Positions 1 through 64,000 of a stretch of DNA of 64,000 nucleotides are shown piece by piece (the stretch's first letter is position 1; each line of letters starts with the position of its first letter). The DNA lies in NCBI GenBank assembly GCA_964291295.2, contig OZ219754.1:2944001-3008000 (forward strand). Reading direction: 5' to 3'. A model generated the notes under the pieces. It saw only the letters and a program-made list of their open reading frames with translations, ran no database searches and was not told the origin of the DNA. Source of the DNA: an uncultured Candidatus Binatia bacterium (GTDB taxonomy: Bacteria > Desulfobacterota > Binatia > UBA9968 > JAJDTQ01). Position numbers and translations under genes: made by a program.

Positions 1-600
1 GGCGGCGGCGCTGGCTATGGCGATGTCCATGGCCGACCGCGGCGTGAACCGCTCGAAGGCATCGCCGGTGAACGGTTCCGGTTCCGGCACCTCCACCGCC
101 AGGAGCAACCCGCCGGCACCCAGCACCGACGCCCCCGGACCTTGAAAAAAGTTCTCCACCGATACGGTCTCCCGTCGGGATTCATGGCCCCACAGGGTTA
201 TCGTGGCCCCCAGCGCCATGAGCGGCGGCGCCGTATCCGCCGACGGCGAAGCATTGCACAGGTTGCCGCCGACGCTGGCCATGTTCCTCAACTGCGGCGA
301 ACCCACCACCCGGAGCGCCTCGCGGATCGAGGGAAAGCGCCGGCCCACGGCCGCGGACGTTTCCAGATCCCGCATGGGCGTGCAGGCCCTCACCTGGAGC
401 CCCTTGCCGGGCGCGCATTCCCAGCCCGAAAGCCCCGGTATCCGTTTCAGATTCACCAGCCCCTCGGCGCGGACCACCCGACGGCGCAACTGTATGACGA
501 TATCCGTACCGCCGGCAAGCGCCCGGCGCGCGCCTTTTCCCTCCCGCAACAACTCGCTCGCTTCCCGCAGGGAGGTGGGCTCGAAATAGTCAAAGCGCAT
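1..600 (-). CDS. Xanthine/CO dehydrogenase family FAD-binding subunit (CoxM-like), truncated by window edge
   Basis: Manual translation from ATG at 600: MRFDYFEPTSLREASELL...LAGGTD...QLRNMASVGGNLCNASPSADTAPPL; not in ORF track. Confidence 0.9.
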   Translation of the reverse strand, partial: MRFDYFEPTSLREASELLREGKGARRALAGGTDIVIQLRRRVVRAEGLVNLKRIPGLSGWECAPGKGLQVRACTPMRDLETSAAVGRRFPSIREALRVVGSPQLRNMASVGGNLCNASPSADTAPPLMALGATITLWGHESRRETVSVENFFQGPGASVLGAGGLLLAVEVPEPEPFTGDAFERFTPRSAMDIAIASAAA

Positions 601-631
601 GCGTGGTGCTTCCGTTCGACCCGGCTCCGGT

Positions 632-1573
632 TCAGGTCAGCCTGGGAATTACCTCCGAGGCGATCATCTCCAACTGCTCGAACTGGTAGCGGTAGGGGAT
701 CAGGATGATCCGGTGCACACCCGCGTCGACATGGGCCTGGAGCTGCTCCACGCACTGGTCCGCGGTGCCCCGAATCGCGTGCTCGATGGTCGAGTCGCTC
801 CACTTGGCGATGTCCCATTCGGTGGAGAGCCAGTGCCGCATGGGTCCGTCCGCCGCTTCCCTGGAGGGACCCACGTAAATGGCCAACTGGTTGGTGGCGG
901 TGAGCTTCGACGGGTCGCGTCCGGCCTCGTCCGCCGCCGCCAGGACCTTGGCCCAGCTCCTGGCGAAACCCTCGGGCGTATAGAAGTAGGTCAGCCAGCC
1001 GTCTCCCTTCCGCCCCGCCCGGCGCAGCACCCGATCGATGTAGCCGCCGATGAGGATGGGCGGATGGGGCTTCTGAATCGGCTTGGGCAGCAGCACCGCC
1101 GAGCGCAGGTCCAATTCGTCCACCTGCGTGGTCACCCGATCCTCGGTCCACAGCCGCACCAGCAGATCCAGATTGCGCTCGAAGATGCGGCCCCGGTCCT
1201 TGAAGGAGATGCCGACGGCATCGAACTCCCGGGCGTACCAGCCGGAGGCGACCCCCAGCAGCAGGCGTCCGTTGGAGATCCGGTCCAGACTGCCCAGCAC
1301 CTTCGCCGCCACCACCGGGTTGCGCAACGGCAGCACCATCACGCCGGTCCCCAGCCGGATGCTCCGGGTGCGCGCCGCAATGGCGGTGAGAACGGTCAAG
1401 GAGTCCAGCACCGGGAAGCTCGGGTCGACCCCCAGAAGGATATGGTCCCAGGCCCAGAGGGACTCGAAACCCAGCTCCTCGGCGCGCCGGGAATAACCTA
1501 TCAAACCGTCCACGTCCGGTGTCTCCCCCGGACCGACGAAATTGCGAATGGCGACTCCAAAACGTACCGACAT
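632..1573 (-). CDS. LLM-class flavin/F420-dependent oxidoreductase
   Basis: AEELGFESLWAWDH, LGTGVMVLPLRNP, GRLLLGVASGW, PPILIGG motifs. Confidence 0.9.
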   Translation of the reverse strand: MSVRFGVAIRNFVGPGETPDVDGLIGYSRRAEELGFESLWAWDHILLGVDPSFPVLDSLTVLTAIAARTRSIRLGTGVMVLPLRNPVVAAKVLGSLDRISNGRLLLGVASGWYAREFDAVGISFKDRGRIFERNLDLLVRLWTEDRVTTQVDELDLRSAVLLPKPIQKPHPPILIGGYIDRVLRRAGRKGDGWLTYFYTPEGFARSWAKVLAAADEAGRDPSKLTATNQLAIYVGPSREAADGPMRHWLSTEWDIAKWSDSTIEHAIRGTADQCVEQLQAHVDAGVHRIILIPYRYQFEQLEMIASEVIPRLT

Positions 1574-1593
1574 TTATCCAGGCCCCTCAGGTT

Positions 1594-2367
1594 TCACGCA
1601 CGGCCCTGACCCAGAAAACTCCTCTCCGGGTCGATGCTCCGCAAAGTTTCCAACTCTTCCTCGCTGGGCGGCTCGGTGACCGTCGGGCGATCGGGCACGG
1701 ACAATTCGAACCCGGTGTTGTCCAGCACCTGCTGCACGGTGACGCCCGGGTTGAGGCTCTCCAGCCGCAGCCGGCGCGTCTCGTCGTCGAACACCAGCGT
1801 GCCCAGGTGGGTCACGATACGGCTGACGGTGCCGAACAGGAGCCCCGCCTCGCGGCGGGCATCTCCGCCCGACAGGAATCCCGGACTGGTGACGAAGTCC
1901 ACCCGCGGCACGAATCGGCGCCGTTCGTGCATGGTCACCACCATGACCCTGCGGCACAGCGAGATGATGTCGTTGGCCCCGCCGCTGCCCGGCAGACGGA
2001 CCTTGGGCCGCTGATAGCTGCCGATGACACTGGAGTTGAGGTTGCCATGACAGTCGATCTGCGCGCCGCCGACGAAACCCACATCAAGGAAACCCCGCTG
2101 GGCGAACAGGAACGTGTCGGTGATGCCCGGCAGCATCTGCGCCCGGGGCGCGGTACGCATCTCGTTGGTGGAGTATGGCAACCGGCCCGGAACCATCCTG
2201 GGACCCAGGCTGCCCCCCTCCACCACGATGACGAGCTGAGGGGCGCGGGTCTTCTGCGCCAGCACGGCGGACACCAGCGGCACGCCCACGCCGGCGAACA
2301 CCGAGGTCACGCCCGCAAGCTGGCGGGAAGCGATCACCGCCAGAAGCTCGGTGGCCGAGCAGTTCAT
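1594..2367 (-). CDS. Family I CoA-transferase beta subunit (GctB/PcaJ-like)
   Basis: MNCSATELL...FAGVGVP...VVEGG...GGAQID..GNLNSS...RLPGSGGANDI; start overlaps alpha-subunit stop. Confidence 0.88.
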   Translation of the reverse strand: MNCSATELLAVIASRQLAGVTSVFAGVGVPLVSAVLAQKTRAPQLVIVVEGGSLGPRMVPGRLPYSTNEMRTAPRAQMLPGITDTFLFAQRGFLDVGFVGGAQIDCHGNLNSSVIGSYQRPKVRLPGSGGANDIISLCRRVMVVTMHERRRFVPRVDFVTSPGFLSGGDARREAGLLFGTVSRIVTHLGTLVFDDETRRLRLESLNPGVTVQQVLDNTGFELSVPDRPTVTEPPSEEELETLRSIDPERSFLGQGRA

Positions 2368-3320
2368 CCCGGCCCCAGCAATTCCTCGGCACAGCGTCGC
2401 TGCCGCGCCAGCGCCTCTTCGCCGAACAGCGCCAGGTAGGCCTCGTGACCCGGAACACCGTAGACGTAGCGGTCGAGATAGTCGTGGATGGCGCCGGTAC
2501 CGCGCGCCCTGACGGCGTCGGTGTAGGCCTCGAAATGGGCGAAGTCGGCTTCGTACAAGCCGTAGCACTCGTGCGGGAAGGAGCCGTAGGGCGTCTCCAC
2601 CACCGCATCCACCACCAGTCCCGGAATCACCGTGCGGTCCGGCCGGCGGCGAACCTCCTCCTCGGCAATGATCTCCTCGGCGGTGACGATGACCGTGGCG
2701 GCGGCCTTGGCGATATCCGCGTCCATGTGCGGATAGCCGTCGATCTGGCAGTTGCCGAAACGGTCGGCCCGATGCACGTGGATCAGCGCCACCTCGGGGA
2801 ACAGGGCCGGCACGAGACAAAGGGTCTCTCCCGTGAACGGGCATTTCATGGTCCGGGTGTCGGTGACCTCCATGAGGTCCGAACCCAGCATGGTCAGGGT
2901 GGGCAGGAACGGGATGCCCATGGCACCGGCCCGGTAACGGAGTCCGAGCCCCAGATGGCTCCACTCCTCGAACCGGATGCGCCCTCCTTCCACCTCTTCG
3001 CGAAGCTTGAGGGAAAGCCCCCAAGGGAGCGCGATGTCGAACCAGCTCGTCATCAGCGCGTCCACGGCCTTGGCGGCCATGAACAACTCGCCCTCGTAGC
3101 ACATGAGGTTCCGGGAAAGGGTCAGGCCGCGTCTTTGCTGGCGCAACACCTCCATCAGCGCAGCCAGCGGGCTGCGCGAGAAGAGACATCCGCCGATGGC
3201 GATGTGGTCGCCGTCCCGAACCCGCCCAACGGCTTGCTCCAGGGTCGTGAGCTTCTCACCGGTGTACTGGGGCTTGGCCTCAAGCCGGCGGCGCGCCTCG
3301 ACGAAATCGGCGGATTTCAT
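2364..3320 (-). CDS. Family I CoA-transferase alpha subunit (GctA/PcaI-like)
   Basis: VRDGDHIAIGG, RAGAMGIPFLP, ALIHVHRADRFGN, TVIPGLVVDAVV. Confidence 0.9.
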   Translation of the reverse strand: MKSADFVEARRRLEAKPQYTGEKLTTLEQAVGRVRDGDHIAIGGCLFSRSPLAALMEVLRQQRRGLTLSRNLMCYEGELFMAAKAVDALMTSWFDIALPWGLSLKLREEVEGGRIRFEEWSHLGLGLRYRAGAMGIPFLPTLTMLGSDLMEVTDTRTMKCPFTGETLCLVPALFPEVALIHVHRADRFGNCQIDGYPHMDADIAKAAATVIVTAEEIIAEEEVRRRPDRTVIPGLVVDAVVETPYGSFPHECYGLYEADFAHFEAYTDAVRARGTGAIHDYLDRYVYGVPGHEAYLALFGEEALARQRRCAEELLGPG

Positions 3321-3434
3321 CAGGACACGAGTCCTCTTTCCGGGCCTTGTTCCGGGCGGCCCCGATGGTGGTCAGGGCCGCATGTGGCGGGTGCCGTCAT
3401 GCTCCAAGGCTGCTAACATCAAAGCCCGGTGCGG

Positions 3435-4367
3435 TCAACTCCCGCTCCGGCCAAGGAAGCGGCGGCACATTTCGTGGATGGCATCGACCCGGACCGGATG
3501 CAACCAGTGGAGGTCCGGCTGGGCGCGAAACCAGGTGAGTTGGCGCTTGGCCAGTCGGCGGGTGGCCTGCTGCATCGAAGACAACGCTTCCGCCTGGCTC
3601 AAACGCCCCATGAGGCACTGAACCGCCTGGCGATAGCCGACGCTGCGCATGCTGCGCAGAGCCGGCCCATAGCCCCCATCGAGAAGCCCCCGGACCTCGT
3701 CCAGCAACCCCTCCGCCATCATGCGTTGGCAACGGGCATCAATGCCGGCGTACAACTCCGGGCGCGGCCGCTCGAGTCCCAGTCCCAGCACGTCGAAGGG
3801 CCGGTCGCCGAACCCGTGCTCGCGCTGCCACTGGCTCAATCGCCTGCCGGTGCCGTGGAACACCTCCAGCGCGCGCACGATGCGGACCCGGTCCCGGCGG
3901 TGAATCCGCGCCGCCGCCTCCGGGTCCACCTGTCTCAGGCGCTCGAAAAGAGCCTCCGGACCCTGTTCCGCCGCGGAGCGCCGGAGCTCGGCCCGCAATA
4001 CCGGATTCGGCGCCGGCCCGGCGAACAGACCCCGGGTCAGCGCCTTCACGTAGAGTCCGGTGCCCCCCGCCACCAGCACGCCGCGCCCCCGGGCCCAGAC
4101 CCCCTGGATGGCCTCCAGCGCCAGTTCCCTGAACCGCGCGACGTGGAACTCCTCGTCCGGGTCGACGACGTCGAGCAGGTGATGCGGCCGCCGCCGTCGT
4201 TGCGCCGGCGTCGGCTTGGCCGTCCCGATGTCCATGGTACGGTACACCTGCATCGAGTCGGCGCTCACGATCTCGAGGTCGAGGCGCTCCGCGAGGACCA
4301 GCGCCGCCTCGGTCTTGCCGACCCCGGTGGGGCCCACGAGCAACAGGATCCTCGGTCTGGTGTTCAC
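3435..4367 (-). CDS. miaA: tRNA dimethylallyltransferase
   Basis: GPTGVGKT, SADSMQVYRTMDIGTAKP, GGTGLY, AKRQLTWF; downstream of mutL; GTG start approximate. Confidence 0.95.
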   Translation of the reverse strand: MNTRPRILLLVGPTGVGKTEAALVLAERLDLEIVSADSMQVYRTMDIGTAKPTPAQRRRRPHHLLDVVDPDEEFHVARFRELALEAIQGVWARGRGVLVAGGTGLYVKALTRGLFAGPAPNPVLRAELRRSAAEQGPEALFERLRQVDPEAAARIHRRDRVRIVRALEVFHGTGRRLSQWQREHGFGDRPFDVLGLGLERPRPELYAGIDARCQRMMAEGLLDEVRGLLDGGYGPALRSMRSVGYRQAVQCLMGRLSQAEALSSMQQATRRLAKRQLTWFRAQPDLHWLHPVRVDAIHEMCRRFLGRSGS

Positions 4368-4522
4368 GGAGTTGGCATCCACGGAGCCGGCGGCCGGTGC
4401 GGCCGTTTCACACGATGATCCGGGGGTCTTCCCGAGGGCGGCCAGGCGCGCCGCCCGCACCCGCCCGTCTCCGGCGGCAGAAAGCCTGCGCATCGCGTCA
4501 TGCGAAGCAGCCGGACAAGACC

Positions 4523-6283
4523 TCAGGCGCGCCGGAACAGATGCTCGAGTTGGCTGCGGCTGAACCGGACCATCACGGGCCGGCCGTGAGGACACTGAGT
4601 GGCGAACTCGGTCTCGTCGAGCTGCCGGAGAAGCGCCTCCATTTCCTCCCGTCTGAGTATCCGGCTGGCGCGGATCACGCTGTGGCAGGCAATGCTCATG
4701 AGACGCTGCTGATAGCCGTCGTGCAGCTCCGCGGACCGACCCGTTTCGGCAAACTCGCTGATCATGGCCCGCACCGCGTCGCGGTAGTCGCCTTCGGCCA
4801 GCAGGGCCGGCACCGTCCTCAGCGAGAAGGTGTTGCGACCGAAGGGCTCCAGGGTGAAGCCGGCCTTCTCGAGGACGCCGAGCCGCTCCTCCAGGACCAG
4901 GGCCTCGGTGACGGGAAGTTCGAGGAGCTGGGGCATCAGCAGTTCCTGCCGCTCGATGCGTCCCGCGTCGATGTCCGCGCGCATTCGCTGGAAGGCGACC
5001 CGCTCGTGCGCCGCGTGCTGGTCCACAAGGACCATGCCGGGTTCGCCATGACAAAGGATGTAACAGCCCAACACCTGCCCCACGACGGTGAGCGACGAGA
5101 AATTTCCCGGCGCGCCTTCGGCGCCCGATCGGAGGCCGCCGGGTCTGTTCGCATCCGGAAGCGCGGCGCGCGGCGTCAGGGAGAGGTTCGGGAGCATGGA
5201 CGCGCCCCGGTACGCCGCCTCCGGCTCGCGCACCCCGGCCGGCGGCGGCGTTGCCGGGTGCCCGGGCCGGCTGTCCGGCGCTGCCGGTTCCCCCCCCTGG
5301 GCGGCCGCCTTCAGGGCACCGCGCACCGCGGCCAGTACCGTCTCGTAGAGCTCATGCTGGCGCCGGAACCGCACCTCCGTCTTGGCCGGATGCACATTCA
5401 CGTCCACAAGTCGGTGCGGCAGATCCAGATAGAGAACGGCGGCGGGAAAACGTCCCTTCATGAGCAGCGTGTCGTAGGCCTTCAGCATCGCGTGCATCAG
5501 GAGCTTGTCCCGCACGAAGCGCCGGTTGACGAAGGTAACCATATAGCGGGAGTTGCCGAAGGACGTGGGCGCCTGACTCGCGAAGCCCTCGCACCGCAGG
5601 TGCTCCCGGGTCAGGGAGAAGGGCGCGAGGTCGCGGCCGGCGTCGCCGAAGACCTGCCGCACCCGGTCCTGGAGCCTTGTGGTCGCGGCATAGTCCGCAA
5701 GCCTCCTGGCGCCGTGATGGAGCCGGAAATGCACCGATGGATGCGCCAGTGCCGTGCGGTTCAGGACATCGCTGACGTACTTGATCTCCGTCCGCGGAGC
5801 CTTCATGAACTTGAGCCTGGCCGGGACATGATGGAACAGGTCGCGCACCTCGACGGTGGTCCCCGCAGGGCAACCGGCGGCGGCCGGACTCCCCTTGCGA
5901 CCGTTCTCGACCCGGAACCGGCAGCCGATTTCCTGGGTAGCCGGACGCGACACCATCTCCACGGCCGCCACCGAGGCGATGCTTGGCAGCGCCTCGCCCC
6001 GGAAGCCCATGGTGGCGATCTCCGCCAGATCCGCCTCGCTCCGGATCTTGCTGGTGGAATGGCGCTCGAAGGCCCGGGGCAACTCCTCCCGGGCCACGCC
6101 CTCACCATCGTCGCTGACCCTGATGAGAGACGTGCCGTTGCCCTCCACCAGCACGGATATCTCGCCGGCCCCGGCGTCGAGGGCGTTGTCCATCAACTCC
6201 TGCACCACCGACGCCGGCCGTTCCACCACCTCGCCGGCGGCGATGCGATCGATCAGATTGTCCGGCAGTATCGCGATCGTCAT
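4523..6283 (-). CDS. mutL: DNA mismatch repair endonuclease MutL
   Basis: IAAGEVVERPAS, GFRGEALPSI, DVNVHPAK, DQHAAHER and CPHGRP endonuclease motifs. Confidence 0.97.
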   Translation of the reverse strand: MTIAILPDNLIDRIAAGEVVERPASVVQELMDNALDAGAGEISVLVEGNGTSLIRVSDDGEGVAREELPRAFERHSTSKIRSEADLAEIATMGFRGEALPSIASVAAVEMVSRPATQEIGCRFRVENGRKGSPAAAGCPAGTTVEVRDLFHHVPARLKFMKAPRTEIKYVSDVLNRTALAHPSVHFRLHHGARRLADYAATTRLQDRVRQVFGDAGRDLAPFSLTREHLRCEGFASQAPTSFGNSRYMVTFVNRRFVRDKLLMHAMLKAYDTLLMKGRFPAAVLYLDLPHRLVDVNVHPAKTEVRFRRQHELYETVLAAVRGALKAAAQGGEPAAPDSRPGHPATPPPAGVREPEAAYRGASMLPNLSLTPRAALPDANRPGGLRSGAEGAPGNFSSLTVVGQVLGCYILCHGEPGMVLVDQHAAHERVAFQRMRADIDAGRIERQELLMPQLLELPVTEALVLEERLGVLEKAGFTLEPFGRNTFSLRTVPALLAEGDYRDAVRAMISEFAETGRSAELHDGYQQRLMSIACHSVIRASRILRREEMEALLRQLDETEFATQCPHGRPVMVRFSRSQLEHLFRRA

Positions 6284-6384
6284 GAAACCCTCGTCCCTGA
6301 AGACTAATCCACGAGGTTCGCACCCGTCAACGCGCCGGCGGGGCCTGTTGACACCCCGAACCCGCGCTGGATAAGGTCGGCTCC

Positions 6385-7221
6385 ATGGACGCTCCCTTCC
6401 CGGCAGTCCCGGCGCGGCGGCGACGCGCGCTCGGGGCCGCATTCCGGTGGCTGTGGTTCGGAGCCTGCCTTTGGCTCCCCCTGCAGGCCGCCGCCGCCCC
6501 GGACGTCCTCATGGAGGTGCGGCGGATCGTCATCGATCCCACCAGCCGGACACCGGTGGTGATCCTCAAGGGGGGCGGCCGGCTGCTGCCCATCTGGATC
6601 GGCAAGGCCGAGGCCTCGTCCATCGCCCGCGCCATCGAGGGACAACAGATGCCCCGGCCCGATACCCACGACCTGGTGCGAAATCTCCTGGAAGGACTGG
6701 AGGCGGTGCTGGAACGGGTGACGATCACTGAACTGCGGGAAGGGACCTATTTCGCGGTCATCGGTCTCAAGGCCGGCCGGCAGCGGATTCCCATCGATTC
6801 GCGTCCCAGCGACGCCATCGCCGTGGCGCTGCGCACGGGCGCGCCGATCTACGCGACGCCCCAGGTGCTGGAACAGGGCGTGCGCCTCGACGCCCCCGCG
6901 CTCCGGCACGGCAGCGGCGTCACGCGCACAATGGGCCTGCATCTGCAGGACCTCACCGCCGAACTGGGCAAGCTGTTCGCCACACGACTGCGGGAAGGCG
7001 TGCTGATTGCCCACGTGGACAGCGACGGTGCCGCCTCCGGACAGGGCTTCCGGCGTGGGGACGTCATCGTCCGGATGAACGGAAAGCCGGTCCGCAATAC
7101 GCGCGAACTGGAGGCCCTCCTGGCCTCGCGCCCGGGAGCCGGCCGGCACACCTTCCACATACAAAGAGACGGCGGGCCCGTCACCATCGTCGTGGACCCG
7201 CCGTCTCAAGGACCGCGTTGA
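6385..7221 (+). CDS. Bifunctional nuclease (DUF151) fused to C-terminal PDZ domain
   Basis: LPIWIG..EA..I, PRPDTHDL, IDSRPSDAIAVALR, then PDZ-like GVLIAHV...GFRRGDVIVRMNG. Confidence 0.85.
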   Translation: MDAPFPAVPARRRRALGAAFRWLWFGACLWLPLQAAAAPDVLMEVRRIVIDPTSRTPVVILKGGGRLLPIWIGKAEASSIARAIEGQQMPRPDTHDLVRNLLEGLEAVLERVTITELREGTYFAVIGLKAGRQRIPIDSRPSDAIAVALRTGAPIYATPQVLEQGVRLDAPALRHGSGVTRTMGLHLQDLTAELGKLFATRLREGVLIAHVDSDGAASGQGFRRGDVIVRMNGKPVRNTRELEALLASRPGAGRHTFHIQRDGGPVTIVVDPPSQGPR

Positions 7222-7239
7222 TGTTTCAGGCCGAGAGGC

Positions 7240-8679
7240 TCAACCCGCGCCGTTGCCGTTGAACAGTACCTTGCCCCACTTCCTGGCCGTGGCGTCGAGC
7301 ACCTCCGGACTGGACTCCGCCACCGGCGGGAACTCGCTCATCCACTCGTAGGGACGGCACGCGTCGATGATGGCGCGGGAGTTGAAGCCCTTCTTCGTGG
7401 GGTGCACGATGGGGTCGAGGGGGCCGCTCCAGGCGCGCCGGATGATGTCGATGTCGCCATCCGGATCAGAGCGCGTCGCCAGGGCCCAGATCACGTCATC
7501 GGTGTTGGAGGGGTCAATGTCGTCGTCCACGACAATGACGTAGCGGCCGAGGTAGGCGCCCGCGTGGCACTGGGAAGCCACCACCGCGGCCTGGCGCGCG
7601 TGTCCCGGGTAGCGCTGCTTGATGGAGACCACCATGACCAGACGGCTGCCGCCAGCCACCATCAGCCAGACACCCCTGACATCGGGAACGCCGGCTTTCT
7701 CCATCTCGTCCCAGATGAGCGCCGAACGCAGGTACGACCGGTACCAGCCGAGCTCGGCCGGCGGCCTTCCCGGAGGCGAGCCGAGGATGATGGGGTCGTT
7801 CCGATGGTACAGGCGCTTGATCTTCACGATGGGCTCGTTCCGCTCCGCGCTGGCATAGTAGCCGGTCCACTCGCCGAACGGGCCCTCGACACGATCCTCG
7901 CCGAAGATCACGTCGCCCTCCACCACGATCTCGGCATTGGCCGGAACCATCAACCCGGAGTACGGCGCCTTGACCACCTCCAGGGGCTCTCCGCGAATAC
8001 CCCCCAGGAAGTCGTACTCGGGCACGCCGTAGGGCACCTCGATGCTTCCGCCCAGGAAGACCAGCGGGTCATGCCCGAAGGACATGGCCATCTTGAAGGA
8101 CTCGCCGGTCTGCTGGTACTTGTCCCGGTGGATCCGGCCGTGCTTGCCCGGAGAGATGTAGAAGCCCACGGTGTCGGAATCGTGGACCATGACCCGATAC
8201 GTGCCCCAGTTGGTCCAGCCTTCGTCCCGGTCCGCGGTGATGTCGATGCTGCCGGTGCCGATGTAGCGGCCGCCGTCCCGCTCGTGCCAGCGGGGCGTGG
8301 GGAACTTGAGCAGATCAATGTCGCCCTCTTCGAAAACGTTCTCGAACAGCGGGCCGTCCTTCAGCACCTTGGCGGGGACAGGCTTGATCTTCCTGTAATG
8401 CTCGCGCCACGTGTTGACGAACTCCATCTTGCTGTCGCCCGGGGGCAGGTTCAGAGTCAAGCCGATACGCTTCCGCGAACTCAGCGAGTTGGACAGGACG
8501 CGGTAGCCCTTGGGGTGGTCCTTGATCTCGTCGAACAGCACCGCGGGGCCGTCTTCCCTGCGCATCACCATCTCGGTAATGGCGCCGATCTCAAGATCCC
8601 AGTCGCAGCCCCTCAGGGTCTTGAGCTCCCCCATCGCATTCGCCTTGTCGATCCACTCGCGGCAATCATTGAATTCCAT
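7240..8679 (-). CDS. UbiD-family (prFMN) decarboxylase #1
   Basis: EGPFGEWTGYY, DGGRYIGT, VVDDDIDP...WALATR; start set at MEFNDCREW. Confidence 0.92.
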   Translation of the reverse strand: MEFNDCREWIDKANAMGELKTLRGCDWDLEIGAITEMVMRREDGPAVLFDEIKDHPKGYRVLSNSLSSRKRIGLTLNLPPGDSKMEFVNTWREHYRKIKPVPAKVLKDGPLFENVFEEGDIDLLKFPTPRWHERDGGRYIGTGSIDITADRDEGWTNWGTYRVMVHDSDTVGFYISPGKHGRIHRDKYQQTGESFKMAMSFGHDPLVFLGGSIEVPYGVPEYDFLGGIRGEPLEVVKAPYSGLMVPANAEIVVEGDVIFGEDRVEGPFGEWTGYYASAERNEPIVKIKRLYHRNDPIILGSPPGRPPAELGWYRSYLRSALIWDEMEKAGVPDVRGVWLMVAGGSRLVMVVSIKQRYPGHARQAAVVASQCHAGAYLGRYVIVVDDDIDPSNTDDVIWALATRSDPDGDIDIIRRAWSGPLDPIVHPTKKGFNSRAIIDACRPYEWMSEFPPVAESSPEVLDATARKWGKVLFNGNGAG

Positions 8680-8728
8680 CGTTACCTCCGCTCGGTATGC
8701 ATTCCATCTGCCGTGCTTTCGGGACGTG

Positions 8729-9118
8729 TCAGGTCTTCTGGTACATGCCTCGCCCCATGCGCCTGATCCGGCCATCCTTGGACCACCGTACCACTACCTG
8801 CCGGAGATAGGCCCTGGGCTTCTCGCTCGCCGTCTTGTTGGCGCCCACGGTGTCGAGAGTGAACTCCTTCGGCAAGGTGTCGAAAATCGCGTTCCAGTCG
8901 ATCATGGCGCCGCGAGGCCCCCGTCTCTGCACCTGTCCGGAGCGGGCGGGCCGGCCGCGCCGGCGGCGCGGTTCTCGACCTCCATCCAGCATGTCGTAGA
9001 TGATCTCATGCCGCTTGATATCGTCCCGGAGCGTGGCCACCCGCGCGGTGGCCGCCGCCAGTTCCTTCTTCAACAGATCGATCTGCTGCCTGACACTTAC
9101 CTTCAGAGCCAAGGCCAT
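8729..9118 (-). CDS. Hypothetical basic protein (coiled coil, RGRP motif, possible wHTH)
   Basis: 129-aa ORF with strong SD (AAGGAGG) upstream. Confidence 0.75.
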   Translation of the reverse strand: MALALKVSVRQQIDLLKKELAAATARVATLRDDIKRHEIIYDMLDGGREPRRRRGRPARSGQVQRRGPRGAMIDWNAIFDTLPKEFTLDTVGANKTASEKPRAYLRQVVVRWSKDGRIRRMGRGMYQKT

Positions 9119-9395
9119 CTTTCCTCCTTGCTTCCCCCTTGCTTGAGCAATGCCATCCTAGTTAGCACGCCATTTCACAAATCACAATTGGCAAATCATC
9201 GCGACTCCATCGATTGCATCCACCCATGGACCCGTGATGGACTCCTTCGTGATCCACTCCATGCCAACGGCTTCGCAAATGCCGATCCCTGTGATATCAT
9301 CCCCGAATTGAAGTCGAACGTGCAGTCACGTGCAGTCGAACGCGGCCTCGCCAGCGGTGAGGCCGAACCCATCGAAAGGACTCGGGACGGCAGCC

Positions 9396-9587
9396 ATGGC
9401 CAGAAAATGCTCCATCTGCGGCAAGGGACCCGCCGTCGGGAACAACGTCAGCCACGCCAACAACAAGACCCGCCGCCGCTGGCTGCCGAACCTCCAGCAG
9501 GTTCGAGCACGGCTGAACGGCGCCGTCCGGCGCATACGCGTCTGTACCCGGTGTCTGCGCTCCGGCAAGGTCGAAAAGGTCGCGTGA
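9396..9587 (+). CDS. rpmB: 50S ribosomal protein L28 (Zn-binding form)
   Basis: [40 protein letters not shown]. Confidence 0.97.
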
Positions 9588-9619
9588 GTTCGCATCCGGC
9601 CGGCACCGGAAACGACCCC

Positions 9620-11824
9620 TTACACCTGCACCCGATTCGCCTGGTACACTCCCTTCACGCTGGAGATGCCCGCCAGCACCCGCCGCAGTTGATCGGAGCT
9701 TCCGATCATGATCTCGAACGTGTTGACTGCCTTGTCGTCGAACGTGCGTATGTGCGCGCGAGCGATGTTGACGCCCGCATCCGATATGACCGAACTGATG
9801 GCCGCCAGCAGGCCGGGCTTGTCCGCGCAGTTCACCTCGATCTTCACCGCCCGGGGCATCTTCACGTCCTCCGACCAGTTCACCTCCACCCTTCTCCCGG
9901 GATCGGCCTCGAGTCCCGTGGGACAGTGCGCCACGTGCACGGTCACGCCCCGCCGGCGGGTGATGATCCCGGCGATCTTCTCGCCGGGCAGTGGATGGCA
10001 GCAGCGTGCGAAGCGCACCAGCACGTCCTTGATGCCCTTGACCCGCACTCCCCGGTCCCGTGAGCCGACCAGCCGGAAGAGCCGTTCGAGACCGCCTTCG
10101 AACTGCTTCTTGTCGTCCTTGAGCTCCTCCGCCGGCAGCAGCCTGGCCAGGATCTGGCGCGGCATCAGCTTGCCGTAGCCGACGCTGGCCAGGAGCCCCT
10201 CCTCGTTCCGGACCCCGAGTTCCTTCCCCAGCGTGTCGATGCGCCCCTCATCCTGGAGATGCGGGTAGTTCAATCCGTGGCGGCCAAAGTCGCCTTCGAG
10301 AATCTCCCGCCCCAGCGCCACGCTCCGCTCCCGCTGCTGCGACGCCATCCACGCCCGGATCCGGGACTTGGCCCGGGGGGTCTTGGCCACCTTCAGCCAG
10401 TCCCGGCTCGGCGTCTGCTCCTGCGTGGTGATGATCTCCACCGTATCGCCACTCCTGAGGATGTACTTGAAGGGCACCAGCCGGCCGTTCACGCGCGCAC
10501 CCGAGCAGTGCTGCCCGATGTCGGAGTGGATCCGGTAAGCGAAATCGACGACCGTCGCGGCCTTGGGAAAGACCTGCAGGTCGCCTTTGGGCGTGAAGAC
10601 GTAGAGTTCGTCCGGGAACAGGTCCTCCTTGATGCTGTGGAGGAACTCCTGCGGGTCGGACAGGTTCTGCTGCCATTCGAGGAGCTGCCGCAGCCATGCG
10701 AACCGCTGCATGTCCGTCACCTGCAGATCCTTGCCCTTCTTGTAGCGCCAATGGGAGGCGATCCCCTCCTCGGCCACCCGGTGCATCTCCTGGGTGCGAA
10801 TCTGTATCTCGATGCGCTGGGCGTTGGGGCCGATGACGGTGGTGTGCAGCGACTGGTACATGTTGGGCTTGGCCAGCGCGATGTAGTCCTTGAACCGCCC
10901 CGGCACCGGCCGCCACTTGGAATGGACCACGCCCAGGGACTCGTAACACTCCCGAACCGTGTCCACCACGATGCGGAAGGCCACGAGGTCGTAGACCTGC
11001 CCGAAGTCCAGGCTCTGGATCTCCATCTTCTTGAAGATGCTGTAGAAGTGCTTGGGCCGGCCGCTCACTTCGGCGTCGATGCCCTCTTCCGCCAGCGCCT
11101 TGCCGAGCCGCGTGATGACGTCCTTGGTGTACTTCTCCCGGTGCTTCTTCTTCTGAGCCACATCGCCCTTGAGCTGTGCGTAGACCTCCGGGCTCAGGTG
11201 CTTGAGGGCCAGATCCTCGAGTTCGCTCTTGATCCAGTAGATCCCCAGCCGGTGAGCGATGGGAGCGTAGATGTCCAGGGTCTCCTGGGCGATGCGCCGC
11301 TGCTTCTCCGCCGACAGATACTGCAGCGTGCGCATGTTGTGGGTACGGTCGGCCAGCTTGATCAGGACCACGCGGATGTCCTTGGCCATGGCCAGGATCA
11401 TCTTCCGGAAATTCTCGGCCTGCTTCTCCTCGTGGCTGGTGAAATCGACGCGGCTCAACTTGGTGACGCCGTCCACCAGGGCCGCGACTTCCTCGCCGAA
11501 GGTCTTCTCGATCTCCGGCAGCGTGGTCAGGGTGTCCTCGACGGTGTCGTGCAGCAGCCCGCCGATAATGCTGGGAAGGTCCAGCTTCAGGTCCGCCAGC
11601 ACCTCGGCCACGGCCACCGGATGGACCAGATAGGGCTCGCCGGACAACCGCCTCTGGCCATCGTGCACCGCCGACGAAAACCGGTACGCCTCGCGCAACT
11701 GGCCGACGTCGGCCCCCGGCTGGTACCGCAGCACCTTTTCCGCCAGATCGTTGAGGGCGCTGTCGGGTCCGGCGCCCCTGGCCCGGCGCCGGGGTCTTAC
11801 CGCGGTCTCGGGATGTACCTGCAA
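9620..11824 (-). CDS. spoT: Bifunctional (p)ppGpp synthetase/hydrolase (HD, SYNTH, TGS, ACT)
   Basis: LLHDTVEDT, KLADRTHNMRTL, GRPKHFYSI, YQSLHTT, FAYRIHS, C-terminal ACT; start uncertain. Confidence 0.95.
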   Translation of the reverse strand: MQVHPETAVRPRRRARGAGPDSALNDLAEKVLRYQPGADVGQLREAYRFSSAVHDGQRRLSGEPYLVHPVAVAEVLADLKLDLPSIIGGLLHDTVEDTLTTLPEIEKTFGEEVAALVDGVTKLSRVDFTSHEEKQAENFRKMILAMAKDIRVVLIKLADRTHNMRTLQYLSAEKQRRIAQETLDIYAPIAHRLGIYWIKSELEDLALKHLSPEVYAQLKGDVAQKKKHREKYTKDVITRLGKALAEEGIDAEVSGRPKHFYSIFKKMEIQSLDFGQVYDLVAFRIVVDTVRECYESLGVVHSKWRPVPGRFKDYIALAKPNMYQSLHTTVIGPNAQRIEIQIRTQEMHRVAEEGIASHWRYKKGKDLQVTDMQRFAWLRQLLEWQQNLSDPQEFLHSIKEDLFPDELYVFTPKGDLQVFPKAATVVDFAYRIHSDIGQHCSGARVNGRLVPFKYILRSGDTVEIITTQEQTPSRDWLKVAKTPRAKSRIRAWMASQQRERSVALGREILEGDFGRHGLNYPHLQDEGRIDTLGKELGVRNEEGLLASVGYGKLMPRQILARLLPAEELKDDKKQFEGGLERLFRLVGSRDRGVRVKGIKDVLVRFARCCHPLPGEKIAGIITRRRGVTVHVAHCPTGLEADPGRRVEVNWSEDVKMPRAVKIEVNCADKPGLLAAISSVISDAGVNIARAHIRTFDDKAVNTFEIMIGSSDQLRRVLAGISSVKGVYQANRVQV

Positions 11825-12420
11825 ATCTTGAGCCTTTCAGCGGCAATGATGGCGGCCAGCCGCGTCACCGCGTCCTTCACGTCACGGTTGACGATGACGT
11901 AATCATACCCCTGAATCTCCTGAATTTCATGCCGTGCGTTGTGCCAGCGCTGCGCGATGGTCGCGCGCGCGTCCGTGCCCCGGCGGGCCAGGCGGCGACG
12001 CAGTTCGTCGAGCGACGGCGGCAACACGAACGTCGCCACGGCGCTGGCGAAGTGCTGCTTGATCTGACGCGCCCCCTGGACATCGATGTCCAGCAACACG
12101 TCCCGGCCGCGCCGCAACTGGCTTTCGAGCAACCGGCGGGGGGTGCCGTACAGTTGCCCGTGCACCTCGGCCCATTCGGCGAAGGCTCCGGTCGCAAGCC
12201 GCCGCCGAAAGACCGCCTCCGTCACGAAGTGATAGTCCTTGCCCGGCGCCTCCCCGACCCGGGGCGGCCGCGTCGTGCAGGACACGGACAGGCTCATCTC
12301 CGGATAGATGCTCAGGACCTTTCGGGTCAATGTCGTCTTGCCCGCCCCCGAAGGCGCCGAGACGATGAAAACGATGCCGGAACGGCGTCTGCTGGCAAAG
12401 CTGCGGATGGAGACTGTCAT
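11797..12420 (-). CDS. gmk: Guanylate kinase
   Basis: SAPSGAGKTT, TTRPPRVGE, EWAEVHG..YGT, LDIDVQGA. Confidence 0.96.
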   Translation of the reverse strand: MTVSIRSFASRRRSGIVFIVSAPSGAGKTTLTRKVLSIYPEMSLSVSCTTRPPRVGEAPGKDYHFVTEAVFRRRLATGAFAEWAEVHGQLYGTPRRLLESQLRRGRDVLLDIDVQGARQIKQHFASAVATFVLPPSLDELRRRLARRGTDARATIAQRWHNARHEIQEIQGYDYVIVNRDVKDAVTRLAAIIAAERLKICRYIPRPR

Positions 12421-13247
12421 TCGACGTTCTGGACTTGTTCGCGAATCTTCTCCACGCTTTCCTTGCCCTCCAGCACCACCCGGATCACGTCGAGCTGCGG
12501 CGCCTTGGCGCCCACGGTGGTGAGTTCGCGCTGCACCTCCTGGAGCAGGAAGTCGATCTTTTTCCCCACCGGCTCCCGTTCGCGCATCAAGCCGGCGAGG
12601 GCTTCCACGTGGCTGCCCAGCCGGACCACTTCCTCGTTGATGCTGCCCTTGAAGGAACCGCCGCCGGCATCGCCGCCGCTGTTGGCGCCCTGTTCCTGAA
12701 GCCGCTGGTCGATGACTGCGGCGCGACGCCCCAGACGCCGGGCCACGCGAGTCAGCAGACGTGCCTCCGCCACCATGTTGCGCTTGAGGTTGCGGCCCTC
12801 CCGGTCCCGTGACCGGGTGAGATGGGTCAGAGCCGCCTGCAGCGCCCGCAGCACCAGCTCCTTCTCGCTTCCCTCGATCTGCTCCGGTTCCTTGAACTGA
12901 AACAGGTCCGGCAGGCGCGGCAGCAGTTGAAGATCCACGTCTCCCTGCAGGCCGAAGCGTTTCTTGATGCCTTGCAGGGCCTCGCAGTACTGCGCCACGA
13001 GGGTGTCGTCCACCTCCAGCCGGCAGCCGCGCCCCTTGAGCGGCGTACGCTCGACAAAGACGTCCGTACGGCCCCGATGGACCTTCGTCCGCGTCTGTTC
13101 GCGCAACTCGCCCTCGAGGCTCATGTAGAGCCTGGGGACCCGCAGATGCACGTCCGCATGCCGGTGGTTGACGCTGCGGATCTGTACGGAAACCTTGACC
13201 TGCCTGTCCTGGCGTATGGCCTGGCCATAACCGGTCATGCTTCTCAT
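12417..13247 (-). CDS. yicC: YicC/YloC family endoribonuclease
   Basis: MRSMTGYG..RSVNHR; EEVVRL..H..GKKIDFLLQE..RE..T..K..EKIREQVQNVE. Confidence 0.93.
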   Translation of the reverse strand: MRSMTGYGQAIRQDRQVKVSVQIRSVNHRHADVHLRVPRLYMSLEGELREQTRTKVHRGRTDVFVERTPLKGRGCRLEVDDTLVAQYCEALQGIKKRFGLQGDVDLQLLPRLPDLFQFKEPEQIEGSEKELVLRALQAALTHLTRSRDREGRNLKRNMVAEARLLTRVARRLGRRAAVIDQRLQEQGANSGGDAGGGSFKGSINEEVVRLGSHVEALAGLMREREPVGKKIDFLLQEVQRELTTVGAKAPQLDVIRVVLEGKESVEKIREQVQNVE

Positions 13248-13288
13248 GCGCCCTTCGCTTCCTTCAAGAAATCTTCACACCACTCGCG

Positions 13289-15976
13289 CTATGGCGCCTG
13301 CAAGGCCTGGAGCGACTGCTCGAGCTGACGCAGGGCGTCGCCGAAGCCGGCCCAGTCGCCGGCCTTGAGACGTTCCATGGAACGCCGGTAATGCTGGAGG
13401 GCCTGAGTCCGAAGATCGCCCCCGGCTTCCGGCACCGCCACGGTCCGCACCGCCGGGGCGGCCGCCGCCGGATCCTCGGCGGCGTCGCCGAAGAGCTCGT
13501 TCAGAGCGTCCTCGAGATTGTCCCGCATGGCGATGCGGTTGCCGAACACGGTGACCACCCGCTTGAGCTCGGGCAACGACCCCTGCTCCGCGGCCAGATA
13601 GAGGGACTGGACGTACAGCAGCGAGTCCTGGATGGGAATGGCCAGCAGGCTGCCGCGGATCACCTGCGAACCGCGCTGGCCCCACAGGCTCAACTGCTGC
13701 GAGATGTAGGCGTCCTGATCGATGCGGGCATCGATCTGATTGGGGCCGTAGATGAGCTTGGCCTTGGGGAAGTTGAGCGCCAGCAGCTTGCCGTAGTGCG
13801 TGCCGTCGCTGCGGGCGGCGAGCCATGCCCGCATGTTGTCGCGGTTGTTGGGAGTGAACGGCAGGAGCAGCACGAACTCCTCCCTGGCCTCCCCGGGCAG
13901 ACGCATGATGGTGTAGTAGGGCTCCATCTCCCGGTCTTCCTCGCCCACCTTTCTGAAGGGGATGCTCAGGAGGTCTTCCTTGTTGTAGAAGACCTGCGGA
14001 TCCCGCATGTGATAGGTCGCGTACATCCGCGCCTGCACCTTGAAGAGGTCCTGTGGATAGCGGACATGGGAACGCAGCGCCTCCGGCATCGCCGCCATCG
14101 GCTTGAACAGCCCCGGAAATCCGTTGGCGTAGGCCTTCACCACCGGATCCACGGCATCGGCGATGTAGAAGTCCACGGTGCCGTTGTAGGCGTCCACCAC
14201 CGTCTTCACCGAATTGCGGATATAGTTGCCGACCCCCTCGGTGGGCTCGGAATACGGATAGCGTTCCGACGTGGTGTAACCGTCGACAATCCAGAAGAGC
14301 CGCCCGTCGGGGGTCACGACGAGATAGGGGTCCTCGTCGAAATCGAGAAACGGCGCCAGCTTCCGGATCCGGTCCTGGATCCTGCGGTGGTAGAGAATGC
14401 GGCTCTCCGGCGTGATGTCGTTGGAAAGGGAGATCCGCAACGTGGCAAAGCGGGCCGAATAGAGAAGCTTGCGCCAGAACGACTGCAGCGGCACCCCTCC
14501 CGTACCGTCGTAGGTGGTGTAGATGTTTCGATCCCCGGCCGGATAGTCCAGCTCCTGGGCCAGCGTCTTCACGAACACGTAGTCGTTGGCCACCTCGCCG
14601 TAGTAGATTCCCGGACGGGTCACCTTGATGAAACCGTCGGACACCGGCGGGATGTCCTTGACGAAGAACTCGGGCAGCCCCTCCTTGCTGATCTGGTTCA
14701 CCGGGCTGTACACCACCCCGTAGCCGTGGGTGTACACCAGATGTTCGTTGATCCAGATGCGGCTGGGAAGCTGTTCGTGGGAGAGTTCGCGGGCCGAGAG
14801 CATCACCTGCCGGTAGCTCCCGTCGATCTTGTAGCGGTCCGTGTCCACATCGAGGAACTCGTAGTAGGTGCGGATCTGCTGAAGCTGCGCGTAGGTCGAC
14901 AGCAGCGGCTCGTAGTTCCACAGCCGGATGTTCTTGACCGTGGCATCGTTCTGCCTGAGGTCGTCCGCGGTCAGCATCTCGTCGACCGGAAACTCCTGGG
15001 CGTCCACCCGGTCGAGGCCGTAGGCGTGCCGCGTGGAGCGGATATTGCGCTGGATATAAGGCGTCTCCGCCACCAGCTCGTTGGGCACGACGTGAAACTG
15101 CTGCAGGAACGAGGGGTAGGCATACAGTCCCACCAGATGGACCGCGGCCAGGGAGCCCAGCCCGATCACGAGATACCTGAGCCCGACCCACCGCATCTGC
15201 AACAGGCAGAGGAGGGACACGGCGGCCGCCACCACCGCCAGCACCCGCAGCGCCGGAAGCCTGGCGTGTATGTCCGTGTAGCCGGCGCCGAACACGACGC
15301 CGGCCTGCGAGTAGAGCAGCTTGTAGGCATCGAGCAGATAGCCGCCGCACTGGACCAGCAGCAACAGGGCCAGCAGCACCGACAGGTGGACCTTGGCGGA
15401 GCGGTGCACGAACAGGCCGTTCTCCGAGTACTGGATGCCGCCGTAAAGGAAATAGATGAACGAACTCGCCACCAGCATCAGTCCCAGCGACACCAGAAAC
15501 CACCGGTAGAGCGCCTCCAGCGCGGGCAGACGGAAGATGTAGAAACCGATGTCCTTGCCCAGCAGCGGTTCCTGGATGCCGAACGGAAGGCCGTTGAAGT
15601 ACAGCAGCGCGGACTCCCAGTGCATGGCCGCCTGGGGCGCGGCCAGGAAGCCCAGCACCAGCGCCACGGGCAGCAGCAGGCGCCGGATCAAAGGATCCAG
15701 ATCTTCCGGACCCGGAACCTCCGGATTCCGGCTCTGGAGCGGCACCACGCCGTCCCGAAGCCGGGCCGCGAGCTTGATGTTGACGTAGAAGAGCGCGAAG
15801 AAGAGCAGCCCCGAGATCACCCCCAGCAGCACCTTGATCCACAGGGTCTTGGTGAACACGCCGGCATAGCCGATCTCCCGGAACCAGAGATAGTCGGTAA
15901 AGAGATAGATGGCCTCGCCCACGAGCGAGAACAGCAGAAACGCGCCAAGCGCGATCAAGCCGATGGATTTTCTCAT
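13289..15976 (-). CDS. UPF0182 family membrane protein
   Basis: DYLWFREIGY, DIGFYIFRLP, NIRLW, HLVYTHGYG, YIRNSVK, YGPNQIDARIDQD. Confidence 0.93.
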   Translation of the reverse strand: MRKSIGLIALGAFLLFSLVGEAIYLFTDYLWFREIGYAGVFTKTLWIKVLLGVISGLLFFALFYVNIKLAARLRDGVVPLQSRNPEVPGPEDLDPLIRRLLLPVALVLGFLAAPQAAMHWESALLYFNGLPFGIQEPLLGKDIGFYIFRLPALEALYRWFLVSLGLMLVASSFIYFLYGGIQYSENGLFVHRSAKVHLSVLLALLLLVQCGGYLLDAYKLLYSQAGVVFGAGYTDIHARLPALRVLAVVAAAVSLLCLLQMRWVGLRYLVIGLGSLAAVHLVGLYAYPSFLQQFHVVPNELVAETPYIQRNIRSTRHAYGLDRVDAQEFPVDEMLTADDLRQNDATVKNIRLWNYEPLLSTYAQLQQIRTYYEFLDVDTDRYKIDGSYRQVMLSARELSHEQLPSRIWINEHLVYTHGYGVVYSPVNQISKEGLPEFFVKDIPPVSDGFIKVTRPGIYYGEVANDYVFVKTLAQELDYPAGDRNIYTTYDGTGGVPLQSFWRKLLYSARFATLRISLSNDITPESRILYHRRIQDRIRKLAPFLDFDEDPYLVVTPDGRLFWIVDGYTTSERYPYSEPTEGVGNYIRNSVKTVVDAYNGTVDFYIADAVDPVVKAYANGFPGLFKPMAAMPEALRSHVRYPQDLFKVQARMYATYHMRDPQVFYNKEDLLSIPFRKVGEEDREMEPYYTIMRLPGEAREEFVLLLPFTPNNRDNMRAWLAARSDGTHYGKLLALNFPKAKLIYGPNQIDARIDQDAYISQQLSLWGQRGSQVIRGSLLAIPIQDSLLYVQSLYLAAEQGSLPELKRVVTVFGNRIAMRDNLEDALNELFGDAAEDPAAAAPAVRTVAVPEAGGDLRTQALQHYRRSMERLKAGDWAGFGDALRQLEQSLQALQAP

Positions 15977-16001
15977 GGAATCCGGATCCTTTTCGGGTGC
16001 C

Positions 16002-17651
16002 TCAGGAGAGCGCGCCCTTGTGGGAATACTCGATCTCCGCGCTGGTGATGATCTCCAGCAACGCCGCCCGCCCCTCCTCGGTGGCCCGCCGGGCCCGCAC
16101 GATGGCCGGACCCACCTGGCCGGGTTCTTCCACCCGCTCGGCCCAACCCCCCATGGCCCGGGCCATGTCGGCGTAGTGGCCGCCCAGATCCCGGGTGCCG
16201 TAAAGCTCGTGCGACAACGCCATGTGACGCGTCTCCACCGCCATGGTGGCGTTGTTGAGCACCACGGTCAGGATCGGGATATTGCAGCGCACCGCCGTCT
16301 CGAAGTCCAGCCCGGTCATGCCGAAGGCGGCATCGCCCATGAAGTTCACCACGAACTTCTCCGGTGCCGCCAGCTTGGCCCCCAGATTCAGCCCCAGGCC
16401 GGTGCCCAGCCCGTGGGACTTGCCCCATCCCAGGTAGGAGCGCGGACCCGCGGACCGGTAGAACGGCATGAGCTGGTCCCGGGGGCTGCCGGAATCGTGG
16501 GTCACGATGGCTTCCGCCGGATCCACGGCGTTGACGAACTCCGAGACGACCCGATAGGGATTGATGGGCACCGCGTCGGAGGTGAGCTTCGCGTTCCAGT
16601 CCCGCAACCACGCCGCGCGCATCGCGGCGATCTCCGCCGCGGGGGAGCGGTCGCTCCTGCACTTGCCGTTCAGGAGCTCCCTGACGGCGGCGATGAACTG
16701 CCGCAGGACGAGCCTGGCGTCGCCGATGACCGGAAAGTCGACGTCGTAGTTCTTGCCGATGTCGATGGGATCGTCTGTTGCCTGGATGAGCGTCTTGCCC
16801 GCCGGGATGGGCGCGGTCATGGAGTGTCGGGTCAGGCTTGTGCCCACCGCGAAGACCAGGTCGGCCTTTTTCAGAAAGTGGTAGACCGGCCGGTTCATGA
16901 CCCCGGACGCGCTCCCCAGCGACAGCGGGTGCGTCTCGGGAAACGCGCTCTTGCCGCCCATGGTGGTGACCACGGGAATGCAGGCAAGCTCCGCCAGCTC
17001 CAGCAACTCGGGTGCCGCCTCGGCATAAAGCACCCCTTGGCCGGCATGGATCACCGGACCCCGGGCTTCGAGCAACGCCCGGGCCGCCGCCATGACGTCC
17101 GCCGGGTCCGCTTCCCCCACCGCCGCCTTCACCGGCCGGTACGCTTCGATGACGCCGGCACCCACCTGCTCTTCCGCCACATCCGCCGGTATCTCCACCA
17201 TCACCGGACCCGGACGCCCCATCCTGAGCCTCGCGAAGGCCCGCCGCATGGTATCGACGACCCGGTCCGCCGTGGTGACCTGCTCCACGAACTTGGTCAC
17301 GGGAGCGTAGTTCCGGAGCGCGCTGAACTGGGGAAACACGCCGTCCCGTTCGCGGCTGTGGCCCAGCGGCAGCAGCAGCACCGGCACGGCGTCGGAAAAG
17401 GCCGTGGCCACTCCCGCATAGGCATTCTCGGCACCGGGGCCGAACTGCATGGCGAACACGCCTGGCGGCCTGCCGTTGGTCACCCTGCTGTAGCCGTCGG
17501 CGATCCCCACCCCCACCCGTTCCTGGCGGCAGATGATCGGCCGAATGCCGGCTTCGGCGGCCGCCTCGATGAGGTTCGTGGTCGGGAAGGCGCTCAGGTA
17601 CGGGATTCCCTCACGCTTCAGGATGCGGGCGATGACGTCCACCGTTCTCAT
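16002..17651 (-). CDS. Thiamine diphosphate-dependent enzyme (acetolactate synthase-like)
   Basis: RQERVGVGIADGYSR, GPGAEN, GDAAFGM...LNN ThDP motif; start at MRTVDVIA. Confidence 0.92.
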   Translation of the reverse strand: MRTVDVIARILKREGIPYLSAFPTTNLIEAAAEAGIRPIICRQERVGVGIADGYSRVTNGRPPGVFAMQFGPGAENAYAGVATAFSDAVPVLLLPLGHSRERDGVFPQFSALRNYAPVTKFVEQVTTADRVVDTMRRAFARLRMGRPGPVMVEIPADVAEEQVGAGVIEAYRPVKAAVGEADPADVMAAARALLEARGPVIHAGQGVLYAEAAPELLELAELACIPVVTTMGGKSAFPETHPLSLGSASGVMNRPVYHFLKKADLVFAVGTSLTRHSMTAPIPAGKTLIQATDDPIDIGKNYDVDFPVIGDARLVLRQFIAAVRELLNGKCRSDRSPAAEIAAMRAAWLRDWNAKLTSDAVPINPYRVVSEFVNAVDPAEAIVTHDSGSPRDQLMPFYRSAGPRSYLGWGKSHGLGTGLGLNLGAKLAAPEKFVVNFMGDAAFGMTGLDFETAVRCNIPILTVVLNNATMAVETRHMALSHELYGTRDLGGHYADMARAMGGWAERVEEPGQVGPAIVRARRATEEGRAALLEIITSAEIEYSHKGALS

Positions 17652-18397
17652 GGCACCGGCGGCTCCCCTCTGCCCGCACCGCGCACCGGCAAGGCGAAAT
17701 CGCGGCAAAGGGCGTCCCAGGTGCCGAGTTCGGCCAAGGTGCGCAAGGTGTTCAGGGTCGGCGGGATGATGGCCATGCGTCCCCGTTCGGACCGCCGCAC
17801 GCCCTCCTCGGGAGTGACCCAGAGGCTCTCCGTCACCTCTTCCGACACGTCCAGGGGCACCTGCCCCTCCGGCAGCGGGGCCAGGAAGAACCGGGTATCG
17901 AACCGCATCGCATAGTGCTCGGGAGTGACCCGGTGATGGAAGTAGACGGGGCTCCCGACGTCGCAGTAGAGCCCTTCCGACGCCAGCAGCTCGGGAAAGC
18001 TCACCGCGCCGTTCCACACGGACTCGCGCCGGGCCACCACCCGTTCCCGGGCGTCCTCCGCCATCACGGCGCTCCCTTTCTCGTCCACGCACAGCAGCAC
18101 GCCCACCTCCTCGTACAATTCCCGGACCGCGGCCACCCAGTGGCCGAAGGCGTCCTCGGCGCTCAACTCGTCTCCCAGCCGTGCGCGCGCATCCGCGGGC
18201 GACAGGCCGCGGCACAGTTCCCGCATGGCGGGGGCGGCGTCGGCACGCTTGACGCTGCCCCCGGGAAAGACGAAGAAGCCGCCCAGAAAACGCATTTCCC
18301 GCGGCCGCCGCGTCATGCAGATCTCGAAGGCGCCGTCTCCCGACGGGCGTACCAGTACGAGGGTGGAGGCTCTCCTGGGAATGGCTTTTTCCCGCAT
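17648..18397 (-). CDS. NUDIX hydrolase (Nudt19-like)
   Basis: FPGGSV...AAVRELYEEVG, RFDTRFF, IIPPT. Confidence 0.88.
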   Translation of the reverse strand: MREKAIPRRASTLVLVRPSGDGAFEICMTRRPREMRFLGGFFVFPGGSVKRADAAPAMRELCRGLSPADARARLGDELSAEDAFGHWVAAVRELYEEVGVLLCVDEKGSAVMAEDARERVVARRESVWNGAVSFPELLASEGLYCDVGSPVYFHHRVTPEHYAMRFDTRFFLAPLPEGQVPLDVSEEVTESLWVTPEEGVRRSERGRMAIIPPTLNTLRTLAELGTWDALCRDFALPVRGAGRGEPPVP

Positions 18398-18403
18398 GGA
18401 ATC

Positions 18404-19066
18404 TCAGCGCCCGGCAGGCTGACCCCGAAGCTTCGCCACCAGGGACTCGTAGGAGGTCCGGTTGATCACGCGACTGAACTGCGCACGATAGTTGTTGACC
18501 ACGCTGACATTCTCGACGACCACGTCATAGATGCGCCATTCGGCCGTGTCACCGACGCGGTGGAGGCGGTAGGCGACGTCGAACCGGCGTCCTTCATCGT
18601 CCACGATCCGGGTATCGACCCGGGCGAAGCGCCCGTCGATCTCTTCACCGACGACATGCACGCGCTGGCCCTTGTACGCGGAGATGCGGCTCGCGTACGT
18701 CCGTTCCAGGAAGCGGGTAAAGATCCGGACGAACTCCTGGCGCTGTTCCGGAGTGCGGCGGCGCCAGTGGGCGCCCAGCGACCGCCGGGCCATCTCGGGA
18801 AAGTCGAAGAGCGGCAGGATGCTTGCCCGGAGGCGTTCGGACTTCGTGCGATCTTCAAGCTTCGAGTCACCGAGTATGGAGACGCCGAGCCGCAGCGCCT
18901 TCTCGATTTCACGCGCCGGACCGTCCGCCGCCGCCGCCATGGAGCCGGAACCACCCGCCACCAGCAGGAATGCGCAGAGCCACAACCGCCCGGAGCCCCA
19001 GCCTGCAGTGATTTTCTGCGCGAATCTCCGTCTCATGACATTCCGCCTCACAACATTCCGCCTCAT
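18404..19066 (-). CDS. mlaC: MlaC/Ttg2D family phospholipid-binding protein
   Basis: FDFPEMARRSLG.HW, WRIYDVVVENVSVVNNYRAQF; start ambiguous because of a 15-bp repeat. Confidence 0.85.
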   Translation of the reverse strand: MRRNVVRRNVMRRRFAQKITAGWGSGRLWLCAFLLVAGGSGSMAAAADGPAREIEKALRLGVSILGDSKLEDRTKSERLRASILPLFDFPEMARRSLGAHWRRRTPEQRQEFVRIFTRFLERTYASRISAYKGQRVHVVGEEIDGRFARVDTRIVDDEGRRFDVAYRLHRVGDTAEWRIYDVVVENVSVVNNYRAQFSRVINRTSYESLVAKLRGQPAGR

Positions 19067-19074
19067 GACATTCC
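19032..19074. repeat. 15-bp tandem repeat (about 2.9 copies) over mlaC start
   Basis: CTCATGACATTCCGC CTCACAACATTCCGC CTCATGACATTCC. Confidence 0.85.
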
Positions 19075-19135
19075 AAGCGAACCAATCTACGCAATAATCA
19101 CGGGGAATCCAAACAAGGCGCGCCCCCGGACCGCC

Positions 19136-19933
19136 TCAGGCAAGCCGCACGGCCTTGGAGAAGTCGTAGTCGGACGGCAGGTCGGCCTCGAAATCCCAAG
19201 CCACTCGGGGGCCGCTCTCCCCGCCGCCCAGGTGTTGCTGGAGAAACCGGAACAACAGCATCCAGGCCGCCTCGGCGGCTTCCGGACGGTAGCGCCCGGG
19301 CATGGTGTCGTTGAGCCAGCCGTGGGGAGCACCCCGGAAAATGCGGATGGAGTAGCTCTTCCAGGCCTCCTCCAGCGCGTTCCGGAAACGCCGCACGTCC
19401 GGCACCGAAATGATGTGGTCGCTGTCGCCGAAGACCCCCAGTACGGGGCAGGACAACCGCCTGATGAACTCTCCCACCGGCGTCGGGCGCTCTTCGTGGG
19501 GCTCCCAGTCCCGCTGGTAGATCCCGCCGTAGAACACCACGGCACACCGAAGGTCGTCCCGGTGGGCGGCCGCCAGCAGCGGTTGCCGTCCCGTCTGGCA
19601 TACGCCCATCACCGCCATGCGGCCGGCGTCCACGAAGTCCTGCCCGCGCAGGCAGGTCATGCACGCGTCGAGGTCGGCCAGCGCCTCGTCGTCACGGATG
19701 CCGACACCCACCTCACCGCGAGCCAGGGCTTCCCGGTCCCCGGTGAATCGCGAGAACATGTCGGGAGCCAGCGCCACATAGCCGTTCCCGGCCAGCCGCT
19801 CGGCAATGTCGGTGGTGTGCGGCACGATGCCATAGCGCTCGTGGAGCTGGATCACCGCCGGCCACCGGCCGCTTCCCGACGGTCTTGCCAGGTAACCCTT
19901 CCTGCCCGCCGCGAACTCGATCTCCGCAATCAT
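19136..19933 (-). CDS. Dienelactone hydrolase family protein
   Basis: HERYG, GYVALAPDMF, GVCQTG nucleophile, GDSD, APHGW. Confidence 0.88.
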   Translation of the reverse strand: MIAEIEFAAGRKGYLARPSGSGRWPAVIQLHERYGIVPHTTDIAERLAGNGYVALAPDMFSRFTGDREALARGEVGVGIRDDEALADLDACMTCLRGQDFVDAGRMAVMGVCQTGRQPLLAAAHRDDLRCAVVFYGGIYQRDWEPHEERPTPVGEFIRRLSCPVLGVFGDSDHIISVPDVRRFRNALEEAWKSYSIRIFRGAPHGWLNDTMPGRYRPEAAEAAWMLLFRFLQQHLGGGESGPRVAWDFEADLPSDYDFSKAVRLA

Positions 19934-20079
19934 GCCCGACCCTCCTTCATGGACCTCATGGTGTGCGCACGCAAAGCGTCCGGTCTGAACCGTATCAAAT
20001 CGGACCCGGCGAAGCGACGAAAGGCGCGACCCCCAGGCTGGCCTGTCCGGTGCTTTCACGCTAGTCTGGAACACCACCC

Positions 20080-21153
20080 GTGCCGAAGATCACCCACATC
20101 GAAGCGCGCGCCCTGAACGCGCCCCTCAAGGCTCCCTTCACCATTGCCGGAGCGCGGCTGGACGCGGTGCGCAACGTCGCCGTGCGGCTTGACCTGGCCG
20201 GTGGCGCCAGCGGCTGGGGGGAGATCCCGATCCTGCCGGCGGTGACGCCGGAAGACCAGCCCGCCGCCTTGGCCGCGTCCCGGCGGGCGGCGCAGGCATG
20301 GACCGGCCGGGACGCCCTGCGCTGGCGGCCGCTGCTGAAGGAGCTCTGCCGCCTGCTTCCGGACACGCCGACGGTCAGGGCCGGCATGGAGATGGCGCTG
20401 TTCGACGCCCTGGCGCGCCAATGGAACATTCCCCTCTTCGCATTCTTTGGCGGCGCCGCCGATCACGTCGTCACCGACATCACCATCCCCATGTGCGGGC
20501 CGGAAGAAGCCCGCAGGCTTGCGGCCGCGTACCGCGGGCTCGGATTCACCACCCTGAAAACCAAGGTCGGAGCCGATCCGGACGCCGACATCGAACGCGT
20601 CGCGGCCATCCGCGCAGGTCACCCGACCAGCGACCTCATCCTCGACGCCAACGGCGGCTACAACGTGACCCGGACCCTGGCGGTGCTGCGGACCCTTCGC
20701 CGCAAGGGACTGGAACCGGCCCTGCTGGAGCAGCCGGTGCCGCGGGAGGACCGGGACGGCCAGGCCCGCCTGGTGCGCGAAGCCGGCGTTCCGGTGGCCG
20801 CGGACGAATCCTGCCGCTCGTCCGAGGACGCCGCCGGCATCGCCCGGGATCGCCTGGCTCACGTGATCAACATCAAGCTGGCCAAGTGCGGCGTGGCCCA
20901 GGCCCTGGAGATCATCGCCATCGCCCGGGCGGCGGGCCTCGGACTCATGATCGGCGGCATGGTGGAGACGCGGCTGGCCATGGGCTTCAGCGCGCACCTG
21001 GCGGCGGGCACCGGCGCCTTCCGGTGGATCGACCTCGACACCCCCATGCTGCTGGCCGAGGATCCGGTGCGCCACGGCTACACGGTCGACGGACCGCGCT
21101 ACCAGCTCGGCCACATCACCGCCGGCCACGGCAGCGAGCCGACAGGATGGTAG
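20080..21153 (+). CDS. Dipeptide (L-Ala-D/L-Glu) epimerase, enolase superfamily
   Basis: KTKVG, LDANGGY, EQP, ADES, NIKLAKCG, DLD. Confidence 0.9.
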   Translation: MPKITHIEARALNAPLKAPFTIAGARLDAVRNVAVRLDLAGGASGWGEIPILPAVTPEDQPAALAASRRAAQAWTGRDALRWRPLLKELCRLLPDTPTVRAGMEMALFDALARQWNIPLFAFFGGAADHVVTDITIPMCGPEEARRLAAAYRGLGFTTLKTKVGADPDADIERVAAIRAGHPTSDLILDANGGYNVTRTLAVLRTLRRKGLEPALLEQPVPREDRDGQARLVREAGVPVAADESCRSSEDAAGIARDRLAHVINIKLAKCGVAQALEIIAIARAAGLGLMIGGMVETRLAMGFSAHLAAGTGAFRWIDLDTPMLLAEDPVRHGYTVDGPRYQLGHITAGHGSEPTGW

Positions 21154-21245
21154 AACCGCCCCGGTGATGGCGACGCCCTGGAGACGGCGGCGGTGTGCCG
21201 GCACGTTCTGACCGGCCCGCAACCGCAGAGTGACAGGGAGCGCGC

Positions 21246-22196
21246 TCAAGTGCCGGAACGGGTCACGCCGAGGCTTCGGAGCCGGGCCATGAGAAGCTCC
21301 GGCGCCATGGGCCGGCGCAGGAGTTCCCGCACGCCCTCGCCGGCCTCGCCAGGCTCGGCTGCCCGGGCCAGGAGGGTCGCCAGCGGCACCTCCGTCCGCG
21401 CCCATTGCCGCACGGGATAGAGCGCATCAATGGCCGCGACCCGCAGATCATACGGTTCTCTGAATGCGGCGGTGGCGGCGATGAACGCCCGGACCGTTTC
21501 GGCAAGCGCGTCTTCCCCGGGCGATCCCTCTCCGACGCCATGCCGGATCGCGGTCGAGGAGTGGTCCCTGAGCCCGGCGGCGAGCGCCAGCGGTTGAACC
21601 CGGTCCCGGTAAGGGGCGTTCCCGGGGCGCTCCAGCAACGCATACAATTCGCCGGCGCCCCACTCCCCCCGGTTGGCGGCCACCAGCCTTGCCTGGGCGA
21701 ACAGCCCATCCAGTGCCCGGTCGCGGTCGTCGTAGTATTTCCCATCGAAAATCTGGAGCACCTTGTCCATGCCCACGATGACCCAGAGTTCCGCCGCCCG
21801 GCCGAAGCTCGCCCGGAACGCCGGCGCCTGCTCGGAGTAGAGGCCGCGGTTCACCACCGCCACCGCGGCCCATGGGTGGGCGCACGCGAGCAGCGACAGC
21901 AGCAGCAGGCGGTCCTCGCGGCACAGGCCTTCCACCCGCTCCTTGTCGACGATGACGCTGCTCAGGGAGTAGACGACATGATCCAGATCGAAACGGCGCC
22001 GGGCGGCGCCGGCGAGATCGGTATGGGCAAGGGTGGGCGGATTGAAGGAGCCCGGAAGGATGCCGACCCGGCCACCTTCGATACGGTGCGGGCCGGCCAC
22101 CAGGACGGCGGCCGGCACCGGAGCAGCCTCAACGGCCGCCAGCGCCTCGCGGAAGCCGAAGAGGCGCCCGAGGTCGTGAAAGTCCTGCTGCGACAA
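21246..22196 (-). CDS. Nucleotidyltransferase, NadD/Pof1-like NMN adenylyltransferase family
   Basis: GSFNPPTLAH, VGMDK..QIFD.KYY, SSTAIR; SD AGGAG overlaps upstream stop. Confidence 0.75.
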   Translation of the reverse strand: MSQQDFHDLGRLFGFREALAAVEAAPVPAAVLVAGPHRIEGGRVGILPGSFNPPTLAHTDLAGAARRRFDLDHVVYSLSSVIVDKERVEGLCREDRLLLLSLLACAHPWAAVAVVNRGLYSEQAPAFRASFGRAAELWVIVGMDKVLQIFDGKYYDDRDRALDGLFAQARLVAANRGEWGAGELYALLERPGNAPYRDRVQPLALAAGLRDHSSTAIRHGVGEGSPGEDALAETVRAFIAATAAFREPYDLRVAAIDALYPVRQWARTEVPLATLLARAAEPGEAGEGVRELLRRPMAPELLMARLRSLGVTRSGT

Positions 22197-22202
22197 GCTC
22201 TC

Positions 22203-22349
22203 CTATTTCCAGATTGCGGGACTGTCTTCCTCGGGGAAACAGGCATCGCAGAAGGGGCAGTGAAACTCCATGCCCGAGCCCAGCATGTGTGGGTTCACCA
22301 CGAACTTTCCATTGCATTTCGGACACGTCACCTCGACAGCCTGACCCAT
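22203..22349 (-). CDS. 48-aa zinc-ribbon protein (CPKC...CPFC)
   Basis: MGQAVEVTCPKCNGKFVVNPHMLGSGMEFHCPFCDACFPEEDSPAIWK; SD AAAGGAG. Confidence 0.8.
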   Translation of the reverse strand: MGQAVEVTCPKCNGKFVVNPHMLGSGMEFHCPFCDACFPEEDSPAIWK

Positions 22350-22383
22350 GAAGGTCTCCTTTCCGCCGGTTCTGCTCGAACGC

Positions 22384-23829
22384 CTACGACCAGTAGGTCG
22401 TCCGATCAATGGGGATGTGCGAAAGGATCTCGCCGGGAATGAAATCCTCGACCTTGATCCGGCTCATGGCCTCGTCCGGAACCTTGGACACCGGCGAGAA
22501 CGGCCGGTCCAGCGGACGCGTGGCGTCGACGATCATCCCTGAGGTCTTGATCTCGTCCACCAGGGACGGATCCAGGAAGTTGCCGCGGAAGAGCGGTTTC
22601 AGGATCGACACCTGGCGGTGGGGCTGCACGCGCGTGGCCAGGGCCCACAGGATGTCCGTGGGATCGTACACGTTGATGTCCTCGTCGAAGACGAAGACGT
22701 TCTTGGTGTGGTCGAAGGTCAGGGCCGCGGCCGCCGCCCGTCCCGGATCGCCTTCCGACAGCTTGTTCATGGAGATGAAGACGTTGTAGTGGGCATGCCG
22801 GCCCATCTTGCAGACCGCTCGCACCCCGGGCACGGCCTCGCGGCAGCGGCGCAGATAGGCGCCCTCGCGCGGCAGATCCATCCACGGCTTGTCGCCCTCG
22901 GGCGTGATGATGGACTGGAACATGGCACCCCGGCGCCAGCTCATGGCGGTAACCTTGTACTCCACGCAGGTGGTGTAGCGCTGCGGCCCGAGATAGCCCG
23001 GGGCCTCGCCGAAGGGACCTTCCACCACCCGCTTGTTGGGTTGAAGCAGTCCCTCGATGACCACCTCCGCGTCCGCCGGGATCAGGAAGTTGTCGCCCCA
23101 GGTGGAGGACGGCGTGAGCCGCAGCGGCTCCTGCATGTAACCGCCGATGATGTCGAACTCGCTCACCTCGAACGGGCCGCTGTAGCACGCGCCCATGTGG
23201 TAGGTCGGGTGGTGCCCCAGCACCGTGGCCACGGGACACTCCATGTTGTTGTCCTCGTAGTCCTTGAATATCTTCCACAGGTGGCGCGGCGAGGCGTACA
23301 GCGCCGTGCTCCGGGGCGACTTGACCTCCATCCGGTGGTACGAGCAGTTGTAGATGCCGGACTGCCGCTCCTTTGTGATGGTGGACATGACGATGTAGGG
23401 ACCGCCGTCCATGTAGTGATGACGCATCACCGGGATCTGGTAGATGTCCACGTCCTTGCCGGTCTGCACGTTCTGCATGACCGGTGCCTGGTCGCGCTCG
23501 ATGACGACCGGCTCCAGACGGTGCTCCTCGCGTTCCAGGCAGACGTCGGTCATGGCCTCCCGGCTCGTGTCCCGGTCCAGACCGAGAGCCACCTGGGTCT
23601 TGCCCTGGGAGATCTCGCAGTTCATGGTCAGCTTGATGTCCGACGGTTGACCGTGGAGGTTCAACGGGTTGTCGAAGACCAGGATCGGGAACTTCCGCTG
23701 TTCGTCAAGGTGCTTGATGAGCGCGCTCACGTCGTAGTGAGCCGGATCCACCTGCTTGGTCACGTGGACCACCTCGTTGGGGATCTCCCGCCGGCAGTCT
23801 TCCAGAAACGATCCCAGGCTCTTGGGCAT
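22384..23829 (-). CDS. UbiD-family decarboxylase #2
   Basis: DGGPYI, YNCSYHR, EGPFGEAPGY, FDEDINVY...WALATR. Confidence 0.92.
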   Translation of the reverse strand: MPKSLGSFLEDCRREIPNEVVHVTKQVDPAHYDVSALIKHLDEQRKFPILVFDNPLNLHGQPSDIKLTMNCEISQGKTQVALGLDRDTSREAMTDVCLEREEHRLEPVVIERDQAPVMQNVQTGKDVDIYQIPVMRHHYMDGGPYIVMSTITKERQSGIYNCSYHRMEVKSPRSTALYASPRHLWKIFKDYEDNNMECPVATVLGHHPTYHMGACYSGPFEVSEFDIIGGYMQEPLRLTPSSTWGDNFLIPADAEVVIEGLLQPNKRVVEGPFGEAPGYLGPQRYTTCVEYKVTAMSWRRGAMFQSIITPEGDKPWMDLPREGAYLRRCREAVPGVRAVCKMGRHAHYNVFISMNKLSEGDPGRAAAAALTFDHTKNVFVFDEDINVYDPTDILWALATRVQPHRQVSILKPLFRGNFLDPSLVDEIKTSGMIVDATRPLDRPFSPVSKVPDEAMSRIKVEDFIPGEILSHIPIDRTTYWS

Positions 23830-23863
23830 GTGTCACCTCTTTCGCGATGTACTGGAGGCTCGG

Positions 23864-23930
23864 TGTCGGATTTTCCGAACTCTGTCCGAACTCTGTGCCG
23901 GTCTGTGTCTCCCTGTCGGATTGTCCGAAG
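23864..23930. promoter_or_regulatory. Two copies of palindromic TGTCGGA-TT(T/G)-TCCGAA, candidate TF sites
   Basis: At 23864-23879 and 23914-23929, 50 bp apart, in the divergent ubiD/tctC intergenic region. Confidence 0.5.
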
Positions 23931-24053
23931 ATTCCGGGTTCTTAGCCGAAGCACCGAAGGTTGTCAAACCGGCCCCAGGGGCGGAGAATTGCAGTTGACA
24001 GGCGCGATCCAGCCGAAATACAACGACACAGGATCAAGCCCGGGAAGGAGCCC

Positions 24054-25127
24054 ATGATGAACCGACGTCGTGCAAGCCTTGCAGCCATGATCATTGCCTG
24101 GAGCCTCGCCCCCGGCACCGCGGCGGCCACCGTTTCGTTCGAGGGGAAGACCGTCGCCATTCTGATCCCCTACTCCGTTGGCGGCGCCGCCGACATCATG
24201 GCCCGCCAGATGCTGCCGTTCATCGGCAGACAGATCCCCGGGAACCCCACCACCATCATCAAGAACATGCCCGGGGGCGGCGGCATCGTGGGCGAGAACT
24301 GGGTCTACAATTCCGCCCCCGCCGACGGCACCATCATCGGTCAGTTCTCGACCTCGGTCACCGACACCATCTTCAAGCCCGCCAAGGTCAAGTTCGAACT
24401 GGACAAGCTTCAGTGGCTGGGCGGGGTGCGTGAGACCACCGTCACCTTCGTCAGCAGGGACCTCGGCATCACCAGGGGTGCGGAGATGGCAGGCCTCGGG
24501 AAGAAGATATTCTTCGGCACCACGTCGATCCAGAGCCCGCGCTCCATGATCCCGCGGCTGTTCCTGAAGATCCTGGGCCAGGACCACAGGCTGGTGACCG
24601 GCTACGGCAGCAGCGGCGACATGCGCGCGGCCATCCGACGGGGCGAGCTGAACATGACCAATGACAGCCAGAGCGGCTACTTCGCCGCGGTGCTGCCCAT
24701 GGTCGAGGACGGCGCGGTGGTGCCCGTCGCCCAGGAAGGCACCGTCCAGGACGGCAGGATCGTCCGTGATCCGCGCCTGCCGGACCTGCCCACCTATTAC
24801 GAGATCGTCCTGAAGCTCAAGGGTGAATCCATCAGGAAGGAGCCCGACTACCGCGCCATGGAGCTGCTGGCCTACCTCGGCGGCGTCCGGCGCGGCTGGG
24901 TCTACGCGGCGCGAGTTCCCGGGGACGTCTTCGACACCATGGCGGCGAGCTTCGACCGATTCCTGAAGGACAAGGAGATGATCGCCCATTTCAGAAAAGC
25001 CATCGGCTTCCGGCTCGTATCCCTGAACGCGCCCCAGGCCCGGGCCATCATCGACAAGGTGGTGGAGATCCGGAAGCGCGACCCCGAAGCCCTGGAGATC
25101 CTGAAGGCGATGGCGCAGAAGCCCTGA
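24054..25127 (+). CDS. Tripartite tricarboxylate transporter substrate-binding protein (TctC/Bug)
   Basis: Signal peptide, IPYSVGGAADI.AR, NMPGGGG, DGT, VTGY. Confidence 0.88.
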   Translation: MMNRRRASLAAMIIAWSLAPGTAAATVSFEGKTVAILIPYSVGGAADIMARQMLPFIGRQIPGNPTTIIKNMPGGGGIVGENWVYNSAPADGTIIGQFSTSVTDTIFKPAKVKFELDKLQWLGGVRETTVTFVSRDLGITRGAEMAGLGKKIFFGTTSIQSPRSMIPRLFLKILGQDHRLVTGYGSSGDMRAAIRRGELNMTNDSQSGYFAAVLPMVEDGAVVPVAQEGTVQDGRIVRDPRLPDLPTYYEIVLKLKGESIRKEPDYRAMELLAYLGGVRRGWVYAARVPGDVFDTMAASFDRFLKDKEMIAHFRKAIGFRLVSLNAPQARAIIDKVVEIRKRDPEALEILKAMAQKP

Positions 25128-25160
25128 CCACGGCCACCGGACCGCCGCACTGGCTTCGCC

Positions 25161-26762
25161 GTGACCCTCCAACGCAGCCTGGGCGGGTTCATCCTGCTCG
25201 CGGTCCTCGCGGCGTGGCTCTTTCTGGCCCAGGGGCAGGCCGGGAAGATCGGCACCGCCTCCCTCGAAGGCCTTCTCCGGGTGTTCTCCTGGCCCGCCTT
25301 CGGCTACCTGCTGCTGGGCAACGCCATCGGCTTCGCCGTGGGCATGCTGCCGGGTCTCGGCGGGCCTGTCACCATGGCCCTCATGCTCGGGTTCGCGTTC
25401 CAGCTCGGGATGGACGCGGTGGAGGCCTTCTCCTTCCTGCTCGGGATGATGGCCGTGACCGCCACCACGGGCGACATCACCTCCATCCTGTTCGGCATCC
25501 CCGGCGAGGGGTCCACCGCCTCCACCATCGTCGAAGGCCACCCCCTGGCCAAGAAAGGAGAGGCCGGACGGGCCTTGGGCGCATCGCTCATGAGTTCGCT
25601 GATGGGGGCGATCATCGGCGCCGGCGCCATCGCCGTGGCCATTCCCGTCGTCACCCCGCTGGTGCTGGCTCTGGGCACCCCGGAGTTCTTCATGCTCACC
25701 ATCGCCGGGGTGACGTTCGTGGGCGCGCTGAGCGGCGGCAGCGTGGTCAAGGGGCTGGCCGCGGGCGGCCTGGGGTTCCTCTTCTCGCTGGTGGGGCTGG
25801 ACATGCAGACCGCCACCGAGCGCTACACCTTCGGCTTCATGTACCTGTGGGGCGGCGGGGAGACGGGCGGTGCCGGCATCGGCCTGGTGCCGGCCACGGT
25901 GGGGCTTTTCGCCATTCCGGAGATCATCGATCTGGCCACCAAGGGCGGCAGCATCGCCCAGGCCCGGGTCGGCCGCCTGGGCGGCGTGCTCCAGGGGGTC
26001 AAGGACGCGCTGAGACACGGGTGGCTGGTAGCGCGGTGCAGCGCCATGGGCACCTGTATCGGCATCATCCCGGGCATGGGCGGACCCGTGTCCCAGTGGG
26101 TGGCCTACGCTCTGGCGATGCGATCCTCGGGCAGGCAGGACCAGGTCGGGACCGGCGTCATCGAGGGCGTGCTGGGCCCGGGGGCGGCAAACAATTCGAC
26201 GCTGGGCGGCGCGCTCATCCCCACCATCGCCTTCGGCATCCCGGGCAACGTCACCACCGCCATCCTGCTGGGGGCGTTCCTCGTCCTGGGCCTGCGTCCC
26301 GGCACCACCATGCTGACCCGGGATCTGGACGTCACGTTCTCGCTGGTGTGGGTACTGGTGGTCTCCAATATCATCACGGTGTCGGTCTGTTTTCTCTTTC
26401 TGAACCAACTGGCCCGGCTCACGCGTATCCGGGGAACGCTGCTGATACCGCCGCTCCTGCTGTTCATCTATCTCGGCTCCTACACCCACACCCACAGTTT
26501 CGGCGACATCCTCGTCACGCTGTTCTTCGGCGCCCTGGGCTGGCTCATGGTGGTGTTCGACTGGTCCCGGCCGGCGCTCCTGCTGGGGCTGGTGCTGGGC
26601 CGGCTGGCCGACAACTACCTGTGGATCACCTACTCGCGCTACGATTTCGGCTTCATCACGCGACCCGGAGTGCTCATCATCCTGTGCGTCATCCTGGCCA
26701 GCATCTTCTATCCGGTGGTGAGCGACCGCCTGCGCCGCCGCGCCCCGGAGGCGAACTCATGA
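25161..26762 (+). CDS. tctA: Tripartite tricarboxylate transporter large permease TctA
   Basis: GMLPGLG, SILFGIPGEG, PGAANNS, IPTIAFGIPG. Confidence 0.93.
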   Translation: MTLQRSLGGFILLAVLAAWLFLAQGQAGKIGTASLEGLLRVFSWPAFGYLLLGNAIGFAVGMLPGLGGPVTMALMLGFAFQLGMDAVEAFSFLLGMMAVTATTGDITSILFGIPGEGSTASTIVEGHPLAKKGEAGRALGASLMSSLMGAIIGAGAIAVAIPVVTPLVLALGTPEFFMLTIAGVTFVGALSGGSVVKGLAAGGLGFLFSLVGLDMQTATERYTFGFMYLWGGGETGGAGIGLVPATVGLFAIPEIIDLATKGGSIAQARVGRLGGVLQGVKDALRHGWLVARCSAMGTCIGIIPGMGGPVSQWVAYALAMRSSGRQDQVGTGVIEGVLGPGAANNSTLGGALIPTIAFGIPGNVTTAILLGAFLVLGLRPGTTMLTRDLDVTFSLVWVLVVSNIITVSVCFLFLNQLARLTRIRGTLLIPPLLLFIYLGSYTHTHSFGDILVTLFFGALGWLMVVFDWSRPALLLGLVLGRLADNYLWITYSRYDFGFITRPGVLIILCVILASIFYPVVSDRLRRRAPEANS

Positions 26763-27322
26763 GCTTCCGCCGTTATTCGACAGCCTTCACCGGGGCGCTG
26801 TTCCTGCTCGCCGCCTGGGCGCTATGGGAAGCCCGCGCGTGGGACATCCAGGCAAGCCTCATGGTCTGGCTCATCGGCGTGCCCACCGCGGCGCTGCTGG
26901 CACTGCAACTCGTGCGGGAACTCGCCGGACGGGCCGACGCGACCGCCGCCAGGGGCGGCGCGCCAAACCCCGTGGACGCGGCCACCGCTCGCCGCACTGC
27001 CGAGACCGTGGATGCGGCCGCGGAACGGCGCCGCACCGCGAGCATCATTGGCTGGATCCTCGGCTTCGCCGCGGCGCTCTGGCTGGCGGGTTTTCAGTTC
27101 GGCATCGGGCTGGCGACGTGGCTCTACCTCAGGCGCGCGGGCGAGCGCTGGCTCACCGTCATCACCATCACGGTCGCAGTGCTGGCCGGCGTCGTGCTGG
27201 TGTTCGACTGCGGCATGCACATCTTCTTCGCCGAGGGCAGGCTCTTTGCCTGGACCGGGCTCCGCACGAGCCCGCTCTTCGCCAGCTTCTGCCACCAGGT
27301 CACCAGCCCGTTCAAGGGGTGA
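26759..27322 (+). CDS. Tripartite tricarboxylate transporter small subunit TctB-like
   Basis: Hydrophobic ~187-aa ORF (MSFRRYS...) overlapping tctA stop (ATGA). Confidence 0.75.
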   Translation: MSFRRYSTAFTGALFLLAAWALWEARAWDIQASLMVWLIGVPTAALLALQLVRELAGRADATAARGGAPNPVDAATARRTAETVDAAAERRRTASIIGWILGFAAALWLAGFQFGIGLATWLYLRRAGERWLTVITITVAVLAGVVLVFDCGMHIFFAEGRLFAWTGLRTSPLFASFCHQVTSPFKG

Positions 27323-27413
27323 CCTCCACGGCCGCCCCTGGCACTGGCGCTCCCTCTCGCTGCAACGACGGAAGGAGTGGACGGGAGGACAGGCTTCAGG
27401 CAGGTGAGGGCGG

Positions 27414-28502
27414 CTACAATCCGTAGAGCGTCCGGGCGTTGTCGCTCAGGATCTTCCGCTTCTGCTCGTCCGAGATGGCGTCATTGCCGTTGAAGATGGT
27501 GAAGGCGTCCACCTCGCTCGAGGCGTCGGTATGGCCGTAGTCGGTGCCGATGACGATGTTGTCATCCCCCGCGTACTTCAGCACGTAAGGGAAGTCGTCG
27601 TCGGTCTGGGCCGACACGTAGATGTGGAAGGCCTTCATGGGATTCTCGGGATATTCCGCTGTTCCGGACCTCCGGATGGTCTCGTTCACCACCCACGGAA
27701 CCCACTGGGCAGAGGACTCGATGAAACCCCAGCGAAGCTTGGGAAACACCTTGGGCACTTCGCTCATCATCAGCGTGAAGCAGGTGGAGACCGTGGGAAT
27801 GCGGAACACCGGGAGCCCGCCGCCGCTGTCATAACGCGGCCGGAACTGGGTCGCCAGCCGGGGGCTGCCGTTGGCGATATGAATGCCCATCATCATGTCG
27901 AGGCGCTGGGCCTCGTCGAAGATCGGGTAGAAGTACGGGTCCACCAGGTGCCGGTCGCCCTCGAAGGGACGGAGGCAGACGCCCACCGCGCCATTCTCCC
28001 GGCTGAAGCGGACCTGCTCCAGGGCCTCGCTCATGGTCATGGCGGGGACCACGCAGACCCAGCGGAGACGGCCGCCGCCCTGCTTCCACACGTCCGCCAT
28101 CCAGCGGTTCCAGCTCGCGCACAGGGCGACCTCGGCGTCGGCGTGTTCCGTCACCTGCTCGATCCACAGCGTGTTGTACATGACCTGGACATCAATGCCG
28201 AGCTTGTCCAGGTGATCGAGCCGCAACTGGACGTCGCGCAACTCGCGCGCGTCCTGAGGCGTCTGCATCTGCCGTCCGGCCTTGGCCGAGACTTCGTCGA
28301 GTTGCTGCTCGCTCAACGTACTGAAACGGAAGCCCAGCACTTTTCCGTCCAGAACCCAGTACTGGGTCGTCGAGTCCTCGGAAGCGGCGAAAAGCTTCGG
28401 GCGGAACTTCTTCTCCGAAGCATCCAGATAGTCCCACGTGTGCTCCGTCTCCACCACATGGGCATCCGCATCCACTACGATTTCGGTTCCGTTGAAGGTC
28501 AT
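27414..28502 (-). CDS. Amidohydrolase_2 family protein (decarboxylase/hydratase type)
   Basis: DADAHVVE, IH, GTDYGH.D, KILSDNA..LYGL. Confidence 0.9.
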   Translation of the reverse strand: MTFNGTEIVVDADAHVVETEHTWDYLDASEKKFRPKLFAASEDSTTQYWVLDGKVLGFRFSTLSEQQLDEVSAKAGRQMQTPQDARELRDVQLRLDHLDKLGIDVQVMYNTLWIEQVTEHADAEVALCASWNRWMADVWKQGGGRLRWVCVVPAMTMSEALEQVRFSRENGAVGVCLRPFEGDRHLVDPYFYPIFDEAQRLDMMMGIHIANGSPRLATQFRPRYDSGGGLPVFRIPTVSTCFTLMMSEVPKVFPKLRWGFIESSAQWVPWVVNETIRRSGTAEYPENPMKAFHIYVSAQTDDDFPYVLKYAGDDNIVIGTDYGHTDASSEVDAFTIFNGNDAISDEQKRKILSDNARTLYGL

Positions 28503-28534
28503 GTCCGTTCTCCTTTCGCCGGCGGCCTGTCGCC

Positions 28535-28647
28535 TCATGCGATGCCGTAATGGGGTTGTCGCTCAGGGGCTGTCGCTCAGAACCTTCCGCCCGGATTCGT
28601 CCTCCACCTCGGCGTCCGCCCTGAACCGGATCTGGCGTCCACCACCA
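28535..28647 (-). pseudogene. Relic 3' end of a paralogous amidohydrolase gene
   Basis: Broken frames read VVDA / RFRADAEVEDESGRKVLSD(S/N)P / YGIA*, matching the neighbour's C-terminus. Confidence 0.55.
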
Positions 28648-29026
28648 GCGGTTGCCCGTTTCATGTCACGATTTGTTTCCCTGACGGATTTCGCCTAGAC
28701 TCGTTCCCATCTTCACTCCCCGCACACCCGTATCTAGTAGCGAACCATGGATTCAGGTGTCAAGAAGTGCGCGGGGTCGCGCGGCTGTCCGACGGACGAG
28801 ACGCGCACGCGGCAAGCCGTGCGAAACACTCCAGCCACCCTCCTGATCGTTCTGGCGCGGGCGCTCGTCCCGACCGTCATCGTCGGCGCTTCCAGAGCGT
28901 GGAACCGGGAACGGCGCGCCGCCATCGCCGAAAACGCCGGTATCGCCCCGGCCCCCGGGCGCAACGCGTTCAGGCTTCCCTCCATCCGACACGGCACGGG
29001 TCCGACGGCAGGATGACGGATCACCC

Positions 29027-29884
29027 ATGTCGCCGCAATTCCTCGCCTTGGTAACATCGTTCTTCTACGCGGGCTGCTTTCTAGCCACCCGGCGGGGGCT
29101 GCTGTACTCCACTCCAGCCACGGCCGCCTATGTGGCGTTGGCCGTCAACAGCACGATCCTGTGGGCGATCGTCTTCCTGACCGGCGGCATCCCCGCCGTC
29201 CCCCGGGTGGCCACCGCCTGCTTCGTGGCGGCGGGCCTGATCCAGCTTGGCACGCGCCTGTTCGCCTACCACGGCGTGGCCCGCCTCGGTGCCAGCGTCA
29301 CCAGCACCGTCCAGTCCACCAACCCGGTGTTCGGCACCGCCCTGGCGGTCCTCTTCCTGCACGAGACGGTGACGCCGCTCCTGCTCTTCGGCACCGGCTC
29401 GGTGGTACTCGGCATCATTCTGCTTTCGTGGAAGCCGCAGCAGCAGACCTGGCGGGCCCGGGATCTGGTCTTCCCCTTTGCCGCCGCCCTCACCGCCGGG
29501 GTGAACCACCCGATTCGCCGCTACGGGCTGGCCTTCGCCAACCAGCCACTCTTTCTCAGCGCGGTGATGGGGCTTGCCGCGCTGAGCCCCATGTTGTGCA
29601 ACCTCGCAAATCCGCGCGTCCGGAAAACCATCGTGCTCCACCGCCGCGCCATGCCCTACTTTCTGGCCACCGGAGTCTTCGAGGCCGTGGGCATCTGGTC
29701 GCTGGTATCGGCGCTGGGCATCGGCAACGTGGTGGTGGTGGGCCCCATCGTGTGCGTCGCGCCCCTCTGGGTGCTGCTGGGCACCCTGCTTTTCTCCCGC
29801 GACGTCGAGCGGGTGAACCTCCAGACCGGCATTGCCACCCTGTTCGTCATCACCGGAATCGTCGCCGTCTACCTGCAGGGCTGA
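29027..29884 (+). CDS. DMT/EamA family transporter
   Basis: About 10 TM segments; STNPVF..LA.LFLHE; two EamA repeats. Confidence 0.88.
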   Translation: MSPQFLALVTSFFYAGCFLATRRGLLYSTPATAAYVALAVNSTILWAIVFLTGGIPAVPRVATACFVAAGLIQLGTRLFAYHGVARLGASVTSTVQSTNPVFGTALAVLFLHETVTPLLLFGTGSVVLGIILLSWKPQQQTWRARDLVFPFAAALTAGVNHPIRRYGLAFANQPLFLSAVMGLAALSPMLCNLANPRVRKTIVLHRRAMPYFLATGVFEAVGIWSLVSALGIGNVVVVGPIVCVAPLWVLLGTLLFSRDVERVNLQTGIATLFVITGIVAVYLQG

Positions 29885-30114
29885 TTTTCTTGTCGGCCGG
29901 GTGACCCGCGTGCGGTGATGGCGGCCCGGGCCATCTCTTTTCGATGTCGTGGCCGGCCGGCCACGGCGGGACTGCCGGCACTCCGGACGCTGAAGTGGGA
30001 GGCGAGGTCGAACCCGCTGAACGGGCCGGCCCTGGAGGTTCCGGAACAGAGGCTCGATCAGGCTCCCTCAGGAAGGCCGCCGGCGGTCCGGACGTGCTTC
30101 CCGTGAAGCGGCCT

Positions 30115-33100
30115 TCAGGGAACGACGGTCTCCGCCATCTCCCGGTAACGGCAGAATGCGTTCGCCAGCCGCATTTGCCGGGGGGTTCGACATTCCGGCT
30201 CGAACAGCGCCGGGTTTGCCAACAGAACGCTGACGCAGCGGGCACGTGAAGTTGCCACATTGAGACGGTTGAGGCTGTAGAGAAACTCCATTCCATGCGG
30301 TGCGTCCCTCGGCGCGGAGGTTGCCATCGAATAGATGACGAGAGGCGCCTCCTGGCCTTGAAACTTGTCCACGGTGCCGATGCGGGCTCCGGGCAACCGC
30401 TCCCGCAGTGCAAAGACCTGCGCGTTGCAAGGTGCGATGATCCGTATGTCTTCCAGTCCCAAAGCACGTTCGTCGCCGTTCCTGTCAAGCCATGTCGCAC
30501 GCTCCTCCATCAGTGTTCTTACAAGGGTGCGAACCCTGTCCGCTTCTTCAGGTGACGCGGTCTGGTTGCCGTCATGAGCGACCGGCAGCCAGCGCAGCCC
30601 GCTGCCCTGGACGAGGCCGCCGGAGAGGATGCGCTGGTTTTCGAGGCCGGGTCGGGAATGCAACCGACCCTCGTAGAACACCTCACTCGTGAATGCGCAT
30701 ATGTCCGGATGCAGTCTCCATGTCTGTTCCAGAAACAGCCCACGATCGGCCTCGATGGTCGGCCGCCCGCCCAGCAGATGATCCAGGGCCGAGACGGCCG
30801 TGCCGTCGGGATGGCCGCCTTGTATCGGCTGTTCCAGTTGCTGCGGATCACCGACAAGCACGAGTGCGGCCGCGGCCAGGGAAACGGCAAGCACGTTGGC
30901 CAGCGACATCTGCGCCGCTTCGTCCACGAACAACACGTCGACCGTGTTGCGAGCTTCGCGACGCGCCCAGAGCCATGCCGTGCCGCCCGCGACCTGGCAG
31001 TCCCTCCGCAACGCCCTGAAGACCTCCCCGTTCGTGGTCACAAAGCGCAAGCGATCCAGATCCGGTTCTCTTGCAGGCGATTTTTGTACCGCTGTCAGAT
31101 CCGTTCCGCTCTCTTCGGCCGCCCTCACCACTTCGTCGAGCAGATTGCGAATGACCTTGTGGCTGTTCGCCGTAATGCCGACTCTGGCACCCGCGCCGAC
31201 CAGAGCACAAATCATCCGCGCGCCCGTGAAGGTCTTGCCGGCACCCGGAGGCCCCTGGATCGGCAGCACGCCGCCTTCGAGAAGCGGCGCGATTCGCAGG
31301 GCTGCGTCGACGGTCGATTCTCCGTCACGTTGCAGAGCGGCACCGCCGATACGCGGCCGCCGCCTCAGCAACAGGTCGCGCGCCACCTGCCGGCCCTTGC
31401 CGCCTTCAATACCGTTCGCCGCGACATGCTCCCCGATGCCGGCGAGCGACTCCGCGAGGACCCTGGCCTTCACCACCTCGTGGGAAAAAACCGCGGCTGG
31501 ATGCCGGTCTGTACGGTCTGCACGCTTGCTGATGTCAACGGTGCGGTCCTCGACAGATATCGCCTCCAACGTGCCGATTTCCTCCCCGCCTGCGCTCATC
31601 AGCCTTTTGCCGCCGCGCAGATCGGTTTCCTGTGCGGGGAAGCGATAGCGATGCACCGGCGCCTTCCGAGTACCCCCGACCGCCTTCACAAACTCGAGGT
31701 CGGCGACGGCGCGGCGCTCGTCGATCAGGTCGTCCGCGGACAGATCGCTCAAACGGAAATATTCCCACCAGACGGATTTGTCCTCGCGCCGGTGCCAATC
31801 CGCGATGTTCGCCAACAGCCACCGTGCCTGCTGCCCGGCGGTCCGGTTGCCGGCATCCACCGGCACGTCTCCGGTCAGCCGTTCCGTCAGAGCGTTCAAG
31901 CGTTCCTGCCAGGCGCTGATGGCTGCGCTGGGATCGCCGTTCCCGGACCCGGGCCTCGCTATCCGAACCCCGGACCGGATCTGTTGGTTCCGCACGCTTT
32001 CGAGCCAGTCGCGCAGGCCGAGCGTCGAAAGACAGTCGTCGCGGTTGTAGTCCTGCACAACCCTTCGGCTCTCGCCGGTCAAGCCCCCGACATCGGCAAA
32101 CTCCAGGCAAGCCTGGACGTGCGCCAGCGCGCGGTTGGCTTCAGGCAGAGCGATGCCGCGCCTGAATTCGTGAAACCGCTCGAGTTCCTTGAGCGAGTAA
32201 CTTTCCACGCTGGCGCGAATGCCGCCGCGCACGACGCTGTGGAGATCCACCAGCAAACCCGCGCGAAGCATCCGGTCGATCTCTTCCTCCCGCGTGGCGT
32301 ATCGGCCCATCAGACGCTTGAGCGCAGCCGGCTCATACGGAGCGAAGTGATAGACATGCATGTCCGGATAACGCTGCCAGCGCGCGATGATGCCGTCGAC
32401 GAACTCCTCGAAGGCAATCTTCTCCTCCTCGCGAGTGAGCGACCACCGAGCCGTATAGTGCGCGGTGCCCTGTTCGCCCAACGCAACATGACCGAACAGA
32501 TATTCGAGACCGCCCTCGCCAACGTAGGGATCTCCTTCCAGGTCGAAGAAGAGATCCCCGGCTGACGGTTCCGGCAACCGTGCCAGGCCATGTCCCGCCA
32601 AGGGCTCGAGCGGCTCGTAAACGGGCATCCCCTCTTCGCGGGCGGCGACCTGTACCCGGGCCTGCTCGCGGATTCGCTCGTACGTATGGACCGCACCGCG
32701 CTCCGGCTTCCACGTCAGCGGCAGCGGTTCGGCGGCAAGCGCCGTCACCGTGGTGATATCGCGCCGTCTCAACTCCCCGATCTGGAGACCGGACGTTCCG
32801 GCAACGAGGGACAGATGGTCGTCGGCACGGCGGCGGGCATCGCAGACCCGCCGCCAGCGGCAGACTTCACAGTGCTGTCTGGGATCCGGACAGGTTTGCA
32901 CACCCGCATCATCGACCACGGCCGCTTCCAGACTTCGTTTCACGAGCCGGTAATAGGCCAAGTAGTCGTTCGACCGAAAAACCTGCGGCTCGAAGTCCGA
33001 CCCCACGACATGCATGAACTCCGGGACCAGGCCCTGCACTTTCGCGACAAGATCCGTATAGAGACAGAGTTGCAGAACACTCCCGCCTTTGGTTTCCCGC

Positions 33101-33510
33101 GCGAGCTTGGTGTCCATCACTTCGTAGGACCATTCGCCAAGGTCGCTCGGCGTATCCACACGCCTCAGGATGTCTGCTCGACCGCCCCACCGCCCGTCCA
33201 GCAGAACGCCCCGGCAGATGACCTCCGCGCCGGCGCTCATGGCGTCCAGGGTCTCCCTGGCCTGCTTCTCTTCCAGCCCTGCACCCTCGATCCGCACGAT
33301 CTCGCGACCCACCCCTTCGAGATGGTCGCGAAAAGCCTGTTCATGCAGGTCGCCCCGCCTGCGGAGAATTTCGAGCAGCCGGTCCCGACGCTCTGGCTTC
33401 GAGCGGGCGCCTCTCGCAACCTCGATGTTCAGTTGGGTGAGGTGATTGCAACTCAAGTGGCCCGCCAGGTCGGTGGCACTCAAGTGGAGGATTCCCTTGT
33501 TGTCCCACAT
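30115..33510 (-). CDS. TM0106-family RecB-like nuclease, RNase H-like domain and UPF1-like SF1 helicase
   Basis: LSATDL..HLSC.H; GRADIL..YEVMDTKL; CEVCRWRRVC; FFDLEG..YNRDD; GPPGAGKT, DEAAQ, VGDPQQL, GTVDKFQGQE, RLNVATSRAR. Confidence 0.92.
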   Translation of the reverse strand: MWDNKGILHLSATDLAGHLSCNHLTQLNIEVARGARSKPERRDRLLEILRRRGDLHEQAFRDHLEGVGREIVRIEGAGLEEKQARETLDAMSAGAEVICRGVLLDGRWGGRADILRRVDTPSDLGEWSYEVMDTKLARETKGGSVLQLCLYTDLVAKVQGLVPEFMHVVGSDFEPQVFRSNDYLAYYRLVKRSLEAAVVDDAGVQTCPDPRQHCEVCRWRRVCDARRRADDHLSLVAGTSGLQIGELRRRDITTVTALAAEPLPLTWKPERGAVHTYERIREQARVQVAAREEGMPVYEPLEPLAGHGLARLPEPSAGDLFFDLEGDPYVGEGGLEYLFGHVALGEQGTAHYTARWSLTREEEKIAFEEFVDGIIARWQRYPDMHVYHFAPYEPAALKRLMGRYATREEEIDRMLRAGLLVDLHSVVRGGIRASVESYSLKELERFHEFRRGIALPEANRALAHVQACLEFADVGGLTGESRRVVQDYNRDDCLSTLGLRDWLESVRNQQIRSGVRIARPGSGNGDPSAAISAWQERLNALTERLTGDVPVDAGNRTAGQQARWLLANIADWHRREDKSVWWEYFRLSDLSADDLIDERRAVADLEFVKAVGGTRKAPVHRYRFPAQETDLRGGKRLMSAGGEEIGTLEAISVEDRTVDISKRADRTDRHPAAVFSHEVVKARVLAESLAGIGEHVAANGIEGGKGRQVARDLLLRRRPRIGGAALQRDGESTVDAALRIAPLLEGGVLPIQGPPGAGKTFTGARMICALVGAGARVGITANSHKVIRNLLDEVVRAAEESGTDLTAVQKSPAREPDLDRLRFVTTNGEVFRALRRDCQVAGGTAWLWARREARNTVDVLFVDEAAQMSLANVLAVSLAAAALVLVGDPQQLEQPIQGGHPDGTAVSALDHLLGGRPTIEADRGLFLEQTWRLHPDICAFTSEVFYEGRLHSRPGLENQRILSGGLVQGSGLRWLPVAHDGNQTASPEEADRVRTLVRTLMEERATWLDRNGDERALGLEDIRIIAPCNAQVFALRERLPGARIGTVDKFQGQEAPLVIYSMATSAPRDAPHGMEFLYSLNRLNVATSRARCVSVLLANPALFEPECRTPRQMRLANAFCRYREMAETVVP

Positions 33511-33665
33511 CAAGCGATTTCTCTTTCTCAATCCCCATGTCACCGCGGGTGCGAAACAGGGCGCATGGCAGGATGCATGGCACATGGCCTGAACCCGGGG
33601 ACAGCCACTCCGGGATCGGACCCGTCACCGGAGCCGCCCTGTTACGCAGTCGCGCGAAAGACAGC

Positions 33666-33815
33666 CTACCGCTTGCGACGGCGGTTGGGCCTCTGGGCCA
33701 GCGCCGAAGCGGCGGCAGTCTTTGCGGCCTTGCTGGACAGTGGGTTCCGCAGGACCTTGGAAGCGGCCGACGCGGCCTTCCTGCTGGCGACTTCGGTGTT
33801 TCTCTTGCGTTTCAT
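33666..33815 (-). CDS. 49-aa K/R/A/S-rich small protein (below ORF-track cutoff)
   Basis: MKRKRNTEVASRKAASAASKVLRNPLSSKAAKTAAASALAQRPNRRRKR*; SD-like AAAGGA upstream; co-oriented with TM0106 gene. Confidence 0.75.
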   Translation of the reverse strand: MKRKRNTEVASRKAASAASKVLRNPLSSKAAKTAAASALAQRPNRRRKR

Positions 33816-33821
33816 GGCAAG

Positions 33822-33925
33822 GAGTTCCTTTCAAGAGTTCCTTTCAAGGTTGAGCTTGACCGGACCACGCCGGTCAGATAAGTAGATACACGTATTTGGC
33901 GCCATGTCAATATGCTTTATTGACA
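33822..33925. promoter_or_regulatory. Divergent promoter region with two palindromes and a 13-bp duplication
   Basis: TGTCAATA-N5-TATTGACA (33905-33925, TTGACA on both strands); TGACCGG-N6-CCGGTCA (33857-33876); GAGTTCCTTTCAA x2 (33822-33847). Confidence 0.7.
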
Positions 33926-33958
33926 GAATAAATCTTCTCTACGGACCGGAGAGCGAGT

Positions 33959-34861
33959 GTGATACAGGAACCTGACACCGGGAATGCGGGAGGCGAGGCC
34001 CGCCAGGCACTGAGGTGGGGCATTGAACAACGGCTCGAGTTCATCGATTTCCGCCTCTTTTGGGACGGCCGCATAAACCGTGGCGACATCACCGAAAAGT
34101 TCGGAATTTCCATTCCCCAAGCGTCAGCCGATCTCGCACGGTACCGGGAGATGGCGCCGGACAACCTCCGCTATGACCTGAGCCTCAAGTGCTATCTGGC
34201 AACGCAGGAGTACCGGCCGGTTTTCGAGGTCGAAGACGCAGGCCAGTATCTGGCACAACTGAAGTCTCTCGGGAGCGGCACGACGGCACGGGAAGAGACC
34301 TGGCTGGCCGAAACGCCCGAGTTCCGGATCGTGCCGACCCCAGGGAGGAATGTGGACAGTCGGAGCCTGAGGGCGGTCTTGCGCGGCATTCGAGATGGCC
34401 TCGCGTTCCACATTCGATATCAGTCGATGTCAAGACCGGAACCGCACTGGCGTTGGATCACGCCGCACGCGCTGGGTTTCGACGGCTTCCGGTGGCATGT
34501 GCGGGCCTTGTGCCACAACGATGATACCTTCAAGGATTTCGTGTTCGCCCGAATTTACGAAATCGGGGAATCCCGGCCCCATGCCATGGATTCAAGGGCC
34601 GACAAAGCTTGGTTCGATTCGGTGACAGTGATAGTCTCTCCCAACCCCGGTCTCTCGGAAAGCCAGTCGAACGCAGTCAAGATCGACTATGGCATGCCGG
34701 AAGGAGTACGGGCGATTACCCTCTCAGGTGCTCTCCTCTACTATTTCCTGAAGCACATGGGACTCCTTGTGGATGCGCAACGACCGCAGGACCAGCAGAT
34801 CGTGCTCGTGAATAAGGCAGAAGTGATGGCAGCGTTGAATCGATCGTGGGGAACGCGGTGA
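33959..34861 (+). CDS. CapW-like WYL-domain transcriptional regulator
   Basis: LRWGIEQRLEFIDFRLFWDGRINR.D...FGISIPQASADL..Y; YQSMS..RWITPHALGFDGFRWHVRA; FKDF..ARI. Confidence 0.9.
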   Translation: MIQEPDTGNAGGEARQALRWGIEQRLEFIDFRLFWDGRINRGDITEKFGISIPQASADLARYREMAPDNLRYDLSLKCYLATQEYRPVFEVEDAGQYLAQLKSLGSGTTAREETWLAETPEFRIVPTPGRNVDSRSLRAVLRGIRDGLAFHIRYQSMSRPEPHWRWITPHALGFDGFRWHVRALCHNDDTFKDFVFARIYEIGESRPHAMDSRADKAWFDSVTVIVSPNPGLSESQSNAVKIDYGMPEGVRAITLSGALLYYFLKHMGLLVDAQRPQDQQIVLVNKAEVMAALNRSWGTR

Positions 34862-35075
34862 CCTGATATCCCGTGCCAGGAGTCTGCGCCGCGGAACAGG
34901 ATGAAAAGAGAAGGCGGGATGGCTTTGAAGGGGATGGATTGCGCAAGGAGACGAGAACATGATGATGGAAGGCAGAGTTGGATGCCGACGACGTTTCGTT
35001 CCTTCCGCATGAGCCGGCAATGATGGTGAAGGTACTGGCTTACATGATGCTCCGGCGCCGCGGGTGGAGAGATCA

Positions 35076-36638
35076 ATGACCCGACGCCGTCTTCCGATCG
35101 GAATCCAGGACTTCCGCACGATCCGGAGCGAGAACTTCCACTATGTCGACAAGACCTGCCTCATCCGGCAACTGGTGTATGAGGGGCGCCACTATTTCCT
35201 GTCCCGGCCACGCCGGTTCGGCAAGAGCCTGCTGCTCGACACGCTGCGGTCGCTGTTTGCCTGTCACGAACCCCTGTTCCGGGGACTGGACATCCACCCT
35301 CATTGGGACTGGTCCTCGCCGCATCCGGTGGTGCGGCTGAGCTTCGACGGGAAATACAATGAACCCGGGGATATCGAGCGCAACATCCTGACCCAACTCG
35401 AATTGATCGAACGCGATGCCGGTCTCCCGCCCGCTTCCTGCAGGACCGGGCCCGAACGCCTTCTCGATCTTCTCCATCGACTCCACGCCGCCGCCGGGCG
35501 GCCGGTGGCAGTGCTGGTGGACGAGTATGACAAGCCCATCCTCGACGTGCTCCACGACCCGGAGCTCGCGGCGGCCAACCGGGACTACCTGCGCGGCTTC
35601 TACGGCATCGTCAAGGGCAGCGCCGCACATGTCCGCTTCGTCTTCGTCACCGGTGTCAGCATGTTCTCCAAGGTCAGCCTGTTCTCGGGGCTCAACAATC
35701 TGAAGGACATCAGCCTTGATCCGCGCTACGCCACCATCTGCGGCTACCGGGACGAGGATCTGGATCGGGTCTTCGGCGCCGAGATGGCCGGGCTGGACCG
35801 CGATGCAATCCGCACCTGGTACGACGGCTATCACTGGCGGGGCGGGGAGCGGGTCTACAATCCCTACGACGTGCTTCTGCTGCTCGACAGCCGCGAGTTC
35901 CGTCCGTACTGGTTCGAGACCGGCTCTCCGAACTTCCTGTTCCGGATGCTGATGGAGAAGTCCGTGAGCCCGATGGAACTGGAGGGCCGGCTGGCGGACA
36001 TGTCGTTGATCTCCAAGTTCGATGTGGGCGATATCGACATCGAGGCGCTGCTCTTCCAGACCGGCTGTCTGACCATTGCGGAGGAAGAGAGGCTGGGCCA
36101 CCGGACCCTGTACCGGCTGGACTATCCCAATCTGGAGGTTCGGCTGAGCTTGAACGACGAGTTGCTTGCCTGGCTGGGCAAGAAGGGGGCCGAGCCGCTG
36201 GAGCGGGGCCGGGAGTTCTGCGCGCTGCTGGAGGCCGGCGACTTCACGGGCTTCGGCGAGAGGCTCCGCGCCTGGCTGGCGGGGATCCCCTACCAGTGGC
36301 ATGCCAAGGGCGATCTGGCGCGCTACGAGGCCTGGTACGCGAGCCTTCTCTACATGTGCCTGCGCTCCATCGGAGCGGACCTCCGGGTGGAAGAGGCCTC
36401 GCATCATGGCCGCGCGGACACGGTGTTGCTTCTCGGCGGGCAGGTCTTCGTGCTGGAGTTCAAGATGGCCGAAGGCGAAGATGACAGCGCTGCCGCACTG
36501 GATGCGGCGCTCGCGCAGATGCGCGAGCGGGGCTACGCGGAGAAGTACCGCGACCACGACGGACCGGTCCATTTGATCGGCGTGGCTTGCGGGCGCGAGG
36601 CGCGGAACCTTCTCGAAGTCCGCGCCGAGCCCGCATGA
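35076..36638 (+). CDS. AAA-ATPase-like protein with C-terminal PD-(D/E)xK nuclease (PDDEXK_9 type)
   Basis: LPIGIQDF..YVDKT, SRPRRFGKS, LVDEYDKP, FSGLNN, GRAD...LEFK, QMRERGYAEKY. Confidence 0.92.
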   Translation: MTRRRLPIGIQDFRTIRSENFHYVDKTCLIRQLVYEGRHYFLSRPRRFGKSLLLDTLRSLFACHEPLFRGLDIHPHWDWSSPHPVVRLSFDGKYNEPGDIERNILTQLELIERDAGLPPASCRTGPERLLDLLHRLHAAAGRPVAVLVDEYDKPILDVLHDPELAAANRDYLRGFYGIVKGSAAHVRFVFVTGVSMFSKVSLFSGLNNLKDISLDPRYATICGYRDEDLDRVFGAEMAGLDRDAIRTWYDGYHWRGGERVYNPYDVLLLLDSREFRPYWFETGSPNFLFRMLMEKSVSPMELEGRLADMSLISKFDVGDIDIEALLFQTGCLTIAEEERLGHRTLYRLDYPNLEVRLSLNDELLAWLGKKGAEPLERGREFCALLEAGDFTGFGERLRAWLAGIPYQWHAKGDLARYEAWYASLLYMCLRSIGADLRVEEASHHGRADTVLLLGGQVFVLEFKMAEGEDDSAAALDAALAQMRERGYAEKYRDHDGPVHLIGVACGREARNLLEVRAEPA

Positions 36639-36810
36639 GCCGAACCCGCCAACGCCGGACACCACGACACCGCCGAATCCCTGCCGGAATGCCAACCTCG
36701 GCACCCGGTTCGCCGAACCGTGCGGTCAGGTGAAGAACAGAAAGGACAGTATCCCGGGCGTCGAGCCGGATGCGCTGCGCATGAATGACGGCCACGGCAG
36801 AACGCCGGGA

Positions 36811-36863
36811 TGCCTTGACATGCCTTGACATGCCTTGACATGCGCCATAGGGCATATTACGGT
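36811..36863 (+). promoter_or_regulatory. higBA promoter with triplicated -35 repeat
   Basis: TGCCTTGACA x3 (36811-36840); last TTGACA is 17 bp from TACGGT; ATG 6 nt later. Confidence 0.65.
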
Positions 36864-36868
36864 CCGCC

Positions 36869-37147
36869 ATGATACGGAGTTTCAGGAGCCGGGCGCTGCG
36901 GCGCTTCATGGAGAGCGGCGATGCGCGGCGCATCCACCCGGAGCACCGAGAGACCGTGCGCGACATCCTGGTGCGTCTCAATGCGTCCGCGGCCCCGGAC
37001 GACATGGCCCTGTCGGGGTTTCGACTGCACCCGCTCAAGGGCATGTATGCCGGCTTCTGGGCGGTGACGGTGCGCGCCAACTGGCGGGTGATCTTCCGGT
37101 TCGAGGACGGCCACACCGCCGATGTCGACTATCTGGACTACCATCAG
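36869..37147 (+). CDS. higB: HigB-family toxin (plasmid maintenance killer); expected stop is CAG, ORF reads on to 37888
   Basis: [45 protein letters not shown] then CAG. Confidence 0.85.
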
Positions 37148-37160
37148 GGAGGCAAGGCCC

Positions 37161-37448
37161 ATGCTGATGCACGATCCGCCCCACCCGGGCGCCTTCATCC
37201 GGCGCCAGTGCCTCGAACCCCTCGGCCTGACGGTGACCGAGGCTGCGAAGGGGCTCGCGGTCTCGCGCAACACGCTCTCGCTTCTGCTCAACGGCCGCCT
37301 CGGCATCTCGCCGGAGATGGCGATCCGGCTGTCGGAGGCCTTCGGCGGAAGCCCCGAAAGCTGGTTGACCCAGCAGATGCAGTACGACCTCTGGCATGCA
37401 CAGCAGAGCCGCAACCCGGTCGAGGTTCGCAAATTTGCGGCGACATGA
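37161..37448 (+). CDS. higA: HigA-family antitoxin (XRE HTH)
   Basis: [52 protein letters not shown]; SD GGAGG. Confidence 0.93.
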
Positions 37449-37559
37449 CCGGCGCGCCGCCCTGGACCTGCTCCAGTACCTCGTCGTCCGCGCCAAGGTC
37501 TTCGCCGAGTTGTTGCAGAACAGCCGCCGCGCCCGCGTCCACAGGATCCGTATTGCCGT

Positions 37560-37933
37560 TGAACACTCCGCTCCGCGCCGAAGAGATCCGTTCATCACCG
37601 TGCTCTCTTGCCAACTCGTCCAGGCCATCCGCACTCGCCTGCGTCAGGCACACGAGAACGCCAGCTGGACCACGCTGCGCCGCGTCGTCCAAGGACAGCA
37701 GGCATCACCGGCACATGCCGGCTCACCACCACGTGCCGGCGGGCGCACCCTGCACATGCGCAGGGCGACCCGAGCCGAACCCACCCGGCAGGCCGTCTAC
37801 AAAGCCGTGGACATCAATCCCGTTCCCGGAGGAACCCGCGCGCAGTCAATCCTCATGTAGTGCCACTCGCCGCTTTTGCCCACCATAACCATATGATATG
37901 AAAAGAAATTGTACAGAGGCTGGTAAAGTTGGG
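37560..37933 (+). mobile_element. IS1634-like transposase C-terminal relic with right end
   Basis: FITVLSCQLVQAIRTRLRQ..ASWTTLRR..GQQ..GRTLHMRRATRAEP...; followed by GTAGTGCCAC and AAAGTTGGG end-like sequence. Confidence 0.6.
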
Positions 37934-38136
37934 CTACGCTCCGCCGAACGTCCAGCCTGGCGAAGCAGTCGTCAATACACCAACATTCGAAGCGGATCCG
38001 TCACCGGGGGAGATCAGGCCCGGCATCGGGGCAGCGCGTCCTTGTCCGGGCGGGAAGCATGCCGCGCGGGCTCCAGGCGACGGAGACGCTCTGAACGGAC
38101 CGGCCGCCACGGGATGCGGCGGCAGTGGAGGGGAAC

Positions 38137-38418
38137 ATGGACGAACGGGATGCGCCGCAGCCGGCATCGTCGGAGGAGGAAGACCGGATCGCCGAGACAC
38201 CAGCGGTCTTCGTCAACAAGGTCTTCGTTTCTCCCATGGCGGACGGCGCGAAGATCACATTTGCCGAGACACGCCGGGCGTCCGGCGAGGACCCAGCGTC
38301 ACCGCGGGTGGCGGTGTTCCTGCAACACGCCGACCTCGCTGCGCTCCGTCGCCTGCTCGACTGGACGGCGCAGGACAGCGAAACGCCGCCGGAGCGCTTC
38401 GGCGGGTCGATGCATTAG
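38137..38418 (+). CDS. Small hypothetical protein (DUF3467-like)
   Basis: PAVFVNKVFV...KITFAE...RVAVFL...L..LL pattern; SD GGAGGGG. Confidence 0.55.
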   Translation: MDERDAPQPASSEEEDRIAETPAVFVNKVFVSPMADGAKITFAETRRASGEDPASPRVAVFLQHADLAALRRLLDWTAQDSETPPERFGGSMH

Positions 38419-38686
38419 GGTCCATGCGTTGCGCCTGCCGACACCCCATATGGTCAGGGTTCGATGCGGGACACACGCGACGGGCGCGCGGGGCAGCGCC
38501 ATTTCCTCGGCCGTGAAGTCGCGCCCGTAATGGCGGCGCTCGACCGCGCCGGGTCGGCGCCGCTATCGCGCACCGATGCGGCGGCGGGTCGTGGGGACGA
38601 CCCTGAAACAGACGGAAATCCGGCTTGCGGTTCCTCAGAATCTTGGCGCGGGATGATCCTGCTTCACCCGTGCTCCGGCGTCCGCA

Positions 38687-41070
38687 TCAGAATTGCTTCT
38701 TCCATGCGGACCGGACCGTCCATTCCGAGGGCGAGTCCGTCCGGTGGCCGGGCTGCCGGCTCCAGACGGACTCGAGGGTGAGCACACCGCCAGCCAGGGA
38801 GTGGTCGATCCGCGCGCTCAAGTCAAGTTGGCGGCCGGTCGGTGCAAGCTCGACGCCGACGGTCTCGCCGGCCACCCGTCCGTCAACGGTACGGCCTGTG
38901 GGCAGATGGAGGAGCGCAACCCCATCCGTGACGCGGATCGGCTGCGCCACGGCGAAGCGCACGGTTGCGCCGGCGGGAGAGAGGATGTGGGCGGCGGCCA
39001 CGCGAAAGGCGCTGGTGCGCAATGTGGAGATATCACGGATGAACGGCCCGCCGATGGAGTCCGGACGCACGGCGCCCAGTTCTCCCTGAGCCGTCAGTCG
39101 CCATCCCGGAGGTCCGTCCGCCTCCAGCCGGGCCGAGAGAAAAGCGGTGTGGCCCGCGAGCCGCCCGAAGGCTCCGGAAGCGGAACTGCCCAGCAGGCTG
39201 TCCGGCTCTGTGAGCCAGCCGGCCTGCAGGGCGACCGCCGACAGGTCGGCGGGCCGCCATTGCGCGGCGAAGCCCGAAAGGGGCTGGCCCCCTCTCTCCC
39301 GCGGTCGCTGGAAGAAGGCGGCGGACCAGTCCCAGGGCGTGGAGAGGTCGAAGCGGGCGGCTCCGTCGGCAAGCGCAAGATGGCCGGGAAATCGGCCGGG
39401 GGGCCGGGCATGCAGTCTCCATGCGCCGTCCTCCGGCCGGGGCTTCCCGGAATCGGCGAAAAGCCGGTCCGGTAGAACGGGCGCGGCGCGTTGCGGGGGC
39501 GGCCGCACAAAGTCGCCGGCCGCGAACCAGAAGGGCGCGCCGGGTTCGTCGAAGGCGGCGACCTCGCGCGGCCCGAGAGCGCGGATGAAGCTGTCCCCCA
39601 GGGCTCGGCCCGGACGTAGCGCCGAGCCCGCGACACCGGCCCGTGCGTCCGGCTGCGCCACGGTCCCGCCGGGTCGTATGAAAGTGGCCGTACCCCACGG
39701 CGCCCAGGTCCAGGAGGCCCTGACCATAGGTGGAGCGGTCGGCATAAATGCCCGTCTTGTTGGCCGTGGCAAACAGGCGGCTCACCAGTTCGGTATTGGA
39801 GAGTTGGCCCCGGAAGATCTGCTTCATGATGGCCAGTCCCCCACTGACCATCGGCGCGGCATAGGACGTTCCACTCACAGTCCTCCAGTTTCGAACACCG
39901 CTCACTCCAAGAAGGTTCCGAAATGGGCGGCCCGGACATACGTACCCGGTGCGGCGATACAGTAATCGGCGGTGATGCCGCAGCGATTGGAGTAATCCGC
40001 AATGGCGCCATCCTCCTCCATGGCAGCGACCGCGATCGAATGACCTCGCAACTCCGCGATGCGAGAGGGCAGACCGGCCCAGAACTTGGGGGAAGAGCCA
40101 ATGACCTTGCCATTGACGCATCGTGCAGCCCCGACTTCAGCCGCGTTGCAGGCGCGTCCATGGTTATTGCCTGCGCTCCAGACAAGGATTGTTTTTTCCG
40201 GGCGTTCTCTTGCGCAAGGACGGAGATGGTTCTGGCGTAATTCCTGCTTATCTGGTTCTTTCTGTAATCTTCAATGTTTCCGTCAAATCGCATGCTGACG
40301 TTCAGGATATCTATCTGCCCTCCCAAAGCTGCCTTGAACAGCTCGGAATCATCGAGGTCCCTGCTGTTCAACTGTTTGAGCGAAGCGGGTTGATAAGAGG
40401 GGGGTCCACTGCTGGACGGGATAGCGAACATGGCGATGTCGGCGCCCCAGGCCACTCCTTAATGGGCCTCGGGATCGGATACCCGGTCGCCGGCTGCAAT
40501 GCTGGCGACCCGGGTTCCGCGGGAGTATTCCTTGGCGCTGGTCTCGTCCGTCGCTCCGTTCAAGAACGTCTCGCTGACATCCGTGTCCGAGAAAGAGGGG
40601 TGGTCCTTGTCGATGCCGGAATCGACAAAGCCAAGGGTGACGCCTTCCCCGGGCTCCGCATCGCCTCCCTTGAGGAGGCGCAGATGGGCATGGGCATGGT
40701 CGGCGCCAATGGTTTCCAGGCCCCATTGATTTCGGAAACCCGCTTCGCTCCTGTAATCGCGGGACCATTCCTTCGCCTTCAGGAGAAATGCCTCCCTTGC
40801 GATGCAGCCAAGTTCAAGGGAAGGGTGGGTGGCAACGGTGTCGGCCGGACAGGATGACGGCGCCCGCGACTCGTCGTCCACGGGATCCGGTGTTTGGGCG
40901 GGCAGCCCGTCGTCCACAGGGTCCGGTGTACCGCCGGACGGACCGCCGCCCGCGGAGCCCCCTCCCCCGCCTCCGCAGCCCGCCAGAGCGAGGGTCGCGC
41001 ACAGGGCCAAGGAGCAGACAATCCCGATCCTCCTCGGCGCCCGACGATTCTCGCGCCTGCCGCGACTCAT
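38687..41070 (-). pseudogene. S8 subtilase lipoprotein with autotransporter-like C-terminus, disrupted
   Basis: Lipobox LAGC plus Gly run; NQWGL..I, VDSG, RGT.VA (His site changed), YSNRCG, CIAAPG, GTSYAAP, YGQGLLDLG; TAA at 40459 and several frameshifts. Confidence 0.85.
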
Positions 41071-41540
41071 GATGCCGATGGCTGCACGTCCGGCGTTTCT
41101 GCACCCCGGCAAGTCTTGACCATGACCCACACGCCCCGCCCTCAAGTCATATGGGTCATGTTGCAGCCAGGGCAGGGCAAAGTTGCGCGCACATGAGGCG
41201 GATCGTGTCCCGACCGAACAGCCGCGGCAGATCGTGCATCCCGGATGCGTCCATCGCCGTCGTCATGACCTCATCCCCCGTCCCGAATTTTGCCTCCCGG
41301 TGTCATTCCCGCGCGCCTGCACCCTTCCTGGAATGACGAAAGCCCGGCGAAATTCAGCAACTCTTCTGTTTGATCTTCCGTCTGCAGGGGTCCGTCCAGA
41401 AGTCCACCGAGAGGTGCCTTTGTTCACCATTCAGGGCAAGTCTCGGTGTGCGACGGCTCAAGAGCCTGAGAGGGCTTGGGAACCGGGTGCGCCATGCGGC
41501 ATGTCGGCGCTTCCAATCAACCAGATACCGGAAGTGCCCG

Positions 41541-41640
41541 ATGTCCCTTGATGAGATCCGATGCGATGTGTGGACGTGATTTCAAGGGGAGTTGTTCCCG
41601 AGCCTGGCCGAGGCCATTGGCCCTCCGCGCAAGCGCCACA
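41541..41640 (+). mobile_element. Possible transposase N-terminal relic
   Basis: MSLDEIRCDVWT*FQGELFPSLAEAIGP resembles the W..FQ.ELFP.L.E..GPL N-terminus of some DDE transposases (recalled, unverified). Confidence 0.35.
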
Positions 41641-41787
41641 GCCAGTGCCCTGATCCTCCGCGAGGTCGGGGGACACGAGGGCTGGCCATGCGCCGGTCTT
41701 GGTGTCCTCGACCCGGAACACGCTGTTCGGGCCGGTCATCGTTCGATGATTCCGCTCGAATCGGAAAGTGTGCCACCGCGACCGGTT

Positions 41788-43500
41788 TCAGCCGGGAAAA
41801 TCGATACGCCATGCGGCCGCTGCGATTCTTGCCATGGTCTCCTGGCGCGCCTCGATGGTCTCGGGCGTCCATTCCGTGTATTTGCGCGCGATGTCCTGGG
41901 TCGTCTGGAAGCGGCTGTTCGCGAACACTGCCCGCTTGGCTTCATAGTCGGCATTGCCGGCGCCGCGATTCAGGCTCGCTTCCAGCAACGCCATGTTGCC
42001 GAGGCGCGATGTCTGCTCGTCCAGGTCTCCTTCGCCGAATCGGTCCCAGCCGTCTTCAGGATTCAGCGGACAGATATGCTCCAAGGTTATCCGGCTGTCC
42101 TCGAGGTCCAGGCGATTGCCCGAGGCCCGCCGCTCCAATTCGAACAGAATATAGCGGACGACCCGCTTGTTTCGCGTCTGCCCAACGCCGATGGACTTCT
42201 CGGCGAAACTCAGCCGGAACCGCTTGTCATCGGTATAGACCGTTCGCAAGCGGGCCATGATCTCCGAGATCGAGGAAGGATCGCCCCTCGAGATCCTCTG
42301 GGCCTCCGCATGGTAAATCCGCTCCTGCTCGCTTCCGTGAAGGCCGCCGATGACATTATAGCGGAAGGAGATAATGACTACGGAGTGCAGCAGTCTCTCG
42401 AAGTCCGCATCGCCAAGAGAACGCCGGGCAGCCAGCAGCAGCGGGAACGGCTGGCGGACACTGAACATGCGAAGGATCCGGGCATGCTGCTTCCACTCCA
42501 TGGGCCAGTCGGAGCCATCCGGTTGCGTCAACGCCAGATAGGCCTCGATATCGGCCTCGAGCTCCTGCAGGAGCGAAAACGCATCCCCCCTGTCCCGGAC
42601 TTGGGCGCGGACAGTCTTGAAAAGGTCCGACAACCGGACCGTGGTTCTCCGGCTTATCCAGTGGACACGCAGGAAATCCGGGAAACTTTCTTCTCCGAGC
42701 CTTCCTGTGATTCCGTTCCAGCGGCCTTCCAGCGCCTCGGTCTCACGCTCATGTTCACCTTGGCGATGCAGGAGCGAGAACAGGTAGTTTTTCAACAGGT
42801 CGGTCGCCGAGAGCTTCACGCCCCGCGCATTCAGCGTTTCGAATACCCGGTAGGCGTTCAGTTCATCGGTGACTGTGATGACGGTAAAGAGCAGTTTGTC
42901 GCTCATCCCGTCGATCAGCCGCACGACCGCCAGACCGGGGTCTTCCTCTTCGTCCAGATACTCCCGAAAACGACGGTCGAACCACTCGAACGCCTTGCGC
43001 ATATCGTGCTCCGACCTTTTGAATCCCCGTTTCGGCAGAGGCGAGATCAGCGGAACCAGATATGTCTGGAAATAGCGGTCATTGTTCCGGTTCAGTTTCA
43101 GCTTGGGTTCCGATACCAGCGTCACCGGATCCAGGTATCCGATATAGCCCTGCCGCAGGCTCTCAAGCCGCTTGCGGGTGTTTTCGGTATCCCGCCCCTT
43201 TTCCAGCAGAACCTGCAATTGCCGCAAGGCGGCCAGCACGAGAATATTCAGGGTTGTCAGGCGTTGTTGCCCGTCAATGATGTCGAACCTCTTGCCGTCC
43301 TCCGACTGCAGGACGAGATAGCCCATATAATGCGCCGGCTCCCCCTCCGGGCGCATGACCTCACGAATATCGTGCCAGAGGTCGTCCCACTCCTCTTCGC
43401 CCCAACTGTAGTCGCACTGGAACGGCGGCACCCGGTAGAGCAGGCCATTGCCCATCAACTGACGCCAGGTGCTGTTGTTCGTGTTGAAATTCGTAGCCAT
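41788..43500 (-). CDS. DUF262-DUF1524 (GmrSD-like type IV restriction endonuclease)
   Basis: VPPFQ(C)DYSW, DGQQRLTT, FETLNARG; HNH-type LEHICP..LGNMALL..LN. Confidence 0.9.
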   Translation of the reverse strand: MATNFNTNNSTWRQLMGNGLLYRVPPFQCDYSWGEEEWDDLWHDIREVMRPEGEPAHYMGYLVLQSEDGKRFDIIDGQQRLTTLNILVLAALRQLQVLLEKGRDTENTRKRLESLRQGYIGYLDPVTLVSEPKLKLNRNNDRYFQTYLVPLISPLPKRGFKRSEHDMRKAFEWFDRRFREYLDEEEDPGLAVVRLIDGMSDKLLFTVITVTDELNAYRVFETLNARGVKLSATDLLKNYLFSLLHRQGEHERETEALEGRWNGITGRLGEESFPDFLRVHWISRRTTVRLSDLFKTVRAQVRDRGDAFSLLQELEADIEAYLALTQPDGSDWPMEWKQHARILRMFSVRQPFPLLLAARRSLGDADFERLLHSVVIISFRYNVIGGLHGSEQERIYHAEAQRISRGDPSSISEIMARLRTVYTDDKRFRLSFAEKSIGVGQTRNKRVVRYILFELERRASGNRLDLEDSRITLEHICPLNPEDGWDRFGEGDLDEQTSRLGNMALLEASLNRGAGNADYEAKRAVFANSRFQTTQDIARKYTEWTPETIEARQETMARIAAAAWRIDFPG

Positions 43501-43683
43501 TCGCGTGCCGAATTGCCGACAAAGCCGCTTCGGTCCGCGGCTCGAAATTCGAATTATAGCAGGCAGACCGGCCTTTCGCGGCAAGCTTTGCCCGGAAACC
43601 GAAGGCTTGGCCGCATACGGTCCGTCATGCCGGATTCGGGGCGCCTGCGGCGGCGGCCCGGCAGGGAGGCGCTTGGAGGTATG

Positions 43684-44330
43684 TTACGGACGGCAATGCC
43701 GTGTTCGACGACCCAGGCGAACCGCTTCTCGCCATCCACGAGTGTGATGGGAGCGGCTCCCGCGGCGAAGGCGGCGTCCTGAGTGCCCTTCGAGAACCGG
43801 GAAGTCCTGAAGATAGTTCCACGAACTGCTTCGAAGCGGTACAGGGAACCTCGAAGCGCGTCGAGATCCTTGCGCTGTATCGGGCGGCGGTGGCGCCTGG
43901 CTTGGACTACTTCCCGGATCGAGGTGATACCAACCTTGATGTCGGCGACGACATCGGCTCCGCCATTACCTGACCGGGATGTGGCTTCCACGTTCCGGTA
44001 ATCCATTTCCCCGACAGTCGTTTGATCAGGTGTTCAACTGCGAACGGTTCCATGTCCTGAAGCTGATCATGCAGGCTATCGCGCACCGTTTGGGCGTGCT
44101 GCGGTACCAGTGTCCACACTTGGTTGTGGTTTCCAGCTACGGTATTGCCTTCGTTTTTGTTCTCCTGGAGGTAACGCAAGCCGTTGGGTGTCGCAGAGTA
44201 TAATCTCCCCCTTCGCTCAATCAGGCCACGAGATTGACGAGACGCCGGCCCATCGTGTCCTTGATCACGGACTCGGCGCGGATTGAAGAGCTGCGATTGA
44301 GGTAGTCTGCCCACTGGTCGAGTAGACCTC
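43684..44330 (-). pseudogene. Degenerate Mrr-family restriction endonuclease
   Basis: MEPFAVEHLIKRL, frameshift, MDYRNVEAT..SGNGGADV..VVQARR..ITLVDGE; catalytic-motif residues altered, both ends broken; bounds approximate. Confidence 0.75.
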
Positions 44331-44512
44331 CACGTAGGCCAGGAGCCTGTGCCGCAGAAAGTTTTCGTGGGACAGAGATCCACCAGAGTCCCACTTGGCG
44401 CCCAATTCATGTCCAATAATGGGACAAGGCTACACGTTTCTGGCATTTTGGACGAGAATCTGGCCATGCTCTCCCACCGGTCACATCCCGGAGCGTCCTG
44501 CAGCACAGGCTC

Positions 44513-45673
44513 CTAGGGCCACAGGGTGTTATCGGCGAGTGCCTGTTGCAACCGGTCGGTGGACCAGACGTCGATCCCGTCCCCGGTCCGGAACGACCGC
44601 TTGCCGCCGTAGGCCAGCACGCGCCGCGCGATTCCCGGAAGCTCCGCGATCGCGCGCAATCCCGGCAGCATTCCGGTGTGATAGCGCGGCTGCGACTTGA
44701 CCTCGATCGCCGCCAGCTCGCCGCCCCGGCGCAGCAGAAAATCGACCTCGGTGCGGTTCGCCGGGTGCGGCGCCCAGTAGTGCATCTCGTCGAACAGCCC
44801 ACCCTGCTCACCGTGCGCCCGCAGGAGGTGCAGGACCCAGCCTTCCAGGAGCGCGCCGCGTTCCTCGGGTGCGATCGGCCCGTGGAGCCTCTTCACCGCG
44901 CGGACCAGGCCGGGATCGACCCAGTAGAGCTTCGGATGGCCGCGCTCGCGCGTCCGCAGCCGCGGCTGGAACGCGGGCAGGCGGAACGCGAGCAGCGTGT
45001 CCTCGAGGATGTCCAGATAGCCCTGCACGGTGGTGCGCGCGACACCGCAGTCGCGCGCGATGCCGGATATGTTCACAACCTGGCCATGACAAAGCGCGGC
45101 GATCGGCAGGAAGCGCGCGAACCCCGGGAGATTCCGGACAAGACCCTCGGCCCGGACCTCCTCGCGGAGATAGAGCCGGACATAGCTCTCGAGAACCGCC
45201 CGCCGTTCCTCGGCGGCCCAGACCAGGGGGATGGTCCCGGTATCGAGGGCGGTATCAAGGTCGAAGTCGCCGCCGAGCTCGGCCGGGGTCAGGGGGTGCA
45301 TGGTCTTGTGCAGCGCCCGGCCAGCGAGCAGATTGACGCCGGCCGCCTTGAGCTTTCGCGCGCTCGATCCGAGCAGGGCGAAGTTGAGACGCCGATCCTC
45401 GATATGCCGGTGCACTTCGTTGAGCAGATTGGGCAGGCGCTGGATCTCGTCCACCACCACCCAGCTCCCGGGAGGCACGGACTGGAGATCCGCGGCGAAG
45501 AGGGACGGATCGGCGAGGTAGTCCTGGTAGCGGGCCTCGTCGAGCAGGTCGATACGCGGCGCATCGGGAAACTGCGCTCGCGCCCAGCTGCTCTTGCCGG
45601 CCCCGCGGACGCCGAGCAGAAAGAAGCTCTGCGCGGGCGGGCGGATCAGCCGGGGATAGGTCGTTCCCGCCAT
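44513..45673 (-). CDS. AAA_14 ATPase with DUF4143 (PD-(D/E)xK-like) domain
   Basis: GVRGAGKS, VDEIQR, LGSSA, KLYWVDPG, EVDFLL..AIEVKS. Confidence 0.9.
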   Translation of the reverse strand: MAGTTYPRLIRPPAQSFFLLGVRGAGKSSWARAQFPDAPRIDLLDEARYQDYLADPSLFAADLQSVPPGSWVVVDEIQRLPNLLNEVHRHIEDRRLNFALLGSSARKLKAAGVNLLAGRALHKTMHPLTPAELGGDFDLDTALDTGTIPLVWAAEERRAVLESYVRLYLREEVRAEGLVRNLPGFARFLPIAALCHGQVVNISGIARDCGVARTTVQGYLDILEDTLLAFRLPAFQPRLRTRERGHPKLYWVDPGLVRAVKRLHGPIAPEERGALLEGWVLHLLRAHGEQGGLFDEMHYWAPHPANRTEVDFLLRRGGELAAIEVKSQPRYHTGMLPGLRAIAELPGIARRVLAYGGKRSFRTGDGIDVWSTDRLQQALADNTLWP

Positions 45674-45698
45674 GGTGCCATCATATTTCGAAGAAAGA

Positions 45699-45714
45699 TG
45701 ACGATATATTGTCA
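45699..45714. promoter_or_regulatory. Near-perfect palindrome upstream of AAA_14 gene
   Basis: TGACGATATATTGTCA. Confidence 0.4.
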
Positions 45715-45854
45715 GTCGGGCATCGGCGAGTCAAGGACGCGGCGCAAGCACTTCTTGCCGGTAACCCATTCCTCCCGGCTGCGCGCCGCAACGAATGCCA
45801 CAGCCGCTGCGCCTGGCTCGGCGAGATGGAGGAGCGGCTGCGCGGCGAGCGGGG

Positions 45855-46520
45855 TCAAAGGGCTGTGGGTACGGCCAGGATCTTCGTCTGGAGCCAGTTC
45901 GACAAATCCTCGAGGCTCCGGGAACTGATCTCGTGTCCCATGTCGTATTCGCGGTACTCCACCGGAACCTGCAGCTTCTCGAGCAGCGTCAGGGAATGTC
46001 TGGCCCGCGCCAGCTCGATGAGTTCGTCGCGCTTGCCGTGCTGCACCAGGGTGGGCAGCGTGTCCACCCGCTGGGCCACGCCCATCGCCGACAGCGTACC
46101 CTCCCGCAGCCAGGAACTCAGGATGCACATGCCCGCGAAGCGGTCCGGCTGGGAAAGCCCGAGGCTGCAGGCCATGCCGCCGCCCTGGCTGAAGCCCAGC
46201 AGCACGAGCCTGCGGCGGTCCAGCGGATATCGCTCGTGGCATTGGTCCACGAACGTCCGCAGCCGGTCCCGTGCGGCAAGGAAGGCGCCGGTATCGATGT
46301 CGCCGCCCAATGACATGGGGAACCAGGCGTAACCGGTCACGCCCGGGCCCAACGGCACTTCCAGGGGGGCCTGCGGGCAAAGGAACCGGAACGCCCCGCC
46401 GCACAGGTTGGGGGCCAGACCCAGCAGGTCGGCGGCGTTGGCGCCTCGACCGTGCAGGGCCAAGATGGTCGGATGGGGCCCCTCTCCTTCTGGTTCGTAC
46501 ATGCAGTGCAGCAGTTCCAT
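45855..46520 (-). CDS. Phospholipase/carboxylesterase
   Basis: LHGRG, AWF, GFSQGG, HG.RD, MGHEI. Confidence 0.9.
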   Translation of the reverse strand: MELLHCMYEPEGEGPHPTILALHGRGANAADLLGLAPNLCGGAFRFLCPQAPLEVPLGPGVTGYAWFPMSLGGDIDTGAFLAARDRLRTFVDQCHERYPLDRRRLVLLGFSQGGGMACSLGLSQPDRFAGMCILSSWLREGTLSAMGVAQRVDTLPTLVQHGKRDELIELARARHSLTLLEKLQVPVEYREYDMGHEISSRSLEDLSNWLQTKILAVPTAL

Positions 46521-46522
46521 GA

Positions 46523-47470
46523 CTATTCCATCGCCGCCCTGAGATCCTTGACGTAGTCTTCGATAGCGGCATCCATGGTGTATTGCGGTTCCCAGCCCAG
46601 GTATTGCCTGGCCCGCGATATGTCCAGCGGCACGCTGACCGCCACATCCGGCGGCCTTCCGGGAATCACTTCCACCTCCAGCCCGGGGAATTGCCGCTCC
46701 ACGGCAGCCACGAGGTCGTCGAAGGTCGTCACCTGTCCGACGCCGATGTTGAAGGTGGTCTTCTCGGGCACCGGCACCGTCGCCGCCAGGTCCACGGCAC
46801 GCCCCATGTCCTTGGCGTAGACGTACTCGAAGGTCATGGTCTGGGCTTGGGGGATCCTCGCCACCTCGCCGCGGATCCCCGCCTCCAGCAGCATCTGCAC
46901 CTTCTCGCCGCCCCCGGAGCCGCCCCAGAAGTGGCCGAGTCCGTAGGCATTGGCCAGCCGCAGAGTCAACAACTCGAAACCGTAGAGGCGCTGGTACGCT
47001 TCCGCCAGCAGCTCCTTGGTGGCCTTGGAGTTGCCGTAGCCGGCCCCCGGGCCCCGCGGCATCTCCTCGTGGGTGGGGTGGTCCCCGGCGCGCCGCCGAT
47101 CATAGGCGCCGAAGGTGCTGATCAGAACGAAGCGCTTCACACCCGTGAGCCGGGCCGCCTCAAGCACGTTGAGGGTTCCCTCCACGTTGATCTGGAGCCC
47201 GCTGTAGAGGGACTCCACCACGCGCCCGCCAATGAGTCCGGCGGTGTGCACCACCGTCTCCGGCCGGTAGCGCTGCATGGTCTCCGTCAGCGCCGGCAGG
47301 TCCCGGATATCCTTTTGCACCACCTCCACGTCCGCCGTCCCCAGCTTCCGGTGCAGGTATTCGGTGCGCGGCATGAAGTCATAGAAGACCAGCTTCTCGC
47401 GGCGCTTCAGCGCGCACTGCGCAAAGGATGTACCCACCAGCCCCACTCCCGTCACAAGCGTCGTTCCCAT
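46523..47470 (-). CDS. NAD-dependent epimerase/dehydratase
   Basis: LVTGVGLVG, YGNSK, FNIG. Confidence 0.88.
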   Translation of the reverse strand: MGTTLVTGVGLVGTSFAQCALKRREKLVFYDFMPRTEYLHRKLGTADVEVVQKDIRDLPALTETMQRYRPETVVHTAGLIGGRVVESLYSGLQINVEGTLNVLEAARLTGVKRFVLISTFGAYDRRRAGDHPTHEEMPRGPGAGYGNSKATKELLAEAYQRLYGFELLTLRLANAYGLGHFWGGSGGGEKVQMLLEAGIRGEVARIPQAQTMTFEYVYAKDMGRAVDLAATVPVPEKTTFNIGVGQVTTFDDLVAAVERQFPGLEVEVIPGRPPDVAVSVPLDISRARQYLGWEPQYTMDAAIEDYVKDLRAAME

Positions 47471-47561
47471 GATCGTCCAACTCCTCTCCTTGCAGCCGTT
47501 CTCCCGCCGGGCGCGGCCCCGGGGCCGTTATCGGGCGGCCGTTCCAGGCCCGTTGCGGAGC

Positions 47562-48644
47562 TTATCCCCGCAACCGCGGCATCACGCTGTCCGCCAGCAT
47601 GTGGATCGCCTCTTCGTAGTCCGGGCCGAGCTTGGCGAAGGCGATCTCGTCGTAGCCCATCTCACCGGCCTGCCTGGCGATGTCCACGATCTGATCGGCC
47701 ACCTCGTCCGGACGCCCGGCAACGTAGTAGTTGAGGACCATCTCCTCGGTCACCCGGGCCGCAGCCTCCTCCACGGTGGCGCCTCTGGCGAACGCCTCCT
47801 TGAGTTCCAGCACCCTTTCCCGCTCCACGTTGAGGCGGCGGTATTCCTCGACGGTGAACTGGAGCGCTTCCCATTGCAGGATTGAATGGGACACCTGACG
47901 CTTGGGAAACTCGATGGCCGCCTCACGGTCCCGCGACACCGACACATTGAGTTCGACCATCTTGCGCAGGCTCTTTCCGGGATCGACGCTGCGGGCGCCG
48001 GCCTCGGCCATCGCATGCATCTCCTTCAAGCGGCCCGCGCGCAGCATGGGGATGAAGGTCCCCGAACTGATGAGCCCGTCCATGACCTGGCCCCCCATGC
48101 GCAGCGACCGGGGGCCGTTGCCGCCGGAATAGATCGCCACCGGGGATGCGGGCTTGAAGGCAAGTTCGAAGCCTCGAGCCGGATTCAGGTGGAAATATTC
48201 GCAGAGCACGGGGAACTCGCCATACGGAACGCGCGCACCCTCAAGGGCGCGGCGTGTAAAGACCGCCAGCTCCCGCACCAGCGCCAGGGGCCTGTGCACG
48301 GAAACGTTCTGCGGCGTCTGCGCCAGGTCGCCGCGGGCGATCCCGAAGCCGATCTCCCGCCCTTCGGCCAGCTCGGACAGGGTTGCCAGCGAGTCCACCA
48401 CCTCGATGGGATGGTGCAGGTACGGCACCAGGACCGCGGTGCCGATGCCGATGGGAACGCGTGCGGCGATGGCGGCAAGCAGCACCACCTGACTCCGGTA
48501 GCGCGCATTGTCGTTGACCCAGATGCGTTCGAACCCCCGCCGCTGAGCCAACCCGGCCAACTCCACGAGCTGATTCGCGGTGTAACGGTTGGCCAGGTGG
48601 GTCACGAACTGGAGCCCGAGCTTGCCTTCGAATGCCGCCATCAT
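47562..48644 (-). CDS. LLM-class (Mer-like) flavin/F420 oxidoreductase
   Basis: GFERIWVND, GIGTAV..PY..HP, GNGPRSL. Confidence 0.85.
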   Translation of the reverse strand: MMAAFEGKLGLQFVTHLANRYTANQLVELAGLAQRRGFERIWVNDNARYRSQVVLLAAIAARVPIGIGTAVLVPYLHHPIEVVDSLATLSELAEGREIGFGIARGDLAQTPQNVSVHRPLALVRELAVFTRRALEGARVPYGEFPVLCEYFHLNPARGFELAFKPASPVAIYSGGNGPRSLRMGGQVMDGLISSGTFIPMLRAGRLKEMHAMAEAGARSVDPGKSLRKMVELNVSVSRDREAAIEFPKRQVSHSILQWEALQFTVEEYRRLNVERERVLELKEAFARGATVEEAAARVTEEMVLNYYVAGRPDEVADQIVDIARQAGEMGYDEIAFAKLGPDYEEAIHMLADSVMPRLRG

Positions 48645-48929
48645 CCTCCCTCGCGACCTTGCACGGTGTGTTCAAGCGCGTTCATTCTCATCCTCCCCAC
48701 GACCGGCGTCAACCGCACCGGGGTGTATCTTCAGTGGCCGGTCCGCCCCGGCGACTCCTGCCCGCGCCCCGCGTCCCACGTCCCACGTCCCCGCGCTCCC
48801 CGACCCGCCTTCCGGCGACGAACCGTGGCCGCGGCGGTTTCGTCGCACGGCGGTTTCATAGTAGATTCAGGGCATCGCGTCGGACCGGCCGCGGTCCGGC
48901 AGCCCCAACCTTTCACCCGACGAGGAAGC

Positions 48930-49739
48930 GTGACTCCCACGACGACTCTTGCAGCGCTTGGCCTGCTGCAGGGGCTCACCGAGTTCCTGCCCGTCAGCAG
49001 TTCCGGACATCTCGTCCTGCTCCAGTCCTGGCTGCCCGGGTTCCGGGAGCCCGGGGTCCTGTTCCATGCCACGGTGCACGTGGCAACGCTCGGGGCCGTG
49101 CTGCTGTACTTCCGCCGCGACGCCGCGGCGCTGGCCCGGGCCGCGGTCCGGCCCCGGCGCTCCGACGCCGCTTCCGTCCGCATCCTCGGGCTCGTCATCA
49201 CCGGCACCGTTCCCACCGCCTTGATCGGCCTTCTCTTCAAGGACACGCTGGAGAGCCTTTTCGCCAGCGCCTCCACTGCGGCCGGCATGCTGCTGGTGAC
49301 CGGCGCATTGCTCGTCGCCACGGACCGCGTGCGCGCGCGCGCCGCCGGCATACGGGACATGCGCGTCCGGCACGCGCTCCTCATCGGCATCGCCCAAGGC
49401 CTGGCCATCGTGCCCGGCCTGTCGCGGTCCGGCGCCACGGTTGCGACAGGGGTGTTCTGCGGCCTCAAGCGCGACCTTGTCCTGCGCTACTCGTTCCTGC
49501 TCTCGGTACCCGCGATCCTCGGAGCCTTTGCGCTCCAACTCCTGACTCACGGAATCCCCAGGATGCAAGAAATCAATGCGCCGGGTTACGCGCTGGCCTT
49601 CCTTGCCGCCTTCGCCGCCGGATACTGCAGCATCGGCGTGCTCTTGAGAATGTTGCTGTCGCGCCGGCTCACGTGGTTCGCGCTCTATTGCTGGGCGGTG
49701 GGCCTCGCCGTGCTCATCGCATCGGGTCTTGCCGCGTAG
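48930..49739 (+). CDS. uppP: Undecaprenyl-diphosphate phosphatase
   Basis: QGLTEFLPVSSSGHL, PGLSRSGAT, YSFLLSVP. Confidence 0.94.
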   Translation: MTPTTTLAALGLLQGLTEFLPVSSSGHLVLLQSWLPGFREPGVLFHATVHVATLGAVLLYFRRDAAALARAAVRPRRSDAASVRILGLVITGTVPTALIGLLFKDTLESLFASASTAAGMLLVTGALLVATDRVRARAAGIRDMRVRHALLIGIAQGLAIVPGLSRSGATVATGVFCGLKRDLVLRYSFLLSVPAILGAFALQLLTHGIPRMQEINAPGYALAFLAAFAAGYCSIGVLLRMLLSRRLTWFALYCWAVGLAVLIASGLAA

Positions 49740-50619
49740 GCTGCGGGTCCAGACGCCGGGCCTGCTCAAGGAACCGCCGAAGCCGCCGCACCGCGGCAAC
49801 CCCGCTCCCGGTCGCCGCCTCCATCACGCGCAGGATGATGCGGCGGATGCCCGCAGCGCGATACCGGACCATGTCCTCCAGGGCAGGGAAGCTCCCGTCG
49901 GGGGTCAGCACCACGGAAAACTCCATGCCGCCGGCATCGCGTCCGCGCGCTTCGGCAGCCCGGCACACGCTGGCAACGGCGTCGGCGGCCTCATCCACCG
50001 GCAGGTCGCCGGGACACCAGCCGTCAGCGTAACGGGCCACCCGGGCCGGAGCGTAGCGCGGATCGTGAATTCCCAGAACGACCGGCGGATGGGGTTTCTG
50101 AAGCGGCTTGGGGAAGAGCCGGACCGGCGGAAAGCGCACGAACTCCCCATCGTAGGCGGCCTCCTCCATGGTCCACAGCACCTTCAACGCCTCCACCCCC
50201 TCGCGCAGAGCCTTCCACCGGCGCTTGAACGGGACCCCGAGGATCTCCGCTTCTTCCGGGAACCAGCCGGCCCCCACGCCCATGATGAACCGGCCGCCGC
50301 AGTGCCGGTCCAGGGTGGCCGCCGCCTTGGCCGTGGCGATGATGTCGCGCTGCGGCAGGATGCAGATGCCGGTGGCCACCCGCAGATGGTCGGTGGCCTG
50401 GGCCGCCATGGCCGCGGCGATGAAGGGGTCCGGCAGATGCGCGAACGACTCGGGCACCTTGCCGTCCGGGGCGCGCTTGTAACGGGACTTGTAGCGAACC
50501 GGAATGAGCATGTGCTCCGGAAACCACAGCGACTCGAAGCCCAAGCGTTCCACCTCCCCGGCGATGTCGCCGACCCGACCCGACTGTTCCGTCGAAAACA
50601 GGGACAGACCCAGATCCAT
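49714..50619 (-). CDS. LLM-class F420-dependent oxidoreductase
   Basis: GFESLWFPEH, DPF, ATLD..CGGRF..GVGAGW, PKPLQKPHPP. Confidence 0.9.
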   Translation of the reverse strand: MDLGLSLFSTEQSGRVGDIAGEVERLGFESLWFPEHMLIPVRYKSRYKRAPDGKVPESFAHLPDPFIAAAMAAQATDHLRVATGICILPQRDIIATAKAAATLDRHCGGRFIMGVGAGWFPEEAEILGVPFKRRWKALREGVEALKVLWTMEEAAYDGEFVRFPPVRLFPKPLQKPHPPVVLGIHDPRYAPARVARYADGWCPGDLPVDEAADAVASVCRAAEARGRDAGGMEFSVVLTPDGSFPALEDMVRYRAAGIRRIILRVMEAATGSGVAAVRRLRRFLEQARRLDPQPTRQDPMR

Positions 50620-50813
50620 GATGCGCTCGAGACCTCCGCGTTGTCTTTCGTCGCCGTTCCCGCTATACGCTACGAACGTTCCGCCGGCCGCGTCCTTCGA
50701 TGCCGATCCGCCACGCCCGGAACCCGCAGCCGCGGCACCGGAACCCTTGCGGAACCCCCTGTGGAACTGTGTGGCGGAAGCCCGCCATGCCGCCTGCTCC
50801 GGAGGAGGATAAC

Positions 50814-51995
50814 ATGCCCGAACCACCGGCCGGAACCCGGGCCTTCACCCGTGCCCTCGAGAGCGACGCCGTCCTGGTTGCCATCGGATGGGACCAGTGG
50901 CTGGCGATGCCGCCGCCCCGCGGCGACGGCGCCTATGCCGTCACCGAGGTGGTCGAGCGCTACCGGCGCAACGGCTACGAGTGGGACATGCACGGCTCCC
51001 TCTACACGCCGGCGAAGGAGCGGGATGACCGGCCGGCTTTCGTGATGTTCCACGGCGGCGGGGCCAACGAGACGGTGATGGACCTCACCCCGGACGGCCG
51101 CCCGGGACTGGCCCGACGGCTGGCCGCCCAGGGCCACACGGTTCTGGCCTTGAGCTACCCGGGGCTGTGGCCGCCGGGCGGGCAATGGGACAGGCCCATC
51201 GCGGAACGGATGCCGGTGTACCTGCTGGACACCGCGACCCGCGAAGAGGAGCTCCGGGACCGGCTGCTCAAGTGCACGTTCAACGTGATTCTCCAGGGCG
51301 CCGGACAGCTGGTCGACCGGCACCTGCGGGGCCGGCGGCTCATCTCCTTCGGCCATTCCACCGGCGGCCCCATGGCCGCGCATCTGACCCGGTTCACCCG
51401 GGAGGCCGAGGTTGTCGGCGTGGCGGGCTGGGGCAGCGGCGGGCCGGACGGCTGGCGCCGGGAGTGGCGCGAGGCCACCGGGATGGAGTCCCCCAGACCC
51501 CACGGACTCACGCAGATCTCCCGGCGCACGGTGGAAGCGTACCGGAGGTCCCACTACGAGGACCTGCCGGAGCTGACCCCCTGGGGCCGGATGGAAGACT
51601 TCTTCCGGCTCACCGAAAGAACCCGGCCGCAGATCAAGATCGGCCTGCGCGACAACCAGCACAATGTGTCGCCCGAACGGCTGGAGGAATACGTCCGGGT
51701 CACCGGCCTGCCGCGGGAGGAGTACTTCGACCACCTGCAGGATCCGCCTTCGGAATGGCTCGCCGGCATCAAGGTCCTTCTCATGGTGGGCGAGAACGAC
51801 CACGGCCATTGGGTCGGCGGTGGGAGCCTGGGCGACAAGCGCGAGATGTACATGGCCGGGAAGTACCTCGAGGCCGGGGCGGTGGCGCACGTGGGACTGG
51901 TGCCGAAGTACACGCACATGGGCCACTGGGCGCTGCACAACGAGAATATCGCCTACGCCTGGCTGTGGGCCCTGGAGACCGGCTACTTCGACTAG
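50814..51995 (+). CDS. Uncharacterised alpha/beta-hydrolase-fold protein
   Basis: FHGGG oxyanion motif, GHSTGG nucleophile elbow, GEND, late His; SD GGAGG. Confidence 0.7.
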   Translation: MPEPPAGTRAFTRALESDAVLVAIGWDQWLAMPPPRGDGAYAVTEVVERYRRNGYEWDMHGSLYTPAKERDDRPAFVMFHGGGANETVMDLTPDGRPGLARRLAAQGHTVLALSYPGLWPPGGQWDRPIAERMPVYLLDTATREEELRDRLLKCTFNVILQGAGQLVDRHLRGRRLISFGHSTGGPMAAHLTRFTREAEVVGVAGWGSGGPDGWRREWREATGMESPRPHGLTQISRRTVEAYRRSHYEDLPELTPWGRMEDFFRLTERTRPQIKIGLRDNQHNVSPERLEEYVRVTGLPREEYFDHLQDPPSEWLAGIKVLLMVGENDHGHWVGGGSLGDKREMYMAGKYLEAGAVAHVGLVPKYTHMGHWALHNENIAYAWLWALETGYFD

Positions 51996-52027
51996 CGGCG
52001 CCGCGCCGAAACAACTCCGGAGGTTCC

Positions 52028-52882
52028 ATGCCCCTGCTCCGAGTCGACGATACCGAACTGTACTACGAGATCCACGGCGAGGGGCGGCCTTTGCTCTTTC
52101 TCAGCGAGACCCACTGCGACGGGGAGGTATGGAAGATCCATCAGGTGCCGGAGTTTTCCCGGGACCACCGGGTGATCCTCATGGACTACCGCGGCACCGG
52201 GCGGTCCGGCAAGCCGTCGATCCCCTGCACGACGCGGCTGTTCGCCGACGATGCGGTGGCGCTGCTGGATCACCTGAAGGTTTCCGAGACCATCGTCTGC
52301 GGCCATTCCATGGGCGGCCGGGTAGCACAGATCATGGCGCTGGACCATCCCTCGCGGGTCACGGCCCTGATCCTGGCATCCACCGGCGCGTCGTTCCCCG
52401 ACACCCGGGGGATACCCCTGAAGATCGCCACCGAAATGGTGGAGTGGGGATACGAGAAGTACGTCCGCGACCATTCCATCCTCGTGGGCTTCACCGAGGA
52501 ATTCGCCGCGCAACACCCGGACCGGGTGGAGCACTATCTGCGCGTGCGCATGGCCAACATGGGGCCGGTGGAGTTCTACTTTCGTCACCTGCTCGCCCGG
52601 CAGGGACACGACACCAGCGGCCGCCTGGGCGAAATCCGGACGCCCACCCTTATCCTCGTGGGAGAGGACGACCGCAACGTCACCAGCGACATGTCCCACC
52701 GCACGTCGTCGGATATCCTTGAGAAGGGCATACCGGGCGCCAGGCTGGTGGTGCTTGCGGGAGAGCGGCACAGCTATTTCTTTGCCAATCCGGACGCCGC
52801 CCACCGCGCCATGCGGGACTTTCTGGCGCAGGTCCGGGAAGGGGGCGCGCGGGTTCCTGATCCGTCCGGCGGCGGGCCGTGA
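52028..52882 (+). CDS. Alpha/beta hydrolase (enol-lactonase-like)
   Basis: LYYEIHGEG.P, DYRGTGRS, GHSMGG, GEDD, ERH. Confidence 0.9.
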   Translation: MPLLRVDDTELYYEIHGEGRPLLFLSETHCDGEVWKIHQVPEFSRDHRVILMDYRGTGRSGKPSIPCTTRLFADDAVALLDHLKVSETIVCGHSMGGRVAQIMALDHPSRVTALILASTGASFPDTRGIPLKIATEMVEWGYEKYVRDHSILVGFTEEFAAQHPDRVEHYLRVRMANMGPVEFYFRHLLARQGHDTSGRLGEIRTPTLILVGEDDRNVTSDMSHRTSSDILEKGIPGARLVVLAGERHSYFFANPDAAHRAMRDFLAQVREGGARVPDPSGGGP

Positions 52883-53068
52883 AGGCCCTGCGGCGGAAAA
52901 AGCTGCCCGTCATCGTGAATTTTACGCCGTCGGGTCTTGACTCCGCACGATCAGAATTGTTGAATGCCGCCTTTGTACGGTCCTTCGGGAGGGAGACCTG
53001 CGGGATACACAGACTCGTGCCGGCTCGAAGCAAGGCTTCGTGCCATGCACGCCAGTGATGAGGATGCC

Positions 53069-53545
53069 ATGGCGCAACGCGTACGACCGAAAATCTTGAT
53101 TGCGGACAGCTACAAGAGCCACACCGAAACGCTGACGGGATATCTGAAGGAACTCACGCCCGCCATCGAAGTGTTCAGCGCGGCGGAGGGCCGCGGTGCC
53201 TTGTCCGAAGCCGCCGCGCGGGACATCCACCTGTTTCTTGTCAACGGCTTTCTCAAGGGTCCGCTGAACGGTTTCGATCTCTGCCGGGGCATCCGCCAGC
53301 TGGACGCCCACCAGCGGACGCCGATCATACTGCTGCTCTCGGGCCATCTCATGTCCTATCATCAAAGGGGCCTCAACGCGGGCGCCGACCTGTTCCTGCA
53401 CCAACCGGTGGAAAAACAGGAGTTGTGGCGGATGGTGGTGCTGCTGCTGAACGAGTTTTCCCGGAGGCGGAAACAGGACAAGGCGGTGGACACCAAGAAC
53501 ACGGACCTCATGGAGATCAAGCCCTTCGTGCGCACCCTGCACTGA
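53069..53545 (+). CDS. Atypical single-domain response regulator receiver
   Basis: KILIAD..NGFDLCR.IR..TPIILL..GLNAGAD.F..P fold; phospho-Asp is Asn, Lys is Gln. Confidence 0.75.
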   Translation: MAQRVRPKILIADSYKSHTETLTGYLKELTPAIEVFSAAEGRGALSEAAARDIHLFLVNGFLKGPLNGFDLCRGIRQLDAHQRTPIILLLSGHLMSYHQRGLNAGADLFLHQPVEKQELWRMVVLLLNEFSRRRKQDKAVDTKNTDLMEIKPFVRTLH

Positions 53546-53575
53546 CCGGTCCGGTCGGTCCGCGCACGGACGCGG

Positions 53576-54514
53576 CTACAGCCCCACGATCTCGTTGACC
53601 TCGGCCAGATCCGACGCCGTCAACTCCCATTCCGCCGCCTTGGCGTTGTCCTGGAACTGACTCAGGCGCGTGGCGCCGGAAATGACCGAACAGACCCGCG
53701 GCTGCGCCAGCAACCAGCACTGCGCCAGTTCGTGCACCCCCCGTCCCCGGGCCTCGGCCCACGCCGCCAGGCACTCCACGATGTCGTGGTTGGCATCGGT
53801 CATGTACTGCCGGACATAGTCATGACTCTCGCCGCGGGAGCCGGGTGGCGGCGGCTGCCCCTTGACGTACTTGCCGGTCAGGAAGCCTCCCGCCAACGGG
53901 AAATAGGGAACGAAGCCAACGCCGTGGGCGCGGCAATAGGGCAGCACCTCCCGCTCCACCTCCCTTTCCAGCATATGGTAGTGGGATTGCATCACCGCAA
54001 AGGCGGTCCAGCCGCGAAACTCGGCCAGGACGTTGGCGTGCGCCAGTTGCCACGCGGCAAAGTCCGAGCCGCCGATGTAGCGGACCTTCCCCTGCCGGAT
54101 GAGGTCGTCCAGCGCCCGCAGGGTTTCCTGGATCGGCGTCGCGTCGTCCCACCGGTGAATGTAGTAGACGTCGATATGGTCGCTCTGAAGCCGCCGGAGA
54201 CTCCCATCCACCGCGTTCATGAGATGATAGCGTGACGTGCCCCGGTCATTGCTGCCCGGGCCGGTGGGAAAGAAGAACTTGGTGGCCACCACGAAGCGGT
54301 CCCGGCGCCCCTTGAGAGCATTGCCCAAGGTTTCCTCGGAGCGGCCCCCCTGGTAGCTGTTGGAGGTGTCGATGAAGTTGATGCCGAGATCCAGGGCGGC
54401 GTCGATGATGGCGGTCACCTGATCCTGCGGCAACGCCGGCGAGCCGAACCGGTTGGTTCCCAGACCGATGGCGGAAACGCGAACACCAGACGATCCAAGC
54501 TGGCGATACTGCAT
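53576..54514 (-). CDS. Aldo/keto reductase
   Basis: LGSSG.RVS.IGLG, FIDTSNSY, ATK, SLRRLQ.D.ID.YY.H, PLAGGFLTGKY. Confidence 0.93.
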   Translation of the reverse strand: MQYRQLGSSGVRVSAIGLGTNRFGSPALPQDQVTAIIDAALDLGINFIDTSNSYQGGRSEETLGNALKGRRDRFVVATKFFFPTGPGSNDRGTSRYHLMNAVDGSLRRLQSDHIDVYYIHRWDDATPIQETLRALDDLIRQGKVRYIGGSDFAAWQLAHANVLAEFRGWTAFAVMQSHYHMLEREVEREVLPYCRAHGVGFVPYFPLAGGFLTGKYVKGQPPPPGSRGESHDYVRQYMTDANHDIVECLAAWAEARGRGVHELAQCWLLAQPRVCSVISGATRLSQFQDNAKAAEWELTASDLAEVNEIVGL

Positions 54515-54874
54515 GGACAATCCTCCCGTCGACCCCGGTGTGCGGTTCCGTCGATCCGCATGAGAGCCTGTGGATTCGACGGCTCGGCAAAGTTACCAGA
54601 TCGGTACCGGATGCGCGACCGGATACCGGAGCACCCCTGGAACAGTTTCCGTGGCCGCCGGCGTTGCCCTCCGATGGCGCCTCCTCAAGGCCGAATCCGG
54701 CACGCCGGCAATGAAATCGACTTCCCTTACGGGCTCCCGGCGTCGGCTCCCCATGGACCGCCGGCGTCGCCCCCTCGCCGGCCACGAGCCCGGCACGGGC
54801 GCCCGGCCGATTTGACCGGTTCGGCGCACGGGTGCTAGTTTCCAGCCCTCGACAACGCAACCCCGGAGGTGGTC

Positions 54875-55639
54875 ATGCAGTGGGACATGGAGGGTGACAG
54901 CGCATTCGTGACCGGCGGCGGCAGTGGCATCGGCCAGGCCATCGCCCTCAAGCTCGGTGCGGCGGGAGTCCGGGTGGCGGTAGCCGACGTGGACGCGGCC
55001 ACGGCGCGCGGCACCGCCTCCCGCATCACCGGGGATGGCGGCACCGCCCTGCCCCTGGAACTGGACGTCACCCGCTCGGACCAGGTGAATCACGCCGTCG
55101 CCCGGGCTCACGCCGAGTTCGGCGGTCTCGCCTACCTCATGAACGTGGCCGGCATCTCGCAGCAGAAGCCGGTGCACGAGATAAGCGACCCGGACTGGGC
55201 GCGCATGATCGACGTGCACCTGAACGGCACCTTCTACTGCATCCGCGCGGTTCTGCCGTTGATGATGGAAGCGGGATTCGGGGTCATCGCGAGCCTGTCG
55301 TCCATGCACGGCCTCAAGGGCCAGGAGCAGGCATCCCACTACTCCGCCGCCAAGGCCGGCATCGCCGCCCTTACCAAGGCGGCGGCCAGGGAGGTGGCCG
55401 GTCACGGCATCCGCATCAACGCGCTGGCGCCGGGGCCCATCGACACACCCATGTGGCGCCGGGGTCTCACCGGCGAGGCCCTGGAGCGGCGCAAGTCGGA
55501 CCGTTCCAGGATCGTGCCCATGGGGCGGCTCGGCGAAGCCGGGGAGGTGGCCGACCTGGCGATGTTTCTGCTGAGTTCCGCCAGCACCTACATGACCGGC
55601 CAGATCGTCGGGGTGAACGGCGGCGAATTGATGCCGTGA
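54875..55639 (+). CDS. SDR family oxidoreductase
   Basis: TGGGSGIG, NVAG, YSAAK, NALAPG.IDT. Confidence 0.93.
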   Translation: MQWDMEGDSAFVTGGGSGIGQAIALKLGAAGVRVAVADVDAATARGTASRITGDGGTALPLELDVTRSDQVNHAVARAHAEFGGLAYLMNVAGISQQKPVHEISDPDWARMIDVHLNGTFYCIRAVLPLMMEAGFGVIASLSSMHGLKGQEQASHYSAAKAGIAALTKAAAREVAGHGIRINALAPGPIDTPMWRRGLTGEALERRKSDRSRIVPMGRLGEAGEVADLAMFLLSSASTYMTGQIVGVNGGELMP

Positions 55640-55702
55640 GGCGGCGCCCGGGGCCGCCCCGCGGAACGGGCGGTGCGGCTGGACTGCCTCGCGCGCCCGC
55701 CG

Positions 55703-56752
55703 CTAACCACCCCGGAACAGCGGCAACTGGCCGGTCCCGGCCCGAAACGATGCGGTCGACAGGTTCCGGCTCCGGCGCGGCAGCGCCAGCTTCCGGCATG
55801 TGGCGTGAAACAGCGCCTCCACCTGCCGGGCGAAGATCCCCTGCCCTTTCATGCGGGTCTTGAAATCCGAGTCGTTGAGCTTGCCGCCGCGAATTTCCCG
55901 GACGCGGTTCAACACCTTCTCCTTGCGATCCGGAAAGTGCTCTTCCAGCCATGTCTTGAACAGCCCGCTGACGCCCAGCGGCAGACGCAGGAGCGAGTAG
56001 CCGGCGCACCCGGCTCCGGCCTCGGCCGCCGCCGCCAGGATCGCCGGCATCTCGTGATCCGTCAGCGCCGGGACCACCGGCGCCACCAGCACCCCCACCG
56101 GGATACCCGCCGCACTCAGGGCGCGAATCGCGTCGAGGCGCCGGTGCGGCTGCGAGGTCCGCGGCTCCATGCGGCCGCAGAGGTCCCCGTCCAGCGTCGT
56201 CACCGAGATGAACACCATCGCCGCATCGTGGGCCGCCAACTCCCGCAAGAGGTCCACATCCCTGGTCACCAGATGGTTCTTGGTGATGATGGCCACGGGG
56301 TTGCGGAATGCTGCGAACACCTTCAGACAGCCGCGGACAAGCTCCAGCCGGCGCTCCACCGGCTGGTACGGATCGGTCACGCCGCACAGGGCCACCACCT
56401 GGGGATTCCAGCGGGACGACGACAGCTCCTTTCTCAGTAGCTCCGGCGCCTCCTCCTTCACCAGGATGCGGGACTCGAAGTCGAGCCCGGCGGAGAAGCC
56501 CAGGTACTCGTGGGTGGGCCGGGCGTAGCAGTAGATGCAGCCGTGTTCGCAGCCTCGGTACGGATTGACGCTGGCGTCGAAACCCACGTCGGGACTGTCG
56601 TTGTAGGCGATGATGGAGCGGGAGCGGTCCTTGAAGAACCGCGTGGAGGGTCCCGCGGGAGCGCCGTCCGGGACAAAGGCAAAAGGTTCGAAACGGTTAC
56701 GGGGGTTGTGGCTGCTCCCCCGACCGGCGATGCCGGTCTTCGGTTCACTCAT
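55703..56752 (-). CDS. PA0069-family radical SAM protein
   Basis: NPYRGCEHGCIYCYARPTHEYLG, TDPYQP.ER. Confidence 0.92.
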   Translation of the reverse strand: MSEPKTGIAGRGSSHNPRNRFEPFAFVPDGAPAGPSTRFFKDRSRSIIAYNDSPDVGFDASVNPYRGCEHGCIYCYARPTHEYLGFSAGLDFESRILVKEEAPELLRKELSSSRWNPQVVALCGVTDPYQPVERRLELVRGCLKVFAAFRNPVAIITKNHLVTRDVDLLRELAAHDAAMVFISVTTLDGDLCGRMEPRTSQPHRRLDAIRALSAAGIPVGVLVAPVVPALTDHEMPAILAAAAEAGAGCAGYSLLRLPLGVSGLFKTWLEEHFPDRKEKVLNRVREIRGGKLNDSDFKTRMKGQGIFARQVEALFHATCRKLALPRRSRNLSTASFRAGTGQLPLFRGG

Positions 56753-56776
56753 GGTCCGGGCCGGGTGCCTCCCCGG

Positions 56777-57391
56777 TCAGCGCGCGGCGTCCCGGATGCG
56801 CCACTGCTTGAACCTCGCGTCGGTGGACGCGCAGGTCGCGAGCACGAGACTGCGAGACATGAACGGCCCGGCCGACCGGCTTTCCAGGCCCGCCGCCAGA
56901 CAGAGCGCCCGATGGCCACCCGGCCGGAACTCCATCGTCGCGCCGTCGTAGTCGAACACCTGGCCGGGGGCGTCCTTCGCGCAATCCACCAAGCCCAGGG
57001 AGACCCCGGCGGCGGCCGGTGCCACCAGCGCGGCACACTTCCCGGAAAAGGCGACCGACGCGATCCGCCGCGCCGCCCTGTCGTAGAGGAACTGTACGTC
57101 ACCGCCCCGCGGCTTGCACGAGTGTGCATGCAACCGCTCGCCGAACCCTCGTCCGACGGTATCGATGCACCACCCCAGCCGGTCCGGCTCGTCAAGATTG
57201 TCCGCCAGGTGGATTACCGGCGCCGGGGTCTGCAACTCCGGCGGTGCCGGGTGCGCCGCCACCGGTATCCACAACAGCAGGAGAACCATCCACGAGGACA
57301 CCTTGACGACTGGCGCGACCGCATCCGGAGCGCCGGGGACGCCCGTACACTCATCCCGGGAACTGGCGGTGGGCATGTTCATCCTCTCCAT
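56777..57391 (-). CDS. Secreted ricin-B (beta-trefoil) lectin-like protein
   Basis: Hydrophobic segment then WCIDT..HSC..Q.F, C..LVDC..Q.F, LCL..LATC..KQW repeats; start uncertain. Confidence 0.65.
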   Translation of the reverse strand: MERMNMPTASSRDECTGVPGAPDAVAPVVKVSSWMVLLLLWIPVAAHPAPPELQTPAPVIHLADNLDEPDRLGWCIDTVGRGFGERLHAHSCKPRGGDVQFLYDRAARRIASVAFSGKCAALVAPAAAGVSLGLVDCAKDAPGQVFDYDGATMEFRPGGHRALCLAAGLESRSAGPFMSRSLVLATCASTDARFKQWRIRDAAR

Positions 57392-57777
57392 CTCCTGTCC
57401 TCCTGTCTCGTGTCCCGCTTCCACAAGACACGCAAGGAACGGGGCCGCCAGAGCGGCAGCTGGCGGACAACTCCGCGCAGATGGCGCCGGCGGCGAGTCC
57501 GGGCGGTCAGAACCTGCCGCACCCCCGGTCCCGCGGCCGGCAGCGGCGGCTTCCGGGCCAGCCCCCTTCCCCGGGGGAGAGAGGGCTGGCGGACCACGAT
57601 CCCCGTCCTCGCCGCCCGGCGAGATCGTTGCCCGGGAGCCACGCATCGAACCGCCGCGTATCGAACCCCGCGTATCGAACCGTTGGCGGCGCATCGGCGG
57701 GACGGCATGGAGAACGGCGGCGGGACGGCCGCGGGGCCACGAGGCTCCGTGGCCGTGGTTCGACGATCGCGGCAGTG

Positions 57778-58011
57778 TCAGAGACCGAGCAGCGAGTCGA
57801 TCCGCTCCTGGTCGAAGCCGACGACCGCCTCCCCGTCAATGATGACAACGGGGGTGCTCTGAAACCCCCGCGCCAAGAGATCCTTCAGAGCCTCCTGGTT
57901 CTCGCGAATGTTCTTCTCCACGAAATCGACGCCTTTTTGAGAAAGATACTCCTTCTCTCGATGACAAGGCGGTCAACCGGGCTGGGTGAACAGGATGATG
58001 GAATCGGCCAT
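57778..58011 (-). CDS. Glutaredoxin/NrdH-like selenoprotein (UPPC), TGA at codon 13
   Basis: MADSIILFTQPG-TGA-PPCHREKEYLSQKGVDFVEKNI...APPVVIIDGEAVVGFDQERIDSLLGL; SD GGAGG; SECIS-like hairpin. Confidence 0.88.
57930..57971 (-). promoter_or_regulatory. Bacterial SECIS-like hairpin
   Basis: GAGAAGGA-GUA-UCUUUCUC stem with loop 23 nt after UGA; outer CGCCUU/AAGGCG stem. Confidence 0.7.
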
Positions 58012-58146
58012 GTGTACCTCCGTTTCGGTTTCTCATAGCATCCGGCGGAAGGTTTCTCAAAGCGCGTCTTGACACCACTGCCTCACTTCTGTAGCGAAGG
58101 GTCTCGGCGTCGACGACGCCGACAAAACAAGGACGGGGGGACATCC

Positions 58147-59187
58147 ATGACACGCAGGCGCATATCCTTTCTGGCCGCGGCCGCCATCTTGGGCACCGGG
58201 CTTCTGACGGCTCCCGGGGCCCGCGCCGATGACTTCTACAAGGGCAAGACGTTCCGCTTCATTGTCGGGTTCTCGCCCGGCGGCGGCTACGACACCTACA
58301 CGCGGCTGGTGGCCCGCTACTTCGGCAAGTACGTTCCCGGCAATCCCACCACGCTGGTGCAGAACATGACCGGAGCCGGCAGCCTGATCTCGGCCAACTA
58401 CATCGGCCGCCGGGCCAGGCCGGACGGTCTCACCGGCGCGGTCTTCAACAACTCCCTGATCGTGCAGAAGGCATTGGGCGACAAGAAGGCCGGGGCGGTG
58501 CCGTTCGAGAAGATGGAGTGGGTGGGCGCCCCCAGCAAGGGCGAGATCGTGTGCATGATGATGGCCTTCACCGGCAAGACGACGTGGAAGGACGTCATCC
58601 AGTCCAGGGAGCCCATCAAGATGGGCGCCACCCGGGCGGGTTCCACCGGCTACGACATCCCGATGATCCTGAACAGGAGCATGGACACCAACTTCGATAT
58701 CATCAGCGGATACCGCGGAACGGCCACCATACGGCTGGCGCTGGAGAGCCGCGAGGTGGACGGCTTCTGCTCCCAGTGGGAGTCCATGCGGGTCACCGCC
58801 CGAAGCATGCTGGACGCCGCGGGCGGACAGAAGCTCGTGCCCTTCATCGTCGACAGCCACAGCTATCCCGATCCGGAGATCCAGGGTCTGACGCTGTTCA
58901 AGGATGTCCTCAACAAGGAAGGCCTCCAGATCTACAACTCGTGGGCGTCCCAGATGGCGTTCCAGCGCATGCTGGCGCTGCCGCCGGGCACCCCCGGGGA
59001 CCGGCTGGAAATCCTGCGGAAAGCCTACGACGCGACCCTGAAGGATCCCGACCTGCTGGCCGAGGCCAGGAAGGCCAAGCTCGTGGTCACCCACGTCCCG
59101 GGACCGGAGGTGGAGCGGTTCGTGAACGGGATCCTCGGCATGCCGCAACACGTCAAGGAGAGCCTCTCCTTTCTGACAAGGAAATAA
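58147..59187 (+). CDS. TctC/Bug substrate-binding protein
   Basis: Signal peptide; FYKGKT...VGFSPGGGYD.Y.RL..NMTGAGS..PDGLT; SGYRG. Confidence 0.9.
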   Translation: MTRRRISFLAAAAILGTGLLTAPGARADDFYKGKTFRFIVGFSPGGGYDTYTRLVARYFGKYVPGNPTTLVQNMTGAGSLISANYIGRRARPDGLTGAVFNNSLIVQKALGDKKAGAVPFEKMEWVGAPSKGEIVCMMMAFTGKTTWKDVIQSREPIKMGATRAGSTGYDIPMILNRSMDTNFDIISGYRGTATIRLALESREVDGFCSQWESMRVTARSMLDAAGGQKLVPFIVDSHSYPDPEIQGLTLFKDVLNKEGLQIYNSWASQMAFQRMLALPPGTPGDRLEILRKAYDATLKDPDLLAEARKAKLVVTHVPGPEVERFVNGILGMPQHVKESLSFLTRK

Positions 59188-59191
59188 CGGT

Positions 59192-59217
59192 CGCCGCTCC
59201 CCGGAGAGGGAGCGGCG
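59192..59217. terminator. GC-rich hairpin between convergent genes
   Basis: CGCCGCTCCC-N6-GGGAGCGGCG. Confidence 0.55.
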
Positions 59218-59218
59218 C

Positions 59219-60652
59219 TTACGGCTCCTCTCCATCCCTTGCCCGGGACTGCCAGGCCGCGGTCAGTTCCCCCTTCAGCACCTTCCCGGTGGCGCCCTTG
59301 GGCAGCTGCGCCAGGAAGCGGATGTGCCGCGGGTACTTGAACCGGGCGAGCCGCTCCCTGCAATGGGCCGCCATGACCTCCGGGCCAGCCCTCGCCCCCG
59401 GCTTCAGGACCACGAAGGCGGCCACCTCCTCGCCGAGATCGGCATGGGGTACGCCCACCACCGCTGCCTCGGCGACAGCCGGGTGTGCCGCCAGCACCGC
59501 CTCCACCTCCTGAGGGAAGACCGAGTAACCGCCCCGGAGGATACGCTCCCGCAAGCGGCCGGTGATCTCCACGAATCCGCGGCCGGAGATGCGGGCCAGG
59601 TCGCCAGTGCGGAACCAGCCGTCCTTCAACACTGGTGCGGGGTCGTTCCAGTAGCCCTGGAGCGCTGCCGGCGTCCTGATCCACAGCTCCCCCGAACCCG
59701 CCTCCACCCCCGACGCTCCGGCCCCTTCGCCCACAACTCGCGCCTCGACGCCCGGAACCGCCCGTCCGATGAACCGCGGATGGTCGGCCTCTTCCCGGGC
59801 CAGGTACGAGATGGGCCGAAAGAGTTCGGTCATGCCGTATCCCCGGAGAATGCGATGGCCGGCGCGCAGGCGCCATTCCGCCGCCAGTTCCCACGGACAC
59901 GGCGCGGCTCCCGACACCGAGAGGCGGAGCGGCGAAAGGTCCGCGGCGGCAAAGGCCGGCGACGCCAGCAGGCGCTGGAACATGGTGGCGACGCCGAGGA
60001 ACAGGCTGACGCGGTGTTGCCGCACGGCGTCGAGGACCGCCTCCGGCGTGAATCCGTCAAGCAGCACCACCGTGGCGCCCCGCAGCAGGGGCGCCAGCAG
60101 CGAGCCGTGCATGCCGAAGGAATGCGGCAGGGGCAGCGCCGACAGGACCACATCGGCGGAGGCCAGCGCCATCATGTCGGCCCAGGAGCCGTCCGCGAAG
60201 GTCAGCGCGGCATGCGTGAACACGGCGCCCTTGGGCTTGCCGGTGCTGCCGGAACTGTAGCCGACCAGAGCCGGCGCCGCACACGCCGCGGGCGCGTTCC
60301 AGCCACCCGCCCGGGTCTCCACACGCCGGAGAGTGGCGGCCGGATCGACGTCGGCGAGGATGGCTTCCTGCTCTTCGGGCTTGAGCAGCGGGCTCAACGG
60401 CACGGCCACCGCGCCGAGCTTCCAGATGCCCAGCAACGCCACCGCGAAGGTCCAGTGGTTGGGCAGCACCACCGCGACCCGATCGCCGGGCCCGACGCCG
60501 TCGGCGGCCAACCGCCGGGCGAGTCCCGCGGCCCGGGCATGAAGCTCGCCGTAGCTGAGAGTGGCGTCTTCGCAGATCAGCGCCGGCTTGGCGGGGTGCC
60601 GGCCCGCGGTCTCCTCCAGCAGGCGGACGAAGTTCGTCGCGGGTGATCTCAA
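59219..60652 (-). CDS. AMP-binding acyl/aryl-CoA ligase
   Basis: YSSGSTGKPKG, GYGMTE, WFRTGD, ATGK. Confidence 0.92.
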   Translation of the reverse strand: MRSPATNFVRLLEETAGRHPAKPALICEDATLSYGELHARAAGLARRLAADGVGPGDRVAVVLPNHWTFAVALLGIWKLGAVAVPLSPLLKPEEQEAILADVDPAATLRRVETRAGGWNAPAACAAPALVGYSSGSTGKPKGAVFTHAALTFADGSWADMMALASADVVLSALPLPHSFGMHGSLLAPLLRGATVVLLDGFTPEAVLDAVRQHRVSLFLGVATMFQRLLASPAFAAADLSPLRLSVSGAAPCPWELAAEWRLRAGHRILRGYGMTELFRPISYLAREEADHPRFIGRAVPGVEARVVGEGAGASGVEAGSGELWIRTPAALQGYWNDPAPVLKDGWFRTGDLARISGRGFVEITGRLRERILRGGYSVFPQEVEAVLAAHPAVAEAAVVGVPHADLGEEVAAFVVLKPGARAGPEVMAAHCRERLARFKYPRHIRFLAQLPKGATGKVLKGELTAAWQSRARDGEEP

Positions 60653-62002
60653 TCAGAGCCCCAGCGCATCAAGGTCGATGCGTTCCATGACGTCCCGGGG
60701 AATGCGGTTGCGCGGCGTGTACTCGGCGAGAGAAGGCTTGGCGGTGGCGTCGACCCCCCACTTGGCGGTGTGGCCGTCGGAGTCCGTGGAGGGATCCAGG
60801 TCCGAGCCCCGGGTGTTGGAGATCACCGTGATGTCGCGGTCGGCCTGACAGCGGGTGCCCAGCGCCCACGCCACTTCCCGGTCATCAAAAATGTCGACGT
60901 CGTGGTCCACCACCACGACGCGCTTGATGTACATGTCGGCGCCCAGTACCGCCAGGATCGCGTTCTTGGCCTGCCCCGGAACCCGCTGGCGGATGGCCAC
61001 GTAGCAGCTGTAGGGCGCCGGCACCCGCACCGCCGTCACCGAAGGGACCATGGCGCGCACGGCGCGGTAGAGGTTGGATTCCATGGGAATGGTGGACAGC
61101 AGCAGGTGGTCCACCTGGGCCACGGCGATGTCGTGGAACAGCGCACCCCGCCGCATGGTCACGGCGTGGTAACGCACCACCTCCCGTTGCCGCTCGCCCA
61201 GGCTGTAGCCGGTGAACTCGCTGAACGGCCCTTCCGGCGTCCTTTCGCCGGGCAGGATCTCGCCTTCCAGGATGATCTCGGCGTGGGCCGGCACCAGCAG
61301 GTCGGAGCTTTCGCATCGTACCAGCTCCAGGGGTTCCCCCAGGATACCGCCCATGATCGCGCGCTCGTCCTCGTCGATGGAGCCAATGGCCAGGGCGCCC
61401 AGGCCCAGGGCGGGATGGACCCCCACGGCAAAGGCCACCGGCAGTGCCTCGCCCCGGGCCTCCGCCTTCTGGTAGAATTCCCAAAGGTGTTTCGACGCGG
61501 TGATGTGGATGGAGGTGCGGTCCCGGCCCATGATCATCAGGCGGTTGTAAGCGCAGTTCCAGGTGCCCTCCTCCGGATCCTGCGCGAACGAGATGGCCGC
61601 GGTGATGTACGGACCGGCGTCCGCGCCGTGATGCACGATCTGCGGCAACGCCAGGAGATCCACATCGCTGCCGGCCCAGGACAGCTCCTTCACCGGTCCG
61701 CTGTCCACCACCACCGGCGGCACTGGATGCTCCATGGCCTTGAGGAACGCCTGCCGGACCCCGTGCGGCTCCGCCTTCATGGCCAGCGCCAGGCGGTGCC
61801 GGCTGGCGTGGAGGTTGGTCACCACCGGCAGCGCGCTGCCCTTGACGTTCTCCAACAGCAGAGCCGGGCGCCGGCGGCGCTCCCGCGCCAGCTTGGCCAC
61901 CAGCGCGGTGATCTCGTGGAGCGGGTCCACGGGACCGGCGATCCTCACCAGCTCGTCCTTCGCTTCCACCAGATCGAGATAGCTCCTGAGGTCCTGCGCC
62001 AT
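60653..62002 (-). CDS. UbiD-family decarboxylase #3
   Basis: DAGPYIT, NCAYNR, EGPFSEFTGY, VVVDHDVDIFD...WALGTR. Confidence 0.92.
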   Translation of the reverse strand: MAQDLRSYLDLVEAKDELVRIAGPVDPLHEITALVAKLARERRRRPALLLENVKGSALPVVTNLHASRHRLALAMKAEPHGVRQAFLKAMEHPVPPVVVDSGPVKELSWAGSDVDLLALPQIVHHGADAGPYITAAISFAQDPEEGTWNCAYNRLMIMGRDRTSIHITASKHLWEFYQKAEARGEALPVAFAVGVHPALGLGALAIGSIDEDERAIMGGILGEPLELVRCESSDLLVPAHAEIILEGEILPGERTPEGPFSEFTGYSLGERQREVVRYHAVTMRRGALFHDIAVAQVDHLLLSTIPMESNLYRAVRAMVPSVTAVRVPAPYSCYVAIRQRVPGQAKNAILAVLGADMYIKRVVVVDHDVDIFDDREVAWALGTRCQADRDITVISNTRGSDLDPSTDSDGHTAKWGVDATAKPSLAEYTPRNRIPRDVMERIDLDALGL

Positions 62003-62195
62003 GAGTCACCCATCCATCGGAGAGATTTTGGCACGCAGTGCCGCCCGTCGGGTGCGCCAAGGCCACACGTTAATCGAAAATCCGGCGGATTTTAAGATCC
62101 CGTGGAATCCGCTGCACTGGCGACGCGCGTACGCGGCGGCTTGACACCGGATCGCCTTTCCGGCGAAGAATCGGAGACCGACACGAGGAGGACGC

Positions 62196-62780
62196 ATGAC
62201 CACCACGGACCGGACCACCACGGACGAAACCGGCAACCCGGGCTGCTGCGCCATCGACTACAGTCACCACAAGGCTGTCTTCGAGCGCCGCCAGAAGGCA
62301 TATCGGGAGGACCCATCCAGGGCGGTGGCGGTACACGAGGCCAAGGTACGCTTGGTCAACGACCACCTGAAGGAGGCCACAACCTCCGAGGGCCACACCC
62401 TGCTCTGCGACGAGCCGGCGTCCCGTGGGGGCACCGGCAGGGGCGCGGCCCCGCTCCAGTATTTTGTCGCCTCGGTAGGATTCTGAATGCTCAGCCAGGT
62501 GACGCAGTTGGCGTCATTCATGGACATCCGCATCGAACGCGCGGAGATGTCGGTGCGGGGAGAATTCGACCAGCGGGGGAAATTCGGGTTGTCGGACGTG
62601 CCCTCGGCGTGCACGCGCCTGACCTATCGGCTGGACCTGCAGAGTCCGGACGACCCGGATCGCATCGCCGCGTTCGCCGAGGCCCTGGAACGCTCCTGCT
62701 ACACCACCAACACCTTGCGCCGCCCGGTGGAGGTGGTGCCGGAACTCACCCTGAACGGTGTCGATGTGCCGCTGGGCTGA
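62196..62780 (+). CDS. OsmC/Ohr-family selenoprotein (TGA at 62484-62486); split into two ORFs in the track
   Basis: DEP...GGTGRG..PLQYFVASVGF-TGA-MLSQ...ERSCYTTNTL; both halves in one frame; SECIS-like hairpin. Confidence 0.87.
62495..62523 (+). promoter_or_regulatory. Bacterial SECIS-like hairpin
   Basis: GUGACGC-AGUUG-GCGUCAU with loop 19 nt after UGA; lower CCA/UGG pairing. Confidence 0.7.
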
Positions 62781-62879
62781 TGCCCCGCCGCACGACTCGC
62801 GCTGTCGAATCGGCCGGGCGGCATGCACGCACGCCGCGGTTTGCGGCCGCACCCTCTTCCGCCCGCGGGAACGGCCCCC

Positions 62880-63704
62880 CTACGACCCCGCACCGGTCCA
62901 GCCCCGCTCCAGCACCCACCGCGCCACCTCCTCGTGACGCGCGAACCACACCCGGGAGAACCCCTTCATGTAACGCAGGATCTCCGTCAGCATCGCCGCC
63001 ATCATGGGGCGGCCGCCGAAGTGGGCGTGGACGGTGAGATTGATCATCTCCGGGGCATCCGACCGGTAGAGGAAGTCGAAGGTGTCCTTGTACACGTTCA
63101 GGAAGTCGCGCGGGCTGCCCCGCAGCACCCGGTTGTCGGCGAAGTCGCTGTGGGGGATGGCGACGATGTCACCCGCCCCGGCCGCCAACCGACAGGGAAG
63201 ATCGGTGTCGTTGTAGTCCCCGTGCCACAGGCAGCCCGCCTCCGCCAGATACCCCGCGGTATGCTCGGTGGCTGTCGCCCTGGGACTGAGCCAACCCGCC
63301 GGACGCACTCCCGACACGCCCTCGAGAAGGTCGAGGCAACGGCCGATGACGGCCTTCTCCTCCTGGGCGGAAAGGTCGGCAAGAAAGGTATCCTGCGTGT
63401 ATGAGTGGCCGGCCAGCTCGTGCCCGTCGTCGTGCAGGGCCTTCACCGCCTCCGGAAACATCTCCACCGAGCGGCCGCTGATGCACACCGTGGCTGGCAG
63501 TTCGAACTCCCGGAAGATCTTCATGAACCGCCAGATTCCGGTACGACCGCCGTATTCCGACCACGAAACCCCCAGACGGTCCACCACACCGGGCTTCAGC
63601 GGCGACGACATGGGCGAATACGACGGTGCGTTTCCCACGGACCAGGTCTCGAACATCGGGGTCACCAGCACCGCCACCTTGGCGTCGTTGGGCCATTTAT
63701 CCAT
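62880..63704 (-). CDS. Polysaccharide deacetylase family (PuuE-like)
   Basis: EYGGRTGIWR, GHELAGHSY, GWLSP, D.ND.DLP, HAHFGGRP, VWFA. Confidence 0.88.
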   Translation of the reverse strand: MDKWPNDAKVAVLVTPMFETWSVGNAPSYSPMSSPLKPGVVDRLGVSWSEYGGRTGIWRFMKIFREFELPATVCISGRSVEMFPEAVKALHDDGHELAGHSYTQDTFLADLSAQEEKAVIGRCLDLLEGVSGVRPAGWLSPRATATEHTAGYLAEAGCLWHGDYNDTDLPCRLAAGAGDIVAIPHSDFADNRVLRGSPRDFLNVYKDTFDFLYRSDAPEMINLTVHAHFGGRPMMAAMLTEILRYMKGFSRVWFARHEEVARWVLERGWTGAGS

Positions 63705-64000
63705 GGTTGACTTTTCCTTCCCTTGATTCATGCCCGCGGCGAACCGGCGGCGTGTCCCTCTTTCCACCGTCCCATGAACCGCGCTGCCAGCGGCCTCGTC
63801 CGGTGCTTGAAGAACAGAGTGCCGCCGTGTCCAACCGACGGGCCTGGAAATCCACCCATCCGGCAGGTCGGCCGGGTGGAACCGGCCCGTCCAGGGCTTG
63901 TACGCCCACGCCCGCGACACTCATCAAGGGGACACTCCTCAAGGGAGGTCGTTCCAGAGATGGGGATACCTGAGACCGGATCCGGTGATCACCAGCACCA

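Follow-up and report, generated by a model that had tools for sequence, protein, structure and literature searches.

Within the window, by which we mean the whole 64,000-nucleotide stretch of DNA that was analysed, a regulator and a large nuclease-helicase are read away from one another across a small gene and a short control region. The three genes described by the initial annotation are real, positioned as it had them and with the domains it named: a CapW-family wHTH-WYL-WCX transcriptional repressor gene on the plus strand (33959..34861; 300 aa), a 49-aa basic small ORF on the minus strand (33666..33815), first in line behind the promoter that faces CapW, and, on the same strand beyond a 155-nt spacer (33511..33665), a TM0106-family nuclease-helicase gene (30115..33510). 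The open frame of this last gene continues to 33585 (30115-33585, minus strand, 1156 aa). Alignments of its homologues begin at M26, at 33510, a residue kept in at least 80% of 71 sequences; M26 is therefore the likely start and the product is 1131 aa long, the length originally assigned to it.

As far as its sequence allows it to be read, the large protein is a RecB/Cas4-like PD-(D/E)xK nuclease with a four-Cys cluster, joined to an RNase H-like (DEDD-type) exonuclease and an Upf1/Dna2-like SF1 helicase. Its match to TIGR03491 (TM0106 family RecB-like nuclease) scores 257.4 bits against a curated cut-off of 97.45 and covers the RecB-like and RNase H-like region (residues 36-528; profile positions 2-462 of 462), with further matches to RNase_H_2 (PF13482, E 2.5e-14) and to the SF1 helicase models AAA_11 (E 7e-11) and AAA_12 (E 1.5e-22); that to PDDEXK_1, at 21.7 bits, falls slightly below the cut-off of 22. 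Conserved in at least 80-95% of the 71 aligned sequences are the four-Cys set C46/C239/C242/C248, the nuclease residues D138, E155, D158 and K160, the exonuclease residues D344/D348/E350/D352 and, in the helicase, the Walker A motif GPPGAGKT (K784) and DEAAQ (D888-E889). With every catalytic motif of nuclease, exonuclease and helicase present, the enzyme is predicted to be intact. It has at least 591 relatives in many phyla, the best 80 at 42-61% identity, and a literature search under the TM0106 family name found no function, in keeping with its earlier description as functionally uncharacterised. PADLOC gave the expected outcome: no model spans the whole protein, partial matches lie in the helicase domain only, and none is to a cyclase.

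CapW-type regulators control the induction of CBASS, BREX and related systems. The regulator of the window carries a WYL domain (PF13280, E 1.2e-9) and is, as first proposed, a genuine member of this type, an approximately 300-aa wHTH-WYL-WCX protein that aligns full-length to solved CapW: phmmer against PDB chains matched it best to S. maltophilia CapW (7tb6, E 5.5e-68; query 16-290 against chain 7-284), followed by CapW 9c5g (E 9.3e-62) and 7tb5 (E 7.5e-56), and to BrxR 7t8k (E 5.8e-42). It faces a 143-nt divergent control region (33816..33958, no strand assigned) that has, as the initial annotation had noticed, a low G+C content (46.9% versus 66.1% for the window) and palindromes. Two of the palindromes are perfect over arms of 7 nt or more, TGACCGG-N6-CCGGTCA (33857-33876) and TGTCAATA-N5-TATTGACA (33905-33925), a number reached in only 4 of 5000 shuffles; they are putative operators. 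A candidate promoter for the small ORF lies on the minus strand, with TTGACA (33910 to 33905) and TATCTA (33888 to 33883) separated by 16 nt, and GAAAGGAA stands 9 nt ahead of the small-ORF ATG; a simple sigma-70 scan of the control region returned no site at its threshold. The blocks TATATTGACA, CGTATAnnTTCTTA and CGTCAA are common to six aligned CapW-small-ORF loci, with L175 (incomplete sequence) lacking the first. Published CapW recognises imperfect palindromes of 19-24 bp overlying the -10 site and responds to ssDNA (PMC9122588; PMC11662680), and repression by the E. coli and S. maltophilia proteins is relieved by ssDNA or DNA damage (PMC11662680).

AF2 models the 49-aa protein as a hairpin of two helices (residues 12-23 and 29-40; mean pLDDT 74.7), and it belongs to an unnamed, widespread family of 635 cluster representatives, conserved across phyla. 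Its members often follow a DNA-damage-responsive regulator and precede a TIR, CD-NTase, E1-like or nuclease gene; they are also found ahead of OLD genes, and alone. Relatives lie behind IrrE-like M78 peptidases at 11 of 71 loci and adjoin a class II ribonucleotide reductase at four of the 71, and at 30 of 80 small-ORF loci no ORF of at least 120 aa follows in the same direction within 450 bp, in some cases because the contig ends. A term search of the article text met neither small protein nor small ORF in PMC13373217 and PMC11662680, nor the word 'small' in 10.1101/2024.11.21.623953.

The initial annotation had joined all three genes into an undescribed defence module, an obligate system whose microprotein would serve the nuclease-helicase as subunit or regulator. 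Adjacency and a shared orientation speak for such a system, and at another locus (L020) a CapW relative (48% identity) is divergent from a TIR gene, a small ORF encoding a 54-aa zinc ribbon and, directly after it, a TM0106-helicase homologue; yet this zinc ribbon is unrelated in sequence to the 49-aa ORF. Counted over the best 80 of at least 591 helicase relatives, a CapW relative occurs at a single locus, by tblastn and by CapW HMM alike, and the helicase is found at none of 80 CapW loci and none of 80 small-ORF loci. A convincing relative of the 49-aa protein is likewise missing from all 80 helicase loci, where the best HMM match (E 0.039) is at an unrelated position; no small basic ORF recurs upstream of the helicase there, and the enzyme has no conserved partner gene among these loci, no neighbour being present in more than four. 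Within the genus, a helicase homologue was found in five of 27 other genomes and CapW in none of the 27. The helicase is thus a widespread stand-alone gene, rarely paired with CapW, and the small ORF goes with CapW and other regulators, ahead of unrelated cargo, not with the helicase. Conserved co-occurrence was the measure that the initial annotation had itself set for its model; there is none, and the reading as a three-gene system therefore fails. Disfavoured by the neighbourhood counts, and by a small-protein family that precedes so many other genes, an obligate system is very improbable. A weaker version of the first reading, that of a CapW-controlled defence gene, survives.

What does recur is the 1.2-kb cassette that runs from the CapW gene through the divergent promoter to the small ORF; it heads differing cargo in five other genomes. 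In each, CapW is divergent from the small ORF and the cargo comes next: a CD-NTase (PDLC00770, E 7e-206) and SAVED-2TM in L083, a 394-aa protein and E1-E2-JAB in L084, 884- and 888-aa PDDEXK_1 proteins in L192 and L238, and an OLD-family ATPase (AAA_15/AAA_21 and OLD TOPRIM) in L221. More broadly, the 69 first divergent neighbours of CapW relatives include 27 with hits to CBASS phospholipase effector models, at least 14 with hits to cyclase models and 17 with hits to LmuA/RTasMBL-like ones. The two closest cassette relatives, L084 and L083 (76-77% protein identity), share blastn homology with the window over 33624-34833 and 33694-34843, respectively. Homology at the DNA level to CapW cassettes elsewhere ends at about 33624, inside the spacer and 42 nt past the small-ORF stop codon, which marks a recombination joint; the 184-191-aa membrane protein that follows CapW in close relatives is missing here, so that the cassette has been cut on both sides. 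The spacer RNA folds no better than its shuffles (z -0.43). At 155 nt the gap is also wide enough for a separate helicase promoter, an observation that weighs against control by CapW.

A joint of this kind could have arisen by accident: the cassette would be a self-contained two-gene unit or a remnant that had lost its cargo, and the helicase would have landed in a recombination hot spot with its own promoter, as elsewhere. The 79 of 80 helicase loci without a CapW relative, the absence of any recurrent neighbour, the early end of cassette homology, the cut on either side and the many small ORFs with nothing co-directional behind them all fit such a history, which we consider a serious, if less probable, possibility. 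Against it, the helicase gene occupies exactly the position and orientation of the cargo in the five other cassettes, no terminator-like site is predicted on the minus strand between it and the small ORF, and in L020, too, a CapW relative and this helicase share one island. That a cargo swap placed the nuclease-helicase under CapW control is, in our estimate, about an even prospect.

The surroundings of the locus bear on what such a unit might do. It lies at the left edge of a strain-specific defence island of 16 kb (29877..45869, no strand assigned). None of the 18 genomes of the genus that were compared has this island; in them, the two flanks (29026-29875 and 45870-46900 of the window) are separated by 19 to ~690 bp. 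The island is rich in defence-type genes, its further members including AAA-ATPase_like/PDDEXK_9, a HigB-like toxin, GmrSD, an Mrr-like nuclease and a DUF4143 ATPase. The same genes could instead form a DNA repair unit, in which an ssDNA-sensing CapW would induce a Dna2-like end-processing enzyme and a small damage-response protein. CapW responds to DNA damage (PMC11662680), the helicase part matches both DNA2 and Upf1-type helicases, and small-ORF relatives keep company with ribonucleotide reductase and M78 peptidases. In the genus, however, the helicase gene is patchy (6 of 28 genomes), once with a stop codon and twice split, and here it sits in a strain-specific island beside GmrSD, Mrr and HigB genes; a patchy and sometimes broken gene in such an island follows the pattern typical of accessory defence genes, not of core repair, and makes a repair unit unlikely.

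The locus is best read as a mosaic in which two portable units meet at the border of a defence island, since the CapW and small genes that front other immune operons elsewhere here front a nuclease-helicase, as portable parts and not as a fixed three-part system. In this mosaic the cassette would be the first unit: by analogy with characterised CapW, the repressor would bind the palindromic operator and release it on binding ssDNA from DNA damage or infection, and the basic two-helix protein, its gene transcribed first, would be a companion of the regulator and not a helicase subunit. The second unit would be a stand-alone Dna2-like enzyme, in which an iron-sulfur PD-(D/E)xK nuclease and a DEDD-type exonuclease are joined to an SF1 helicase of 5'-3' polarity; it fills the cargo slot downstream of the small ORF. 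Its gene is probably transcribed by read-through from the CapW-controlled promoter and would thereby be induced by DNA damage or infection. The enzyme would then attack invading DNA at its ends, unwinding and degrading it, or else act in the processing of damaged DNA. The sequence comparisons show the family assignments, the limits of the cassette, the exchange of its cargo and the island setting; that the genes are co-transcribed, that CapW represses them and that they act against phage is inferred from this arrangement.

Two linked readings go further, and we advance them together only tentatively, as rather doubtful: that the small-protein family is a common first gene of immune or stress operons under ssDNA-sensing regulators (CapW; CapH+CapP-like M78 pairs), and that the TM0106 nuclease-helicase is a pluggable anti-phage or anti-plasmid effector. 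The family would itself be unrecognised yet widespread and would play its own part in the response to DNA damage or infection, such as binding nucleic acid or tuning induction, and an effector role for the nuclease-helicase would be new. A CapW cassette ahead of this enzyme is the first regulatory link of the TM0106 family to an immune or DNA-damage response. The small protein is the more surprising lead, as it stands repeatedly between ssDNA-sensing regulators and very different effectors; if it acts in induction or limits self-damage, that role would hold for many immune operons at once.

[quoted passage not shown] Its closest relatives control CBASS; here, a nuclease-helicase takes the cargo position in place of the CD-NTase operon, with a 49-aa ORF separating it from the regulator. 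The locus is not a CBASS, having no CD-NTase and effector, whereas the closest cassette relatives carry CD-NTase or E1-E2-JAB genes. BrxR (7T8K and 7QFZ) has the same three-domain architecture and the same link to varied defence cargo; it is a weaker match than CapW (E 5.8e-42 and 5.8e-26), and BREX genes are absent here. Picton et al. reportedly described a wider defence-island WYL family in 2022 (PMC9122601), to which the shared architecture and the link to varied defence cargo extend. CapH+CapP pairs, an HTH repressor with an IrrE-like M78 peptidase in immune and Bub operons, are related through the small protein: 49-aa relatives lie directly behind M78-peptidase regulators, in L199 ahead of E1-like (DUF6791-ThiF) cargo, and L209 has matching ORFs that were assigned to the same clusters. 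The window carries CapW instead.

Nhi is a helicase-nuclease defence protein, as are Mokosh MkoA and MkoC, DpdJ and Hhe. The large protein shares its Upf1-like helicase core with Mokosh (MkoA, E 9.6e-37, residues 952-1117; MkoC, E 1.2e-22), and the matches to the PADLOC models of Mokosh, DpdJ and Hhe are confined to that core (residues ~770-1143), none reaching the nuclease or exonuclease part. The large protein has no PLD or Vsr nuclease, and with neither a full-length signature match nor a conserved partner gene in 80 loci it falls outside Mokosh, Dpd and Hhe. Its nuclease presumably resembles the iron-sulfur nucleases of the AddB/Cas4 type. With Dna2 (PDB 5EAX and related entries) it has in common an N-terminal PD-(D/E)xK nuclease with a four-Cys set and a C-terminal Upf1-like SF1 helicase (helicase part to DNA2, E 6.5e-8); sequence similarity is detectable in the helicase only, and an RNase H-like exonuclease domain (PF13482) stands here between nuclease and helicase. 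Within the TM0106 family the protein is a plain member, differing in nothing; the novelty lies in finding it behind a CapW cassette.

The initial annotation had placed three open reading frames at this locus, a large one, a 49-aa basic one and a divergent WYL gene, and all are present as described. So is the low-G+C spacer with palindromes that it had reported: the 143 nt between the start codons of the small ORF and the WYL gene have a G+C content of 46.9%, against 66% for the window, and hold two perfect palindromes, a number reached in only 4 of 5000 shuffles. The WYL gene (33959-34861, plus strand) encodes a 300-aa protein for which S. maltophilia CapW (7tb6, E 5.5e-68) and two further CapW entries give full-length alignments; its match to BrxR is weaker than that to CapW, the regulator to which we assign it. 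CapW and CapH+CapP are described, in two reports, as exerting ssDNA- and DNA-damage-responsive control of immune and Bub operons (PMC13373217; 10.1101/2024.11.21.623953). Among the best 80 loci of 116 CapW relatives in species-representative genomes, 69 have a divergent ORF of at least 250 aa within 1 kb and 11 do not; by PADLOC, those 69 ORFs include 27 that match CBASS phospholipase effector models, at least 14 that match CD-NTase (cyclase) models and 17 that match LmuA/RTasMBL-like models. Immediately behind the WYL gene (for example at 7938-8621 of the homologue locus L127), a protein of ~227-235 aa matches HalB, the oligo-dA-making nucleotidyltransferase of Hailong (PDB 9dbh, E 9.3e-30), and its relatives come after the WYL gene in 44 of these 80 loci (L112-L162); an ssDNA-sensing regulator adjoining a synthase of ssDNA oligomers is possibly worth a look.

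The small ORF (33666-33815, minus strand) encodes a basic protein without a family match. Changes at third codon positions predominate (11 of 18, 17 of 33 and 18 of 31), which would not by itself prove the frame, because the antisense frame has the same wobble positions, and conservation of start, length and motif across the family is the better evidence. That family comprises 124 close relatives, all unnamed and without a Pfam domain, and, at an E-value limit of 0.001, extends to 635 cluster representatives; a protein-atlas search likewise returned only unnamed clusters. The shared motif is approximately EVTSKRAASAASKVLRNPKSSKAAKTAAGSALTQRPNRKK, present twice in some members, and AF2 models the small protein as a basic-tailed hairpin of two helices. 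Neither PMC13373217 nor PMC11662680 uses a term for a small ORF or protein in its text, and the word 'small' is absent from that of 10.1101/2024.11.21.623953, though a gene of this kind might appear in supplementary tables. A search seeded with the three aligned small proteins yielded 147 relatives, from which 80 loci were kept, and 50 of these have a co-directional ORF within 450 bp downstream, with Pfam assignments to TIR_2 (5), DUF6791 (4), ThiF (3), SMODS (3), PDDEXK_1 (2) and, once each, OLD-type AAA_15, PIN_12, HNH_5 and BrnT, the remainder belonging to housekeeping or unassigned families. Upstream, 71 of the 80 have an ORF within 700 bp, among them 11 IrrE-like M78 peptidases (Peptidase_M78), five WYL proteins and four class II ribonucleotide reductases. 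A second same-genus member of the family (L249, 7412-7552 on contig C264 of genome G015; 66% identity) lies without CapW, and the 1356-aa ORF that comes next is recognisable only at its HigA-like N-terminus.

A CapW relative stands directly upstream of, and divergent from, the small ORF in five of the 80 small-ORF loci (L083, L084, L192, L221 and L238), in the last three of which CapW identity is no more than 45-48%. DNA homology between the window and L084 or L083 runs only from 33624/33694 to 34833/34843, that is, through CapW, the spacer and the small ORF to 42 nt past the small-ORF stop codon, and at the other end it stops ~28 nt short of the CapW stop codon. What lies beyond the small ORF, its cargo, differs from place to place: a CD-NTase and SAVED-2TM effector at L083, a 394-aa protein and an E1-E2-JAB fusion at L084, an 884/888-aa PDDEXK_1 protein at L192 and L238, and an OLD-family ATPase-TOPRIM protein at L221. 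At L238 the cargo gene begins before the small ORF has ended, and at L192 it begins within ~20 nt after it; PDB sequence searches gave no match for the L192 cargo, nor for a neighbour at the homologue locus L007. We judge that the small ORF belongs with the regulator side. After CapW, its three closest relatives carry a conserved 184-191-aa protein (L083:5999-6574, L084:7967-8521 and L085:7688-8242) that by eye seems membrane-bound, without a family match and missing from the window.

The gene in the cargo position here (minus strand) lies in a frame of 1156 aa that extends to 33585; because homologue alignments begin at about residue 26-35 of that frame and at least 80% of the sequences in a 71-sequence alignment have M26, it is taken as 30115-33510, encoding 1131 aa. 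The product matches TIGR03491, the 'TM0106 family RecB-like putative nuclease', at 257.4 bits (cut-off 97.45), together with RNase_H_2 (PF13482) and the SF1 helicase families AAA_11/AAA_12, and its nuclease residues, four-Cys set, DEDD-type set and Walker A and B motifs are all conserved in the alignment. Relatives are encoded in at least 591 stretches, the best 80 of which, at 42-61% identity, span Proteobacteria, Bacteroidota, Acidobacteriota, Chloroflexota and other phyla. Within these 80 loci, once ORFs overlapping the helicase gene itself are discounted, any one neighbour family occurs in four at most, and no small basic ORF recurs ahead of the gene; M78 peptidases occur in three, two of them convergent and downstream, and SNF2-type helicases adjoin it in four. 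Within the genus the helicase is found in six of 28 genomes at 59-63% identity, and since three homologues are interrupted or split, one of them by a TAA stop codon (G037:C4:313091-316492, G017:C70:6329-8415 and G038:C1:2430630-2432299), turnover of an accessory gene is suggested; CapW is confined to the present genome among the 28. The nuclease-helicase is a widespread gene that stands alone.

The recurrence of a small protein with TM0106 at CapW neighbourhoods, which the three-gene module of the initial annotation called for, did not emerge: a helicase relative is found at none of the best 80 CapW loci, and the small ORF only at L084 (81% identity) and L083 (65%), whose CapW relatives are the closest. 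Beside such counts, an obligate three-gene system with the microprotein as a subunit is very improbable. From the helicase side, tblastn and a CapW-family HMM both find a CapW relative in one of the best 80 loci only, L020, a Woeseiaceae island (L020:81-9414) comparable to the window's. There the CapW relative faces away from a TIR_2 gene, a 54-aa zinc-ribbon ORF overlapping the end of that gene, and the TM0106-helicase homologue, and is itself followed by an SNF2-NOV_C helicase-nuclease.

The best-supported model, in which we place middling confidence, is a swap of cargo, whereby CapW, promoter and small ORF, as a portable cassette, would have been fused at a point 42 nt past the small ORF to a Dna2-like nuclease-helicase of the stand-alone kind, which would then be read through from the CapW-controlled promoter. 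Aligned control regions share the blocks TATATTGACA, CGTATAnnTTCTTA and CGTCAA, which match, in the window, a candidate minus-strand promoter, TTGACA-16 nt-TATCTA, reading into the small ORF; a sigma-70 scan of 33300-35200 returned no promoter-like site at its threshold. Read-through is proposed because no terminator is predicted: all three terminator-like sites in the same interval are on the plus strand, and the RNA fold of the small ORF/helicase spacer (33495-33675) is no better than shuffles (z -0.43). Since CapW and the helicase are rarely paired and an independent promoter could lie hidden in the 155-nt gap, accidental adjacency of cassette and helicase is a tentative but serious alternative to the cargo swap.

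The trio sits in a stretch (29877-45869) that we take to be a 16-kb strain-specific island, because its flanks, an EamA-type transporter gene (29026-29875) and the gene that starts the sequence from 45870 onward, are only 19 to ~690 bp apart in all 18 same-genus genomes compared; no attachment-site-like direct repeats were found at its ends. Its other genes encode an AAA-ATPase_like/PDDEXK_9 protein, a HigB-like toxin, GmrSD, an Mrr-like nuclease and a DUF4143 ATPase, and in this company a role for the nuclease-helicase in repair, in place of defence, seems unlikely. The AAA-ATPase_like (PF09820) and PDDEXK_9 gene directly after CapW (35064-36638) has three further copies elsewhere in the genome (86-93% identical DNA), as well as relatives in same-genus genomes, and may be mobile or multi-copy. 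Further along, 38660-40949, with subtilase-like fragments, shares 93% identity with another place in the genome; a 76-nt 'tRNA-Ser(gct)' called by ARAGORN at 39149-39224 is short for tRNA-Ser and may be spurious; and genes for the GmrSD type IV restriction enzyme, Mrr_cat nuclease and DUF4143/AAA_14 ATPase (41788-45673) complete the defence-like content.

Literature searches on the name TM0106 returned nothing on the family, only corrosion papers; those on RecB-like nuclease, Dna2-like, anti-phage and helicase terms returned nothing with this architecture, and the name PLuB was not found among the papers listed. Of solved structures, Upf1, Sen1, IGHMBP2 and DNA2 match, in the helicase part only, and the PADLOC matches (MkoA, MkoC and DpdJ) are likewise confined to the helicase core, in keeping with the expectation that the large protein would fall into no named system. 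The CapW regulators as a family, and their control of immune cargo next to them, are already known; what is new is a nuclease-helicase in the cargo position, together with an unnamed small protein that recurs where an ssDNA-sensing regulator is followed by one or another of a range of effectors.
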